The notes: generated by a model from the letters alone, not told the origin. A stretch of 64,000 nucleotides of DNA from an uncultured Acidobacteriota bacterium (GCA_963725095.1 CAVRXJ010000007.1:36331-100330); one strand, 5' to 3'. Shown: positions 1 to 64,000, counted from the first letter of the stretch. Numbers and translations are program-made.

Positions 1-2
1 GG

Positions 3-389
3 CGCCGCTCCGGAAGGGATCTCTCGATCTTGACCTACGGCGCCATGGTCTGGACGGCGCTCGACGCCGCGGCGACGCTCGAGTCCGAGGGGATCGACGC
101 CGAGGTGATCGACCTGCGCACACTCCTTCCGCTCGACGAGGAGGCGATCCTCGAATCCGTCGGCAAGACGAGCCGGGCCATCGTTCTTCACGAGGCCACC
201 CGGACGGGAGGCATCGGTGCGGAGATCGCCGCCGTGCTCGCCGAGAAGTGCTTCCAGAGCCTCGATGCCCCCGTCGTTCGGGTCACCGCGCCGGACACGC
301 CGGTGCCCTTCTCGCCGCCGCTCGAGGAGTTCTTCCTCCCGGACGCCGAAAAGGTGTGCCGCGCCGCTCGGGCGCTCGTCGGGTACTAG
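3..389 (+). CDS. 2-oxoacid dehydrogenase E1 component beta subunit, C-terminal fragment (5' end lies outside the window)
   Basis: Frame open from the window edge. ..ILTYGAMVWTALDAAATLESEGIDAEVIDLRTLLPLDEEAILESVGKTSRAIVLHEA..GGIGAEIAAVLAEKCF..LDAPVVRV is the typical transketolase-C-terminal region of E1 beta subunits. Confidence 0.85.
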   Translation, partial: RRSGRDLSILTYGAMVWTALDAAATLESEGIDAEVIDLRTLLPLDEEAILESVGKTSRAIVLHEATRTGGIGAEIAAVLAEKCFQSLDAPVVRVTAPDTPVPFSPPLEEFFLPDAEKVCRAARALVGY

Positions 390-425
390 GACGGTCACCC
401 GAGGATTTCGGATAGCCTAGGCCCC

Positions 426-913
426 GTGAAATTTCAGGGCACCGTCTCGATCAAGGCTCCCCGCAAGAAGGTCTGGGACTTCCTGACCGATCCGAACGAG
501 GTTTCCTCCTGCGCTCCGGGGCTCGAGTCGCTCGAGATCGTGGAGCCCGACAAGAAGTTCCGGGCCACGACGTCGATCGGCTTCGGGATGGTGAAGGTCC
601 GCTTCGTCAACGACGTCGAATGGGTGGAGATGGACGCTCCCAACATGGCGCGGATGAAGGCGCACGGCACGGCGCCGGGAAGCGCCGTGGACGCGACCAC
701 GTCGATGACCTTGAGCGACGGCGCCGACGGCGCGACGGACCTCGCGTGGACCGCCGACGTGAACGTCGTCGGCACGGTCGCGAGCCTGGCGGCGCGGCTG
801 ATGGGCAGCGTCACGAACAAGCTGACGAGCGCGTTCTTCGAGAAGGTGCGCGAGGAAATCGAAGGCGTCCGCCTGACGTATACTCCGCCGCGCTCGCGGG
901 CGAAGGGGGCGAC

Positions 914-917
<4 letters not shown>
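426..917 (+). CDS. coxG: CoxG-like SRPBCC protein (carbon monoxide dehydrogenase subunit G family)
   Basis: Intact 163-aa ORF with GTG start. [26 protein letters not shown].. resembles CoxG family N-termini. The stop overlaps the next start (ATGA at 914-917). First gene of the cox-like cluster. Confidence 0.7.
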
Positions 918-1381
<464 letters not shown>

Positions 1382-1396
1382 CCGCGGGAGGACGTC

Positions 1397-3748
1397 ATGG
1401 CATCGCGCATTTTCGGGTCGGGCATCAAGCGGCGCGAGGATCCGCGCCTGATCACCGGGCAGGCGAAGTACACCGACGACTTCGTCCTCCCCGGCATGGC
1501 GCACCTGGCCGTCGTCCGGTCGCCCTACGCGCACGCGAAGATCAAGGCGATCCGCACGAAGAAGGCGGCCGCCATGGAAGGCGTGCTCGGCGTCTTCACG
1601 GGCAAGGACATGAAGGACGCCGGCTTCGGCCCCATCCCCTGCGCGTGGGTCGTGCCCGGGTCGGACACGAAGACGCCGCCCTACCCGCCCATCGCGATCG
1701 ACACCGTGCGCTACGTCGGCAACGCCGTGGCGATCGTCGTGGCGACGGACCGTTACATCGCGCGGGACGCCGCGGATGCGGTCGAAGTCGACTACGACGC
1801 CCTGCCTTCCGTCACCGACGCGGAGAAGGCGACGCAGAAGGGCCAGCCCCAGCTCCACGCGGACGTCCCGAACAACGTCTGCTTCAAGTGGAACGTCAAA
1901 GGGGGCGACACGGACGCCGCCTTCCGCTCGGCCGACGTGGTCGTCAAGGAGCGGATCGTCAACCAGCGCCTGATCCCGAATGCCATCGAGCCGCGCGCGG
2001 CGCTGGCGCAGTACACGTCCTCGACCAACGAGGTCACGCTCTGGGTGACGTCGCAGAATCCGCACATCGTGCGGTTCCTGCTCTCGCTCGACACCGGGAT
2101 TCCGGAGCACAAGATCCGCGTCATCGCGCCTGAGGTCGGCGGCGGCTTCGGCAGCAAGATCCCCCACTACCCGGAAGACGCGATGGTCATCTTCGCCGCG
2201 AAGATGTGCGGCTGCCCGGTCAAGTGGACCGAGACGCGCAGCGAGAACTACCGGTCGACGATCCACGGGCGCGACCACATCCAGGACGTGGAGATGGCCG
2301 CCCGCAAGGACGGGACGATCCTGGCGCTGCGCGCGAAGGTCTGGGCCAACCTCGGCGCGTACCTCTCGACCGCCTCGACGGGCATCCCGACGATCCTCCA
2401 CGGGCTGATGCTGTCGGGCGCGTACGACATCAAGAACATCCACGAGGACGTGTACGGCGTCTTCACCAACACGACGCCCACCGACGCCTACCGGGGCGCG
2501 GGACGGCCCGAGGCGACGTTCATGGTGGAGCGGCTGGTCGATCTGCTGGCCAGGAAACTGAAGATGGACCCGGCGGAGATCCGGAAGAAGAACTTCATCC
2601 CGCCCTTCACCGACGGCCACACGGTCGCGACCGGCCTGGTCTACGACTCGGGCAACTACCGCGCGGCGTTCGACAAGGCGCTCGCGATGCTCGACTACAC
2701 GGGCCTGCGCAAGAAGCAGGCGGAGCTGCGCCAGAAGGGCGAGCACCTCGGCATCGGCATCAGCACCTACGCGGAGATCTGCGGCCTCGGCCCGTCCCAG
2801 GTCGCCGGCGCCGTCGGGTTCGGCGGCGGGCTCTGGGAGAGCGCGATCGTGCGCTTCCACCCCTCCGGAAAGGTCGACGTCATGGTCGGCATCTCGCCGC
2901 ACGGCCAGGGCGAGGAGACGACCTTCGCCCAGATCGTCGCGAGCGAGCTCGGCGTCTCCGTCGACGACGTCGCCGTCGTCCACGGCGATACCGAGCGCAC
3001 GCCGATGGGCTGGGGCTCCTACGGAAGCCGCTCGACGCCGGTGGGCAGCGGAGCGCTCATGGGCGCGATCGGGAAGATCCGCGAGAAGGCCAAGATCGTC
3101 ACGGCGCACCTGCTCGAGGCCGCGGTCGAGGACATCGACTACGCCGACGGCAAGTTCTTCGTGAAGGGAACGCCCTCGAAGTTCAAGACGATCCAGGACG
3201 TGGCGTTGATGGCCAACGTGGCCTGGAACTATCCGAAGGGGCTCGAGCCGGGGCTCGAGGCGTCGGCGTTCTTCGACCCGCCCAACTTCGTCTACCCCTT
3301 CGGCGCGCACCTCGCGGTCGTTCGGGTCGACCCCGAGACGGGGGCCATCCGCCTCGAGCGCTACGTCGCCGTGGACGACTGCGGCCGCGTGATCAACCCG
3401 ATGATCGTCGAGGGGCAGATCCACGGCGGCATCGTGCAGGGCATCGGGCAGGCGCTCTGGGAAGGCGCGGCCTACGACGAGAACGGGCAGCTCACGACCG
3501 GGTCGATGATGGACTACGCCCTGCCGCGCGCGGAGTTTTTCCCGAACTTCGAGCTCGGCATGACGGAGACGCCGACCAACGTGAATCCCCTGGGCGTCAA
3601 GGGGATCGGGGAGACCGGCACGATCGCCTCGACGCCCGCCGTCTACAACGCCGTGATGGACGCGCTGGCGCCCTTCGGCGTCGAGAAAGTGAACATGCCG
3701 CTCACACCCGAGCGGGTCTGGCGCGCGATCCAGGACGCGCGGAGGTAG
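1397..3748 (+). CDS. coxL: Molybdopterin-binding large subunit of a form-II CoxL-like aerobic dehydrogenase
   Basis: Intact 783-aa ORF of the xanthine dehydrogenase/CoxL family. The active-site loop reads AYRGAGR (2486-2506), which is the form-II signature, not the AYxCSFR of true CO dehydrogenases. Confidence 0.9.
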   Translation: MASRIFGSGIKRREDPRLITGQAKYTDDFVLPGMAHLAVVRSPYAHAKIKAIRTKKAAAMEGVLGVFTGKDMKDAGFGPIPCAWVVPGSDTKTPPYPPIAIDTVRYVGNAVAIVVATDRYIARDAADAVEVDYDALPSVTDAEKATQKGQPQLHADVPNNVCFKWNVKGGDTDAAFRSADVVVKERIVNQRLIPNAIEPRAALAQYTSSTNEVTLWVTSQNPHIVRFLLSLDTGIPEHKIRVIAPEVGGGFGSKIPHYPEDAMVIFAAKMCGCPVKWTETRSENYRSTIHGRDHIQDVEMAARKDGTILALRAKVWANLGAYLSTASTGIPTILHGLMLSGAYDIKNIHEDVYGVFTNTTPTDAYRGAGRPEATFMVERLVDLLARKLKMDPAEIRKKNFIPPFTDGHTVATGLVYDSGNYRAAFDKALAMLDYTGLRKKQAELRQKGEHLGIGISTYAEICGLGPSQVAGAVGFGGGLWESAIVRFHPSGKVDVMVGISPHGQGEETTFAQIVASELGVSVDDVAVVHGDTERTPMGWGSYGSRSTPVGSGALMGAIGKIREKAKIVTAHLLEAAVEDIDYADGKFFVKGTPSKFKTIQDVALMANVAWNYPKGLEPGLEASAFFDPPNFVYPFGAHLAVVRVDPETGAIRLERYVAVDDCGRVINPMIVEGQIHGGIVQGIGQALWEGAAYDENGQLTTGSMMDYALPRAEFFPNFELGMTETPTNVNPLGVKGIGETGTIASTPAVYNAVMDALAPFGVEKVNMPLTPERVWRAIQDARR

Positions 3749-3752
3749 GCCG

Positions 3753-4620
3753 ATGTATCCCGACAACTTCGCGTACTTTCGCCCCCGGACGCTGGCGGAG
3801 GCGTCGGCGCTCCTGAAGAAGCACAAGAACTCCCGGGTCATCGCGGGCGGACACAGCCTGCTGCCGGCGATGAAGTTCCGCCTCGCCAATCCGAAGGCCC
3901 TCATCGACATCGGCGGCATCAAGGGCCTGTGCGGCATCCAGACCCGCGGCAAGGCCCTCTGGATCGGCGCGACGACGACGCATGCCGAGATCGCGGCATC
4001 GGCCCTCGTCCGCAAGTCCTGCGCCGTCCTCGCGGAGGCCGCCTCCCAGATCGGCGACCTGCAGGTCCGCAACCGCGGGACCATCGGCGGCTCGGTGTCC
4101 CACGCGGATCCCGCCGCGGACTTCCCCACGGTCCTCGTCGCCCTCGGCGCCACGATCGTCGCCCGCGGGCCAAAGGGCGAGCGCAAGATCGCGGCCGGGG
4201 ATTTCTTCCTGGACCTGTTCACGACGGCCCTGAAGCCCGGCGAGCTCGTCGCGGCGGTCCTCGTGCCGCCCTACGGCAAGGGCACGGGCGGGGTGTACCT
4301 GAAGCACGGCCATCCCGCGTCCGCCTACGCCGTCGTCGGCGTCGCGGCCATCGTCCAGATGAAGGACGGCGTCTGCGCCCGCGCGAGCCTCGTCGTCGGC
4401 GGGGCGACGCCCAATCCCGTCCGGGCCGCCGCGGCCGAGGAGGCGCTGGCGGGCAGGAAGCCCGACGCCGCGGCGATCGCCGCCGCGGCCGGAAGGGTCG
4501 CCGCCGCGATCACGCGACCCGCTGTCGGACTCCTACGCCTCGGGAGAGTTCCGGGTGCACCTGGCGACGGTCATGGCGAAACGTGCCCTCCAAACGGCCG
4601 CGGAACGCGCCCGGGGCTGA
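3753..4620 (+). CDS. coxM: FAD-binding medium subunit (CoxM type), one frame break
   Basis: ..VIAGGHSLLPAMKFRLA.. and ..RNRGTIGGSVSHADPAADF.. are FAD_binding_5 motifs. The frame breaks near 4512. The protein continues in the next frame as DPLSDSYASGEFRVHLATVMAKRALQTAAERARG with a stop at 4618-4620. Confidence 0.85.
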
Positions 4621-5531
4621 CCGGCCCGCCGGGCCCGCGGGAGGTCCGCCCGACTCGATCGACGCGCTGCAGGCGGCGCTCCGGCGGCGCAACTACTTCG
4701 CCGGGCGGAGCCTCGCGACCTCGATCTTCCTCTCGCTGAAGCTTCACCGCCCCCTGTTCCTCGAGGGCGAGGCCGGCACCGGCAAGACCGAGGTCGCCAA
4801 GGTGCTCGCCGACGTGCTCGCGACGGACCTCATCCGCCTGCAGTGCTACGAAGGGCTCGACGTCCACCACGCCGTCTACGAATGGAACTACGCCCGCCAG
4901 ATGATGCACATCCGTCTGGCGGAGTCCAAGGGCGAATCGACCGACGAACGCGCGCTCTTCGGCCCTGACTTTCTCGAGCGGCGGCCCCTGCTCGAGGCGA
5001 TCGACCCCGTCCGGAAGAGGGCCCCGGTGCTGCTCGTCGACGAGATCGATCGCAGCGACGAGGAGTTCGAAGCCTACCTGCTGGAGGTCCTCTCGGACTA
5101 CCAGATCACGATCCCGGAGATCGGGACGATCCGCGCCGCGCATCCTCCGGTCGTCGTCATCACCTCGAACCGGACGCGCGAGGTCCACGACGCCCTGAAG
5201 CGCCGCTGCCTCTACCAGTGGATCGACTACCCCTCGCCGCAGGAAGAGCTGGCGATCGTCACCGCGAAGGTGCCGGGCGCCTCCGAGCGCCTGGCCCGGC
5301 AGGTGGCGCGGCTTCGTCGCCGAGCTGCGGCGCGCGGACCTCTACAAGCTTCCGGGGATCGCCGAGACGCTCGACTGGACGGCCGCGCTCGTCGCGCTCG
5401 ACCGGGTCGCCCTCGACCCGGCCGTCGTCGACGACACCCTCGGCCTCCTCCTGAAGTACCAGGACGACGTCGCGAAGGTGCGCGGCGAGGCCGGAGCGGC
5501 GATGCTCGAACGGGTGCGGGCGGCCGGATGA
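4583..5531 (+). CDS. coxD: MoxR-type AAA+ ATPase (CoxD-like), one frame break, start uncertain
   Basis: Walker A GEAGTGKT and Walker B VLLVDEIDR. GTG 4583 is the first in-frame start I can see, and it overlaps the coxM end. Frame break near 5305. The C-terminus ..FVAELRRADLYKLPGIAETLDW...MLERVRAAG stops at 5529-5531. Confidence 0.75.
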
Positions 5532-6720
5532 GCGGCCACCTCCTCCGCAACACGCTGCTCTTCGGGCGGGTCCTGCGGGGACTGGGGCTCCCCGTCGGGC
5601 CCGGGCGCCTGATCGACCTCGTGGCCGCGCTCGAGCACGTCCCGATCGGCAACCGGCGGGACTTCGCCGCCGCGGCGCGCTGCGTCCTCGTGCAGCGCCG
5701 CGAAGACCTGTCCCGCTTCGACGAAGCGTTCGAGGCGTTCTGGCGCAAGCCGTCGCGGGGCAAGAGCGCCCGGGACCTCTCGTCGCTCGGCGAGCGGCGG
5801 CGGTTCGAACGGCCCCGCTTCGAGTCCTCGGCGCCCGGACCTCGCGGCGGCCGGGCACGGACGGCGCGCGGGAGGACCCCTCCGTGCGGAACCTTCGGCC
5901 CGTCCGCACGTGGAGCGCGCTCGACGTGCTCCGGCACAAGGACTTCGCCGCCCTGACGGCCGAGGAGCTCGACGCCGTGGCCGCCCTCTTGAAGAGCGCC
6001 GACGGGCGCGTCCCCTCCCGGCCGAGCCGGCGGTTTGCCGCCGGCGGCCGCGAGCGCCTCGACCTGCGGCGCACGCTCCGGCGGAGCCTGCAGCACGGCG
6101 GCGAGATCGTTTCCTGGGAGCGGGACCGGCGCCGGGACCGTCCGCGGCCGCTCGTGGCGCTGGCCGACATCAGCGGGTCGATGGAGCGCTACACGCGGCT
6201 GCTGCTCCTCTTCCTCCACGGCCTCGCCCGGCGGCGCGACCGGCGCATGGAGACCTTCCTCTTCGGCACGCGCCTGTCGCGCGTCACCCGCGAGCTCTCC
6301 CGCGGCGACGCGGACGCGGCCCTGCGCGAGGTCGCCCGCGGCGTTCCCGACTGGTCCGGCGGGACGCGCATCGGCGAGACGCTCAAGGAATTCAACTTCC
6401 GCTGGGGCCGCCGCGTGCTGTCCGGCGGTCCGGTCGTTCTGCTGATCAGCGACGGCTGGGACCGGGGCGATCCGGCCCTGCTGTCCCGCGAGGTCGCGCG
6501 CCTGCAGCACAGCTGCCACCGTCTCGTGTGGCTGAACCCGCTCGCCGGCGCGCCGGACTACGAACCGCTCACGCGCGGCATGCGCGCGGCGCTGCCCCAC
6601 GTCGACGACTTTCTCCCGGCGCACAGCCTCGCGAGCCTCGAGGACCTGCGGCGGCGCCTGGAGGATCTTCCGCCGGAACGGCCGGCCCGGCGCCCGCGCC
6701 CGGCGGTCGCGGCCGCATGA
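5528..6720 (+). CDS. coxE: VWA-domain protein (CoxE-like), one frame break
   Basis: ATG 5528 overlaps the coxD stop (ATGA). N-terminus MSGHLLRNTLLFGRVLRGLG.. Frame break between about 5830 and 5885. MIDAS-like ..LVALADISGSMERY.. and ..VVLLISDGWDRGD.. Stop at 6718-6720. Confidence 0.75.
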
Positions 6721-7769
6721 GGGACGTCCTCGCCGAGGTCGACCGCTGGCGCGCGGCGGGAGCGCCGATCGCCGTCGCGACGGTGGTCGAGACCTGGGGC
6801 TCGGCGCCCCGCGCGGCGGGTGCGCGGATGGCGGTGACATCCGGCGGAGACATCGCGGGCTCCGTCTCCGGCGGCTGCGTCGAGAACGCCGTCATCGAGG
6901 CCGCGCGCGAGTCGATTGCGAGCGGCCGCCCGCGCCTCCTGCACTTCGGCGTCGCCGACGACACGGCCTGGCAGGTGGGCCTGGCCTGCGGCGGGACGAT
7001 CGAGGTCTTCGTGGAGAAGCTCGAGCCTGCGCTCTACGAGGTCCTCCGAACGGAGGTGCTGGAGGAGCGCGCCGTGGCCGCGGCCACCGTCGTGCGCGGG
7101 CCCGAGGCGCTGCTCGGACGCCGCCTGGCCGTGCTCTCGGACGGGTCCGTCCGCGGCGCGATCGGCGAGGGCCTCGATGCCGTCGCGGCCGAGGCGGCCC
7201 GAGCGGCGCTTTCGTCGGGCGCAACCCGCCGCGTCGCCGCGGGCCCGGGCGATGCCGTCGACCTCTTCGTCGAGGTGCTGCGCCCGCCCATCCGCCTCGT
7301 GATCGTCGGCGCCGTCCACATCGCCGTCGCGCTCGTGGCGCTCGCGCGCGACCTCGGCCTGCGCACGGCCGTCGTCGATCCGCGGGAGGCCTTCGCGAAC
7401 CGGCAGCGTTTTCCGGACGCGGACCGCCTCGTGACGCTCTGGCCCGACCGCGCGCTCCAGGAGCTTCCGGTCGACGCCGATTCGGCCGTGATCGTCCTGA
7501 CGCACGACCCGAAGCTCGACGATCCCGCCATCGTCGCCGCCCTCGCGGGGCCCGCGTTCTACGTCGGCGCGCTCGGCAGCAAGCGCACGCAGGAGAAGCG
7601 GCGCGCGCGCCTTCTCGCCGCGGGAGTGCCCGAGACCCAGCTTTCCCGCCTGCGGGCCCCGATCGGGCTCGACCTCGGCGGGAGGTCGCCGGAGGAGATC
7701 GCCCTGTCGATCCTCGCGGAAGTGGTCCGGATCCGGAACAAGGGCGCCGACGCGCAGGCGGCCCGCTAG
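6717..7769 (+). CDS. xdhC: XdhC/CoxI-family molybdenum-cofactor insertion accessory protein
   Basis: ATG 6717 overlaps the coxE stop (ATGA) and the frame is intact. ..GSVSGGCVENAVIEAA.. followed by a Rossmann-like ..RLVIVGAVHIAVAL.. is typical of the XdhC_CoxI plus XdhC_C arrangement. Confidence 0.8.
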   Translation: MRDVLAEVDRWRAAGAPIAVATVVETWGSAPRAAGARMAVTSGGDIAGSVSGGCVENAVIEAARESIASGRPRLLHFGVADDTAWQVGLACGGTIEVFVEKLEPALYEVLRTEVLEERAVAAATVVRGPEALLGRRLAVLSDGSVRGAIGEGLDAVAAEAARAALSSGATRRVAAGPGDAVDLFVEVLRPPIRLVIVGAVHIAVALVALARDLGLRTAVVDPREAFANRQRFPDADRLVTLWPDRALQELPVDADSAVIVLTHDPKLDDPAIVAALAGPAFYVGALGSKRTQEKRRARLLAAGVPETQLSRLRAPIGLDLGGRSPEEIALSILAEVVRIRNKGADAQAAR

Positions 7770-9477
7770 CTTCCGATCGACCGCCGCGAGCCGAGCCCGA
7801 TCAGCGCCTCCCGGAGGCGGCGATGCCCCTGCAAGAGCCGCAGGTACCGGCGCTCCGAACGCCCCGCCTTCGCCCGAAGGATCCGCACGACCGCCTTCGC
7901 GTTCGCCGCGCGACCAGCGCCCGAGATCCGGGATGAGGTCGAGGACGGGCGCAAACTCCTCGAAGGCCTTCCGCTCGCCCGGCGCGAGACGATCGGGACG
8001 CAATCCGAGCCGATCGGCCACACGCCGCTCGGCCGACACGCGGGCGCGATGCCGCGTCGCCTCGGTGGCGCTTCGCCATGCGGCGGTTCACGGCCAGGCC
8101 CAGGTGGCGGACGTGGAAGCGGTCCCAGTCTCCGGAGGGAGCTCCGGGCACCTCGTAGAGGACGTTGTGTGTCACGAGCGTCCGCAGCGTCGCCGGCGAG
8201 GAACGGTAGCTCGGATCGGCGCGGATCCGCTGCTCTTCCCTCGCGACGCGCCGCGCGATCCCGGGGTCCGTCGGCCGAAAGCCGAGCTTGCGGTAGAACC
8301 AGAAGGCGCCGGAGTCGATCGCCTCGGCGTTCTCGAAACCGAGCTGGTAGGGATCGACCGAGAAGGACGTCACGCCGAGCGCATCGCGGTGGAACTTCAT
8401 GACCTGCGCGTAGATCCAGGCCGACTCCCCCTCCCGAAACGCGTAGTACATGTTGAAACCGATCTCGAGCCGATCGAAGAAGGCGAGCCCTTCGATGTAG
8501 CCGATCGGCACGCCGTTCTTCACGACGAACCCGCCGTAGGCCGCCCGCAGCGGCAGCCGCCGCTCGGGCCGGATCCCGAGCAGGAAGAGCTCGACGCCCC
8601 TTCCCGGCCGCGCCGCGAGGACCGAGGAGGGGTCGGCGAAGGTGAACGTGTAGAACTCCCGATACCGCGCCGCGGTGGTCTCGCGGACGAGGTCGCAGAG
8701 CCTTTCGCCCTCGCGGCGCGAGAGCCTCCGCACCGGCAAGCGGCGGCTCCGCGAAGACCGCGTCGAGGGAGACGTCGCGGCGCGACAGCAGCGGCCCCTC
8801 GTGGAGGAACAGGGCCCGCGCCGGCAGGCGCATCCGGGTGCGCGAGGCGCGGGAGTCGCCGAGGTTCCATTCCATCGGGACGCCGAGCGCGTCCCAGCGG
8901 TCCGCCTTCTCCTCGTCGGAGAACGGAAGGCGGTCGTAGCGGTCGAGCAGCCAGCCCGCTTCGCCGCGAGCGCCCGCCGGCCGCGGCGCGCAGCCAGTCG
9001 AGGTAGGGGACGTTGGCGTCCGCGAGGGCCTCCTCCTCGAGCAGCGGCAGGAAGTGGGGCCAGGTCGACCGCATCCGGTCGGCAGCGTCGCACGCTCCCC
9101 AGTCGATCCGGATCCGGCGGCCGTGCCGGGCGCGCAGCCAGCGGGCGAGGTCGAACGAGAAGTCGGTCGTGATCGTCGTCCCGGCGACACCCGCGACCTC
9201 CGGGGCGTCGAACGCGGCCATGTCGCCGCCCGCCGCCTCGTATCGCCGCACGAGACCCGACATCCGGGAGAGCATCGAGTCGGCCTTTCGCGCGACTGCC
9301 TCGACGGCGGATACGCGCGGAGAAAGAGCAGCCGATCGTGCAGGCGCAGGATCCGGCCGGCGTCCCTTCCGACAGCCTTCGGAGCCGATCCAGCGCGCGC
9401 GCAAGTTCGGCCGGCGCCATGCGGCGCACCCGCGGCTCCTCGAGACGCGCGAAGAGAATGTCGGCAGGCGAGGACAC
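7766..9477 (-). CDS. Conserved hypothetical protein (~570 aa) with a GNAT-like C-terminal region; about 5 frame breaks
   Basis: Fragments from three minus-strand frames join sensibly, from MSSPADILFARLEEPRVRRMAPAELARAL.. through ..GGFVVKNGVPIGYIEGLAFFDRLEIGFNMYYAFREGESAWIYAQ..SGAFWFYRKLGFRP (GNAT-like) to ..RRYLRLLQGHRRLREALIGLGSRRSIGS. Breaks lie near 9370, 8990, 8750, 8050 and 7925. The stop overlaps the xdhC stop by 2 nt (convergent genes). Confidence 0.5.
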
Positions 9478-9724
9478 GCGGCCCGATGCTAGCAGGGTGG
9501 CATGTCCGGCATTCCTGACGCCGCCGGCTCCGTCGCGGTCAGGCGGGCGAGCCGCTCGAGCAGGCGCGCCGTTTGCGTCGCGCCCAACCGGCGGACGGAC
9601 GGTTCCCCGAGTCGGTCGAACAACGAATCGATTCGGCTCGGCACGGGGCCAGATGCTATCTCCGACGCGACCGCTAACGCCGGCGACCCGGCAGCCGTAT
9701 AGGATTCATCGCGAGGGAAGACGG

Positions 9725-10744
9725 ATGAAGGTCGCCACTCCGCCCCGGCGGGCGCTTCGCTTCGGGCCGTGCCTCCTTCTGTTCTGCGCGGCGGCGGCGG
9801 CTCAGGACCTGGCGTCCTTCGAGCGGCGTGTCACGACCCGGCAGCTCGAGAACGGGCTGACCGTTCTCATCTGCGAGCGTCCCGGCGCGCCCGTCTTTTC
9901 CTTTTTCACGCACGTGAACGCCGGGGGAGCCCAGGAGGTTCCGGGCATCCTCGGCCTGGCGCACCTCTTCGAGCACATGGCCTTCAAGGGGACCGACCGG
10001 ATCGGCACGACCGACTACGCGGAATATGGTCGTGACGCTTGTGGGCGACGTGACGGCGCGCGAGGCCCTGCCGCTCGTCGAGAAGTATCTGGGCCGCCTT
10101 CCGAAGGGCCCGCGCCCCGAGCCGCTGCGCACCGTCGAACCCCCGCAGATCGCGGAGAAGGAAGTCATCCTCTGGGATCCGTCCCAGCCCTTCTACATCG
10201 AGGGCTACCACAAGCCCGGGGCCCTCCATCCGGACGACGCGGTCTACGACGCGATCCAGGACCTGCTCTCGGAGGGCCGCACGTCGCGTCTCTACCGCAG
10301 CCTCGTGCGGGACAAGAAGGTCGCCGCGAACGCCTCGGGCTTCAACGGATTTCCGGGAGTCAAGTACCCCAACCTCTTCGCCTTCTTCGCCGTCGCGACC
10401 CCGGGCACACCAACCGCGAGGTCGCCGACGCGATTCACGGCGAGATCGAGCGTCTGAAGCAAGAGGACGTCTCGCCGGCCGAGCTCCAGATGGTCCGGAC
10501 GCGGGCCCGGGCCAACCTGATCCGCCGGCTTGCCGACAACGAGGGGCTCGCCGTCGAGCTCGGCACGGCGCAGGCGCTCTACGGCGACTGGCGCGAGATC
10601 TTCCGAAAGGTCGATCGAATCGAAAAGGTTCGCGCCGAGGACATCCGGCGGGCGGCCCGGGCCACGTTCGTCGCCAACAACCGCACCGTCGGACGGATCG
10701 AGACGCAGAAACCCGCGCCGGCGGCGACGGAGGCGCAGCCGTGA
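9725..10744 (+). pseudogene. M16 family zinc peptidase with signal peptide, internally deleted (~115-125 aa missing) plus a further frame break
   Basis: Signal peptide MKVATPPRRALRFGPCLLLFCAAAAAQ and inverted zinc motif HLFEH (9962-9976). About 20 aa after HxxEH (..GTDRIGTTDYAE, ~10020) the sequence jumps directly to NMVVTLVGDV. In M16 enzymes that motif normally lies about 140 aa after HxxEH. A second frame break lies near 10410. Confidence 0.6.
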
Positions 10745-12196
10745 AGGCCTCGTCGCGTCGGGCCTCGTGCGCGGCCGCCGGCCTTCTCCTTGCGGTCGCC
10801 CCCGCCTTCGGGCAGGCGGCTCCCCCGGGCTGGAAGGCGATTCCCAGGCCTCCCCTGCGCGCGTTCCCGATCCCGCGCCCCGTCCGCTTCGACCTGCGCG
10901 AACGGCATGACCATCTTCTTGATGGAGGACCACGAGCTGCCGCTGATCGAGGGCTTCGCCTTCCTCCGAGCCGGTTCGCGGAACGAACCGCCGGAGAAGG
11001 CCGGGATGGGAGAGATCCTCTCGGAGGCCTGGCGGGCGGGCGGCACCCGGACCCGATCGGGCGATGCGCTGGACGATTTCCTGGAGGCGCGCGCGGCGCG
11101 CGTGGAGACCGAGGTCGACACGGCGATGACGACCGTCTCGCTCTCGTGCCTCAAGGCAGACTTCGACGACGTCCTCGGCGTCTTCGTCGATCTCCTGCGC
11201 GAGCCCGCGTTCGCGCCGGAGAAGATCGAGATCGCCCGCGCGCAGGCCGAGACGGCGATTTCCCGGCGCAACGACAGCCCGGGGCAGCTGGCCGACCGAG
11301 AGTCCCGAAGACTCGTGTACGGGGCCGACAGCCCGTACGCCCGGTGGCCCGAGTACGCGACGGTCGCCGCGGTCACCCGCGCGGACCTCCTGGCCTGGCA
11401 GCACCGCTACGTCCATCCCAACCGGATCCTGCTCGGGCTGGTGGGAGACTTCGAGGCGAAGGCGATGGAGGCGCGGCTCCGAAAGGCCTTCGGACCCTGG
11501 CCCCGCGGACCGGAGTTCACCGATCCGGATCCGGTCTACCGCCAGGCACCGCGGCCCGGCGTCTTCCTGGTGGAGAAGGACGACGTCAACCAGTCGAGCA
11601 TCCGGCTGGTTCACCTGGGAACGACGCGCCGGGACGCCGACTTCTTCGCCCTCGAGGTCCTGAACCAGCTCTTCAGCGGAACAGCTCCGCCTCGCGCCTC
11701 TACGTCAATGTCCGGGCCCGAAAGGGACTCGCCTATTCGGTCTGGGGCGGGGTCGAGAGCGAATACGACTACCCGGGAGTGTTCGAGGTCGGGCGTCGGC
11801 ACCAAGAGCGAGACGACGGCGGCAGGCATCGACGCGCTCAACGAGGAAATCGTGAACATCGTCGGGAGGCCGCCGGACCCCCAGGAGCTGCAGGGGGCGA
11901 AGGACGCGATCCTGAACTCGTTCGTTTTCCGGTTCGATTCCAGGCGAAAGATCCTGCGCGAGCAGATGGTCGACGCGTACTACGGATATCCCGGCGACTT
12001 CCTGGAGCGCTACCGGACCGCCGTCGAGAAAGTGACGGCGGAGGACGTGGCCCGCGCGGCACGGAACCACATCCACAAGGACCGGCTCGCGCTCCTCGTC
12101 GTCGGGAAGCCGTCGGATTTCGACCGCCCCCTCTCCTCCTTCGGCCCGGTCACGAAACTCGACGTCTCGATCCCGCGCCTCCCGGAAAAGAAGTAG
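10741..12196 (+). CDS. M16-family peptidase-like protein lacking HxxEH (non-catalytic partner type), about 3 frame breaks
   Basis: GTG 10741 overlaps the upstream stop (GTGA). Signal peptide ..AAAGLLLAVAPAFGQ. Homologous to M16 throughout (..ILLGLVGDFEA.., ..GAKDAILNSFVFRFDS..) but has GMGEILSEAW where HxxEH would be. Breaks near 10898, 11682 and 11797. Confidence 0.7.
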
Positions 12197-12198
12197 CA

Positions 12199-12230
12199 GG
12201 CCCGCGCGAATCCCCTTCGGGCGCGCGGCC
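12199..12230 (+). terminator. GC-rich hairpin just after the M16 gene (candidate intrinsic terminator)
   Basis: GGCC(C)GCGCG (12199-12208) pairs with CGCGCGGCC (12222-12230): 9 bp with one bulge and a 13-nt loop, followed by TTCGGTT. The U-tract is weak. Confidence 0.3.
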
Positions 12231-12287
12231 TTCGGTTAAGATCGCGCGGCCTCCGCCCGGGAACCGACCACACCGACGAGGAGAACG

Positions 12288-15200
12288 ATGAAGAGATTGC
12301 TTCGGCTCGCGGCCCTCCCCTGCTTCGCCCTCATCGCGGCCGCCGCTCCGGCGCTCGCGTGCCGACGACAGCCGCCCCGGGCGCGACCCCGCGCAGCCGA
12401 TCGACGAGGAGTACACGAAGAAGATCAAGGAGTACACGACGGAGACCTTCTTCCTCTCGCCCCTCGTCGACTACCTGCCGGCCGCGCCGGGCATCCCGAC
12501 GCCGAAGGCGGTGCTGGGCGACGTGGCCGGGGCGCCCGGCAAGCTGCCCTACTCGGCCGACGTGTACCGCTACTTCCGGGATCCTCGCCGCGGCGAGCCC
12601 GCGCGTGCGGGTGCGCACGATCGGAACGACCGAGGAGGGCCGCGAGATGATCGCGGTGACGGTCGCCTCGGAGGCGCTCCTGGCGCAGCTCGACGAGAAC
12701 CGCGCGCGCCTGGCCAAACTCGCCGATCCGCGCACGATCCAGCTGAGACGACGCGGAGGCGGAGAAGCTCATCGCCGCCGTCGGCTCCCGTCTACTACAT
12801 CACCGGCACGATCCACTCCCCCGAGACCGGCTCGCCCACGGCGCTGATGGAGCTCGCCTACCGGCTCGCGGTCGACGAGAGCCCGTACGTCCGGTACATC
12901 CGCGACCACGTCGTCGTCATGATCACGCCCATCGTCGAGGTGGACGGGCGCGACCGGCAGGTCGACATCTACAACTGGCACCTCGCGCACCCCGGCGAGA
13001 ACTGGCCGCCGCTCGTCTACTGGGGCCACTACGTCGCGCACGACAACAACCGCGACGCGATGGGCCTGACCCTGAAGCTGACGCGCAACGTGCTCGCGGC
13101 CTGGCTCGACGCGAAGGCGCAGGTGCTGCACGACCTGCACGAGTCGGTGCCCTACCTCTACGACAACACCGTGGGCGACGGCCCGTACAACGCCTGGCTC
13201 GACCCGATCGTGACCAACGAGTGGCAGATGCTCGGCTGGAACAACGTCCAGGAGATGACGCGGTTCGGGATGCCGGGCGTCTTCACGCACGGCGTCTTCG
13301 ACACGTGGTCGCCCGGCTACCTCATGTTCCTCGCGCGCGACGCACAACGGCGTCTCGCGCCTCTACGAGACCTTCGGCAACGCCGGCGCGGACACGGTCG
13401 AGCGCACGCTCCAGCCGTCCGAGTACTCGCGCACCTGGTACCGGCAGAACCCGCCGCTGCCGAAGGTGAAGTGGTCGCAGCGCGACAACAACAACTACCA
13501 GCAGACGGGCCTGCTCGTCTCGCTCCACTACGTCGCCGCCAACCGCGCCGAGTTCCTGCGCAACTTCTACCTGAAGAGCAAGCGGTCCGTCGAGAAGCCG
13601 CAGGCGGAGGGCCCGGCCGCCTACGTCTTCCCCGCCGACGACCCGCGGCCCGGCGCGCAGGCCGAGCTGCTCCGGCTGCTGCAGCTGCAGGGGTGCGAGA
13701 TCCACCGGGCGACGGCGCCCTTCACGGCGGTCGTGTCGTCGCCGAAGAAACCGAAGAAGGACGAGGACAAGACGGACGCGAAGACGGCCGAGAAGGACAA
13801 GGCCGCCGCGGCCCGGAAGGCGGACGCGAAGGACGAGAAGCCCGCGCCGCGAGACGCGCGCGTTCCCCGCCGGCAGCTACCTCGTGCGCATGGACCAGCC
13901 GTACAGCCGGATCGCCGACGCGATGCTCGACTACCAGTACTGGAGCCCCGATGATCCGCAGAAGAGCCCCTACGACGACACCGGCTGGACCTTCGGCGAG
14001 CTCTATCGGCGTCGAGGTGCGGCGGGCGACCGACGCGAAGGTTCTCGCCGCCGCCATGGAGCCGGTGAACGGGACCGGTCGCCGCGCCGGGCGGCGTCTC
14101 GGGGGACGGCCCGGTCTACGCGGTCAACCACAACGCGGAGAGCGCGCTCGCGACGCTCCGCTTCCGATTCCCGGACGCGGCCTTCGAGGCCGCCGAAGAG
14201 CCGTTCGAGGCCGCCGGACGGAAGTTCACGCGGGGCTCCTTCCTGATCCGGGGCGTGGACCGGGCGGCCCTCGGCAGCGCCGCCGCGGAGCTCGGCCTCT
14301 CGGTCACGGCCCTCGCCGCGGCGCCCAAGGTCCCGACGCACCCGGTGCGCGCGCCGCGCATCGGGCTGCTCCACACCTGGATCTACGACGCAGGACGAAG
14401 GGTGGTGGCGGCTCGGCGTTCGACGAGCGGAAGATCCCCTACACGTACCTCAGCACGCAGGTCGTCGCGCAGACTCCGGACCTGAGGTCCCGCTTCGACG
14501 TGATCGTCTTTCCCCCGACCGGCGTCGGCACGCGCCACATCGTCGGCGGCATGCCGATGTGGGGCAATCCCCTGCCCTGGAAGACGACGGCGCTGACACC
14601 CAACATCGGAAAGATCGACTCGACCGACGACATGCGGCCGGGGCTCGATCTCTCCGGCGTCGCCAACCTGAAGCGCTTCGTGGCCGAGGGAGGCCTCCTC
14701 ATCGGATCGATGGACACGGCGGAGTTCGCCGTCGAGGTCGGCATGGCCCCGGGGGTGACGGTCGCCGATTCCGACAAGCTGAAGCTGACCGGAAGCGTCG
14801 TTCAGTCCAAGCTCGTCGACGCGGCGAGCCCGATCGTCGTACGGGTACACCGAGCTTCCCTCGATCTTCTCCTTCGACGGCCCCATCTTCAACCTGTCGA
14901 ACCTGGCCGGACGGCGCGGCGGCGGCGCCGCTTCGGCGACCAGAAGGAGCGCGCCACGGGCCGCGGCACCGCGGACGACCCGGACTGGGTCGTCGGCCGG
15001 CCCCCGGTCGAGGCCCCCGAGGAGCCGAAGGCCGAGCCCTGGGAGGCGCTGCCCCTTGACCGCCGAACAGAAGCGCAACAACCCCTACGTCATTCCGCCC
15101 CAGTATCGGCCGCGCGTCCCGCTGCGCTACGGCGACGCCAAGGACCTGCTCGTCTCGGGCCTGCTCGAAGGGGCCTCCGAGATCGCGCAGCACCCGGCGA

Positions 15201-15352
15201 TCGTGGACGTGCCCGTCGAGAAGGGGCACGTCGTCCTCTTTTCCAACAACCCGTTCTGGCGCGGCGAGACCCGGGGAAGCGAGTGCCTGGTCTTCAACGC
15301 CATCCTGAACTTCGACAGCCTGAACGCGGGAAGGAAGGACGCCGAGAAGTAG
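12288..15352 (+). CDS. Large secreted M14-family (zinc carboxypeptidase-like) protein, ~1020 aa, about 11 frame breaks
   Basis: RBS GAGGAG, ATG 12288 and signal peptide MKRLLRLAALPCFALIAAAAPALA. Zinc motif HxxE in ..YYITGTIHSPETGSPTALMELAYRL.. and ..GHYVAHDNNRD.. The protein reads continuously across fragments to ..HVVLFSNNPFWRGETRGSECLVFNAILNF. Breaks near 12360, 12580, 12760, 13335, 13860, 14010, 14065, 14390, 14845, 14920 and 15055. Confidence 0.7.
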
Positions 15353-15361
15353 GCGGAGTGT

Positions 15362-16132
15362 TCAGGGCTTCTGTTCGTCGGGCCGCCCGTCGAGGAGGGC
15401 CTTCAGCCGGGCATGGCCTTCGCGGCTCACGGGGATGCGCGTGCCGTCGGCGAGGATCGCGACGTGGCTGTTCTTCGCGTACAGCTCCACCTTCCGCAGC
15501 CGCTCGACGTTGAGCACGTACGACCGGTGCACGCGCAGGAAGCGGGTCGGGTCGAGCCCCGCGGACAGGCTCGCGAGGGTCTGCGCCTTGCGGTACGACT
15601 TGCCATCCGCCTTCAGCGCCACCGCGTCGTCCCGCGCTTCGAGGTAGTCGAGGCGGGCGACCGGGATGACGTGCACGTCGCTCCCGTCCCGGACCGCGAT
15701 CCGCACCGCGTAGCTGCCGGCGGGCCGCAGCGCGGCGGCCAGGCGCGCGGGATCGGGCCTCTGCTTGCGGAGGGCGCGCTCCCGCGCCCGGGCGAGCGCT
15801 TCGAGCAGCCGCTCCTGCCGGTACGGCTTCAACACGTAGTCGACCGCCTCCACTTCGAAGGCCTTCACCGCGTAGTGGTCGTAGGCGGTGACGAAGACGA
15901 CCGCGATCGCCGGATCCAGCAGCTCCATGACCTCGAAACCGTCGAGCTTGGGCATCTCGATGTCGAGGAACACGGCGTCGGGCTTCTGCTCGGCCGCCGC
16001 GCGCAGGGCCTCCAGTCCGTTGGCGCACTCTCCGACCACGCGCACGCCCGGCGCGCGGCCGAGCAGCTCCGACAGCAGCGAACGCGCGGGCTCCTCGTCG
16101 TCGACGACCAGGACCCGGACGGTCTCGCTCAC
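15362..16132 (-). CDS. LytR/AlgR-family response regulator (receiver + LytTR DNA-binding domain)
   Basis: GTG start at 16132 overlaps the kinase stop (GTGA). Receiver ..VRVLVVDDEEPARSLL..DAVFLDIEMPKLDG.., then LytTR ..VIPVARLDYLEARDDAVALKADGKSYRKAQTLASL...FLRVHRSYVLNVERL. Frame intact. Confidence 0.9.
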   Translation of the reverse strand: MSETVRVLVVDDEEPARSLLSELLGRAPGVRVVGECANGLEALRAAAEQKPDAVFLDIEMPKLDGFEVMELLDPAIAVVFVTAYDHYAVKAFEVEAVDYVLKPYRQERLLEALARARERALRKQRPDPARLAAALRPAGSYAVRIAVRDGSDVHVIPVARLDYLEARDDAVALKADGKSYRKAQTLASLSAGLDPTRFLRVHRSYVLNVERLRKVELYAKNSHVAILADGTRIPVSREGHARLKALLDGRPDEQKP

Positions 16133-17197
16133 GCGGCCCCCGCGACGCGCACCGGGACCGAGATGATGGCGAGGTGCCGGCCTTCGACCTTCCGCGCGGC
16201 GAAGATGGCGTCGGCGCCGTACAGGGCGTTCAACCGCTCCCGCACGATCCGAAGGCCCAGCCCGTTGCGCGGGCGCGCGGGCGCCTCCGGATCGAAGGGA
16301 TTCTCGATGACGATGCGCAGGCGGTGCCCCGCGCGCCGCGCCTCGACCCGGACCGTGCCTCCGTCGACGAGCGTCGCGATGCCGTGCACGACGGCGTTCT
16401 CGACGAGGGGCTGGAGGAGCAGCGGCGGGACGAGGCACTCCTCGCCGGCGGCGTCGACATCTTCCTCGACAATCAGGCGCGACCCGAACCGGATCCGCTC
16501 GACGTCGAGGTAGTGCCGGGCCAGGGCGAGCTCCTCCCCGACGCGGATGGAAGGGCGCTCCCCGGCGGCGAGGCTCTTTCGGAGAAACTCCGCCAGCCCG
16601 ACGCACATCTCCCGGGCCCGGCCGGCATCGCGGCCGATCAACGCGCTCACCGCATTCAAGCTGTTGTAGAGGAAGTGCGGCTGGATGCGGGACTTCAGGG
16701 CGTGCAGCTCCGCTTCCCGGGCCAGGAGGGCGAGGGCCGCCTCCTTCTTTTCCCGATCGCGCACGGCCTCGAACGAGATCAGCACGTAGTGCAAGCCCGC
16801 GGAAAGAAAGTAGAAGAGGACGCCGGCGGCAAAGAGGATGGGGACCTGCCCGGCGTAGAGCGAAGGCAGCTCGGAGAGCGCGGGCAGGCTCTCGAGGAGG
16901 CGCGCGAGCAGGCCGCCGAGAAAGACCCACGACCGCGGAGATCAGAAGCGCCGCGGCGCCGTGGGTGACGAACAGGATCGCCCACCGGCCTCCTTCGAGC
17001 GGCGTGGCCCGGCACGGGTACCACGCCGAAAGGGACAGGAAGGCGTAGAGGACGGTCATCGGGACCGCGAGCGCGGCGGCGTCGGCCAGCGGGAACGTCC
17101 CGGCCCCCGCCATCAGCGCCGTCAGCACCGCCGCGAGCGGCAACGACGCCGTCAGATACGGAAGGAGCCGGCCCGGCCGCGCGAGGATCGGATGCAA
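16129..17197 (-). CDS. LytS/YehU-type sensor histidine kinase (membrane N-terminus, His_kinase + HATPase_c), one frame break
   Basis: Membrane N-terminus MHPILARPGRLLPYLTASLPLAAVLTALMAG.. with a frame break near 16922. This is followed by ..LKSRIQPHFLYNSLNAVSALI.. (phospho-His region of the LytS family) and ..LLQPLVENAVVHG...GLGLRIVRERL (ATPase). Confidence 0.8.
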
Positions 17198-17240
17198 CTC
17201 CTAGTCCCCCCGTCGCGTCCCGGCGAAGGCCGAGCGCCGT

Positions 17241-18272
17241 CTAATTCTTCACCTCCACGCCGCCCATGATCGCCGTTCCCCGGAGGATGAGCGTCTTGGA
17301 CGGCTTGACGCCGTCGGCCATGCGCCGGGTCGAGTCCGTGAACATCCCGAGGATCGGCGTGCCGTTGGCGACCACGTTCCAGTCGGGGGGCACCTTGAAT
17401 TCCACGCCGCCGAAGACCGTGAAGACCTCGACGGTGGCCGTGTCGCCCTTCATTCCGGCTGCCCGCAGGTCGATCTCGAATCCCCCCATGATCGCCGTGA
17501 CCTCGCCGCCGGAGAAATCCTGCGACCTCACGACGCGCTCGCCGCCTCCCATCAGGGCAAATTCCCGCAGGACGTTGCCCGAATCCGGTGCCGCGCCGCT
17601 CGGGCCGGGATCGGCCGATGTCCCCGACGCCGGGCCGGGAGCCTCCGGCTGTCCCGGATTGCCGGGAATCCAGGGGGCCGGCGCCTGCCGCTCTTGCCGC
17701 GGAGGGCCTGCCAGATCAGGGTCGCCCCCAGAACCACCAGCAGGCCCGGCCAGACGAGGCGCAGCCGAAACCACGGCACGTGGAGCGCCCGCAGCAGGAA
17801 CGCGGAGCCGAGGAAGAGCAGCACGACGCCGCCGACGTAGTCCTCCCGCCGCCCCGGGGCGAGCAGGCGCGTCAAGCCGAGACCGATGAGCAACAGGGGC
17901 CAGTACCGAAAGACGTCGCCCGCGTACGAGGACGCCGAAATTGTCGAGAAGGAAGAGCAGGCCGAGCGCCATGAGGATGACGCCCCCGACCACGCGGCCC
18001 GTCGCCCGGGGCGAAGCCCCGCGCGTCACGAGCCCGCTCCCGCCGCGCCGGCCGGGCGCCGCCGGCGCTTGCGCCAACCCTCGGCGATCATCCCGACGCC
18101 CGACGGCGACGAAGACGACGGGCCAGAGGTCCCGGACGGCCAGCGCGACCCAGCGGATCGCGTCCCGCATCCGGAAAACCTCGAGGTTGTCCAGCAGCAG
18201 GACGGCTCCCAGAGCCACGAAGGCGAGTCCCCAGAAAATGCTCGACGCCGCCGCGGAGCCCGATCGCGTCAT
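17241..18272 (-). CDS. LiaF-like membrane protein (cell-wall-active-antibiotic response C-terminal domain), at least 2 frame breaks
   Basis: ATG 18272 overlaps the upstream stop (ATGA). Repeated TM units (..GLAFVALGAVLLLDNLEV.., ..MALGLLFLLDNFGVL.., ..YWPLLLIGLGLTRLL.., ..LVWPGLLVVLGATLIW). The C-terminus ..FALMGGGERVVRSQDFSGGEVTAIMGGFEIDLRAAGMKGDTATVEVFTVFGGVEFKVPPDWNVV resembles the LiaF/YvqF C-terminal domain. Breaks near 17925 and 17690. Confidence 0.65.
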   Translation of the reverse strand: MTRSGSAAASSIFWGLAFVALGAVLLLDNLEVFRMRDAIRWVALAVRDLWPVVFVAVGRRDDRRGLAQAPAAPGRRGGSGLVTRGASPRATGRVVGGVILMALGLLFLLDNFGVLVRGRRLSVLAPVAHRSRLDAPARPGAAGGLRRRRRAALPRLRVPAAGAPRAVVSAAPRLAGPAGGSGGDPDLAGPPRQERQAPAPWIPGNPGQPEAPGPASGTSADPGPSGAAPDSGNVLREFALMGGGERVVRSQDFSGGEVTAIMGGFEIDLRAAGMKGDTATVEVFTVFGGVEFKVPPDWNVVANGTPILGMFTDSTRRMADGVKPSKTLILRGTAIMGGVEVKN

Positions 18273-18661
18273 GACCGTCCTCCCATCGCTCCTCCTCCCG
18301 GCGGCTCGATCGCGCTCCCCGCGCGCCGGCCGCGCAGCCCCTCGAGAATCATCGCGGCCCCGATGGCGACCAGGAAGGCGGGCCACAGGTCCCCGATCGA
18401 AACGCCCGCCCAGCCAAACTGGTCGAGCTGGAAGAAGACGCCGAGGGCGAGCAGGACGGATCCCGAAATGAAGTGCCCGCGCCGGTTGGGTCCGAACATC
18501 CGCGTGGCTCCCACCCAGACCAGCAACAGCGGCCAGTAGTCGCCCAGGGAGCCCGCCCGCACGAGCCCGAAGTTCTGCAGAACCAGCAGGCCGCCGACGA
18601 TCAGCAGCAGCGTCCCGCCGATCAGCCCCGAGGTGCGCCGTCCTTCGCCGGGATCCGTCAT
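18269..18661 (-). CDS. Small (130 aa) membrane protein with LiaI/LiaF-like TM repeats; first gene of the LytTR operon
   Basis: RBS GGGAGG then ATG at 18661. MTDPGEGRRTSGLIGGTLLLIVGGLLVLQNFGLV..YWPLLLVWVGA..LLALGVFFQLDQFGW..LWPAFLVAIGAAMIL carries the same G-x-LLL-x-N-x-G / WP-x-LL repeat as the next gene. Frame intact. Confidence 0.6.
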   Translation of the reverse strand: MTDPGEGRRTSGLIGGTLLLIVGGLLVLQNFGLVRAGSLGDYWPLLLVWVGATRMFGPNRRGHFISGSVLLALGVFFQLDQFGWAGVSIGDLWPAFLVAIGAAMILEGLRGRRAGSAIEPPGGGAMGGRS

Positions 18662-18743
18662 CTTCGCCTCCCTTCGTGAGCCGCGCGATTCCACGCCTCT
18701 CGAGGAAAGACTACGTCCTCGACGGCGGCCTGTCCCTCGCCTT

Positions 18744-18783
18744 TCGGCCAACGGTGGCCGCGGTCGGCAGACGGTGGCCGATC
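18744..18783. promoter_or_regulatory. Tandem 20-bp direct repeat (core ACGGTGGCCG x2), candidate LytTR-regulator binding site
   Basis: TCGGCCAACGGTGGCCGCGG / TCGGCAGACGGTGGCCGATC, with the 10-nt core perfectly repeated at 18751-18760 and 18771-18780. It lies in the divergent intergenic region between the LytTR operon (start 18661) and kinase 1 (start 18846). It ends about 25 nt upstream of a TAGAAT box (18809-18814). Confidence 0.35.
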
Positions 18784-18845
18784 GGCGCCCGGCGGCGCGG
18801 GCACGCGCTAGAATCCTGTTCAGGCCACACACGAGGCCACACCAC

Positions 18846-21812
18846 ATGATCTGCCCCGAGTGCCACACCCCGAACCCTCAGGGAGCCATGATCTGCCTCC
18901 AGTGCTCCGGCGGGCTCTCCGATCCGGCCTTGACCTCTTCCGACGCCGACGGCGACTCGACTGCCCACGCTCGCCGCTCCAACCAGCCTGAAGGACTTGA
19001 GCAGCGGGAAGACGGGGCCCGCGGCGTCCGCCGCTTCGGTGCTGCCCCCGGGGATGGAGATCGGGAAACGCTACCGGGTCCTTCGGATTCTGGGGCGCGG
19101 AGGCATGGGGGCCGTCTACCAGGTCCAGGATCAGCAGCTCGACCGCGAGGTCGCGCTCAAGCTGATCCGCCCGGACATCGCCGAGAACGAAGCCGTGATC
19201 GAGCGCTTCAAGCGCGAGATCCAGCTCTCGAGCAAGGTCACGCACAAGAACGTCCTGCGCGTTTACGACCTCGGCGAGTCCGATGGCGATCCGTACCTCA
19301 CGATGCACTACATCGAGGGGGAGGACCTCGCGTCGCTCATCAAGCGCGAGAAGCGCCTGCCCGATTGCGCGAACCCTTCGCCTCTTCCGCCAGATCTGCG
19401 AGGGGCTGCAGGCGGCGCACGAGCAGGGCGTCATCCACCGGGACTTGAAGCCCCAGAACGTCATGCTCGACGCCTCGGATCGCGTGTACCTGACGGACTT
19501 CGGCCTTGCCAAGACGCTCGAGCAATCGGGCATGACGCAGACCGGCGCCGTCGATCGGAACGCCGTACTACATGTCCCCGGAGCAGGTGAAGGGCGAGCC
19601 GGCGGGTCCGCGTTCGGACATCTACTCGCTCGGCATCATCCTTTACGAAATGCTGACGGGCGCCGTGCCCTTCACGGGCAGCTCGGCCTTCGAGGTCATG
19701 ATCCAGCGGGTCCAGCGCCCGCCGCGCCCGGCCCGCGAGATCAACCCGGAGATCCCCGCCTACCTCGAAAAGATCCTCGAGCGCTGCCTCGCCATGGACC
19801 CGACGTCCCGCTACCAGTCGGTCGAGGAGATCCTCAAGGACCTCGACTCCGCCACGTTCCACACGACGATGCGGTACGAGATCCAGAAGCGGCGGTGGCT
19901 GTGGCCGGCGGTTGGCGGAACCGCTCTGATTCTCGGGCTGGCGCTGACAGGCTGGTGGCTGCGCGGCCGGGTCTCGACGGCGGCAAAGGAAACGGTCCAC
20001 AAGCCGGAATCGGTTCTGATCACGGATTTCGCCAACAAGACCGGCGAGCCGGTCTTCGACGGCACCCTCGAGCCGGCCTTCGGCCTCGCCCTGGAAGGCG
20101 CCTCGTTCCTCACGTCCTACAACCGCGGCCAGGCGCGCAAGATCGCGGCCCAGCTCCAGCCGGGCGCGACGAGCCTGACCGAGCCCCTCGGTCGCCTGGT
20201 GGCCGTGCGGGAAGGGATCCAGGTGGTCACTTCCGGTGCGATCGAGAAGAAGGGATCGGACTACATCCTGACGGTTCGGGCGATCGACCCATCCACTGGC
20301 AAACAGATCGCCGCACAGGAGTCCCGTGCCGGCAGCAAGGACGCCGTGCTCTCCTCGGTTGCCAGGCTCGCTGCGGGCGTGCGCTCGGCCCTCGGCGACA
20401 CGACGCCCACGTCGCTTCAGCTCGCGGCGGCGGAGACCTTCACCGCCGGCTCTCTCGAGGCCGCGCACGAGTACTCGGTCGCCCAGGACCTTCAATACGC
20501 CGGCGACTACGACAAGGCGATCCAGCGCTACCTCAAGGCGATCGAGATCGACCCGGAGCTCGGACGGGCCGACTCCGGCGTCGCCGCCCTCTATGCGAAC
20601 CAGGGCCGGCGCGACGAGGCCGAGAAGTACTACAAGCTCGCCATGGCGAAGATCGACCGCATGAGCGACCGGGAGAAGTTCCGCACCCGCGGCGGCTACT
20701 ACCTGGGCGTGCGCCGCGACCCGGACAAGGCCATCGAGGAGTACACGCAGCTGGTGGCGCGGTACCCGGCCGACACCGCCGGGATCTCGAACCTGGCGCT
20801 CGCCTACTTCTACAAGCGCGACATGGGCAAGGCACTCTCGGAGGGACGCCGCGCGATCGCGATCTATCCGAAGAATGTTCCGCAGCGAAACAACGTGGGC
20901 CTCTATGCCATGTATGCGGGAGACTTCGACGCTGCGATCCGGGAGCAGAACGAGGTCCTTCGGATGAACCCGCGGTTCGTGCTGGCCTACGTGGGGCTCG
21001 CGCTGTCACAACTGGCTCAAGGCCACGCCGACCTCGCGGCGGAGACCTGGCGCAAGGCCGAGCCGATCGACGCAAGGGGCGCCTCCGACGCCGCGCTCGG
21101 CCTCGCGGACATCGCCCTCTACGGCAGCCGGGCGGGTGATGCGGTGCCGCTGCTCGAGAAAGGCCTCGACGCCGACCTCGCGGCGAATGACCCGGTCTCC
21201 GCGGCGGTCAAGCTCGCCGCGCTGGCCGAGGCGAATCTGGAACTCAAGCAGACCGCCGCAGGCGCTCGCGGCGGCCGACCGGGCCGTCTCGCTCGGGAAG
21301 CGAGAAAACGTGCTCTATCCGGCCGCGCGTGTCTACCTCCGCGCCGGAAAGGACGCGAAGGCCCTTGCCCTCGCGGACGAACTCTCGACCCGCCTCGAGC
21401 AGGACCCCCAGGCCTACGCGGAGCTCATCCGAGGCGAGGTGGAGCTCTCGAACGCGGCAAGGCCCGAGAAGCGATCAAGCGGATCGAGAACGCGCGCAAG
21501 ATCGCCGACACCTGGATGGGGCACTATCTTCTCGGCCGCGCCTACTTCGAGGCCGGCGCCTTCCCGGACGCGGACCGCGAGCTCGAGGCCTGCGTCCGCC
21601 GACGCGGCGAGGCCACGGCGCTCTTCCTGGACGAGGCGCCGACCTATCGGTACTACCCTCCGGTCTCCTACTACCTGGGGCGTGCCAAAGAGGAGCTCAA
21701 GAGCCCGGCCGCCGCGGACGCCTACAAGGCCTACCTCTCCGTCAAGGAAAATGCCGTCGCGGATCCGCTCGCCGACGACGCCCGGCGAAGGCTCGGCTCA
21801 GCGAAGCCCTAG
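18846..21812 (+). CDS. Ser/Thr protein kinase 1: N-terminal zinc ribbon, Hanks kinase, one TM, periplasmic domain, TPR array; about 5 frame breaks
   Basis: MICPECHTPNPQGAMICLQCSG (CxxC..CxxC). Kinase motifs GRGGMGAVY, ALKLI, HRDLKPQNVML, DFGLAK, (GTPYY)MSPEQ. TM segment WLWPAVGGTALILGLALTGWWL. TPR-like C-terminus ending ..DDARRRLGSAKP. Breaks near 18965, 19368, 19553, 21252 and 21458. Confidence 0.8.
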
Positions 21813-21876
21813 CCCCTCCGGGGCGGCCCCGGCGCAGCGCCAGGCCCCGGGGCTACAATCCTGCAACGCGATCCCG

Positions 21877-24800
21877 ATGATCTGCCCCGCCTGCCAGACC
21901 CCCAACCCGGACGGCCTCCCCGCTTGTTCGCATTGCAGCGTCCCGCTCCCTGACGCGGATCGCACGCTGCAACTGGATGCGTCCGATGCGGCCGAGATGC
22001 CGACGATGGCCAGCCCCACGTCGCTCAAGGAGTGGGTCAAGAGCCGCCCCACGGGCGGCGTGCCGGCCTCCGTCGTCCTTCCCGAAGGCCTCGAGATCGC
22101 GGGCCGCTACCGCGTTCGGAAGCTCCTCGGCATGGGCGGCATGGGAGCCGTCTACCGCGTGCACGACGAGGAGCTCGACCGGGACGTGGCCCTGAAACTG
22201 ATCCGGTCGGACATCGCGGACAACCCCGAGGCGCTGGAGCGCTTCAAGCGCGAGATCCAGCTCTCGAGCAAGGTCACGCACAAGAACGTCCTGCGCGTCT
22301 ACGACCTCGGCGCCTCGGACGGGATCAAGTTCCTGACGATGCAGTTCGTCGAGGGCGTCGACCTCTCGACGATCCTTGAAGCGCGAAGGCCGGCTGCCCA
22401 ACCCGCGCCTGATCCACGTCTTCCGGCAGATCCTCGAGGGGCTGCGCGCCGCCCACGACCAGGGCGTCGTCCACCGCGACCTGAAGCCCCAGAACATCAT
22501 GCTCGACGCCTCCGACAACGTCTTCGTCACCGACTTCGGCCTGGCCAAGTCGATCGAGCAGTCCGGCATGACGCAGACCGGAGCGATCGTGGGCACGCCG
22601 TACTACATGTCGCCCGAACAGGTGAAGGGCGCGAAGATCGATCACCGCTCGGACATCTATTCGGTCGGCGTGATCCTCTACGAAATGTCGACCGCACGGC
22701 TCCCCTTCACGGGCTCGACACCCTACGAAGTGATGGCGCAGCGCCTGCAGCGCGCGCCGCAGCCCGCCGGCGAGCTCAACCCCGATCTGCCCGCCTATCT
22801 GAGGAAGATCCTCGAGCGGTGCATGGCGAAGGACCCGGACACCCGCTACGCCTCGGTCGAGGAGATCCTTCGTGATCTCGACAGCGGCAGCTTCCGAACG
22901 ACGCTGCGCTGGGAGGCGCAGCGCCGCCGCTGGCTGCGCCCGGCCCTCGGCGCGGCGCTCGGGGTGGCGGTCCTGGCCGGCGCGGGCGTGTGGCTTTCTC
23001 GCCGCACCGCTCCCGTGGGGACAGGTCCCCGATCCGCCGAGGCGGCCGTTCCGGTTCTGGGTGTCGTGCCCTTCGAGAATCGGACGGGCAACGCCGCGCT
23101 CGACTGGTACGGCGAAGGCGTCGGGCGCCTGGTGGCCGACGGCCTCGCGCAGTCCCGCCACCTGCGCGTCGTCTCGATGGACCGCACGCTCGCCCTGCGC
23201 CGCGGCAATGCCGACCGGGCGGCCCTGCAGAAGGCGGCCGCGGCGGCAGGCATCCAGTACCTGCTGACGGGTGACATCCTGCCCGGCCCGGCCGGCCTGA
23301 CCGTGTCGACTCGACTCTCCGACACCAGGGACGGCCACGAGCTCGCCTCCGGACGCGTCGACAAGCTCGCGCCCGCGACCCTCGTCGGCGCCGCGGACCG
23401 CATCGCGCTCGTCGCCAAGAAGGGGCTGGGCCTCCCGCCGACCGAGGGTGTGGACGCCTACGGAGCGGACTTCGTCAGCAAGAACCCGGAAGCGTACGAG
23501 TCCTACGTCGAGGGCCTCCACGCCGTCAACGAGTACCGCTACGCCCGCGCGCAGGCCGCCTTCGAACGGGCGCTCTCCAAGGCGCCCGACTACGCCATGG
23601 CCCGCTACTGGCTGGCGACCGTGAAGGCGGCCAGCGGGCGCACCGAGGAGGCGCTCGCGGACCTGAAACCGGTCGTGGCCCAGGCGTCGCGGCTGCCCGA
23701 CCGCGAGGCCCGGTACGTGCGCGCGGCGGAGGCCTACTTCGCGCGCCGCTACGACGACGCCATCAAGATGTACCGCGATCTGATCCAGCGCTACCCCTAC
23801 GAGATCGAGGCGCGGCGCATCCTGCTGCTACGTCCTGCTCGACACCAACCAGCCGAAGGAGGCGGTCGCCGAGGCGCAGGCGCTCGGCAAGGTCGCGCCG
23901 GAGAGCCACGTCGTCTGGAGCATCCAGGGCACGGCGCACCTCGCGCTGAAGGACTTCAATCAGGCCGTCGGGGACTTTCAGAAGTACGTTGCGCTGGAGC
24001 CCGAGAGCGCCAACGGTCATCACCTTCTCGGAGACGCCTACCGCTCGCAGGGAGAGCTCGACCTCGCGGCGCAGGAGTACGAGAAGGCGCTCGGAGCCGA
24101 CCCGAACTTCCACTACGCCACGGTCGCGCTGGCGTCCGTGGACATGCTGCGCGGACGGCCGGAGGACGCGTCCGCGCGCCTGGCCGCCCTGGTCTCCGAC
24201 GACAAGGCCCTGCCGGTCCACCGGATCGACGCCGGCTTCGCCCTGGCGGCCGTCGCACGGGCGGGCGGGAGGTTCCGGGCTTCGGCCCGTGTGCTCGAGA
24301 CGCTCGAGGCGCCCATCGCCCAGGAGAAGGTCCGCGAGGCGCAGGCGTCTGTCCGAACGCGGCGCGTCCCTGGCGGAGCTCGGGGAAACGGGTGAGGCCC
24401 GGCGGCTGACGGCGCTCGCCGTCGAGCGCTCGCCCGGTGTGCCGACACGCTACCTTTTCGCGCGGGGTTTGCTCGAGCTCAAGGAGCGGCGTTTCGACGA
24501 CCTTCGCCAGACGACGGCGAAGATCCGCGAGGGGGCGCTCGCGCCCGAGGACCCCGACCGAACGGAGGAGAAGGCCGCCGCCTACCTCGAGGGGCGCGCG
24601 TTCCTCGCGCAACGAAACGCGGAAGGGGCGCTCGAAGCGCTGTCGCGCGCCGTGTCGCTTTCGGGCTACGAGTACGCCATCTACCGGCGGGGCCTCGCGG
24701 AGGCGTACCTGGCCTCGAAGAAGCTGCCCGAGGCCCTTTCGGCCGCGCGCCAGGCGTCGGGCCCGCTCGATCCGACGGATCTTCGACTGGACCTCGCGCT

Positions 24801-24966
24801 CGACCGCGAGCGCGCACTGCTCACGCTGGCCGAAACGCAGAAGGCCATGGGGCGCGCCTCGGAAGCGGCCGAGCCCGCCCGCCAGTTCCTGGCCGCGTGG
24901 GCGAAGGCGGATCCAGGCCTGCCGGACACGGCGCGCGCCCGCAAGCTGGCGGCGGCCGCCCCCTGA
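21877..24966 (+). CDS. Ser/Thr protein kinase 2: paralogue of kinase 1 (zinc ribbon, kinase, TM, periplasmic domain, TPR); about 3 frame breaks
   Basis: MICPACQTPNPDGLPACSHCS. Kinase motifs GMGGMGAVY, HRDLKPQNIML, DFGLAK, GTPYYMSPEQ. TM segment ..ALGAALGVAVLAGAGVWL. ..VLGVVPFENRTGNAALDWYGEG.. then TPR-like repeats to ..ARKLAAAAP. Breaks near 22378, 23828 and 24352. A TACAAT box lies at 21854-21859. Confidence 0.8.
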
Positions 24967-24982
24967 CGGCCGCCCCTCCGCG

Positions 24983-26327
24983 CTATCTCGGGATCTTGGT
25001 CAGGCCGCCGCCGCCGGCAGGCGCCACGACGATGCCGCTCGGGTCGCCGTTGCCGTCCAGGTCGTAGAAGAGGAACGGAAATTCCTTCTGGTTCATCACC
25101 TTGACCTGGACCTTGACCTCGTTCGACAGCACCGTGTATCCCGCCATCGCGGCATCCTTGGAGTCGACGACGCCGTCCCCGCTCCAGTCGGCCAGAACGT
25201 CGGGCGCGGTGCGGTTGACGACGAAGAGGCGCATCGTGACCAGGCGGATCGGTCCCGGCGCCGTCATCGTGACCGGACCGCCGTCGACGCGGAATTGCTG
25301 CGCGCCCTGACAGGCCTCCGGAATCAGGTCGTGCGACGGCAGCTGCGGGATCCCGACGCAGCGGTCCTCGACGACCACGGGGTCGAAGAGACCGCTCGGC
25401 ACCGTCATGTGAGCCAGGACATCGGTTTGCTTGATGGCGCTGTTCATTTCCCAGGTGACGTCGTTCAGAAAGCCGGCGAGGTTTCGCGCCTGCCGGTGGC
25501 CCTGGGCGTCCCGCTGGAGAAAGTCCCCGTTCTTGTTCACGCCCGGGTCCTGCTGGAGCACGACCCCGACGCCCGTGTCGGAAACCAGGACGAGGCCCGG
25601 AAGGCCCGCCGCGGCGCCGTGGCCGTATCCGTCAGTCGTTCACCGGCACGGTATGGCATGAGGAACCGGGATCGCACGACCCGCCGTTGCAGGCCGGTGC
25701 GCTCAGCGTGTAGAAGAGGATGTCCGACAGGCAGACGTCCTGCGTCGTATCGCCTCCCCCCGTGACGGGCCCGAGCGGCGACGCCTCGGTTTGAAGGCCG
25801 GCGTCGTTCGAGAACTGGCTGAACAGCGTCGGTCGCCCGCCGCCCCCGAAGTCCGTCAGCCGGACGAGTTGGCCGGGATTCCCGCCGAGGGCGGGCACTC
25901 CGGGCTGATAGACGCCCGGCGTGAATTCGAGAAAGGTCTCGTCGATCTGCGCTCCGAAACACTCGTCGAAGTTGCTCAAGACGGAGACGGGAACGAACCC
26001 GAGGCAGGGATCGGGGCCCGCGTTGAAGAGCAGGAACCCGCGCCGGCCGTTCTCGGGAAACGGCGGGTTGAACTCGGTCCCGACGCCGAGCAGCTGACCG
26101 TTGTCGGCGTTGAGCTGGATCGTGATCGGCCAGCCGCCGCTCGTCTCGGTCGGGGTGTTCAGGAACTTTCCGATGATGAGCGGAAACTCCGTGGGCGAGA
26201 CCGGCGCGAGCACGGTCAGCGTCACCGGCTTCTGGGCCGCCTCAGCGACGCCAGAGAGAAAACCGCACGACGCGAGAACAACGAGAAGCAAACCGACCCG
26301 CCGAGCGACAGCCTTGCGAGCACCCAT
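24983..26327 (-). CDS. Secreted hypothetical protein (~448 aa), one frame break
   Basis: Strong RBS AAGGAGGGGG then ATG 26327. Signal peptide MGARKAVARRVGLLLVVLASCGFLSGVAEA. Break near 25630, joining ORF 25632..26327 to ORF 24983..25561. C-terminal Ca-binding-like DWSGDGVVD and DLDGNGD motifs. I recognise no family. Confidence 0.55.
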
Positions 26328-26423
26328 CGTCCCCCTCCTTGCGATTCCGAAAACGGCAGGCGAACCGACTTCCCGGATTTCCGCGAAGTCCAGCGCGTCT
26401 GCCTCCCCTTTTCGAGTCCACGC

Positions 26424-26451
26424 ATTATCGTCGGCGGCGGAGACCCGTCAA
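26424..26451 (-). promoter_or_regulatory. Sigma70-like promoter for the secreted hypothetical gene
   Basis: On the minus strand, TTGACG (26451-26446), a 16-nt spacer, then GATAAT (26429-24). It lies about 95 nt upstream of ATG 26327. AT-rich hexamers are rare in this DNA. Confidence 0.4.
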
Positions 26452-26532
26452 GGCACTTTGGTGGCGAGAATCCGCAAGTCCAGCCGCGACAGGGCCTTCG
26501 ACGGCGCGGCGGCCGGGACCGCGGACCCGCAC

Positions 26533-26557
26533 GGCGGGCGCGCGCGTCGCGCCCGCC
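26533..26557 (-). terminator. GC hairpin about 30 nt downstream of the giant gene stop
   Basis: GGCGGGCGC (26533-26541) pairs with GCGCCCGCC (26549-26557). There is no clear U-tract, so this is only a candidate. Confidence 0.3.
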
Positions 26558-26585
26558 GGCAGATCACGCGGCCGGCCTGCCCCGT

Positions 26586-29500
26586 CTAGGGAACGATCAC
26601 CACACCCATGTAGCGGTTCGGTCCCGGCGGGCCGGACCACCAGGCCGGGTACTGATGGCAGAAGTACGTCGCCGCGTAGTCGAAACCGATGTAGTACCGC
26701 CCGGGCGTGGACGGCACCGTCAGGGACGTGGTGCCGTGACCGGAGATCCCGCTCACCGGCGGAATCGAGTCGTACGTGCACGCCTGGTAGAGACCGCTGG
26801 CCAGACCAATCTCGATCTGCTCGATGCAGCCCGGGCAGAAGGAGGGATTGGACGCCGTGAAGTCGTGATCCAGAGTGAAGCTCCCGCCGCCCGACAGGCT
26901 CAGGACGTTGCCGCCGCCGTTCAGGTGGACGTTGGAGATCGAAAGAAGCGAATACACCGGGCTCGGGTCAATGACGTCGACGGCGGCGATGTAGCGCGTC
27001 GGGTCCGGCGGGCCGTTCCACCAGACGGCCAGGACAGCCTTCTCCCTGCGCACGGTCGAAAGCGATGTAGTAGCGCCCGGGAACCGCAGGTACCGTGAGG
27101 GCGAGGGACGCGGTGCCGGAAACTCCCGGGCTCGGTCCCGGAACCCCGCTGTAGGCGCAGACCGTCGGCGTCGCGTCGGCGAAACCGATCTGGATCTGGT
27201 CGATGCAATCGGGGCAGAGGTCGTCGGTGATCGTGTAGTTCAGGAAGAGCGAAATCGGGGCGCCCGGGCTCGCGACCAGTTCGCTGGAGCCCTCCTCGAG
27301 GTGGACGCTCGAGATCGTGACGGGCCCGTTGGTCGAGCTCGGCCCGACGGCGAACACCGGAAGGCTCGCCGTGGCGACCGAGCCCAGAGCTCCCGTGACC
27401 GTGACGGAGACGTTCGCGGCGCCCGAGAACGTGGGGATGCCGGCGAGGACTCCTTCCGATGAGAGCTGGAGGCCTTCCGGCAGCGGCGCCGCCGCCGTCC
27501 AGGTGAACGGCGGCGTGCCCGATCGCCTGGAACGCCGTCGCGGGATACGGGTGCCCTTCGAAAGCCCGTCGGAAGCGACGTGGTCGTGATCGCCAGCGGC
27601 GGATGGGGATAGAAGAGCTCCGCGGTGTTGCTGGACGTCGAGCTGCCGACGACGAGAACCCGGCCGTCGTTCAGCGCGACGGCCGAGCCGCCTCTCACGC
27701 GGCGTCGCCAGGCTCCCGGTGTAGTTGAAGACGCCAGTCGCCGTCGGCGTGTAGACCTCCGCGCTCGACGAGCGGAACCGCGTTGGTGGAGCCGCCCGCG
27801 ACCAGAACCCGGCCGTCTGCGCAGCGCCGTCGGAGAGCGCCGACATCCGCGCCGCGTTCAAGGATACGGTCGCCGCGCTCGTTCCCGACGGAAGGGCCAC
27901 CTCCGCCGTCGCGGTCGCGGCCGTGCCGACGGTCGGAGCATTGCCCCCCGCGATCAGCACGTTGCCCGATGCGAGCCGGTTTGCCGAATGGGAATTCCGG
28001 GCTTGCACCAGGGTCCCGGTGAACTCGAACGTGCCTCCGAGCGGGACGAACTCCTCGATGACGCCCACGTTGTTGCCGACCGCATCCACGCCGCCGGCGA
28101 GGAGCACGTTGCCGTTGGCGAGCAGGGTCGCCGTGTGGAGCTTGCGGGGAACGAGCATCGGGGAGGGCAACTCCGTGAACCCTTCGGTGCTCGGGTCGTA
28201 GAGATCGCCCGTTCCCAGGGCCTGACCCAGGTTGTCCGCGCCGCCGGTCATGAGCACGCGGCCGTCCGCCAGGCGGGTGGCCTGGAAGGATCGCCGGGGA
28301 CTGCTCATGATGCTCGAGACGGGATCGAACGAGCCCGTCGAAGGATCGAAGAGCTCCGCTTGCGAAAGAACGTCGCCGTTCGTCCCGCCGGCGATGAGAA
28401 CCCTTCCGTCCGCGAGCAGCACCGCCTGCGCGTCGAAACGGGACCAGTTCATGGGCCCCTCGGTCGCGAGGAAGATTCCGGTCGAGGGATTGTAGATCTC
28501 GGCCGAGTTCAGAGCCGTACCGCCGTTCGAGCCTCCGGCGACGAGCACGCGCCCATCGGCGAGCTTCGTCACGGTGGGCTGATTCCGGCCCACGGTCGCG
28601 GAACCGGTCGCACAGAACCCCTCGACGAAGAAGGCCGGGGAATCCCCCGAGGCCCCCGGGGTACCCACGACGGAGACCGATGCATGGACGCTGAAGCCGT
28701 ACCCGCCGCGGTCGATCCGAATATTGTCGAACTCGGCGAGCCCATCCGGACCCGTGACGGCAACCGCCTCGATGGGTGTCAGGGAGGCACCCGGGCAGGG
28801 AGACGCTCCGAGCGAGAGGAAGACGTTCGCGCCAGGAACCGCGGCGGCGCTCGGATCGAGCACCTGCACCGTCACGTCGAAGGCCTGCCCGGCCACGACA
28901 CGGCTCGGCGTGGTAACGGTCACTGCCGACGGCAGCCCCGAGTTGACCGTGATGCTGAAAGCCCGCGTGGCCGACTGCGAAGGGTTCAAGGAGTCCCTGA
29001 CCCGCGCGATGAAATTGGACGTGCCCGCCACGAGCGGCGCCCCCGTGATGGCGCCGCCCGAGGAGAGCGCCAGGCCGGCAGGCAGGCTGCCGGAGGCGAT
29101 GCTGAAGTGGTAGGGCGCGAGGCCGCCTCCGGCGTCGAGGGCCGCCGCGTAGGGCTCGCCGACCGTGCCGCTCGGCGAGCGTGAAGGCCGGGATGGTCAG
29201 CGGCGACGCGACGCGGATCGTGAAGTCGCGCGAGTCGCTCAGCGGATCGATGCTCGAGTCGGAGGCGACGACCGTGAAGCCCGTCGTTCCGGGCGCGGTC
29301 GGCGTTCCGCCGAAGACGCCGCCCGCGAACGTGACGCCGGGAGGCAGCGGGCTCACCGGATTGAAGAAATAGACCCGGCGTTCCGCCGGTCACGTTGACC
29401 TTCGCCGCGTAGGGCACGCCGACGATGCCGTCGGGCAGGGAGGATGTCAGGATCTGCACCGAGCCCGGGTTGATGACGTGTCTCCGCCGGCGGCCACTGC

Positions 29501-32500
29501 CGTCGGCGTGTTGTTGGGGTTGTTCGTGTTGGCGGCCTGCGGGACGACCACGGGCGTGACGTCGCTCACGATCTCGCTCAGCTTCGAGCGCGGGGCAAAG
29601 ACGCGCAGGGTGATCGTCGCCGACTCGCCCGGCCTGAGGGCGATCGTCAGGTTGCCGATGCTCGGATCGAGGAACTCCGGATCGGTGAGATTGCCTCCCG
29701 GCGGCGTGATGATCGGGTTGAGGACGTTGGCGACCAGCAGCTCCTGACCCTGCTCGAAGAGCTCGCAGTTCTGGCTCGCGAGCGTCTTGTAGGTCTTGGT
29801 CACGATCAGCTGCGTCACGACGCCCGGGTCGATCGAGCCGACGAGCTTGACCCGGTAGGACGCCGACGTGTTGGCCTGCTGGTCACCGTGTAGACGGCGT
29901 CCGACGGGTTGGCGTTCGTGATGTTCGGATTCGTGATGTTGGGATTGGTGATGTTGAGGTTCGTGATGTTCGGGTTGGTGATGTTGGGATTCGTGATGTT
30001 CGGATTGGTGATGTTCGGATTTCCGATCGTCAGGCTCGCGACGTCCGCGTTGGTGATGTTCGGGATTGGTGATGTTCGGATTCGTGATGTTCGAATTCGT
30101 GATGTTGGGATTGACGAGGTTCGAGTTGGTGATGTTCGGATTCGTGATGTTCGGGTTCGTGATGTTCGGGTTCGTGATGTTGGGGGTGTAGACCTCGACC
30201 GTGCCGACGTCTCCTCCGGCGGCATCATCCGGCGTGCACGAGGCCAGGCACCGTCGCGTCGGAGTTCAGCACGACGAAGCCGGTCAGCCCGTTGACGACG
30301 AGCGGACCGCCCACCGAAGACGTCTCGGCGATGTTGACCGTGATGTTGGCCGCCGGGTCGGTGGATGTGGCGAAGACCGAGCGCGAGGCCGAGGAGTGCG
30401 CAGCCGACCGCAAGATCGAGCGTCGCGACGACGGGCGACGGGCCGTCAGAAGCACCGGCTTGATTCAGCCCCGGCGTGAAGGAGGCCCAGCCTCCGGCCG
30501 GCTGATTCTGGATGACGAGCCGGAACGACTTGTCGAAATTCGACATGTTCTGCGCCACGACGACGAAGGCGCGCTGAAGCGTCGCCGAGAGGGGCTTGGA
30601 GTTCTGCGGCGAGGAGAACAGGAAGTCCTGAGTGATGAGCGCGCCGTAGAGGTTCTGGTTGCGGCTGCCGGCGAAGGGAGCCTCGCAGGCCGGAACCCTT
30701 TGCCCCGGCGCGAAGATGCTGTCTCCCCGGTGTTCGCCGCGGAGCGCGGCGGCGTGTACAGCGTCCAGTCCACGACCCCCCGAGCCGCGTCGTAGGGCGG
30801 GACGACGTCCTGGTTGCTCGTCCAGGAGGCAAACTGGGTTCCGGCCTTCGACGGCTCCGTGTTGAAGGTCCAGGGGCCGCCCGGAGAGGGCTGAACGAAC
30901 GTGACGCCGGCGATGTCGAGGTAGTCGCTGAAGAACGGCGCCTCGCCGAGCTGGAAGATCGGAAGGTTCGGAGGGTTGAACTCGAGCTGCTGGAGGTACG
31001 GAACCGTCGGGCCCGTCGGGGATCGATGCCGGAGGTCTCGTCGCCCCGTCGTGCCGAACTTGTATTGCGACAGGCGCTTCGTCGTGAAGACGGGCGAGGC
31101 GCCCGGCCCGGCCTGCGCCAGACGCACGTCGAGCGTGTGGCGGCGGACCGTCAGTCCCGGATAGATCGGCCCGGGAGTGACCTGGAACGCCGTATCGACG
31201 ATGAAGGGCGTGAAGACCGGGGATCCGTCCCGGACTGCACTTCTCCGGCGCAGGGCGAGGATCGAGGTCGGCGTGGCGCAGGGCGAGCGCGTCTCGAGCT
31301 CGAAGCGGCCCTGCGAATCCGGATCGGGAAACCCGAGCACCGGGTTGAAGAGCCCGAGCGTGTGGTCGAGCCTCAGGTCGTAGTAGATCGCCGTGAGCCG
31401 GCCGCCGTTGAAGGTCATCTGCGGCATGATCTGGTGGCCGCGCGTGTAGGTGTTCGCCGTCGGCACCGCTTCGTCGGCGATCGGATTGTTGTCCACGAAG
31501 GCGGCGACCGACCAGTTCACACCGTCGAGCGAGGTCGCGTACTTGATCCGCGAGTCTCCGAAGGTGATCGGCTGCCGCTGCGCCCAGGCCAGGTACACCC
31601 GTCCCGCGCCGTCCACGGCGATCGTCGGATAGGCATTCGTGCGGAACGAGCCAGCCGTCGTGGCCTGGTCGAAGAATGTCTCCGCCGTCGGATTGAGCGG
31701 GTCGAAGGAGGGCAGCGAGAGCACCGGCGTCACCGAGGCAACGGCCGTGCCGCCGCCTGTCACCTTCGCGACGTTGATGGCGTTTGGCTGGTAACCCGCA
31801 TCGCCGGCGAGCCGACCGCAAACTGCCGCCAGGCGACGTAGACATTGCCCGTCGGAGGATCGACCGCCACCGCGGCCCCCTGGTTGACCTGCTGCGCGGG
31901 GGTCGAGAGCCGCAGCGCCGCGCCCCACGTCTGGCCGCAGTCGCTGGAAGTGCGCAGGTACACCGTCCCCTGCCCCGTCGGGCTGAAGGCGGAGTACGCC
32001 ACGTACACGTTTCCCGCCGGGATTGTCTGCGGCACGAGGCACGCCGCCCTGCGGGACCGACAGCGTGCAGGTCGCGCCGCCGCGCGGCATGTCCACCGCC
32101 ATGGACGGCTTGTCGAGGAAGGAGTCCGGAGTCGTGTCCTCCAGCTTCGTCGCGCCGATGAAGCGGATCGGGTCGAGCCCGAGCGTGACGTCCCCGTTCT
32201 CCTTGTTGTTCAGGTCGATGAAGCGTCCGACGAAGAGCGCCCCTCGGGTCGGGTTGCCGGTGACGGCGCGATCGAACACGATGCCGGCGTAGTAGAAGAG
32301 CCCGGCGGGTCCAGCGCGCACGACCGGATCCGCCGCGGCTCCGAAAGAGCCGACGGTTGCCTTGAAGTCCGCCCCTTCGGGGGACAGTGTCCTGCGGGTA
32401 CCCGGGGAAGAGCGTGCTCTGCCACGTCTGACCGCCGTCGAACGACTTGAAGAGGCCCAGCCAGGCGTCTCCGCCGTATTCCTCGTCGCCCGGCTCCATG

Positions 32501-33276
32501 TCCGCGAACGGGAACGGCAGGTCCACGGTCCGGTAGTCGTTCGCTCCGGCGACCATGTGCAGCGGATTTCGGGTCGAGAAGGCACCTGCGACCCTTCGTT
32601 CTGCCGCTGGAGGAACGGATCGCCCCCCGGCCAGCCGGTCCCCGAGACCATGTTCACGTTGGTGCCGGGCTGCGGATTGATCTGGACGGAATTGGGACAG
32701 CTGGCCGTCGTCGAAGCGGCGAGCCAGAAGCCGAACCCGATGGGCGAGCGGCGGTCCGTCCAGAAGATCGCCGCGGGGTTTAGACCCTTGACGGTCGGAC
32801 TGGCAAACGTCGTGTCCGCGTTCGGGGCCGCCGTGCCCGTGCCCCTCTGCAGAACGAACGATTCCCAGGTCAGGGGATCGGTCCCGGTCGGCGGAAGCCC
32901 ATAGACCTTCCAGGTAAAAGGCACCGGGAAGGAGTTCGAGTTCTTCACCTTCCAGACCCGTGCGACCGCGGGATCGTCCGAGCACTTGGAGCTCAACACC
33001 AGGGGAACGACGGGCGTCGGCGTCGGGGTGGGTGAGGGAGTGGCCGTCCGTGTTCCCGTAATGGTCGGCGTCTTCGAGGGCGTCGGCGTCTTCGAGGGAG
33101 TCGGGGTCTTCGTCTCGTCGGCGTGGGGTCTTCGTCTTGGTCGCGTGTCTTGGTCCGGGTCGGCGTGCGGGGCTCGGAGTGACCGCCGGCAGCGCAGCCG
33201 CAATCGCGAGCAGGAGGACGGCCACGAGCGGAGGAAGGATGCGGCCCGGCCGAGTCGTCGTCGAGGCGATAGACAT
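26586..33276 (-). CDS. Giant secreted mosaic protein (~2,200 aa): signal peptide, PT-linker, N-domain, BNR/sialidase-like propeller, NPNIT array, He_PIG-like Ig repeats, 7-blade Kelch propeller, duplicated Cys-containing C-terminal module; at least 15 frame breaks
   Basis: ATG 33276 (MSIASTTTRPGRILPPLVAVLLLAIAAALP). Asp-boxes SFDGGQTW (~32422-32445), SSDCGQTW (~31924-31950) and SLDGVNW (~31510-31535). Kelch-like blades KLADGRVLVAGG, LLADGRVLIAGG, RLADGRVLMTGG, LLANGNVLLAGG, RLASGNVLIAGG, ..GRVLVAGGST and LNDGRVLVVGSS (~28610-27650). I checked continuity base by base at the 29880 and 29460 junctions. Stop at 26586. Confidence 0.7.
29906..30188 (-). repeat. In-frame 15-bp tandem array encoding 16 pentapeptide units N-[P/S/L]-N-I-T (15 are N-I-T)
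   Basis: Coding-strand unit AAC ATC AC[G/C] AA[C/T] CC[G/C]. There are 9 units, a break NADVASLTIG, then 7 units. Synonymous third-base variation occurs between units. One extra base at ~30061-30064 breaks the frame. Confidence 0.9.
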
Positions 33277-33452
33277 ATTGCCCTCGTCCTCTGGACTCTC
33301 CGGCTGATGGCGCAGTCTTCTTCGCGGAAGACAGGGAAGTCAAGCCCGTGTCGAGGACCGAATGACCTAGGCAATCCCGCGGAGAGGCCCCGGCGCTCCG
33401 ATTTCCCGATCCGGCCACTTTGCCCTATGCTTGCAGCGCGAAGGGGAGGGCC

Positions 33453-34857
33453 ATGGCTGCCGAAGTCATCATGCCGCAGATGGGCGAGTCGATCGCCGAG
33501 GGAACGATCACCAAGTGGTTGAAAAAGGTGGGAGATCCGGTCAAACGGGACGAGCCCATCTTCGAGATCTCGACGGACAAGGTGGACGCGGAGATCCCCT
33601 CGCCGGTCGCCGGGACGCTGCTCGAGATCAAGGTCGCCGAAGGACAGACGGTGGCGATCAACACCGTGGTGGCTCTGATCGGCGAGGCGGGCGAAAAGGC
33701 GGCGGCCGGCCGCGGAGGCTCCTGCCCCGAAACCGGCCGCTCCGCCGGCTCCGGCTGCCGCGGCTCCGGCCGCGCCCGCACCGCCGGAGAAGGCTCCCGA
33801 GCCCCGGCCCGCGCCGGCGGCTCCCGCTCCCCGACCGGCGCCCGCGGCCCCTCCCCCGCCGCCGGCCGCGTCGCAGGGGACCGTCGAGTCCTTCGAGGAA
33901 CGGGTCCGCCAGCGCTCTTCGCCGCTGGTGCGCAAGATCGCCCAGGAACAGGGCATCAACATCCAGGAGATCGAGGGCACCGGAATTCACAACCGCGTGA
34001 CGAAGAACGACATCATTTCGCACATCGAGAATCGGAAGGTCGCGTCCGTCTCGACGGCCGCGGCTCCGGCTGCGGCGCCCGCCGTCGGCCGCGCCGAGCC
34101 CGCAGCGTCTCCCGCTCCGTCTCCCGTCCGTCCGGCCGCCGCCCCGACGGACCGCGACGAGGTCGTCGCGATGACGAGGATCCGGAAGATCACCGCCGAG
34201 AACATGATCCTCTCCAAGCGGACGTCGGCCCACGTGACGACCGTCTTCCACGTCGACTACACCAACATCGCGCGCCTCCGGGAGAAGAACAAGGACGCCT
34301 TCCTCGAGAAGAACGGCGTGAAACTGACCTACCTGCCCTTCATCTTCCGCGCGGCGATTCAGGCCTTGAAGGAATTCCCTCAGGTCAACGCCTCGATCGA
34401 CGGCGACAACATCGTCTACCACAAGGACGTCCACCTCGGGATGGCGGTCGCGCTCGACTGGGGGCTGATCGTGCCGGTCATCAAGAACGCCGACGAGAAG
34501 TCGATCCTCGGCCTCGCGCGGGCGACCCAGGATCTGGCCGAGCGGGCGCGCTCGAAGCGGTTGAAGCCCGAGGAGATCCAGGGCGGCACGTTCACCGTCA
34601 CCAACCCCGGCATGTTCGGATCGCTCTTCGGCACGCCGATCATCCCGCAGCCGCAGGTCGCGATCCTGGGCGTCGGCACGATCGAGAAGCGCCCGGTCGT
34701 CGTCAGCGACGAGAACGGAGCCGACGCGCTCGGCATCCGCACCGTCGGATACCTCGCCCTGTCCTTCGACCACCGCCTGATCGACGGCGCCGACGCCGAC
34801 AAGTTCATGGCGGCGATGAAGAAGACGCTCGAAAAGGGAGAGTTCGAGCTCGGGTGA
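33453..34857 (+). CDS. Dihydrolipoamide acyltransferase (E2 component of a 2-oxoacid dehydrogenase complex), one frame break in the Ala/Pro linker
   Basis: RBS AAGGGGAGGG then ATG 33453. Lipoyl domain ..ITKWLKKVGDPVKRDEPIFEISTDKVDAEIPSPVAGTLLEI. AP-rich linker with a break near 33700. E3-binding ..SPLVRKIAQEQGINIQEIEGTG. Catalytic ..LSFDHRLIDGADADKF. Confidence 0.85.
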
Positions 34858-34870
34858 CACGACCGCGACC

Positions 34871-36160
34871 TTGACCTCCGGCAGCGTTCCGCGGCTACCC
34901 CGCGGAGCGATCCTGGCGATCCTTTCCCTCGCGCTGGCAGCCCGGCTGGCTGCGATCGCGCATTTCGGCTTCTCGACGCTGCGGTTCGGCGACGCCCGCG
35001 CCTACCTCTTCGCCGCGGAGCGCCTCGTCCGCACGGGAAGCTATCCCCTGGCGACGGAGCCGTTCTACTTCCGCGCGCCCGGATACCCGGTCCTGCTCGC
35101 CGGGATCACGCTGGGCCACCCGGACCGGATCGCTCCGGCAAAGATCGCCAACGCGTTTCTGGGATCTCTCGCCGCGCTGCTCCTCGCCGCGCTGTCGGCG
35201 CGCCTCTTCCGCGACCGGCTCGCCGCCGTCGCCACGGGACTCGCCGCCGCGCTCCATCCCGGCCTCGTCTCCCTCTCGACGGACGTGCAGAGCGAGCCGC
35301 TCTTTCTCGTCCTGCTTCTCGGCTCGGGGTACTTCCTGCTGGCAGCCGCCGATCGGCCCTCTTCCAATCTCGCGGTCGGGGCGGGAGTCCTGCTCGCCGC
35401 GGCGGCTCTGACCCGCCCCTCGGCGCTTTGCCTCGCGCCCCTGCTCGCGGCTCCGCTCTTCGACCGGCGCTACCCGGTGCGCGCGCGGGCGCACCTGGCG
35501 GCCTCGGGCCTGCTCGGCTGCGCTCTGGGCCTCGCCCCCTGGACCCTCCGCAACGCCCTCGTGTTCCACGAGCTCATCCCCGTCAACGACGCTGCGGGAA
35601 GCGCCTTCTACCAGGGCAATTCCGACGCGATGGTCCGGTTCTACGGCCTCTCCACCCGTCCGCAATACGATCGGTGGGCCGCCGACACGGCAGACGACCT
35701 CCTGCAACGGGATCGCGAAGCCAGAGCCCAGGCCGACGGATCGCCGGGCGCGAGGTCGAGCTACTTCTTTCACGCCGCCCTTGCTCAGCGCCTTCCGGAC
35801 CCGTCCGGCTGGGCGCGTCTGGCGGCACGAAAAGCGTGGGATTGGATTCGCCCCTATCCGAATCCCATTTTCTGGCCTTCCGCGTTGCTGTGGGGAATCG
35901 GAATTCTGGAGCTCTCGCTCATGGTGTTCGCCGTCATCGGCTTCTCGACAGCCGACCGGGCGGGTGTCCGGAATTTCACCCTCGCATACCTCGCCATCAC
36001 TCTGGTTTCGCACGTGACCTTGATCGTCGTGTGGAGGTATCGCCTCGCCTACTGGGATCCCGTCCTTCTCCTCTACGCGGTTCCGGGTCTGCTCGGGCTC
36101 AAGCGATTCCCGGTGAATGGGCGGGAAGCGCCTGCCGTGACGCGCCGGGGCCGGAAGTAG
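34871..36160 (+). CDS. Polytopic membrane protein, GT-C fold (ArnT/PMT_2-like) glycosyltransferase candidate
   Basis: Intact 429-aa ORF (TTG start per the ORF track) with about 10-12 hydrophobic segments. The first loop ..RFGDARAYLFAAERLVRTGSY.. resembles the acidic first-loop motif of ArnT/PMT-type enzymes. The assignment is by resemblance only. Confidence 0.5.
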   Translation: MTSGSVPRLPRGAILAILSLALAARLAAIAHFGFSTLRFGDARAYLFAAERLVRTGSYPLATEPFYFRAPGYPVLLAGITLGHPDRIAPAKIANAFLGSLAALLLAALSARLFRDRLAAVATGLAAALHPGLVSLSTDVQSEPLFLVLLLGSGYFLLAAADRPSSNLAVGAGVLLAAAALTRPSALCLAPLLAAPLFDRRYPVRARAHLAASGLLGCALGLAPWTLRNALVFHELIPVNDAAGSAFYQGNSDAMVRFYGLSTRPQYDRWAADTADDLLQRDREARAQADGSPGARSSYFFHAALAQRLPDPSGWARLAARKAWDWIRPYPNPIFWPSALLWGIGILELSLMVFAVIGFSTADRAGVRNFTLAYLAITLVSHVTLIVVWRYRLAYWDPVLLLYAVPGLLGLKRFPVNGREAPAVTRRGRK

Positions 36161-36170
36161 ACTCTGTCGC

Positions 36171-36848
36171 GTGGAAGCCCTCCGAAACCGCACGGCGACG
36201 ACCGTCCGCTGGCTCGGGCGGATCGGCTATGAGGAGGCCTGGGACCTCCAGCGCCAGGCCGCGGAGCGCGTGAAGGCCGGCGGCCCGGAGACGCTCTTCC
36301 TGCTCGAGCACGATCCCGTCTTCACCCTCGGCCGCAACGCGGCCCGGGCCGAGGTGCTCTTCACGCCGGAGCGTTGCCGGGAGCTCGGCATCGCCGTCCT
36401 CGAGACCGACCGGGGAGGCCGGGTCACGTACCACGGCCCGGGACAGCTCGTGGGCTACCCCGTCGTCAACCTGCATCCCGACCGCCGCGACGTCAAACGC
36501 TACGTCACGGATCTCGAGGAAGTCCTGATCCGGACGCTCGCGGACTTCGGAATCCGCGCGGCGCGCTCCGAGCGCAGGGAGCGCGTCTCCTCGCTCTGGG
36601 TGGGCAACGACAAGATCGCCGCGATCGGAATTCACATCTCGCGCTGGGTCACGACGCACGGCTTCGCCCTGAACGTGACCGACGCGCCGCTGCCGAATTT
36701 TTCCGGCATCGTGCCCTGCGGCATCACCGACGGAGGCGTCACGACGATGGAACGCCTGCTCCACCGCGCGCCGGACGTGGCCGACGTCGCCCGAGCCATC
36801 CCTCCCCGTTTCGCGGAGGTCTTCGGCCGGGAGATAATCGCCGCTTGA
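36171..36848 (+). CDS. lipB: Octanoyltransferase LipB
   Basis: Intact 225-aa ORF. ..[13 protein letters not shown].., ..[18 protein letters not shown].., ..[22 protein letters not shown].. are classic LipB motifs. Confidence 0.9.
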
Positions 36849-37760
36849 GCACCCAACTGCCCGCGCTGCCCTCCGAACGCCCCTTGCGCCTCCAGAGGCC
36901 CGAATGGCTGAAGGTGCGCGCCAACACGACCGGAGAATACGAAGCCGTCCGGGCGATGATGCGCCGGCTGTCGCTGACGACGGTCTGCGAAGAGGCGCGC
37001 TGCCCGAACATCCACGAGTGCTGGGCGAGCGAGCGCACGGCCACGTTCATGCTGATGGGCGACATCTGCACGCGCCACTGCGGCTTCTGCGCCGTCGGCA
37101 AGGGCCAGCCGGGCGCGCTCGACCCGGCCGAGCCCGGGCGCGTCGCCGAGGCCGCCGAGGAGCTCGGCCTTTCGCACGCCGTCGTCACGTCGGTCAACCG
37201 CGACGACCTGCCCGACGGCGGTGCGGCGCACTTCGCGGCGACGATCCGCGCGATCCGGCGAAGGCTGCCGCAGTGCACGCGTCGAGGTCCTGATCCCGGA
37301 CTTCCGCGGCGACGCCGCGGCGCTGGAGACCGTGCTCGCCGAGGAGCCCGAGATCCTGAACCACAACACCGAGACCGTGCCCCGCCTGTACCGCCGCGTG
37401 CGGCCCGACGCGCGCTACGCGCAGTCCCTCGAGCTGCTGGCGCGGGCCGACGCCCGCCGGCGCCGGACCGGATCGGCGATGAAGACGAAATCCGGATTGA
37501 TGGCGGGCCTCGGCGAGACGATGGACGAGCTGCTCGCGACGCTCTCCGACCTGCGCGCGGTCGGATGCGACATCGCGACCGTCGGCCAGTACCTGCAGCC
37601 CTACGAGAAGCGGCTTCCGGTCGAGCGGTACTACACGCCGGAGGAGTTCGATCGGCTGCGAAGCGAAGGAGAGGCCATGGGATTCCTGCGGGTCGAGTCG
37701 GGACCGCTCGTGCGCTCCTCCTACCACGCCCGGCGCGCCCTCGAAGGGTCGCGGGCTTGA
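36845..37760 (+). CDS. lipA: Lipoyl synthase LipA (radical SAM), one frame break
   Basis: ..RPEWLKV.., [15 protein letters not shown], and radical [13 protein letters not shown]. Break near 37270. ..[12 protein letters not shown].., ..[11 protein letters not shown]... There is no ATG/GTG upstream of RPEWLKV, so I assume TTG 36845 overlapping the lipB stop (TTGA). Confidence 0.85.
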
Positions 37761-38512
37761 GGGCCGCTCTCGGCGCGCTGCTCTTCGCGGCCGCCGCCGC
37801 GCTTTCCGCGCAGACCCGCGGCGCCGAGCTGACGCGCCAGGAGAAGCCCGTGTACCCGCCGGCGCTCAAGGACGCCGTGGCGCAGGGCAACGTGATCCTG
37901 ATCGGCCGCATCGACAAGAACGGCACGGTCCAGGACATCAAGGCCGTGTGGACCACCCACGAGCAGTTCGTCGAGCCGACGATCACGGCCGCGCGGGCCT
38001 GGGTCTTCCGCCCGGCGTTGAAGGACGGCCGCCCGATCGACATCGCCGCGAACATGGTCTTTCCGTTCCGCATGAAGGACGAGCAGGGCAAGGCCGCCGG
38101 CCGCGAGCTTCCGGGACCGGCGCTTTCGGAGCTCGCCGTCTTCCCGGCCGACGCCGCCGGGAAGAAGACGGCGCCGGAGGGCTTCCCGATCCGCCAGGGC
38201 GGCGACCCGCGGCTGCGGGTCGAGGCGGCGATCGACGTCGCGCCGATGCAGAACGCGCGCAAGCTGACGGTTCGCGTCGAGGCCGTTTCGCCGACCGGAA
38301 AGGCCTTCCCGGCCTTCGAGGATCAGCTCCCGGTGCCGGCCAACGGGACCCGGGTCAAGCTCGAGTTCAGCGCCCCGATCGGCCGCGACTGGGAGGACGG
38401 CGTCTGGATGCTGCGCTTCAAGGGAGACAAGCGGCTGGCCGGCACGGGCCAGTTCTGGCTGGCGCGCGATCCAGCCACGTTCGACTTCGCCGCCGCTCTG
38501 AAGAAGAAGTAG
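37757..38512 (+). CDS. Secreted protein with TonB C-terminal-like domain
   Basis: Signal peptide ..[16 protein letters not shown]. ..[64 protein letters not shown] matches the TonB_C pattern (P-x-YP...G-x-V...G-x-V....A...W-x-F-x-PA...G-x-P). TTG 37757 overlaps the lipA stop. Frame intact. Confidence 0.5.
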
Positions 38513-38531
38513 GCCGACGGCCGAGGCTCTG

Positions 38532-39419
38532 GTGCCAGAGATCCGGGTCGGAACCGCGGGTTGGTCCTACGAGGACTGGCGCGGCATCGTCTACCCGCAG
38601 CGCCCGCCCCGCGGCTTCGACCGGCTCGCGCTGCTCGCGTCGCTTTTCGACACCAACGAGATCAATTCGACCTTCTACCGCATCCCCGATGCGCGCCAGA
38701 CGAGCGATTGGGCCCGGCGCGTGGCCCACAACCCGCGGTTTGCCTTCACGGCCAAGCTGTTCCGGGGCTTCACCCACGAGCGCGACGCGGGGCCTCCCGA
38801 GGAGAAGGCCTTTCTTTCCGCGATGGAGCCGCTCGCCCGCGAGCGGCGTCTCGGGGCGGTCCTGATTCAGTACCCCTTCTCCTTCCACGACACGGCGGAT
38901 AACCGAGACGCCCTCCGGGCGGTCCTCGACCGCTTCCGGAGTCTGCCGCTGGCCGTGGAGTTTCGCCACGCGACCTGGAACCGGGAGGAAACGGCGCGCC
39001 TGCTCTCCGAGCGGGGAGCCGCCTTCGTGAACATCGACCAGCCGGAGCTCGCCGGTAACCTCCCCGCCACCAACCGCGTCACGGCGCCGATCGCCTATTA
39101 CCGATTCCATGGGCGCAACGCCGAGAAGTGGTTCGGCGAGACGAGCAACGAGGAGCGTTACAACTACCTCTACTCAGGCGCGCAGCTGGCACCCTGGATC
39201 GGACGGATCCGCGAGGCCGCGACGCGGACGCCGCGTGCGGGTGTGTTCGCGATCCTGAACAACCACTTCCGCGGCCAGGCCGTCGCCAACGCTCTCATGC
39301 TCCAGAAGGAGCTCACGGGCGAGTTCCGGACAGCGCCCCGGTCGCTTCTCGAGACCTATCCGCAGCTCTCCGCCGTCGCGTCGCCGCCGGCGGAAGACGG
39401 CCAGCGACCGCTCTTCTGA
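38532..39419 (+). CDS. DUF72 (UPF0759) family protein
   Basis: Intact 295-aa ORF. ..IRVGTAGWSYEDWRG..YP.., ..FDTNEINSTFYR.., ..AVEFRHATW.., ..YYRFHGRN.. are typical of DUF72. Confidence 0.85.
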   Translation: MPEIRVGTAGWSYEDWRGIVYPQRPPRGFDRLALLASLFDTNEINSTFYRIPDARQTSDWARRVAHNPRFAFTAKLFRGFTHERDAGPPEEKAFLSAMEPLARERRLGAVLIQYPFSFHDTADNRDALRAVLDRFRSLPLAVEFRHATWNREETARLLSERGAAFVNIDQPELAGNLPATNRVTAPIAYYRFHGRNAEKWFGETSNEERYNYLYSGAQLAPWIGRIREAATRTPRAGVFAILNNHFRGQAVANALMLQKELTGEFRTAPRSLLETYPQLSAVASPPAEDGQRPLF

Positions 39420-39437
39420 CCCGGTGCGGACCGCGCG

Positions 39438-40770
39438 TCAGTTGCGGTTCAGCCTCTCGTCCAGAAGCAGGATCGCCCTGTACAGAACTTCCGCGCCGTT
39501 GGCGACATCCTGGGGCGACGTGAACTCCTTCGGAGAGTGGCTGATTCCGTCCTTGCTCGGAACGAAGATCATCGCCATCGGCGCGATGTGGGCAAGCTGC
39601 TGCGAATCCTGGCCTGCGAAGCTCGGCAGATCCACGGTCTGGAGACCGGCCGACTTCGCGGCGTCCCGGATGGCGGCCTGAAGCGCCGGGTCCGCGCGGG
39701 CGGCCTTCACGTCGTCCAGAGGCGTGCAGCTCGTTTCCACGCCCTCCGCCTTGTCGGTCGCCCGGAGCGCTTCCTGGATCCTGTCCCACATCCGGTCGAT
39801 CTTGCCGTCGTCGAGATCCCGCAACTCGATCGGGAACTCGGCGCGGCCCGGGATGACGTTGATCGCACCCGGCTCCGCCTTCATGAAGCCCACGGTGCCG
39901 ACCTGGCTCCCGGTCTCCGCGCGCACGACTTCCCGCACGGCGAGCACGTCCCTGGACGCGGCGGCCAGCGCGTCGTGGCGGCGGTTCATAGGAGTCGTCC
40001 CGGCATGATTGGCGAAGCCCGTGATCACGCACTTCCAGCGCTTGACCCCCACGATCCCCTGCACCACGCCGATGGGTATGCCCTTCTCATAGAGGTTCGG
40101 CCCCTGCTCGATGTGCAACTCGAGGAAGCCCGCGAGGGCCCCGGCAGGGATGCGCGCCTCGGCAAGACGAGAAGGATCCTGCCCGTAGCGCCTCAGCCAG
40201 TCCGCGATCGTCAGGCCCTGGTCGTCCTTGCGGTCGAGAATCTCGGAGCCGAGCAGCCCTGCGGCGACTCCCGATCCGAGCGTGCCGAGGCCGAAGTGAT
40301 TCCCCTCCTCGTTCGTCCAGATCACCACCTCGAGCGGGTGCCGGGTGCGGACCTTTCCGTCGTTCAAGGCGCGGATCACCTCGATCGCGCCCATGCTGCC
40401 CACATCCCCGTCGAAGTTCCCGCCATGGAGGACCGAATCGATGTGCGACCCGAAGAGCAGGACGGGCAGCTTCTCGGAGCCTGCGCGCCGGCCGAAGATG
40501 TTTCCCGCAGGATCGACCCGCACCTCGAGGCCCGCTTGCTTCATCAGCCCGATGACGTATTCCCGTGCGGCCATGTCGGTATCGGAGAAACCGATCCGCG
40601 TGACGCCGCCCTCGGGATTGCGGCCGAACTCGCTCAACTTCTCGAGCGTGCCCTGCAGGCGCTGCGAATTGACGTGAAACGCCGAAGCGTCGGCCGCCCT
40701 GACCCAAAGAAGGCGCCGCGGCGAGAAGGATCAGCCACGCCCGAAGGAGCACCTTTGCGCGTCGGGTCAT
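39438..40770 (-). CDS. Secreted M20-family amidase (allantoate amidohydrolase / N-carbamoyl-amino-acid hydrolase type), one frame break
   Basis: ATG 40770 with signal peptide MTRRAKVLLRAWLILLAAAPSLGQ. Break near 40697. ..GGVTRIGFSDTDMAAREYV..AGNIFGRRAG..VLLFGSHIDSVLHGGNFDGDVG..EEG.. Confidence 0.8.
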
Positions 40771-41805
40771 CCGGAGTTGGCCTGCCCCTGCGTCTCGGCG
40801 AAGTCTCGGATGTCTCGGAACGGAGTGTCCCGGTCGTGAAAGTCGGGCCGGTAGTAGCGGTTGGCCGTCTCGAGCTCCTGCTGGAAGCCCTGTTCCATCC
40901 CGTTGGACGCCAGGGCCGCGAGCGCCTCTTCCCACTCGGCCGCCGTGATCGACCGCGAGAGCGCCGCGTACTTCTCGCCCGAGGCGGCCCGATGGATCGG
41001 GTAGTACTGGGCCATCAGCGAAATGGCGACGCGCGGCGAGAGCGTCTCCGCGATCCACGCGAGCGAGTCGCCCACTCCGGCGGCGCCGTTGGGCAGGACC
41101 AGCACGCGCACGAGGAGGCCGCTCTTCAAGAGACCGTCGTCTCCGTAGACGAGACGGCTGCCCTTCTGGCGGTACATCTCGATCAGCGCCTCGCGCGAAC
41201 GCTCGGCGTAGTCGGGAACCTTGGAGTAGAGCCAGCCCGCCGCGGAGTCGGCGTACTTCAGGTCCGGCAGATAGACGTCCACGACGCCTTCGAGCAGGCG
41301 CAGGACCTCGACCGAGTCGTAGGCGTTCGTGTTGTAGACGATCGGCAGCCGCAGCCCGGCGCGCGCCGCGAGGAGGATCGCCTTCGCCACCTGCGGCGCG
41401 TAGTGCGTCGGGCGAGACGAAGCCGATGTTGTGGCAGCCGCGGTCCTGCAGCTCGAGCATCATCTCGGCCAGGCGCTCGACCGAGACCGTGTTGCCGCGC
41501 TGACCCGCATAGTCCTGGCTGATCTGGAAGTTCTGGCAGTAGACGCAGCGCAGGTTGCAGTTGCCGAGAAAGATGTTGCCCGCGCCATGGGTGCCCGAGA
41601 GCACCGGCTCCTCGCCGAAGTGCGCCGTGTAGGCCGACACCACCGGGTCCGCCCCCGACGCGCACGAGGCGAGAACGCCCGCCAGGCGGTCGTTTCCGCA
41701 GTCCCGCGGGCAGACGGTGCAGGAAGACAGCAGTCCGTAGAGCCGCTCGACGCGGCGCTCGAGCTCGCCGGAAGCGAGGAGCGTCAGATATCCGGGCTCG
41801 GTCAT
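40767..41805 (-). CDS. Radical SAM protein of the PflX-like (pyruvate formate-lyase activase-related) group, one frame break
   Basis: N-terminal Cys cluster CTVCPRDCGNDRL..C and radical SAM motif CNLRCVYCQN. Break near 41410. The stop overlaps the M20 start (ATGA at 40767-40770). Confidence 0.75.
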
Positions 41806-41833
41806 CGCCGGTCGAGCTTAGCATTGGGAACCG

Positions 41834-42310
41834 ATGCCCGAGAGTTTCCAGAGCCGCCGGATGCGGTGGGGCTTCAACCTTTTCCCGGCCTACCGGGGCA
41901 CGGGCGCCCGGATCACGTACATGGCGAGCGACTACAGAGAAGTGCGGGTCCGGCTGCCCCTGTCCTGGCGCACGCGCAACTACGTCGGCACGATTTTCGG
42001 CGGGAGCCTCTACGGAGCGATCGATCCGATCTACATGATCATGCTCATCAAGATCCTCGGGCCGGAGTACGTCGTTTGGGACAAGGCGGCGACGATCCGA
42101 TTCCGGCGGCCGGGCCGGACGACCCTGTTCGCGCGGTTCGCGATCGAGGAGGAGGAGATCGCGACGATCCGGCGGCTGGCCGGGGAGAATCCCTCGATCG
42201 ACCGGGTGTACCGGGTCGACCTGGCGGATTCGCGCGGCGTTGTTCACGCCAGCGTCGAGAAAACCGTATACATACGCAGACGTGGAGAGAAACCGGACTT
42301 CCGCTCCTGA
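41834..42310 (+). CDS. Hot-dog-fold thioesterase-like protein (DUF4442-like)
   Basis: Intact 158-aa ORF. ..RNYVGTIFGGSLYGAIDPIYMIML.. resembles the PaaI/DUF4442 hot-dog motif. The family assignment is from memory. Confidence 0.5.
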   Translation: MPESFQSRRMRWGFNLFPAYRGTGARITYMASDYREVRVRLPLSWRTRNYVGTIFGGSLYGAIDPIYMIMLIKILGPEYVVWDKAATIRFRRPGRTTLFARFAIEEEEIATIRRLAGENPSIDRVYRVDLADSRGVVHASVEKTVYIRRRGEKPDFRS

Positions 42311-42412
42311 AGCCCTTACGGAGAATCCTCGAAGTGGGCGAGGCTATCCTGCTGACGGCGTTCGGGTTCTCCTCCGGCCAGGTACCTGCCTCGCCGAAGC
42401 GCTCAGGATGTC

Positions 42413-42442
42413 TTGACAGGTCGACCAACCCGGCCGAAGAAT
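42413..42442 (+). promoter_or_regulatory. Sigma70-like promoter upstream of the TonB-dependent receptor
   Basis: Perfect -35 TTGACA (42413-42418), an 18-nt spacer, then AAGAAT (42437-42442). It lies about 80 nt upstream of the GTG at 42521. Confidence 0.4.
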
Positions 42443-42520
42443 CTTTCGTAGTCGTCTTGCAGGTAAGCGTTCGGCCGAGCGGCCCCGGGGCGAGACCGTT
42501 CGCTGCCTGACGGGAGGAAT

Positions 42521-45472
42521 GTGGCGAGCCGACGCCCCCTGCCGACTGTCTTCGAGGCTGCCGCGATCGTCCTGCTCGCCGGCCGGAGCGGCCTTGCCCA
42601 GACGACCGGATCCATCTCGGGTCGCGTCACGGATCCCACCGGCGCCGCGCTACCGGGAGCAAGCGTCGAGGCCACCAGTCCCAGCCTTCAGGGCGCACGC
42701 GCGGCGACCACGAGCGCCGAAGGGAAGTTCTGGCTCCCCGCTCTGCCGCCCGGGAAATACGCCGTCCACGCCCGACTCTTGCAGTTTCGCCCGCGTGACA
42801 CGTCCGCCGTGGTCTCGCTCGACACGACCGCCACCATCGCATTCGTGCTGGAGCCAGCCATCGAGGAGTCGGTCGCCGTATCGGCGGAGACTCCACTAAT
42901 CGACGTCAGGTCAACCACGGGCGGCACGAGCTACACGAGCTCGGTGATCTCGAGGCTTCCGGTAGGACGAGACTACGCCGACATCGTCCGGTCCAACCCG
43001 GGGGTCGACAGGGACCAGGCCGACAATCAAGGCCGCTCCCTCTCTCTCACCATCTACGGCGCGACCTCCGCCGAGAACCAGTGGATCATCGACGGCGTCA
43101 ACACAACGAATGTCTTCAAGGGCGTTCAGGGGAAGGCGATCAACAACGAGTTCGTCCAGGAGGTCGAGGTCAAGACGGACGGCTATCAGGCAGAGTACGG
43201 CGGAGCGCTCGGAGGCATCATCAACGTCGTCACCAAATCGGGCGGCAACTATTTCCACGGCGATGGCTTCCTCTACTACGACTCGAGCGGCACATCGGCG
43301 GAGCAGGCCGTGGCCGACGCGGCCTCCACGACGATGCGCGTTGCCGACTACAGCCGAGCCGACTACGGCCTCGACCTCGGCGGCTTCCTCATCAAAGACC
43401 ACCTCTGGTTCTATGCGGCCTACGACCGTGTCCGCTACTCCGGCAGTGTTTCCCGCGTCGTCGACACTCCTCCATCCGATCCAACGCCGGTGTCGGCCCA
43501 GGACCGTTTTCCGCTCGACAGCACCGGGAATCTCTACTCGGGCAAGCTCACGTGGAACGTCGCGGCGTCGACCAATCTCATCGCAACGGTCTTCGCCGAC
43601 CCGTCCACGATGTCGGGCGCCGCCGGCGCGGACCCGCTGACCGGTCCCGCCGGACTTCAAGCCGTCCCGATCTACAACCCGGATCCGTCGACCTGGTCGT
43701 CGGCCCGGAGCTTCGGCGGAACCGACTACGGCCTTCGAGCGTCCCAGCTGCTCGGCGCGAGAGGGCTCCTCATCCTCCAGGGTTCCCGGCACGTCGACCG
43801 GAATGAGCTCTCGGCCGCAGACACGATTCGCTATGAGGACTTCACCTGCACCGGTGGCACTCCCGAGAAGCAGTGCGACGACCTTCCCACGGAACCCAAC
43901 ACCGTTTCCGGTGGATTCGGCTGGATGGACGGCGAGCTTGGAAACAACAATTCCCTCAGCACCCAGTTCCGGGCGGACGGAACCTTCGACGCGGGAAGCC
44001 ACGAGCTCAGGGCCGGAGGCAGCTATCAGAGCGGCAGGAGCGACATGACGTACGCCTGCTCGGGAGAGCAGTGCGTACAGGTGCGCAACGAGTTGGGACA
44101 GCTCTACTACGTCCACACTTTTTCCGCCCGCAGTGGAAACGAAATCGACCTCTCGGCTCCTCTCCCAACGGGTCCCTTCAAGGCGACAATCCACAACGCG
44201 GGCGCCTACCTCCAGGATTCGTGGAGACCCTCTCCTGGTCTGACCGTGAACCTGGGCTTGCGCTGGGACATGGAACAGCTCATCGACTACAAAGGGGACA
44301 CCCGGCTGCGATTGACCCAGGAGTGGCAGCCGCGCCTGGGCGTCGCGTGGGATCCGTGGAGGGATGGCCGTACGAAGCTCTACGCCTCCGCCGGCCGCTT
44401 CTACTACAGGTTGCCGACCGCCGCGATGACCTGGTGGTTCGGCGACGTGACGGGGGTCGACACATACAACTTCGATCCCATCGCGACGACCCCCGACCCG
44501 AACGTTCCCGGCCACGAGGGCGATTGCGACGGGTGTGACTACAGCGTCTGGTTCGGAGGCGGACCCTGGGGCACGCCTTTGGACTCGGGTCTCCAGGAGA
44601 TGTATCAGGACGAGTTGACGCTCGGCGCCGAACGGCTACTGGACCCGACGTTCACCCTGGGGCTGAAGGGGACCTACCGCCGGCTGGGGAACGCCCTCGA
44701 GGACCGCTGCGACTTCCGGGATGTGGGTTGCGCGGTCATCAATCCTGGCTCCGACGGTACGTATGCAAGTGGCGACGCCCCGACATGCAATGGGTTGAAT
44801 GGCGAATGTTCGGATTCGGGTCTCGCCTCGCCGCCTGCACGGCGAACCTACAAGGGAATCGAGATCCTCGCGCGGAAGTCCTTCCAGGACAGCTTCTGGC
44901 TCCAGGCGAGCTACGTTTACTCTTCGCTCACCGGCAACTACGATGGCGGAGTCAACGAAGAGTTCCTCGGGACCGTTCCGGGGCGAAACACCGACTTCGA
45001 CTACCCTGCCCTCTGGCAGAACGCCGACGGGCGCCTCTTTCTCGACCGCCCTCACCGCTTTCGGCTGGACTCCTTCTGGGTCACGCCGCTCCGTCTGGCG
45101 ATAGGGCTCCAGGCGTACGTAGCATCCGGCGCCCCGTTCGACAAGATCGGGTACTTCAACGAAAATTACACTTCAAAGCTCTACCTCGTCCCCCGCGGCT
45201 CGGCCGGGCGTCTGCCGACCCAGTGGGAAGCGAACCTGACGCTTTCCTATCCAATCGCCGCCGGACCAGCCACCGTCACCCTTCAGGCGTATCTCTACAA
45301 CGTGTTCAACAACCAGATCGCGACGACGAAGGATGTCGTGTGGAACAATCAGACGTGGGAAGGCTATCCCGACTCCATCCTCGACCAGCCAGGGACCAAC
45401 GACAACTACGGAAGGGTCACCGCCCGGACAGCCCCCCGCGTCTTTCGGGCGGCCGCCCGAATCTCTTTCTAA
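42521..45472 (+). CDS. TonB-dependent receptor-like outer-membrane protein with N-terminal CarboxypepD_reg domain
   Basis: Intact 983-aa ORF with signal peptide ..AAIVLLAGRSGLAQ. ..GSISGRVTDPTGAALPGASVEATS...GKFWLPALPPGKYAV (carboxypeptidase-regulatory fold), plug-like ..NQWIIDGVNTTN.. and a terminal ..RAAARISF (aromatic last residue). Confidence 0.85.
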   Translation: MASRRPLPTVFEAAAIVLLAGRSGLAQTTGSISGRVTDPTGAALPGASVEATSPSLQGARAATTSAEGKFWLPALPPGKYAVHARLLQFRPRDTSAVVSLDTTATIAFVLEPAIEESVAVSAETPLIDVRSTTGGTSYTSSVISRLPVGRDYADIVRSNPGVDRDQADNQGRSLSLTIYGATSAENQWIIDGVNTTNVFKGVQGKAINNEFVQEVEVKTDGYQAEYGGALGGIINVVTKSGGNYFHGDGFLYYDSSGTSAEQAVADAASTTMRVADYSRADYGLDLGGFLIKDHLWFYAAYDRVRYSGSVSRVVDTPPSDPTPVSAQDRFPLDSTGNLYSGKLTWNVAASTNLIATVFADPSTMSGAAGADPLTGPAGLQAVPIYNPDPSTWSSARSFGGTDYGLRASQLLGARGLLILQGSRHVDRNELSAADTIRYEDFTCTGGTPEKQCDDLPTEPNTVSGGFGWMDGELGNNNSLSTQFRADGTFDAGSHELRAGGSYQSGRSDMTYACSGEQCVQVRNELGQLYYVHTFSARSGNEIDLSAPLPTGPFKATIHNAGAYLQDSWRPSPGLTVNLGLRWDMEQLIDYKGDTRLRLTQEWQPRLGVAWDPWRDGRTKLYASAGRFYYRLPTAAMTWWFGDVTGVDTYNFDPIATTPDPNVPGHEGDCDGCDYSVWFGGGPWGTPLDSGLQEMYQDELTLGAERLLDPTFTLGLKGTYRRLGNALEDRCDFRDVGCAVINPGSDGTYASGDAPTCNGLNGECSDSGLASPPARRTYKGIEILARKSFQDSFWLQASYVYSSLTGNYDGGVNEEFLGTVPGRNTDFDYPALWQNADGRLFLDRPHRFRLDSFWVTPLRLAIGLQAYVASGAPFDKIGYFNENYTSKLYLVPRGSAGRLPTQWEANLTLSYPIAAGPATVTLQAYLYNVFNNQIATTKDVVWNNQTWEGYPDSILDQPGTNDNYGRVTARTAPRVFRAAARISF

Positions 45473-45525
45473 TCGGCCGCCAGGCGTCGCCGCAAGGCCG
45501 TGGGGCCGGAAAGACGAGCCACCCG

Positions 45526-45707
45526 ATCACCAGGGTCTGCCGACTCGACCTGTGGACCCGATGCAGGGAGCTTCTGGAAAGAGGTTCCGGCAAGGGACCC
45601 CGAACCGGCGGAGCGGTCTCCACGATCCCCTTTTCTGCCGACGGCAAGACCTGCGTATGGACCACCTGCGGTACTCGACCGAGATCGTCGTCGACGGGTT
45701 CAAGTGA
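45526..45707 (+). pseudogene. Orphan 3' remnant (~60 codons) of a further kinase-TolB-propeller paralogue
   Basis: Aligns to the last ~190 nt of kinases 3 and 4. CCGACGGCAAGACCTGCGT-TGGACC is almost identical to 51801-51826. It reads ..[45 protein letters not shown] only when at least 2 frames are combined. No kinase or propeller body lies upstream. Confidence 0.6.
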
Positions 45708-45713
45708 GCGGGC

Positions 45714-46342
45714 TCACTCGCGGGTGACAACGCGAGTCCCGCCGATCGAATAGCCGAGGACGATCTGCATTTCGACGGTCGCGGTCGGACCGCCGCCGCC
45801 CATGAGGAAAGCAAGGAAGTCGCCCACCGCGAGAGTCAAGCGGGGCTCGACATGCGAATTGCGGTGGGTTGCCGAGGCTGTGCCGTCCCGCGGTACCCAG
45901 GTGTCCAGAATCACAGAATAAAAGACGTCGTGATACAGCACGGGGTTGAAGCCGTAGAAGTTCTGTGGCTTGTGGGGCTGGACCTCCCCGAAGTCCTGGC
46001 TCACGTTCGTGCTGAAGGCGAAGTCCGAGAAGTCGGGCGGGGCTCCGCGCGTGACCCCTCCCAGGCACAAGACCTGGGCGAACCGCGCGGAACCCGGCTC
46101 CGCGGTAATCGTGTACGCCAGGTCCACGTCGGCGAACTCCAGCGTCATGTCTTGCTGGACCTGGAAGTAGACCGCCGCGTCGTTGTCGTGGAGATTGACC
46201 TCCCAGCCAAACCAGCCGGTGCGGCGCCCCGAAGCGCCGGCCGCGGCAGCGCCCGGATCGAATGCCGGTGACAGACCCCGCCGTCACCGCGCCCATTGCG
46301 AGGGGCGCCGCCTTGGAGGAATTGCCGGCGGTCTCTTCTCAT
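45714..46342 (-). CDS. Hypothetical exported protein with Tat-like signal (~205 aa), 2 frame breaks
   Basis: MRRDRRQFLQGGAPLAMGAVTAG.. (RRxFL twin-arginine pattern), then ..FDPGAAAAGASGRRTGWFGWEVNLHDNDAAVYFQVQQDMTLEFADVDL.. to ..IVLGYSIGGTRVVTRE. Breaks near 46290 and 46255. Confidence 0.45.
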
Positions 46343-46472
46343 CCCGACCTCCTGAGACTGTCACGGTCCTTGACGCCACAGCGTTGACTAGCCCCACCGG
46401 CGGCGTAGGCGGGGCTCCCCGGGGCTTGTTGCTACGAGCCATTTGCGCTCCTCCTCCGAAAGTACGACCCGA

Positions 46473-46540
46473 GCGTTACAGTTCGAAGGGGGCCGAGTCT
46501 CCAGAGTCCGTTCCGGATTCGTTCCGGATGCGTTCTGGGA
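46473..46540 (+). promoter_or_regulatory. Copy A of a conserved 68-nt promoter/leader element (TACAGT box + two TCCGGA palindromes 11 bp apart)
   Basis: GCGTTACAGTTCG...TCTCCAGAGTCCGTTCCGGATTCGTTCCGGATGCGTTCTGGGA. By hand, 53 of 68 nt are identical to copy B, and 38 of 43 in the 3' core. It lies upstream of kinase 3. A second -10-like TAGAAT (46574-46579) follows. Confidence 0.5.
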
Positions 46541-46594
46541 CGACCGGGAACGGCACGATGCCTCCCTCCGGACTAGAATTCGGCAAGCGACGCC

Positions 46595-49207
46595 GTGACC
46601 GTCTCCACCGGTACCCGCCTCGGTCCCTACGAGATCCTGTCGCCGCTCGGCGCCGGGGGGATGGGCGAGGTGTATCGGGCGCGGGACACGCGGCTTGCCG
46701 CGCGAGGTCGCCGTCAAGGTTCTCCCCGAGGAGCTCGCCTCCGATCCCGAGCGCCTGCGCCGCTTCGAGCGCGAGGCCCGAGCCGCCTCCGCCCTCTCCC
46801 ACCCCAACATCGTCACCATCTACGAGGTCGCGCAGGCGGATCAGACCTCCTTCATCGCCATGGAGCTCGTCGAAGGAAAGACCCTTCGGGAGCTTGCCGC
46901 CGGAGCCGCTCTCCCCTTCCGCAAGATCCTCTCGATCGCCCCCCAGATCGCCGAGGGATTGGCCAAGGCCCACGCGGCCGGCATCGTCCACCGGGACTTG
47001 AAGCCCGAGAACGTCATGGTCACCGGCCGACGGGATCGTCAAGATCCTCGACTTCGGCCTGGCCAAGCTGACTCATCCCCAGACCGACAGCGGACAGACC
47101 GTTCCCGGCTCGACGGTCTCGGCGGCGACGAGGCCGGGCATCGCGCATGGGGACGGTCTCCTACATGTCGCCCGAGCAGGCCTCGGGGCATCCGGTGGAC
47201 TACCGCTCCGACCAGTTCTCCTTGGGCTCGATGCTCTACGAGATGGCGGCGGGCAAGCCGGCCTTCCGGCAGCCGACGACGGCGCAGACGCTGGCTTCGA
47301 TCATCGAGGACGAGCCGGAGCCGATCGGGAGGGCTGCCCCGAAGACTCCGGCTCCTCTGCGATGGGTGATCGAGAGGTGTCTGGCCAAGGAGCCCAAGGG
47401 CCGCTACGCCTCGACGGAAGATCTCGCCCGCGAGCTTGCCGACCTGAGAGACCACGTCTCGGACCTCTCGAGCGGCTCGGGGGTCGAGATCGAGCCGGCT
47501 CGCCCCCGGCCGAAGTGGCGCGCCGTCGTTCTGCCCGCCGCGATTCTCGCCGGCCTTGCCGCGATGTATTTCCTCGGCCGTCGCGTCCAGCTCGCGCAGA
47601 CTTCCTCGCCGACCTTTCGCCAGCTCACCTTCGCGGGTGCCGGCATTACGTCGGCCCGGTTCACGCCGGACGGGCAGACGGTCGTGTACAGCGTCCAGAC
47701 GGAGGGGAAGCCTCCGGAGCTCTTCTCGGTCCGGCTCGACAGCCCTGAAACGCGTTCCTTGGGCCTGCCGCCGGCGCACATCCTTTCGATCTCCTCCTCC
47801 GGCCAGATGGCGATTCTGCTCCCGCCGCCGCACGCCCTCTCCTGGTGGCTTCCTCACAGGTTTCCCATTCGGGACAACTACGGGACGCTTGCCGAGGTCG
47901 CCCTCGGCGGAGGCTCGCCTCGCGAGCTCATCGAGAACGTCCTCTATGCCGACTGGTCGCCGAACGGAAAGGATCTCGCGATCGTCCATCGCGTTGACGG
48001 CCTGGCCCGGGTCGAGTACCCGATCGGTACGACGATCTACAAAGGAGGAATTTGGGTCAACCACCCCAGGGTCTCCCCACGCGGAGATCTGGTCGCCTAC
48101 AAGGACATCGGCTGGGTCTTCTTCAAGGGGTTCCAGGACTGTTGCTCCTACGAGATCGCATGGCACCCGCGTTCCCGGGAGCTCTGGGGAAGCTGGCTGG
48201 ACGCCGGAGCGACCCGGATCAACGCTCTCGTCAGGCCGGGGCATTACCGCACCGTCACGACGCTCGCCGGCGATTTCGTTCTCTACGACATCTCCGCAGA
48301 CGGCCGCGTCCTTCTCGGCCGCGTTCACGAGAACTCCGAGATCCTCGGAAGCTTCCCGGGCGAGGCCAGGGAGCGAAACCTCTCGCATCTGGACCGTTCC
48401 TACGCGGTGGACCTCTCCTCGGACGGGGGAACACTCCTCCTCAACGAACAGATGCCGCTCGCCGAGAGCTCGTACCTGCGCAAGACCGATGGCTCGCCAG
48501 CGAAACGCCTGACCGACGGTGCAATCGGCGTCGCGCTCTCGAAGGACGGCGCCTGGATCCTCTCGCCGTACGACTACGGGAGCGGCGACAACCCGCCGCT
48601 CCTCGTGCCCACGGGCCCAGGGCAATCGCGGAAGTTGGATTCGAAAGGATCTGTTCGCGCGCGGCCCCCTCGATCTCTTTCCCGACGGAAAGCGCGTTCT
48701 CCTCGCGGGCATCGAGGGCAAAGCGCCGCCCGATCCCGGTTCCGACCGACGGCACCCGGATCTGGGTGCAGAGCATCGAGGGAGGCCAGCCGCGAGCGAT
48801 TACGCCGGCGAACGTCTCGGGGCAGGTGATCCTCGGAGACGGGCGCTTCGTCTGCGCGCGTGCGCCGGACTGGAACTGGTATCTCTATCCGACGGATGGA
48901 AACGGCGAGCCGCGCAAGGGCCGCCGGAATCCTGCCGGGCGAGGAGCCGATTCGCCCGACCGCCGACGGAAGGCTCTACGTGCGCGGCGCGGATGAGCTC
49001 AGACCCGGCGAGACGCTCATGACCACACGGGTCTATCGCCTCGACCCCTTTACCGGGCAGCGCGAGCTGTGGAAGGAGATCCCGCCCGTCAATCCGCGCG
49101 CGGGCGGCGGAATATCGTCGATCCTTTTCTCGGCGGACGGGAAGATCTGCGTCTACACGCATCATCAGTATTCCGTGGAGCTGATCCTGGCCGAGGGGCT
49201 GAAATAG
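46595..49207 (+). CDS. Ser/Thr protein kinase 3: Hanks kinase, one TM, TolB-like (WD40-like beta-propeller) periplasmic domain; about 6 frame breaks
   Basis: ..[23 protein letters not shown].., [29 protein letters not shown] segment ..[18 protein letters not shown]. Propeller-type repeats (..[13 protein letters not shown].., ..[12 protein letters not shown].., ..[10 protein letters not shown].., ..[12 protein letters not shown]..). Breaks near 46697, 47027, 47145, 48655, 48735 and 48918. Confidence 0.8.
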
Positions 49208-49212
49208 ACGCC

Positions 49213-51874
49213 ATGGCCCTTTCCTCCGGCTCCCGCCTCGGCTCCTACGAGATCCTGTCGCCGCTCGGCGCCGGGGGGATGGGCGAGGTGTATCGGGCGC
49301 GGGACACGCGGCTCGCGCGCGAGGTCGCCGTCAAGGTTCTCCCCGAGGAGCTCGCCTCCGACCCCGAGCGCCTCCGCCGCTTCGAGCGGGAGGCCAGAGC
49401 CGCCTCCGCCCTCTCCCACCCCAACATCGTCACCATCTACGAGGTCGCGCAGGCGGATCAGACCTCCTTCATCGCCATGGAGCTCGTCGAAGGCAAGACC
49501 CTGCGCGAGCTCGCCGCCGGAGCCGCGCTCCCCTTCCGCAAGATCCTCTCGATCGCCCCCCAGATCGCCGAGGGGCTGGCCAAGGCCCACTCGGCAGGCA
49601 TCGTCCACCGGGACCTGAAGCCCGAGAACGTCATGGTCACCGGCGACGGGATCGTCAAGATCCTCGACTTCGGCCTGGCCAAGCTGACCCATCCCCAGAC
49701 CGACAGCGGGCAGACGGTTCCCGGCTCGACGGTCTCGGCGGCGACGCGGCCGGGCATCGCCCTGGGAACGGTCTCCTACATGTCGCCCGAGCAGGCCTCG
49801 GGACATCCGGTGGACTACCGCTCCGATCAGTTCTCCTTGGGCTCGATGCTCTACGAGATGGCGGCGGGAAAGCCGGCGTTCAAGCGGCCGACGACGGCGC
49901 AGACGCTGGCTTCGATCATCGAGGACGAGCCGGAGCCGATCGGGAGTGCCGCTCCGAAGACTCCGGCTCCCCTGCGCTGGGTGATCGAGCGGTGCCTCTC
50001 CAAGGAACCCAAGGGCCGCTACGCCTCGACGGAGGACCTGGCCCGCGAGCTCTGCCGACCTGCGCGATCACGTCTCGGAGCTGTCGAGCGGCTCGGGCAT
50101 TGCCGTCGAGGAACCACGGCGGCGAACGCGCTGGCCCCTTGTCGCCGGACTCGTCGCGGTCGGCGTGGCGCTCACCGGAATGCTCTTTCTCGGGCGAAGA
50201 ATCGAGCGGGCCAACGCCTCGACACCCCGCTTCCGCCAGCTCACGTTTCGAGGCGTCGGGATCGGGACGGCGCGCTTCGCGCCGGACAGCCAGACGATCG
50301 TCTTCTCGGCGCAGGCGGAGGGCCAGCCACCGGAGCTCCTCTCCCTGCGACTCGACGGCTCGGAGACACGTTCGCTCGGGCTGCCCCCGGCGCAAATTCT
50401 TTCGATGTCCTCTGCGGGCGAGATGGCTCTCCTGCTCCTGCGACCCTTCGCCCTCGCCCCGCGAATCGGCCACATCGCCCTCGAACAGATCCCCCATCGC
50501 GACCCCTTCCTCCTTGCAGGCACGCTCGCCCGGGCTTCGCTGGCAGGCGGCGCACCACGCGAGATTCTCGAGGACGTGATGTTCGCAGACTGGGCCCCGA
50601 ACGACAGCGACATCGCCGTGATCCACCGCGCCGACAACGGGAACCGCATCGAGTTTCCCATCGGGAACACGATCTACCGCGAGGAGCTCAATCTGCTCAA
50701 CTACCCCCGGGTCTCGCCCCGTGGGCTCCAGATCGCGTTCAAGGACTGGGGTGAGCTCCTGGTCAGGGAAGACGGGAGGACGGCCCGGCAGATACCGGGG
50801 CCGGCGGCTGCCATCGAGATCGCCTGGTCCCCCGCCACAAAGGAGATCTGGTACACCGTGGGGTACGGGAGCGGACTGTTGGGTGCGACAGAGCTCCGCG
50901 CGATCACGGCGGGCGGGCGCGATCGGCTTGGTCACCACGCTGCCGGGAGACTTCATCCTGTTCGACATTGCGGCCGATGGCCGTGTCCTCCTGGGCCGCC
51001 TCGTCGAGAGCACCGAGCTTCTCGGCAGTTTCCCCGAGGAGCCGCGCCAGCGAAACCTGTCGCATTTCGAAGGGAACATCGCGATCGATCTCTCACGCAG
51101 CGGTGACACGCTTCTTCTCACCGATGTCGCGCTCGGGAGCGGAGGCGCGTATCTCCGGAAGACCGACGGCTCTCCACCAAAGCGGTTGGGGGATATCGAC
51201 GCGATCGCGTTGTCTCCGGACAAGAGCCTGGTGCTCGTGCAGGATGGAAACGAGGCGCCCGGTTCCATTGCCCGATGCTGCAGTCTCGTTCCGACAGGTC
51301 CGGGCCAACCGACCCGACTGGACCATCGAGGGATCGACCTCGAGTTCATCGAGGAGCATCGTTCGGCCTTCTTCCCTGACGGCAGGAGGATTCTCTGGGA
51401 GGGCCGCGAAAAGGGCCGCAGACCGAGGGTGTGGGTTCAGGAGGTCGAAGGCGGGCCGCCTCGTGCCGTGACGCCGGAGGACGTGAGACGGCCGGTGCTC
51501 GTGGGCGACGGCCGCTTCGTCTGTGCCCGCGCAGCGGACTCCGAGTGGCGCCTCTATCCGGTGGACGAGAAGGGCGAGCCCCGCAAGGTCGCCGGGGTCC
51601 TGCCTGGCGAGGAGCCGATCTCCTCGACGCCCGACGGCCTTCTCTACGTCCGCGGGGCCGACGAGCTGCGAGCCGGCGAGGGTCTCATGACGACGCGCGT
51701 CTTCCGGCTCGATCCCTTGACGGGTCGACGGGAGCTCTGGAAGGAGATCCCCCCCGCGATCCGAAGACCGGCGGCGCGATCTCGACGATCCTCTTCTCGG
51801 CCGACGGCAAGACCTGCGTCTGGACCCACATCCGCTATTCGACGGAGCTCGTTCTGGCGGAGGGGCTGAAGTAG
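49213..51874 (+). CDS. Ser/Thr protein kinase 4: tandem paralogue of kinase 3 (kinase, TM, TolB-like propeller); about 3 frame breaks
   Basis: ATG 49213, 5 nt after the kinase 3 stop. The kinase domain is almost identical to kinase 3 at the DNA level. TM segment ..[20 protein letters not shown]. Propeller repeats run to ..[28 protein letters not shown]. Breaks near 50052, 50908 and 51757. Confidence 0.8.
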
Positions 51875-51999
51875 GCGACACGGCTCGAGGCCGGCGCTGG
51901 TCGTCTCGGGATCTCCTCGGAACCGTCCTCGCCTCGGCGCGGCAGGAATGGTCCGATGGGCAAGACAGGTCAGTCGCCGGTCCGAACGCGGCCAGGCAC

Positions 52000-52470
52000 C
52001 TAGTCGCCGTGCGAGAACAGTCTCCGCGATTCGACTGTGATGATCGTTCCGGGGTCGGTGAAGATCGCCTGGGCCGCGTTCGTGTCGTCCTCCCAGATCA
52101 CGGAGACATGGGAGGTCCGGTTGAAGGCCGCCACGCTGCTGGTGACGACGACCTCGAACGATCCGTGGCAATCGTCGCCCACCGTCCACGTTCCGGAGTA
52201 GGTCTCCGTTGCGATCGTGCCCCCGAAGCTGACCGTCTGCTGGCCGGCGACTGTTCCGTCCTCGTCGAAAGTGATCGTCCCCGCGCCCGCGACGGGGAAC
52301 GCGCTGGTTGCGCCGATCCGTGTTCCGGTCGAGACGTACCCAAACGTTCCGGCCACGCTCCGGTTGGTGCACCGGTTGTGATGGCCGTTGGCCAGCGCGG
52401 CGGGCGCGATGGCCAGGGCGAGGGTGGCGAGGGATGAGATGAGCGTTGCCGTTCGAAATCTGGGGTTCAT
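52000..52470 (-). CDS. Small secreted hypothetical protein (156 aa)
   Basis: Intact ORF with signal peptide MNPRFRTATLISSLATLALAIAPAALA. The mature part is rich in G/T/V (..GTFGYVSTGTRIG..GTITFDEDGTVAGQQTVSFGGTIATETYSGTWTVGDDCHGSFEVV..) and looks like a beta-barrel. I recognise no family. Confidence 0.55.
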   Translation of the reverse strand: MNPRFRTATLISSLATLALAIAPAALANGHHNRCTNRSVAGTFGYVSTGTRIGATSAFPVAGAGTITFDEDGTVAGQQTVSFGGTIATETYSGTWTVGDDCHGSFEVVVTSSVAAFNRTSHVSVIWEDDTNAAQAIFTDPGTIITVESRRLFSHGD

Positions 52471-52513
52471 GAAATCTCCTTTCGTTTGCTTTCGCCGCGC
52501 CGAGGCGAGAAGC

Positions 52514-53882
52514 CTAGGGTCCGTAGAGATTCAGGTGAAACGCATTGACGAGGAACTTGGCCATCGGTCGCGGGCAGATCGCCTGCTCGCCGCAGAAGGT
52601 GTCGGGGCCGCAACCGGCGATCACGGCCCTCGCCCACAGGTAGTGGACGTGCTTGCAGAAGGGATCCGTCGCGGGAACGTCCGCGAGGTGCGTCAAGGCC
52701 CATAAGAGCTTCAGCCGAAGGCATTGACCGCGAACTTGGCCATCTCCCCGCGGGTCACGTCGCCCGCGGCGCAGAACTGATCGGGCGCGCAGCCGGCAAG
52801 CACCCCGATCGACCAGAGAAAGTGGACGTGCTTGCAGAACGGGTCCTCCGTCGGCACGTCGATGAAATGGAGGCTCGGGCTCGCGCCGTCGCAGGAGTAG
52901 GAGCGACCCGTCACCGGGATCCGGACCGTACGTCAACGGCACACCGGCTCCGCCGTTGGGCTGCACCCTGGCCTTGGCGACGAGAGCCGCCATCTGGATG
53001 CGCGAGAGCAGAGTCGCCCGGACAGAACTTCGACGGCGCGCACCCGAGCGTCACGTTCTTCCCGGCGATGTAGTGGACGTGCCTGCAGATCGGGCTCTCG
53101 GGCTCGACGTCCGAGAAGAGCGACGTGCCGCCCGCCCCGCAGCTGTAGGCGACGCCTCCCAGGGACCCGGATGCGGGGATCAGGCTGTCCGCGCCGGCGA
53201 TGGCCCGGGCGAGGACGATCGCCGCCGCGGCGCGGGACATGGTGTCCTCCGGGCAGAAGGCGTTCGGCGCGCAGGCGTCGAGGACTCCCCTGTGGAAGAC
53301 CGTCTCGATCTTGGCGTAAAAGGGACTGCTGCGCGGCACGTCGGCGAAGCTGCCCCCGACATGGACGGTCCAGACCTTCCGTGCGGAGATCGCGCCGGCG
53401 AGGTCCTCGGTGAAGGCCGTGTCCCAGTGGGCGGCCGGCCGTCTCTCCGGGGAGGAGACGAACATCGAGTAGCAGTTGGAGCAGGTCGACGGCTGTGCCG
53501 TCAGCGAGTAGGCGGCCATCTGGTCGCCGACGGCATAGTCGGCCCCGTCCGGCCCCGTCAGCACTCTGGCAACACCGGTTTCCGAGGGAGGACACGGCTT
53601 GTTGGGAAGGTTCACGCTGACCGCCTTGCTCTGCGTCTTCCAGGCCGGCTCCACGACCACGGTTTCGCCCGGTTCCAGAATCGCGTCGGCGTCGGAATCG
53701 CCTGTCAGGGATGGATCGACTCCCAGGGCCGCCGCGATCAGGCTGCACTGGTGGTGGACCGGAAAGCCGTGGCACGGGACGCCGGGCTTGCAGCATCCCG
53801 CCGCAAGCAGGGGGGCCGTCGCGATGGCGGCCAGAAGCAGGAGTCGCCTCGGGTTCGATTGGATCGCGGCAAGAGTCTTCAT
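52514..53882 (-). CDS. Secreted/lipoprotein-like protein with four SLH-like repeats carrying a conserved Cys pair; about 3 frame breaks
   Basis: MKTLAAIQSNPRRLLLLAAIATAPLLAAGC (lipobox-like). Four repeats: FADVPRSSPFYAKIETVFHRGVLDACAPNAFCPED.., FSDVEPESPICRHVHYIAGKNVTLGCAPSKFCPGD.., FIDVPTEDPFCKHVHFLWSIGVLAGCAPDQFCAAGDVTRGEMAKFAVNAF, and ..DVPATDPFCKHVHYLWARAVIAGCGPDTFCGE..MAKFLVNAF. Breaks near 53000, 52915 and 52712. Confidence 0.55.
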
Positions 53883-53940
53883 ATCCCCACCTCCTTCGAT
53901 GGCGACCGCGCCGAGGCAGGGCCCGAAGGCACGGCCCGCA

Positions 53941-54008
53941 GCGTTACAATTCCGGCCCAGCGGAATCTCCAGAACCGGTTCCGGATTCGTTCCGGATTCG
54001 TTCGGGGA
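53941..54008 (+). promoter_or_regulatory. Copy B of the conserved 68-nt promoter/leader element (TACAAT box + two TCCGGA palindromes 11 bp apart)
   Basis: GCGTTACAATTCC...TCTCCAGAACCGGTTCCGGATTCGTTCCGGATTCGTTCGGGGA, with TACAAT at 53945-53950 and TCCGGA at 53970-53975 and 53981-53986. It ends in the RBS GGGGAGG, 8 nt before the GTG at 54016. Confidence 0.5.
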
Positions 54009-54015
54009 GGCCGCG

Positions 54016-54693
54016 GTGCGGGTTCACTTCGGGGACTGCACGCTCGACTTCGACACGCGCGAGCTCTCGCGCGGCGGCAAGGCCGTGCACCTGGAGCCCA
54101 AGGCCTACCGGCTGCTGGAGCTGTTGCTCGACGGCGCGCCCGAAGGCCCTCTCGAAGGACGAGCTGCAGGACGCGCTCTGGCCCAAGACCTTCGTCTCGG
54201 AGACGAAGCCTCGCGCGCCTGGTCGAGGTGCTTCGTTCGAGCCTCGGCGATTCCGCCGAAGGAGCCGCAGCTGATCCGGACCGTCCACGGCTTCGGCTAC
54301 GCCTTCCGCGGCGAGGTGACGCCGGTGACGGCACGCGGCCGCGAGGCGCCCCGGCGGGCTCCGACTTCCACTGTCGGATCTCCTGGGGAGACCGGGAGAT
54401 CGCGCTCGCCGGCGGGGAGAACATCCTCGGCCGCGATCCGAGCGCCGTCGTCTGGATCGACCTCTCGAGCGTCTCGCGCCGGCACGCCCGGATCGTCGTC
54501 GGCGACGGCGAGGCGATGATCGAGGACCTCGGCAGCCGGAACGGGACCTACGTCGGCGGCGAGCGCATCTCGAAGCCGCGCACGGCTCGAAAACGGCGAC
54601 AAGATCAAGATCGGCGCCGCGTCGCTCCTGTTCCGGATGCTTTCGGCGGCCTCGGCTCGACCCAGTCGGAGATCTGCGGAGTCGTACGGCTGA
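54016..54693 (+). CDS. Transcriptional regulator: OmpR/CadC-type winged-helix DNA-binding domain fused to a C-terminal FHA domain; about 5 frame breaks
   Basis: wHTH: ..VHLEPKAYRLLELLLDGAP / ALSKDELQDALWPKTFVSET / SLARLVEVLRSSLGDSA / KEPQLIRTVHGFGYAFRG. FHA: ..REIALAGGENILGRDPSAVVWIDLSSVSRRHARIVVGDGEAMIEDLGSRNGTYVGGERI / LENGDKIKIGAASLLF. Breaks near 54137, 54205, 54257, 54352 and 54585. Stop at 54691-54693. Confidence 0.7.
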
Positions 54694-54707
54694 GAGCTGG
54701 CCCCGGC

Positions 54708-57279
54708 TCACAAGCTCCCGCAGACCGCCTTGAGCGCTCGCCTCGAGCGGCTGCGCGGCTGCGTCTTCGAAGAACTCGGCCCAGGGATCCTTCTTCGCCG
54801 AGCCGCTTGGCGAAGTTGCGATGTGGAAGTCGGACGGCTTCAGCGTCGGCTTCACCTCGGACCAGGACGAGCGGCGTCGAGACGGGCGCCTTCGGCGCGC
54901 GGCGGACGGAATAGGGCGACACGACGGTCTGCGCGAAGCCGTTGCGGAAGGGATCGAGGTACACGCGGCCCTTGCGCGCGGCGATGCGCGTCTCCATCGT
55001 CAGCTCCTTCGGGAAGGCCTGCGCGAGGCGGTGGCCGAGCCGGTCGGCGAACTCGCGGACCTCGTCGGAGTCGGGCCCGGGGCGGATCGGCACGAAGACG
55101 TGCAGGCCCTTCTTGCCCGACGTCTTCGGAAAGGAGGCGAGGTTCAAGGCGTCGAGCGCCTCCTTGACCTTGCAGGCCGGCGCGCGCCGCGTCGGCGAAC
55201 TGCCCGGAGTCCGGATCGAGGTCGAAGCAGACCCAGTCGGGCTTGCGCGGGCTCCGCCTTGCGGGCGTTCCAGACGTGGATCGCGATGCAGCCGAGGTTG
55301 ACCAGCGCGAGCTGTGTCGCGAGCAGGCCTCCGACGACGTAGTTGGTCGTTCCCTTCTCGTGCTTGATGCGCTGCGTCGGCGTGTCGGCCGGCATGCCGG
55401 GCGGTTTCTCCTTCTGGTAGAAGCACTCCCCCGCCATGCCGTCCGGGCAGCGCTCGAGCGAGAGGAGGCGGTCGTCCACGTACGGCTGGAGCTTCTCGAA
55501 GACCTCCATGTAGAAGCGCATCAGGTCGAGCTTCGTGTAGCCCTCTTCCGGCCAGAAGACCTTGTCGGGGTTGGAGATCTGGAGCGGGACCTCGGGCAGG
55601 CCGCCCGCCGGCCTTCCGGCGCGGGCTCACGCGGCTTCTCCGGCAGGAGGCACTCTCGCGGCTTCTTGTCGTCGCGCAGGCCGAGAAAGACCGGCTGCCG
55701 CAGCTTCTGGTCCGAGGTCCATTCCTGGAAGGAGACCTGCGCGACGAGCCGGGGCGCCAGCCAGGTCGCACCCTTGACCGCCGGCGCATCGGCGAAGGGC
55801 GGCGTCTTCCGCACGAGCGGACGGAAGGCGCGGTGGAGCGTCGCAAGCGTCTTCTCCGCGAAGCCGGTGCCGACACTTCCCGACGTAGACGAGCTTGCCG
55901 CGCGCGTAGGCGCCGAGCAGGAGCGCGCCGAAATGGGACCGCGATCCCGCGGGCGCGGTGTACCCGCCGATGACCAGCTCCTCTTCCTGGTGCACCTTGA
56001 CCTTGAGCCACTCCGTCGAGCGCCCTTCGCGGTACGGCGCGGCCGGGTTCTTCGCGACCATCCCCTCGAAGCCCTTCTTCCCGGCGAGCGCGAAGGCCTT
56101 CAACCCGTCGGCCGACAGCCGCCGCGAGGCGAAGAGGCGGTCCGTCGTGGCCGATCGCGGCCTCGAGGGCGGCCCGCCGGACCGGCAGGGGCTCGTCGCG
56201 CAGGTCCCTGCCGTCCCGGTAGAGGCAGTCGAAGACCGCGTAGACGACCGGCGCCTCGCCCTCCTGCAGGAGCTGGAACCGCGAGACCAGGTGCCGGTCG
56301 AAGGCCACGACCTCGCCGTCGAGCAGGAGCGCGCGGTCCTTCAGGGTCTCGACCGCCCGCGCCACGTCGGCGAAGCTCTCCGTGCGGTCCTTCCCGTTGC
56401 GCGAGAGCAGCGTCACGCGATCGCCCTCCTTGTAGGCCAGGATCCGGTAGCCGTCGTACTTCTCCTCGTAGACCCAGCCCGGCTTGTGGAACGGCTTCTC
56501 GACGAGGGTCGCGAGCATCGGTCCGGTGCGGAAGGGAACGCGGGCCGCCGTCCGCCGAGCCGTCACGACATGCCGCCCTTGCGCTTGCCCGAGTGCCAGA
56601 CGGCCTTCTTCCCGCCTCTTCCGGGCCGGGGCCGAGCAGCTCCGGGTTCTTCAGGATCTTCTTCAGGAGCGCCGGCGGATCGCCGTCGGCGGCCTTCTCG
56701 ACGTTGCCTCCCTCGTCCCGCGCGATCTCGATCAGGAGCCGGTCGGAGACGACCGAGCGCGGCGCGAGCTCCGTGACGTCCTCGCGTGCTCGCCCACTCG
56801 TCGCGGTGCTTGATCAGCAGCCAGGCCGGCTTGCTGTCGCCCTTGCGGCCGCGGGTGCGCACCAGCACCCAGGAACCGTGGAGCTTCTTGCCTTCCAGCG
56901 GAACTTCAGGTCTCCCTTCTTCAGGGACGTCGCGACGTCGGGGCTCTCCGGGGTCCACGTCCCGTTGTCCCAGATCATCACCGTGCCGCCGCCGTACTCG
57001 CCTTCCGGGATGATCCCCTCGAACTGGTTGTACTCGATCGGATGGTCCTCGACCTGCATCGCGAGGCGCTTGACGGCCGGGTCGTAGGACGGGCCCTTCG
57101 GAACCGCCCAGGACAGCATGACGCCGTTCCACTCGAGGCGGAAGTCGTAGTGGAGCGCCGTCGCGCGATGCTTCTGGACGACGAACGCGAGCGCGCGGCG
57201 CCGCGCCGGCGCAGCTTCTTTCCTTCGGGCTCCGGCGTCACGCCGAAGCGGCGCTTCCGGCGGTACTCCTCGAGGGGCA
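54708..57279 (-). CDS. ligD: Multidomain NHEJ DNA ligase LigD (phosphoesterase, ATP-dependent ligase, primase-polymerase); at least 8 frame breaks; 3' end uncertain (54708 or 54605)
   Basis: PE domain: [46 protein letters not shown]. Ligase motif I EEKYDGYR with the Lys codon at 56459-56461. ..[17 protein letters not shown].. Pol domain: ..[34 protein letters not shown]. The PE part may be a separate gene (GTGA junction at 56563-56566). Confidence 0.8.
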
Positions 57280-57315
57280 TGCGGCTCGACTTCTCCCTTA
57301 CACTGTTGCCCAACG

Positions 57316-59474
57316 ATGCGCGACATTCTGGCATGGGCCCTGACGGTCGAGGCCCTGGGTCTCGCCGCCCTCCCCCTCCTGCGTCTTTTTTTCGACAACC
57401 GGCGCGACGCGGCCCTCCTCTCCCGCCCGGTGGGCCTCGCCCTGGTGGCGTACGTCGCGTGGGCGCTGACGCTGCTGCCCAGGATCCCGTTCGAGCGGCG
57501 GCTGATCTTCTTCGCGCTGCTGGCGGTGTCCGCCGTGTCCTACGCGAATCCAGCGCAAGGCGCGGTCGGCCGGCGACCGGTCGCGCTTCTGGGGGCCTGA
57601 GGAATCGCGCGCGGCGGCATGGTTCTGGGGCGCCACGGCGGTCTTCCTCGTCATCCGGGCCGCCGTGCCCGAGATCGTGGGAGCCGAAAAGTTCATGGAT
57701 CTGGCCTTCTTCAACTCGATCGCGCGGCACGGGGCGATGCCGCCGCTCGACCCGTGGATGGCGGGCAAGACGATCAACTACTACTACTGGGGCTACCTCC
57801 TGGCGGCGACGCTCGCGAAGCTCGCCTCGGTGACGCCCTTCGTCTCCTACAACCTGGCCGTGGCGACCTTCGCCGGCTACACCTTCGTCGCGGCCGCGAG
57901 CCTCGGCCGGCGCCTTTCGGACGGCAGCCGCGCCGCGGCGATCGGCTCGGGGTTCGTGGCGGTGTTCGCGGGAAACGTCCAGGGAGCGCTCGATGCGATC
58001 CGGGCGCCCTTCGACAAGGGGTTCGACTACTGGCATGCCTCCCGCGTCATCGCCAACGGAGACACGATCAACGAGTTTCCGTTCTTCACGTTCTTTCACG
58101 CCGACCTGCACCCGCACCTGCTGGCCTTCCCGTACTACGTCGCCGTCTTCGTCTTCGCGCACCGGCTCTTCGAGGGCCGCGAGGACGGCGCCGAGGACGC
58201 CGGCGCGCGGCGCCGACGCAGCGCCTTCGCCTACCTCCTCTGCGCCTTCGTGGCCGGGAACGGCGATCGCGGCCAACAAGTGGAACACCCCGTCGATCGG
58301 AATCGCCCTGGCTCTGGCGGCGGCCTTTCGCCCGACCGGGGGGCGGAGCCTGCCGCGCATTCCCGCGCCTCGTGCGCGGCGGCCTCGCTCGGGGCGCTCT
58401 GCTTCCTCGCGGCTCTCGTCCTGTGGCTCCCCAACTCGCTCACCTATCAGCTCCCCAACAACGGCCTCGGGAAGACGACGCAGCAGTCGGGCCTCTTCGA
58501 GTTCCTCGGCGTGTGGGGGCTCTTCTTCGCGGTGGGCATCGCTGGCGCTCTGGCCCGCGCGGCCGGAAGACGAAGCCGCGCGCCGGCGCGGCGACCTCTT
58601 CCTCGCGGCCGCCGCCGGCGCGGCGCTGTTCGCCGGGTTCTTCCTGCGAAAGCCGGCCCTCCTGCCGCTCGTCTTTCTCGCGTTCCTCGCTCTGGCGCAG
58701 GCCGTCCGCGCTCTGCGCGCCGGGGAGCGGCGGCGACCCGTCCGGCCTCTTCGCCGCTCTGCTGCTGCTGCTGGCCCTCGGGATGATCGGCGGCTGCGAG
58801 TTCATCTACTTCAAGGACTCCTACGGGATGCAGCTCCAGCGCATGAACACGATCTTCAAGTTCTACCTGCAGGCCTGGCCGCTCTTCGGCGTCGCGGTCG
58901 TCGTCTTCGCGCAGCGCGCCTGGCGGGTTCCCGGGAGGCGGGCGCGCGCCGTGCGCCTGCTCGCCGGCGCCGCGGCCGCCGTCGCCCTGCTCTACCCGGT
59001 CAACGCCGCGGCCTCGCGCCTGCGCCAGCGCAGGGCGCGTTCTCGCTCGACGCGATGCCGGCGCTCGCCCGCCGCAGCGGCGCAGACGCCGCCGCCATCG
59101 TCTGGCTCGAAGAACAACGCCCCCGGCCGGCTCGGTCCTGCTCGAGGCGACCGGAAATCCCGTACCAGGAGCTCGCGCGCATCTCGTCGCACACGGGCCT
59201 GCCGACCGTCATGGGCTGGGCCAACCACGAAGGGCTCTGGCGGTCGAACGACGCCGAGGTCAACGTGCGCGCGGACCTGGTGCGCGGCTTCTACAGCACG
59301 GCCGACGAGGAGACCGCCCAGGAGATCGTCCGGAAATTCAACGTGAGCTACGTCATCCTCGGAGACCTCGAGCGCGCGACCCATCCCAACGCCGACCACA
59401 TCGCGAACTTCCTGTTCCTCGAGCCCGTCCTCAAGGGACCGACCACGGTCTTCAAGGTGCGCTCCGCGCCGTGA
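57316..59474 (+). CDS. Polytopic membrane protein of the DUF2298 / 'Chlor_Arch_YYY' family; at least 6 frame breaks
   Basis: ..[47 protein letters not shown].. carries the YYYxG motif that names the family (from memory). There are many TM segments. The soluble C-terminus is ..[18 protein letters not shown]...[12 protein letters not shown]... Confidence 0.7.
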
Positions 59475-60632
59475 AGATCTTGATGGTCCTGACCTACTAC
59501 CATCCCCACTGGACGGGGCTGACCGCGTACGCCAAGCGCCTGGCGGAGGGCCTCGCGGCGCGCGGGCATTCCGTCACGGTGCTCGCCTCGCGGCACGCGC
59601 CGGAGCTGCCGCGCGAAGAGGTGATCCAGGGGGTCCGGGTCGTCCGGCTGCCCGTCGCGGCGCGCCTGTCGCGGGGCGTCCTGATGCCGGGCTTCCCGGC
59701 CGCGCTCTGGCGCGAGATGCGCGCCGCCGATCTCGTGCAGATGCACACGCCGCTGCTCGAGGCGCCGCTCATCGCCGCGTACGGGAGGATGCTCCGCCGC
59801 CCCGTCGTCTTCACGCACCACGGCGACCTCGTCATGCCGGCCGGGCTCTTCAACCGCGTCGTCGAGGGCGTCGTCACGGCGCTGATGACCCAGGCGCTCC
59901 GGATGTCGACCCGAATCACCGTGCACAGCGCCGACTACGGGAAGAACTCGCCGTTCCTGTCTCCCTTCCTCCGCAAGCTCGATGCGATCTACCCCCCTTC
60001 CGACCTCCCCGCGCCCGACCCCGCCGCAGCCGCCGCGTGGAAGCGGGAGCTGCAGCTCGACGGCCGCCCCCTGGTGGGTTTTGCGGGACGCTGGGTCGAG
60101 GAAAAGGGGTTCGACTACCTGCTGCAGGCGATCCCCCGGGTCCTCGAGAAGGTCCCGCAGGCGCAGTTCGTCTACGCCGGGGAGCCGAACATCTTCTACG
60201 AGGACTTCTTCCGCCGGTGCCAGCCGCTGCTCGAGCCCGTTCGCCGCAACGTCGACCTTTCTCGGCCTGCTGACCGATCCGCAGAAGCTCGCCAACTTCT
60301 ACGGCGCTGTGCGACGTCTTCACGGTCGCGAGCCGGACGGACTGCTTCCCGAGCACGCAGGTCGAGGCGGTGCTCTCCGGCGCCCCGCTGGTGACGACGG
60401 ACATCCCGGGCGCCCGGGAAGTCGTGAAGGTCACGGGGATGGGCCTGCTCGTGCCCCCCGCGCGATCCGCAGGGGCTCGCGCGGCGGGATCGTGGACGTC
60501 CTCCAGGATCGCGCCCGCTACATCCGTCCGCCCGCCGAGATCCGAAGGATTTTCGACCGGGAGAAGAGCGTCACCGCATACGAAGAGCTGTTCCGGCGGC
60601 TGACGGCCGGCGCGGCGGCCGCCGCGGCCTGA
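59471..60632 (+). CDS. GT-B fold glycosyltransferase (family 4-like), about 3 frame breaks
   Basis: GTG 59471 overlaps the upstream stop. [38 protein letters not shown].. ..GFAGRWVEEKGFDYLLQA.. ..FTVASRTDCFPSTQVEAVLSGAPLVTTDIPGAREVV (E-x7-E-like region). Breaks near 60255, 60310 and 60465. Confidence 0.8.
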
Positions 60633-61459
60633 TGGGCCTCGACGGGGCGAAGCTCGAGCGGATGCTCCGCAACGAGGCGGACATGGCCGCGGCCCGCCGG
60701 ATGCGCGTCGTGCTCGAGTACCTCGACATCCGGCCGGGCGAACGCGTCCTCGATTGCGGGTGCGGGCTCGGCTGGTTCACGCACGTGCTGCGCGAGCTCC
60801 ACGACTGCCGCCTCGCCGCGACCGACACGGACCTGCCGCGGCTCGCCGTCGCGCGCCGGGAGACCCGCGCGGACGTCTCGGTCGCCGCGGCGGACATCCT
60901 CGCGCTCCCGTACGCCGACGCCTCCTTCGACAAGGTCGTGCTGTCGGAGGTGCTCGAGCACGTTCCGGACGACGAGGCGTCGCTTTCGGAAGTGCGGCGC
61001 GTCATGAAGCCGGGCGCGACGGTCGCGATCACCGTGCCCCATGCCGACTATCCGCCGCTCTGGGATCCGGTCAACTGGGCGCGCGAGCGCCTGGGCCGCG
61101 AGCCGATCCGCGAGGGCTTCTTCGGCGGGCTCTGGACCAACCACCTGCGCCTGTACCGCCGCCCGCAGCTGCTCGATCTCGTGCGCCGGTGCGGGCTGAC
61201 GCCCGTCGAAACACGCCAGCACGTGCACCACTGTTTCCCTTTCGCCCACAATCTCGTCTACGGCGTCGGGATGCGCCTGGTCCAGTCGGGGCTGCTCGCG
61301 GAGGAGGACCGGTTCCGCTACGACCGTCCGCCGGCGCCCGCGTGGAGTCCGATCGAGATCGGCCGGCGCGTTTTCCGCGCGATCGACCGCCGCAACGATC
61401 CGGTCTCCGACGAGGGCAAGACGGCCGTCATCCTGAGCGTCAAGGCGCGCCGCGACTGA
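60632..61459 (+). CDS. Class I SAM-dependent methyltransferase
   Basis: Intact 275-aa ORF. ATG 60632 overlaps the GT4 stop by one base (TGATG). Motif I ..RVLDCGCGLGWF.. and ..FDKVVLSEVLEHVPDD.. Confidence 0.85.
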   Translation: MGLDGAKLERMLRNEADMAAARRMRVVLEYLDIRPGERVLDCGCGLGWFTHVLRELHDCRLAATDTDLPRLAVARRETRADVSVAAADILALPYADASFDKVVLSEVLEHVPDDEASLSEVRRVMKPGATVAITVPHADYPPLWDPVNWARERLGREPIREGFFGGLWTNHLRLYRRPQLLDLVRRCGLTPVETRQHVHHCFPFAHNLVYGVGMRLVQSGLLAEEDRFRYDRPPAPAWSPIEIGRRVFRAIDRRNDPVSDEGKTAVILSVKARRD

Positions 61460-61571
61460 CGCCGCGCGGCGCCACCCGTCGCCGCGGGTTTCGCGTGCAG
61501 GACCCGCGTCATCCGGCTAAAATGGCCGGTATTCCGATCTTGAGAAACACGCCGCAAGCGCCCGACCCCTC

Positions 61572-64000
61572 GTGCCGGTGAGCCGCCGGCGAGCCCGGCT
61601 GCTTCTCGCCCTGATCCTTTCGGCCGGGGCGATCCTGCGCCTCCACGGCCTCGCGTGGGACGGGAGCCACCACCTCCATCCCGATGAGCGGTTCATCTCG
61701 ATGGTCGAGGAGAAGCTCGCCTTCCCGGGGAGCGTCTCCCAGTACTTCGACTCGGCCCGGTCGCCCCTGAATCCCTACAACCGCGACTTCGGCTCGTTCG
61801 TGTACGGCACGCTGCCGATCGTGCTGGCCAAGGCCGGCGGGATGCTCCTCCACAAGACCGGCTATGACGGGACATACCTGGTGGGCCGGGTCCTTTCGAC
61901 GCTCTTCGACCTGCTGACGGTCTTCCTCGTCTACCGGATCGCGCGGCGCTTCGCGGGCCGCGCCACGTCGCTCTACGCGGCGGCTCTGCTTTCCTTCTGC
62001 GCTTTCGCGATTCAACTGTCTCACTTCTGGACGGTGGACACCTTCCTGACGACGTTCACCGCGCTGGTCCTGCTCGGATCCGTGCGCATCGCGCAGGGCC
62101 GCGCGGGGTGGATCGAGGACGCGGGCATCGGCATTTGCCTCGGCCTCGCGGCGGCCTGCAAGATCACGGCGCTCGCCCTGCTGCTCCCGGTCGGCGTCGG
62201 CATCCTCGTGCGCGCGTTTCCGGGCCTGAAGGCCGGCCGCTCGCGCGGCCGGTGGCTCTTCTCGGCAGCCCTGCGCTTCGCCGTCGTCCTCGCCGCAACC
62301 GCGCTCGCCGTTCGCGTGGCGTTTCCCACCGCCTTCGCGGGACCGAGCCCGTTCTCCTTCCGGCTGGATCCGCGGTGGATCAAGGACCTGAAGAGCCTCG
62401 CGAACCTCGCCAACAGCGTCGCCGGGTTCCCTCCGAGCCTCCAGTGGGCCGGCCGCACGCTGCTCTTCCCGATCCGAAACTTCGTGCTGGACGGCGCCGG
62501 GCTGCTCTTCGGGATCGCGGCCTTCGCCTCCCTGATCTGGGCGCTCGCGACGTCCTGGACCCTGCGGCGGATGGCGCTCCTGCCGCATCGCCCTCCACAC
62601 CCTCTTCGTCTTCCTGTACCACGGCCTCGTCGCTCGTCAAGACGATGCGCTACTTCTACCCGGCGTATCCCGCGATGGCGGTCCTCGCGGCGCTGGGAAC
62701 GACCGCCCTCGCGCGCCGCGCCGCGCAGGGAGCGGCGTGGAGGCCCCTGCGCTTCGCACCCCACGCCGTGCTCGCCGGGACGGTCCTCTGGGCGCTCGCG
62801 TTCTCGGCGGTCTACGCGCGCCCGCACACGCGGATCGAGGCCTCGCGCTGGATCTACGAGGAGATCCCGCCGCGGGCGCGCATCGCCAACGAGTCGTGGG
62901 ACGACGGCCTGCCGTTCCCGATGCCGGGCCACGACAACCTGCTCTATTCGGGGCCGATGCTCGAGCTCTGGGGCCCGGACAACCGCGAGAAGGTCGGGCA
63001 GATCGTCAAGACCCTGGGCGAGACCGACTGGATCGCCGTCACGTCGGGCCGCGTGTACCGCAACATCACGCGGATTCCCTCGGTCTACCCGATGACGACG
63101 GCCTACTACCGCGCGCTCTTCGACGGACGCCTCGGCTTCGACCTGGCGGCCGACTTCACGTCGTATCCGTCGCTCGGGCCGCTCCGCTTCCCGGACGACT
63201 CGGCGGAGGAGCAGTTCACCGTCTACGACCACCCCCGCGTGCTCCTCTTCCGCAAGTCTCCGTCCTATTCGCCCGCGCGCGCCCAGAGCCTCCTGCTGGC
63301 GGCGCTCGATCGGCACGCCGCCGACCATCTGGGATTGGGAGAAGCAGCCGCGCTCGAAACGGCGCGTCGCATCGCCGGTCGTGCCGCCGCGAGGCGCAAG
63401 CGCGACCCGCGCCGCGGCCCCGCCCGCCGACGCGGAGAGGGGCTCGCTTTCCGCGGCGATCCTCTGGTACCTCGCTCTGGCTGCCGTCGGCGCAGCGGCC
63501 TTTCCGCTCTGCGCCATCTTTTTCTCGCGCCTTTCCGACCGCGGGATTCGGCTTCGCGCGCGTCGTGGGGCTCGTGCTCGCGACCTATCTGCTGAGCATC
63601 GGCGGTCGCACGCGGGGGGTTTCCGAACGGCCGCCGCGCGGCCGTTCTCGGCGCTGCTCCTGCTCGCGGCCGCCGGGGCCGCGGCGTACCTCTGGCGGCG
63701 GAAGGCCATCGGGGCGTTCCTTCGGGAGAACCGGCGCGCCCTCTGGCAGAGCGAGGCCGTGTTCGCCCTCGGGTTCGTCCTCTTCCTCGCTCCTGCGCGC
63801 CTTCAATCCGGAGATCACCTGGGGCGAGAAGCCCATGGACTTCTCGATCCTCAACATCCTCGTGCGGACGCGCACGCTGCCGCCTTCGGACCCCTGGTTC
63901 TCGGGCGCGCCGCTCGGCTACTACACGTTCGGCCAGGAAATGGTCGCCCTGCTCACCCTCGTCACCGGCCTGTCGACGCGGTACACGTTCAACCTGGCCT
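61572..64000 (+). CDS. Membrane protein: GT-C (PMT_2-like) N-terminal module plus soluble domain, followed from ~63450 by a second DUF2298-type module (fused or a separate gene); runs off the window; at least 4 frame breaks
   Basis: GTG 61572. ..LHGLAWDGSHHLHPDERFISMVEE.. and about 10 TM segments. ..WDDGLPFPMPGHDN..VTSGRVYRNITRIPSVYPMTTAYYRALFDG.. From ~63450, ..AAILWYLALAAVGAAAFPLCAIFFSRLSDRGFGFARVVGLVLATYLL.. and ..NPEITWGEKPMDFSILNILVRTRTLPPSDPWFSGAPLGYYTFGQ parallel the N-terminus of the 57316 gene. Confidence 0.6.

Follow-up and report, generated by a model that had tools for sequence, protein, structure and literature searches.

Predicted 11-bp-phased operator arrays at a winged-helix/FHA regulator gene and a Ser/Thr kinase operon in an uncultured Acidobacteriota bacterium

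The window, a 64-kb stretch of DNA from an uncultured Acidobacteriota bacterium, contains two matching non-coding stretches, copy A (46473-46540) and copy B (53941-54008), each of which is probably an operator array and the predicted target of the adjacent EmbR-like, kinase-coupled winged-helix/FHA regulator. In the conserved module, three direct GTTC-N7 repeats, phased at 11 bp, come after AGTCTCCAGA. As an operator, it would have AGTCTCCAGA as its leading site and then three direct repeats of GTTCnGGaTTy at intervals of one helical turn (11 bp), a layout that would correspond to that bound by OmpR/PhoB-type winged helices as head-to-tail oligomers. The features around both copies are collected in Table 1.

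Table 1. Positions of the two predicted operator copies, candidate promoter boxes and surrounding genes in the window.
Feature	Position	Strand	Description
Divergent gene left of copy A	45700..46342	-	About 215 aa; twin-arginine-type signal (MRRDRRQFLQGG...)
TACAGT, -10-like box	46477..46482	+	13 nt upstream of copy A; homologous to the TACAAT of the regulator
Operator copy A (predicted)	46495..46542	+	GAGTCTCCAGA, GTCC, then 11-nt units GTTCCGGATTC / GTTCCGGATGC / GTTCTGGGACG
TAGAAT, probable -10 of the kinase operon	46574..46579	+	15 nt before GTG 46595
Kinase 3, Ser/Thr kinase	46595..49207	+	Pfam Pkinase and PD40; PD40/TolB-like C-terminal part
Second Ser/Thr kinase	49213..51874	+	Tandem paralog of kinase 3
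Divergent gene left of copy B	52000..53882	-	Lipoprotein with Cys-rich SLH-like repeats; 3' boundary 52000 approximate
TACAAT, probable -10 of the regulator gene	53945..53950	+	13 nt upstream of copy B
Operator copy B (predicted)	53963..54010	+	GAATCTCCAGA, ACCG, then 11-nt units GTTCCGGATTC / GTTCCGGATTC / GTTCGGGGAGG
Regulator	54016..54693	+	About 225 aa; N-terminal OmpR/PhoB-type winged helix, C-terminal FHA

The match between the two stretches is real and far beyond chance. A gapless comparison shows 53 identical nucleotides out of 68, and 38 out of 43 in the core, which reproduces the counts made by hand in an earlier note on this DNA, and the similarity extends about 15 nt more upstream, with one indel. 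On either strand, the next-best 68-mer match in the window reaches 35/68, and 68-mer matches across the window have a mean of 18.3 (sd 3.7). The 20-mer GTTCCGGATTCGTTCCGGAT is present only at 46510 and 53978, a count reached by none of 100 shuffles, and a repeat search without prior input recovers the pair (62 nt, 79%). A profile built from 19 related copies matches copy B with an E value of 3.5e-13 and copy A with 6e-11, and gives nothing further in the window at E<10, which bears out the earlier note, where no third copy was seen. The element is not a generic repeat, a reading that the note had associated with many scattered copies: 13 matches were found in 596 Gb of genomes, nine of them in Acidobacteriota, and every inspected Acidobacteriota match is intergenic. 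A dispersed repeat of the REP or MITE type was discarded, with only two copies in 64 kb and one to three per related genome in the fetched loci.

The gene to the left of copy A is frameshifted in the assembly and shows no Pfam match, and its ATG at 46342 is preceded by AGGAGG. A short remnant resembling a kinase C-terminus is located at 45573-45677. Kinase 3 starts with the GTG at 46595, ends with a TAG at 49205-49207 and contains several frameshifts. The second kinase begins 5 nt past this stop, so that the two form an operon, and the DNA of both kinases is 91-97% identical in the kinase domain and 70-77% in the C-terminal part. The lipoprotein gene to the left of copy B carries 179-nt repeats. 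BLAST groups its product with the SLH-domain proteins that stand left of the element at other loci, in a cluster of 15; the Pfam SLH matches come from members of that cluster. Both copies lie in divergent intergenic regions, which makes the secreted-protein genes to their left just as likely to be targets.

The regulator gene starts with the GTG at 54016 and is the only one in the window encoding a Trans_reg_C or an FHA domain. The frame-joined product matches Pfam Trans_reg_C (PF00486) at 3.7e-17 and FHA at 1e-20, shows the FHA signature residues GR...SRRH...NGT, and has PDB matches to PcoR, KdpE and CadC, and to GarA, OdhI and EmbR (2fez). No BTAD was found in it with Pfam, and the linker has only about 20 aa and shows no conserved phospho-acceptor Thr of the GarA-like switch kind; the regulator is not a member of the SARP family, though it may work similarly. 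The best match to the regulator in the searched collections is 78% identical. As assembled, the gene contains five frame switches, which are attributed to assembly error because neighbouring genes are likewise affected; it may also be a pseudogene. The winged-helix/FHA family includes at least 264 loci in representative genomes. Among 80 regulator loci, 65 show a Ser/Thr kinase of the same family within 10 kb, and in at least 20 the kinase begins just past the regulator stop.

Across the 19 aligned copies, conservation falls on the columns of AGTCTCCAG and on the GTTC at an exact 11-nt period, the latter invariant or nearly so. The two TCCGGA palindromes of the earlier note are present 11 bp apart as it stated, but their palindromy is not kept in the relatives of this alignment; as read from the aligned copies, the TCCGGA palindrome is incidental and the conserved signal is the GTTC each 11 nt. 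Copy B does run into the ribosome-binding site, as its last unit overlaps the Shine-Dalgarno GGGGAGG. Family-wide, the autocorrelation of the 62 nt before regulator starts peaks at lag 11 (0.341 versus about 0.25), and the best lag is 10 or 11 in 30 of 73 loci, versus 4 of 73 in a control region. Different variants of the repeat, likewise 11-bp phased, accompany other regulator paralog groups, and the association with the regulator holds across at least eight divergent groups, each with its own repeat unit. Groups with different recognition helices have different units, and several groups coexist in one genome. In Mantel tests, the element divergence is correlated with the divergence of the FHA domain (r 0.57) no less than with that of the recognition helix (r 0.47, partial r 0.25); the correlation between helix and repeat is significant, yet inseparable from shared ancestry. 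A GANTC methylation site, considered for the invariant AGTC, was rejected, given that many copies show AAGTC by eye.

The collections were searched with a pattern of 19 bases, TCTCCAG plus three phased GTTC, which proved specific; a pattern of 17 specified bases, GTTCCGGANNCGTTCCGGA, was too loose, with at least 119 unrelated single matches across all phyla. In Acidobacteriota genomes and soil metagenomes, 49 distinct copies of the module were found. In about 26 of them only 1-9 nt separate the module from the start codon of a winged-helix/FHA ortholog. The element thus appears to be a specific cis-regulatory site tied to this gene, as it precedes orthologs in many Acidobacteriota, and its absence from relatives, the possibility that the earlier note had raised against its own proposal, is not what is found. 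The remaining copies, or second copies, adjoin genes encoding secreted or surface proteins, such as SLH-domain proteins, a 147-aa family and TonB-dependent receptors, and the divergent families on their AGTC side are the 147-aa family (12), SLH (15), DUF7948 (7) and NHL-like (6). A separate copy of the element that could control a kinase, as the note had proposed, is seen in this window only, and the second copies of relatives flank genes for secreted proteins, SLH proteins and TonB receptors. In other genomes, not one of the 49 copies stands directly before a kinase, which leaves the kinase link with one locus and indirect synteny as its basis. The module occurs in either orientation relative to its target genes, and in loci L122a, L209b and L201 (both copies of the latter) it has no downstream gene, with only a divergent secreted-protein gene there; this variable placement and orientation, sometimes with no gene downstream, is the behaviour of a DNA operator. 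In the other paralog groups only one second copy was found (at least 70% gapless identity, within 10 kb on either side), at a duplicated regulator paralog in L162.

Boxes resembling a -10 element are as rare in the window as had been claimed, with only six TANAAT. Five of these six hexamers, including those before kinases 1, 2 and 3 and the regulator, are 13-48 nt upstream of a gene start or operator, which makes them credible as -10 elements. The motif TTASARTTC has only two matches in the 128 kb of two-strand sequence, TTACAGTTC (46476) and TTACAATTC (53944), and nearly all regulator-proximal copies show a TAnnnT box 12-16 nt upstream of AGTC. The TAGAAT box, between the repeats and the start of kinase 3, was missed in the earlier note; its surroundings, ggacTAGAATTCg, match the regulator promoter at locus L208 in every base, and this geometry recurs at kinases 1 and 2. 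The placing of the repeats downstream of a -10 box therefore stands for TACAGT but not for the kinase operon, where the repeats precede the closer TAGAAT at 46574. An array upstream of TAGAAT would be an activator-type geometry for the two-kinase operon, with the transcription start placed by the position of this box. The module is downstream of the -10 box at most loci, and upstream of it in L208, L242, L224 and the L162 group. A simple sigma-70 scan, applied to a phylum for which promoter rules are not established, finds no complete -35/-10 promoter at either copy, and a terminator scan finds none at either copy.

From these positions we infer repression at one copy and activation at the other. 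Copy B lies between TACAAT and the start codon, overlapping the ribosome-binding site, so that the bound regulator should repress its own gene, and it may simultaneously act on the divergent SLH-lipoprotein gene. The array of copy A lies about 40-90 nt upstream of the presumed start of a near-leaderless promoter at TAGAAT 46574, an activator-type position for the two-kinase operon, with the divergent secreted-protein gene on the other side. By analogy with EmbR-PknH, the FHA domain would dock on a phosphothreonine in its Hanks-type partner kinase, and kinase activity would set DNA binding. Many relatives contain regulator and kinase in one operon behind one array. In this lineage the two are apart, and the kinase operon bears a duplicate of the predicted promoter-operator of the regulator, which would keep both co-regulated.

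It is unlikely that the real target of copy A is the leftward gene at 45700-46342, with the kinase operon on its own TAGAAT promoter and independent of the array. Second copies in relatives do typically have a divergent gene for a secreted protein as partner on their AGTC side, and no other genome shows the element with a kinase immediately to its right. However, the start of the leftward gene is 153 nt from the array, versus the usual 30-90 nt, this gene is outside all recurrent second-copy families, copy A retains the regulator-type -10 box as well as the kinase-facing TAGAAT box, and many relatives co-transcribe kinase and regulator. Copy A might also be a recent neutral duplicate or gene-conversion tract of the regulator promoter, produced by a kinase-moving rearrangement, and this has very little probability. 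It shows the regulator-type box GCGTTACAGTTC and about 15 nt of extra upstream similarity, unlike nearly all second copies, and the kinase-like remnant hints at local rearrangement, but this regulator group regularly has second copies. Moreover, the 15 mismatches between the copies are in the spacer between box and array and at variable positions of the units, and the positions conserved in the family (the AGTCTCCAG core and the GTTC phases) are intact bar one, AATC in copy B versus AGTC in copy A and the consensus, a pattern which suggests selection on the array.

Binding of the array by another factor, either a DNA-binding protein encoded elsewhere or an alternative sigma, would make the winged-helix/FHA gene merely a regulated target. 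Read on the minus strand, the units give GGAAC or GAAC, like the -35 elements of ECF sigma factors, and the recognition helix does not stand out in the Mantel test; but a row of three to four units strictly every 11 bp suits tandem binding by winged helices and not a single -35 element, and other paralog groups show units that are not GAAC-like, with phasing and position kept, so this explanation is quite improbable. The ECF-sigma reading of the minus strand was itself judged unlikely from the sequences. The earlier note had also considered a transcribed RNA leader, that is, a structured 5' leader controlling translation or stability, for which a UCCGGA/UCCGGA hairpin and a pairing of UCUCC with the GGGGA of the ribosome-binding site can be proposed. 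Copy B folds into this structure (z = -2.0) and regulator-proximal copies have the module between the -10 box and the start codon, but the fold of copy A has a z of -0.5, RNAalifold gives 0 consensus pairs across the 19 copies, and the named structure pairs in 75.4% of cells, versus 74.5% in shuffles and 74.1% after a one-column slide. Rfam shows no match at gathering thresholds in the whole window and only noise at E<10 in the two regions, and most second copies are without an upstream -10 box. Arrays are also found upstream of a -10 box, in reverse orientation to the nearest gene or facing no gene, and the leader finds no support; we consider it highly improbable.

The predicted operator array and the winged-helix/FHA regulator share features with several known systems. 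Pho box and other OmpR-family sites are 11-bp direct repeats, with a block of about 7 bp and an A/T-rich spacer of about 4 bp, to which Trans_reg_C winged helices bind head-to-tail. The window shows the same combination of 11-bp direct repeats and a Trans_reg_C protein as PhoB, OmpR, KdpE and PcoR, and the winged-helix domain of the regulator has its closest sequence matches in PcoR, KdpE and CadC. Unlike the OmpR family, this regulator has no receiver domain, and FHA replaces the Asp-phosphorylation input; unlike the Pho box, the array has an invariant leading site (AGTC...) and, at the regulator's own gene, is downstream of the -10 box. GarA and OdhI, whose FHA domains read kinase-dependent phosphothreonine, are the closest FHA proteins by sequence, but they have no DNA-binding domain and carry an N-terminal ETTS phospho-acceptor motif, whereas the linker here has no conserved Thr motif. 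As in LysR-type systems, regulator and presumed target are divergent from a short operator-bearing intergenic region, which permits autorepression and target control, although DNA-binding fold and site architecture are unrelated and the analogy is one of layout only. EmbR-PknH of Mycobacterium tuberculosis also shows an OmpR/PhoB-like winged helix with a C-terminal FHA domain and an adjoining Hanks-type kinase gene, and the FHA domain of EmbR mediates docking and phosphorylation by the kinase, enhancing target transcription (PMC9239209). In contrast to EmbR, the regulator here has about 225 aa without the central BTAD (SARP) domain and belongs to another phylum, its partner kinases carry PD40/TolB-like C-terminal domains, and a defined tandem-repeat operator is predicted at its own promoter.

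Acidobacteriota belong to the most abundant bacteria in soil. They possess many Hanks-type kinases and are genetically hard to handle, and their route from kinase to gene expression has, to our knowledge, hardly been described. It is possible, though it falls somewhat short of probable, that Acidobacteriota (Thermoanaerobaculia, Vicinamibacteria) contain a large undescribed family of insulated 'Ser/Thr two-component-like' pathways. Each of these may combine a PD40-sensor Hanks kinase and a minimal winged-helix/FHA regulator with a private 11-bp-phased operator code, and this code may be genome-readable and located at the promoter of the regulator, with copies at a few genes that encode surface or secreted proteins. 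If true, the family would run parallel to the His-Asp two-component systems, an FHA domain taking the place of the receiver. The analysis gives a sequence-based prediction of a regulator family, its probable operator architecture and its partner kinases, together with a first small predicted regulon of SLH surface proteins, TonB-dependent receptors and small secreted proteins. These predictions can be examined in vitro on synthesised genes, with no need to grow the organism, and open to experiment an uncharacterised signalling family that leads from kinase to gene. If confirmed, the prediction would turn the EmbR-PknH paradigm, so far a single case from mycobacteria, into a modular signalling system that is widespread.

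The two non-coding stretches compared in the earlier note align without gaps, with exactly the 53/68 identities overall and 38/43 in the core that were counted there, and the runner-up 68-mer match window-wide reaches 35/68 (mean 18.3, sd 3.7). The 20-mer GTTCCGGATTCGTTCCGGAT is present only at positions 46510 and 53978, a count that no shuffle attains, and the pair formed by copies A and B was also recovered by an independent repeat search of the window (D12). Their similarity continues for about 15 nt further upstream with one indel (MAFFT), and in the window, whose G+C content is about 69%, the sole matches to TTASARTTC are the boxes TTACAGTTC and TTACAATTC. Copies A and B are flanked by divergent gene pairs, so both lie in divergent intergenic regions, and the window has no winged-helix or FHA gene besides the regulator downstream of copy B. 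The earlier reading of the element was right in outline and is corrected on four points: the repeat unit, the geometry of the kinase promoter, the extent of the regulon and the RNA alternative.

Element copies, neighbouring genes and TANAAT boxes of the window, with gene order derived from Pfam and translations
Feature	Position	Strand	Remark
TANAAT box, kinase 1	18809		ATG at 18846
TANAAT box, kinase 2	21854		ATG at 21877
TonB-dependent-receptor-like gene	42521-about 45700	+	Pfam/translation
Twin-arginine-type-signal protein gene	45700-46342	-	Pfam/translation; left of copy A
Copy A	46495-46542	+	before kinase 3
TANAAT box, kinase 3	46574		GTG at 46595
Tandem Ser/Thr kinase genes with PD40-type C-terminal parts (the first is kinase 3)	46595-49207, 49213-51874	+	5 nt apart
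Cys-rich SLH-like lipoprotein gene	about 52000-53882	-	left of copy B
TANAAT box, regulator	53945		13 nt before the putative operator
Copy B	53963-54010	+	before the regulator gene
Regulator, about 225 aa, Trans_reg_C winged helix and FHA domain	54016-54693	+	right of copy B
LigD	beyond the regulator gene	-
TANAAT box, signal-peptide gene	61518		GTG at 61572

Many frame switches interrupt otherwise clear genes of the window. They occur about every 150-600 nt in 45700-46342, 46595-51874, 52000-53882 and 54016-54693, five of them within the 678-nt regulator gene, and look like artefacts (indel errors) of long-read assembly, not like gene decay or pseudogenes; protein work thus requires frame correction against orthologs such as that of locus L120. 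The tandem kinases are 91-97% identical at the DNA level in the kinase domain (46589-47436 and 49207-50051) and only 70-77% in the C-terminal PD40-type part (48758-49217 and 51427-51884), which suggests that the catalytic half was recently duplicated or gene-converted and that the sensor halves are diverging. Just past the TonB-receptor-like gene, 45573-45700 encodes a stretch of about 35 aa (...YSTEIVVDGFK*) similar to the very C-terminal end of the PD40 kinases; it could be what remains of a third kinase copy and of a rearrangement, or else a C-terminal module that is shared. The SLH-like lipoprotein gene contains three repeat copies at 52588-53111, with spacings of 179 and 251 nt, a shared stretch of 40-51 nt (94 nt between the first two copies) and 71-83% identity, which are repeated Cys-rich protein modules.

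The regulator's winged helix most resembles those of PcoR, KdpE and CadC, and its FHA domain those of GarA, OdhI and EmbR. Pfam shows no BTAD in the regulator, so it is not a member of the SARP family, and its short linker contains no conserved Thr. Literature searches found nothing on winged-helix/FHA regulators in Acidobacteria. With the frame-joined regulator as query, representative genomes yielded 264 related loci. All of the best 80 come from Acidobacteriota MAGs, chiefly of Thermoanaerobaculia and Vicinamibacteria, with the nearest relatives reaching 77-78% identity. The 160 nt read upstream of each locus show a recurrent layout: a -10-like box (TACAAT, TAGAAT or GATAAT), RAGTC, and three to four direct repeats of 10-11-bp phase running into the start codon. 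In the last 62 nt before the start of 73 loci, autocorrelation peaks at lag 11 (0.341, about 0.25 at other lags; 0.261 in a control region 300 nt upstream), and the best lag is 10 or 11 in 30/73 loci versus 4/73 controls. Groups of loci with different repeat units are also distinct in their recognition helix, and single genomes can hold several of these groups together. According to a Mantel test, the divergence of the elements is correlated with that of the recognition helix (r 0.47) and, more strongly, with that of the FHA domain (r 0.57), so this co-variation is compatible with co-inheritance. Locus L162 has two paralogous winged-helix genes, 6 kb apart, sharing a variant array AGTCGTTGGGA... 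(3872-3970 and 9917-10003), placed upstream of the GCGCGATAATCC box, not downstream.

A 19-base pattern containing TCTCCAG and three phased GTTC had 13 matches across 596 Gb of genome sequence: nine lie in Acidobacteriota, and the other four look like chance matches. The pattern also matched 40 soil metagenome contigs, and a 48-nt profile from 19 copies identified 49 distinct elements. For about 26 of the 49, a regulator ortholog begins 1-9 nt past the element, and nearly all of these show a TAnnnT box 12-16 nt before AGTC. In loci L208, L242 and L224 the repeats are followed instead, after 3-14 nt, by a TAGAAT box, and the start codon comes a few tens of nt later (estimated by eye at about 19-29 nt). 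Almost all second copies, those not directly before the regulator gene, are missing the upstream box. Five of them (L120b, L121b, L228b, L240b and L233a) follow the regulator stop codon and precede two TonB-dependent-receptor genes, and the others adjoin, on the AGTC side, a divergently transcribed secreted-protein gene. Four families make up the secreted-protein partners of the elements: one of 147 aa that has no match in Pfam (12 cases), one with SLH domains (15 cases, the window gene left of copy B among them), DUF7948 (seven cases) and an NHL-like one (six cases). L122a and L209b are repeats without any downstream gene. A kinase directly right of a copy is found only in the window. The earlier proposal named the regulator and the kinase operon as targets; the second copies of relatives extend the possible regulon to secreted, SLH and TonB-receptor genes.

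L201 and L220 each have two elements in facing orientation, with one outward-pointing SLH gene per element; the L201 copies (3367-3409, +, and 3618-3658, -) are separated by about 200 nt of non-coding DNA, and the same layout is kept in both a genome and a metagenome contig. Two tandem arrays, 90-260 nt apart, precede the regulator gene in L124 (9696/9955), L123 (2220/2358) and L237 (5363/5457), the distal one being partnered by a divergent gene of the 147-aa family. This family, the commonest partner of second copies, shows a signal peptide followed by ...LLADEQCSLRSIAGDFGYTVTG... and includes L122 8139-8576 (-) and L126 2349-2801 (-), with homologs adjoining the L209, L237, L231 and L215 elements.

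Across the 19 copies the conserved columns are AGTCTCCAG and GTTC at every 11 nt. The TCCGGA palindromes, previously taken as the unit, are incidental, since their CCGGA half is variable; the unit is the GTTC phasing. A transcribed RNA leader had also been considered, and the best single-sequence fold combines a UCCGGA/UCCGGA hairpin with UCUCC pairing to the ribosome-binding site, with folding z-scores of -0.5 (copy A) and -2.0 (copy B). This fold pairs in 75.4% of cells, versus 74.5% in shuffled and 74.1% in slid-by-one-column alignments, RNAalifold gives no consensus pair in the 19 copies and Rfam no match, all of which speaks against the leader. Together with the variable position and orientation of the copies, these negatives point to an operator acting at the DNA level.

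Counting both strands, the window has only six TANAAT boxes. Five of them share the strand of a start codon or of the putative operator and precede it by 13-48 nt, which makes them credible -10 elements. The proximal promoter of kinase 3 is probably TAGAAT at 46574, whose context ggacTAGAATTCg is identical to that of the L208 regulator promoter. This closer box revises the earlier geometry, in which the repeats lay downstream of the -10 box: copy A would precede the inferred transcription start by about 40-90 nt, an activator-type position, and copy B, downstream of its -10 box and overlapping the ribosome-binding site, would occupy a repressor-type position. A simple scan found a full -35/-10 pair at neither site, which fits factor-dependent promoters, with transcription starts predicted about 7 nt past TACAAT (53950) and TAGAAT (46579). 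The Ser/Thr kinases 1 and 2 start with MICPxC, and their two Cys pairs, judged by eye, suggest a zinc ribbon; the near-identical boxes TA(G/C)AATCCTG in front of their genes, at distances of 31 and 17 nt from the ATG (18809-18848 and 21854-21879, box to start codon), suggest that both have a short-leader promoter of a common type.

A kinase domain is found within 10 kb of the regulator in 65/80 loci (90 kinases in 1.37 Mb), with 30-74%, mostly 45-74%, identity to the window kinases. In at least 20 loci the kinase starts just past the regulator stop codon, and in ortholog L121 the regulator, element b, two TonB-receptor genes and a kinase follow on one strand. From this linkage, it appears ancestral that regulator and kinase are, as a rule, expressed together. 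The window kinases lie 7 kb away, behind the duplicate copy A, which keeps the regulator-type -10 box, unusual among second copies. The cis-element is real, specific and conserved, and most likely serves as operator for a winged-helix/FHA regulator coupled to a kinase, for which EmbR-PknH is the closest functional precedent (PMC9239209); as judged from sequence comparison, it most likely represents a variation on both the OmpR/PhoB operator theme and the EmbR-PknH theme.
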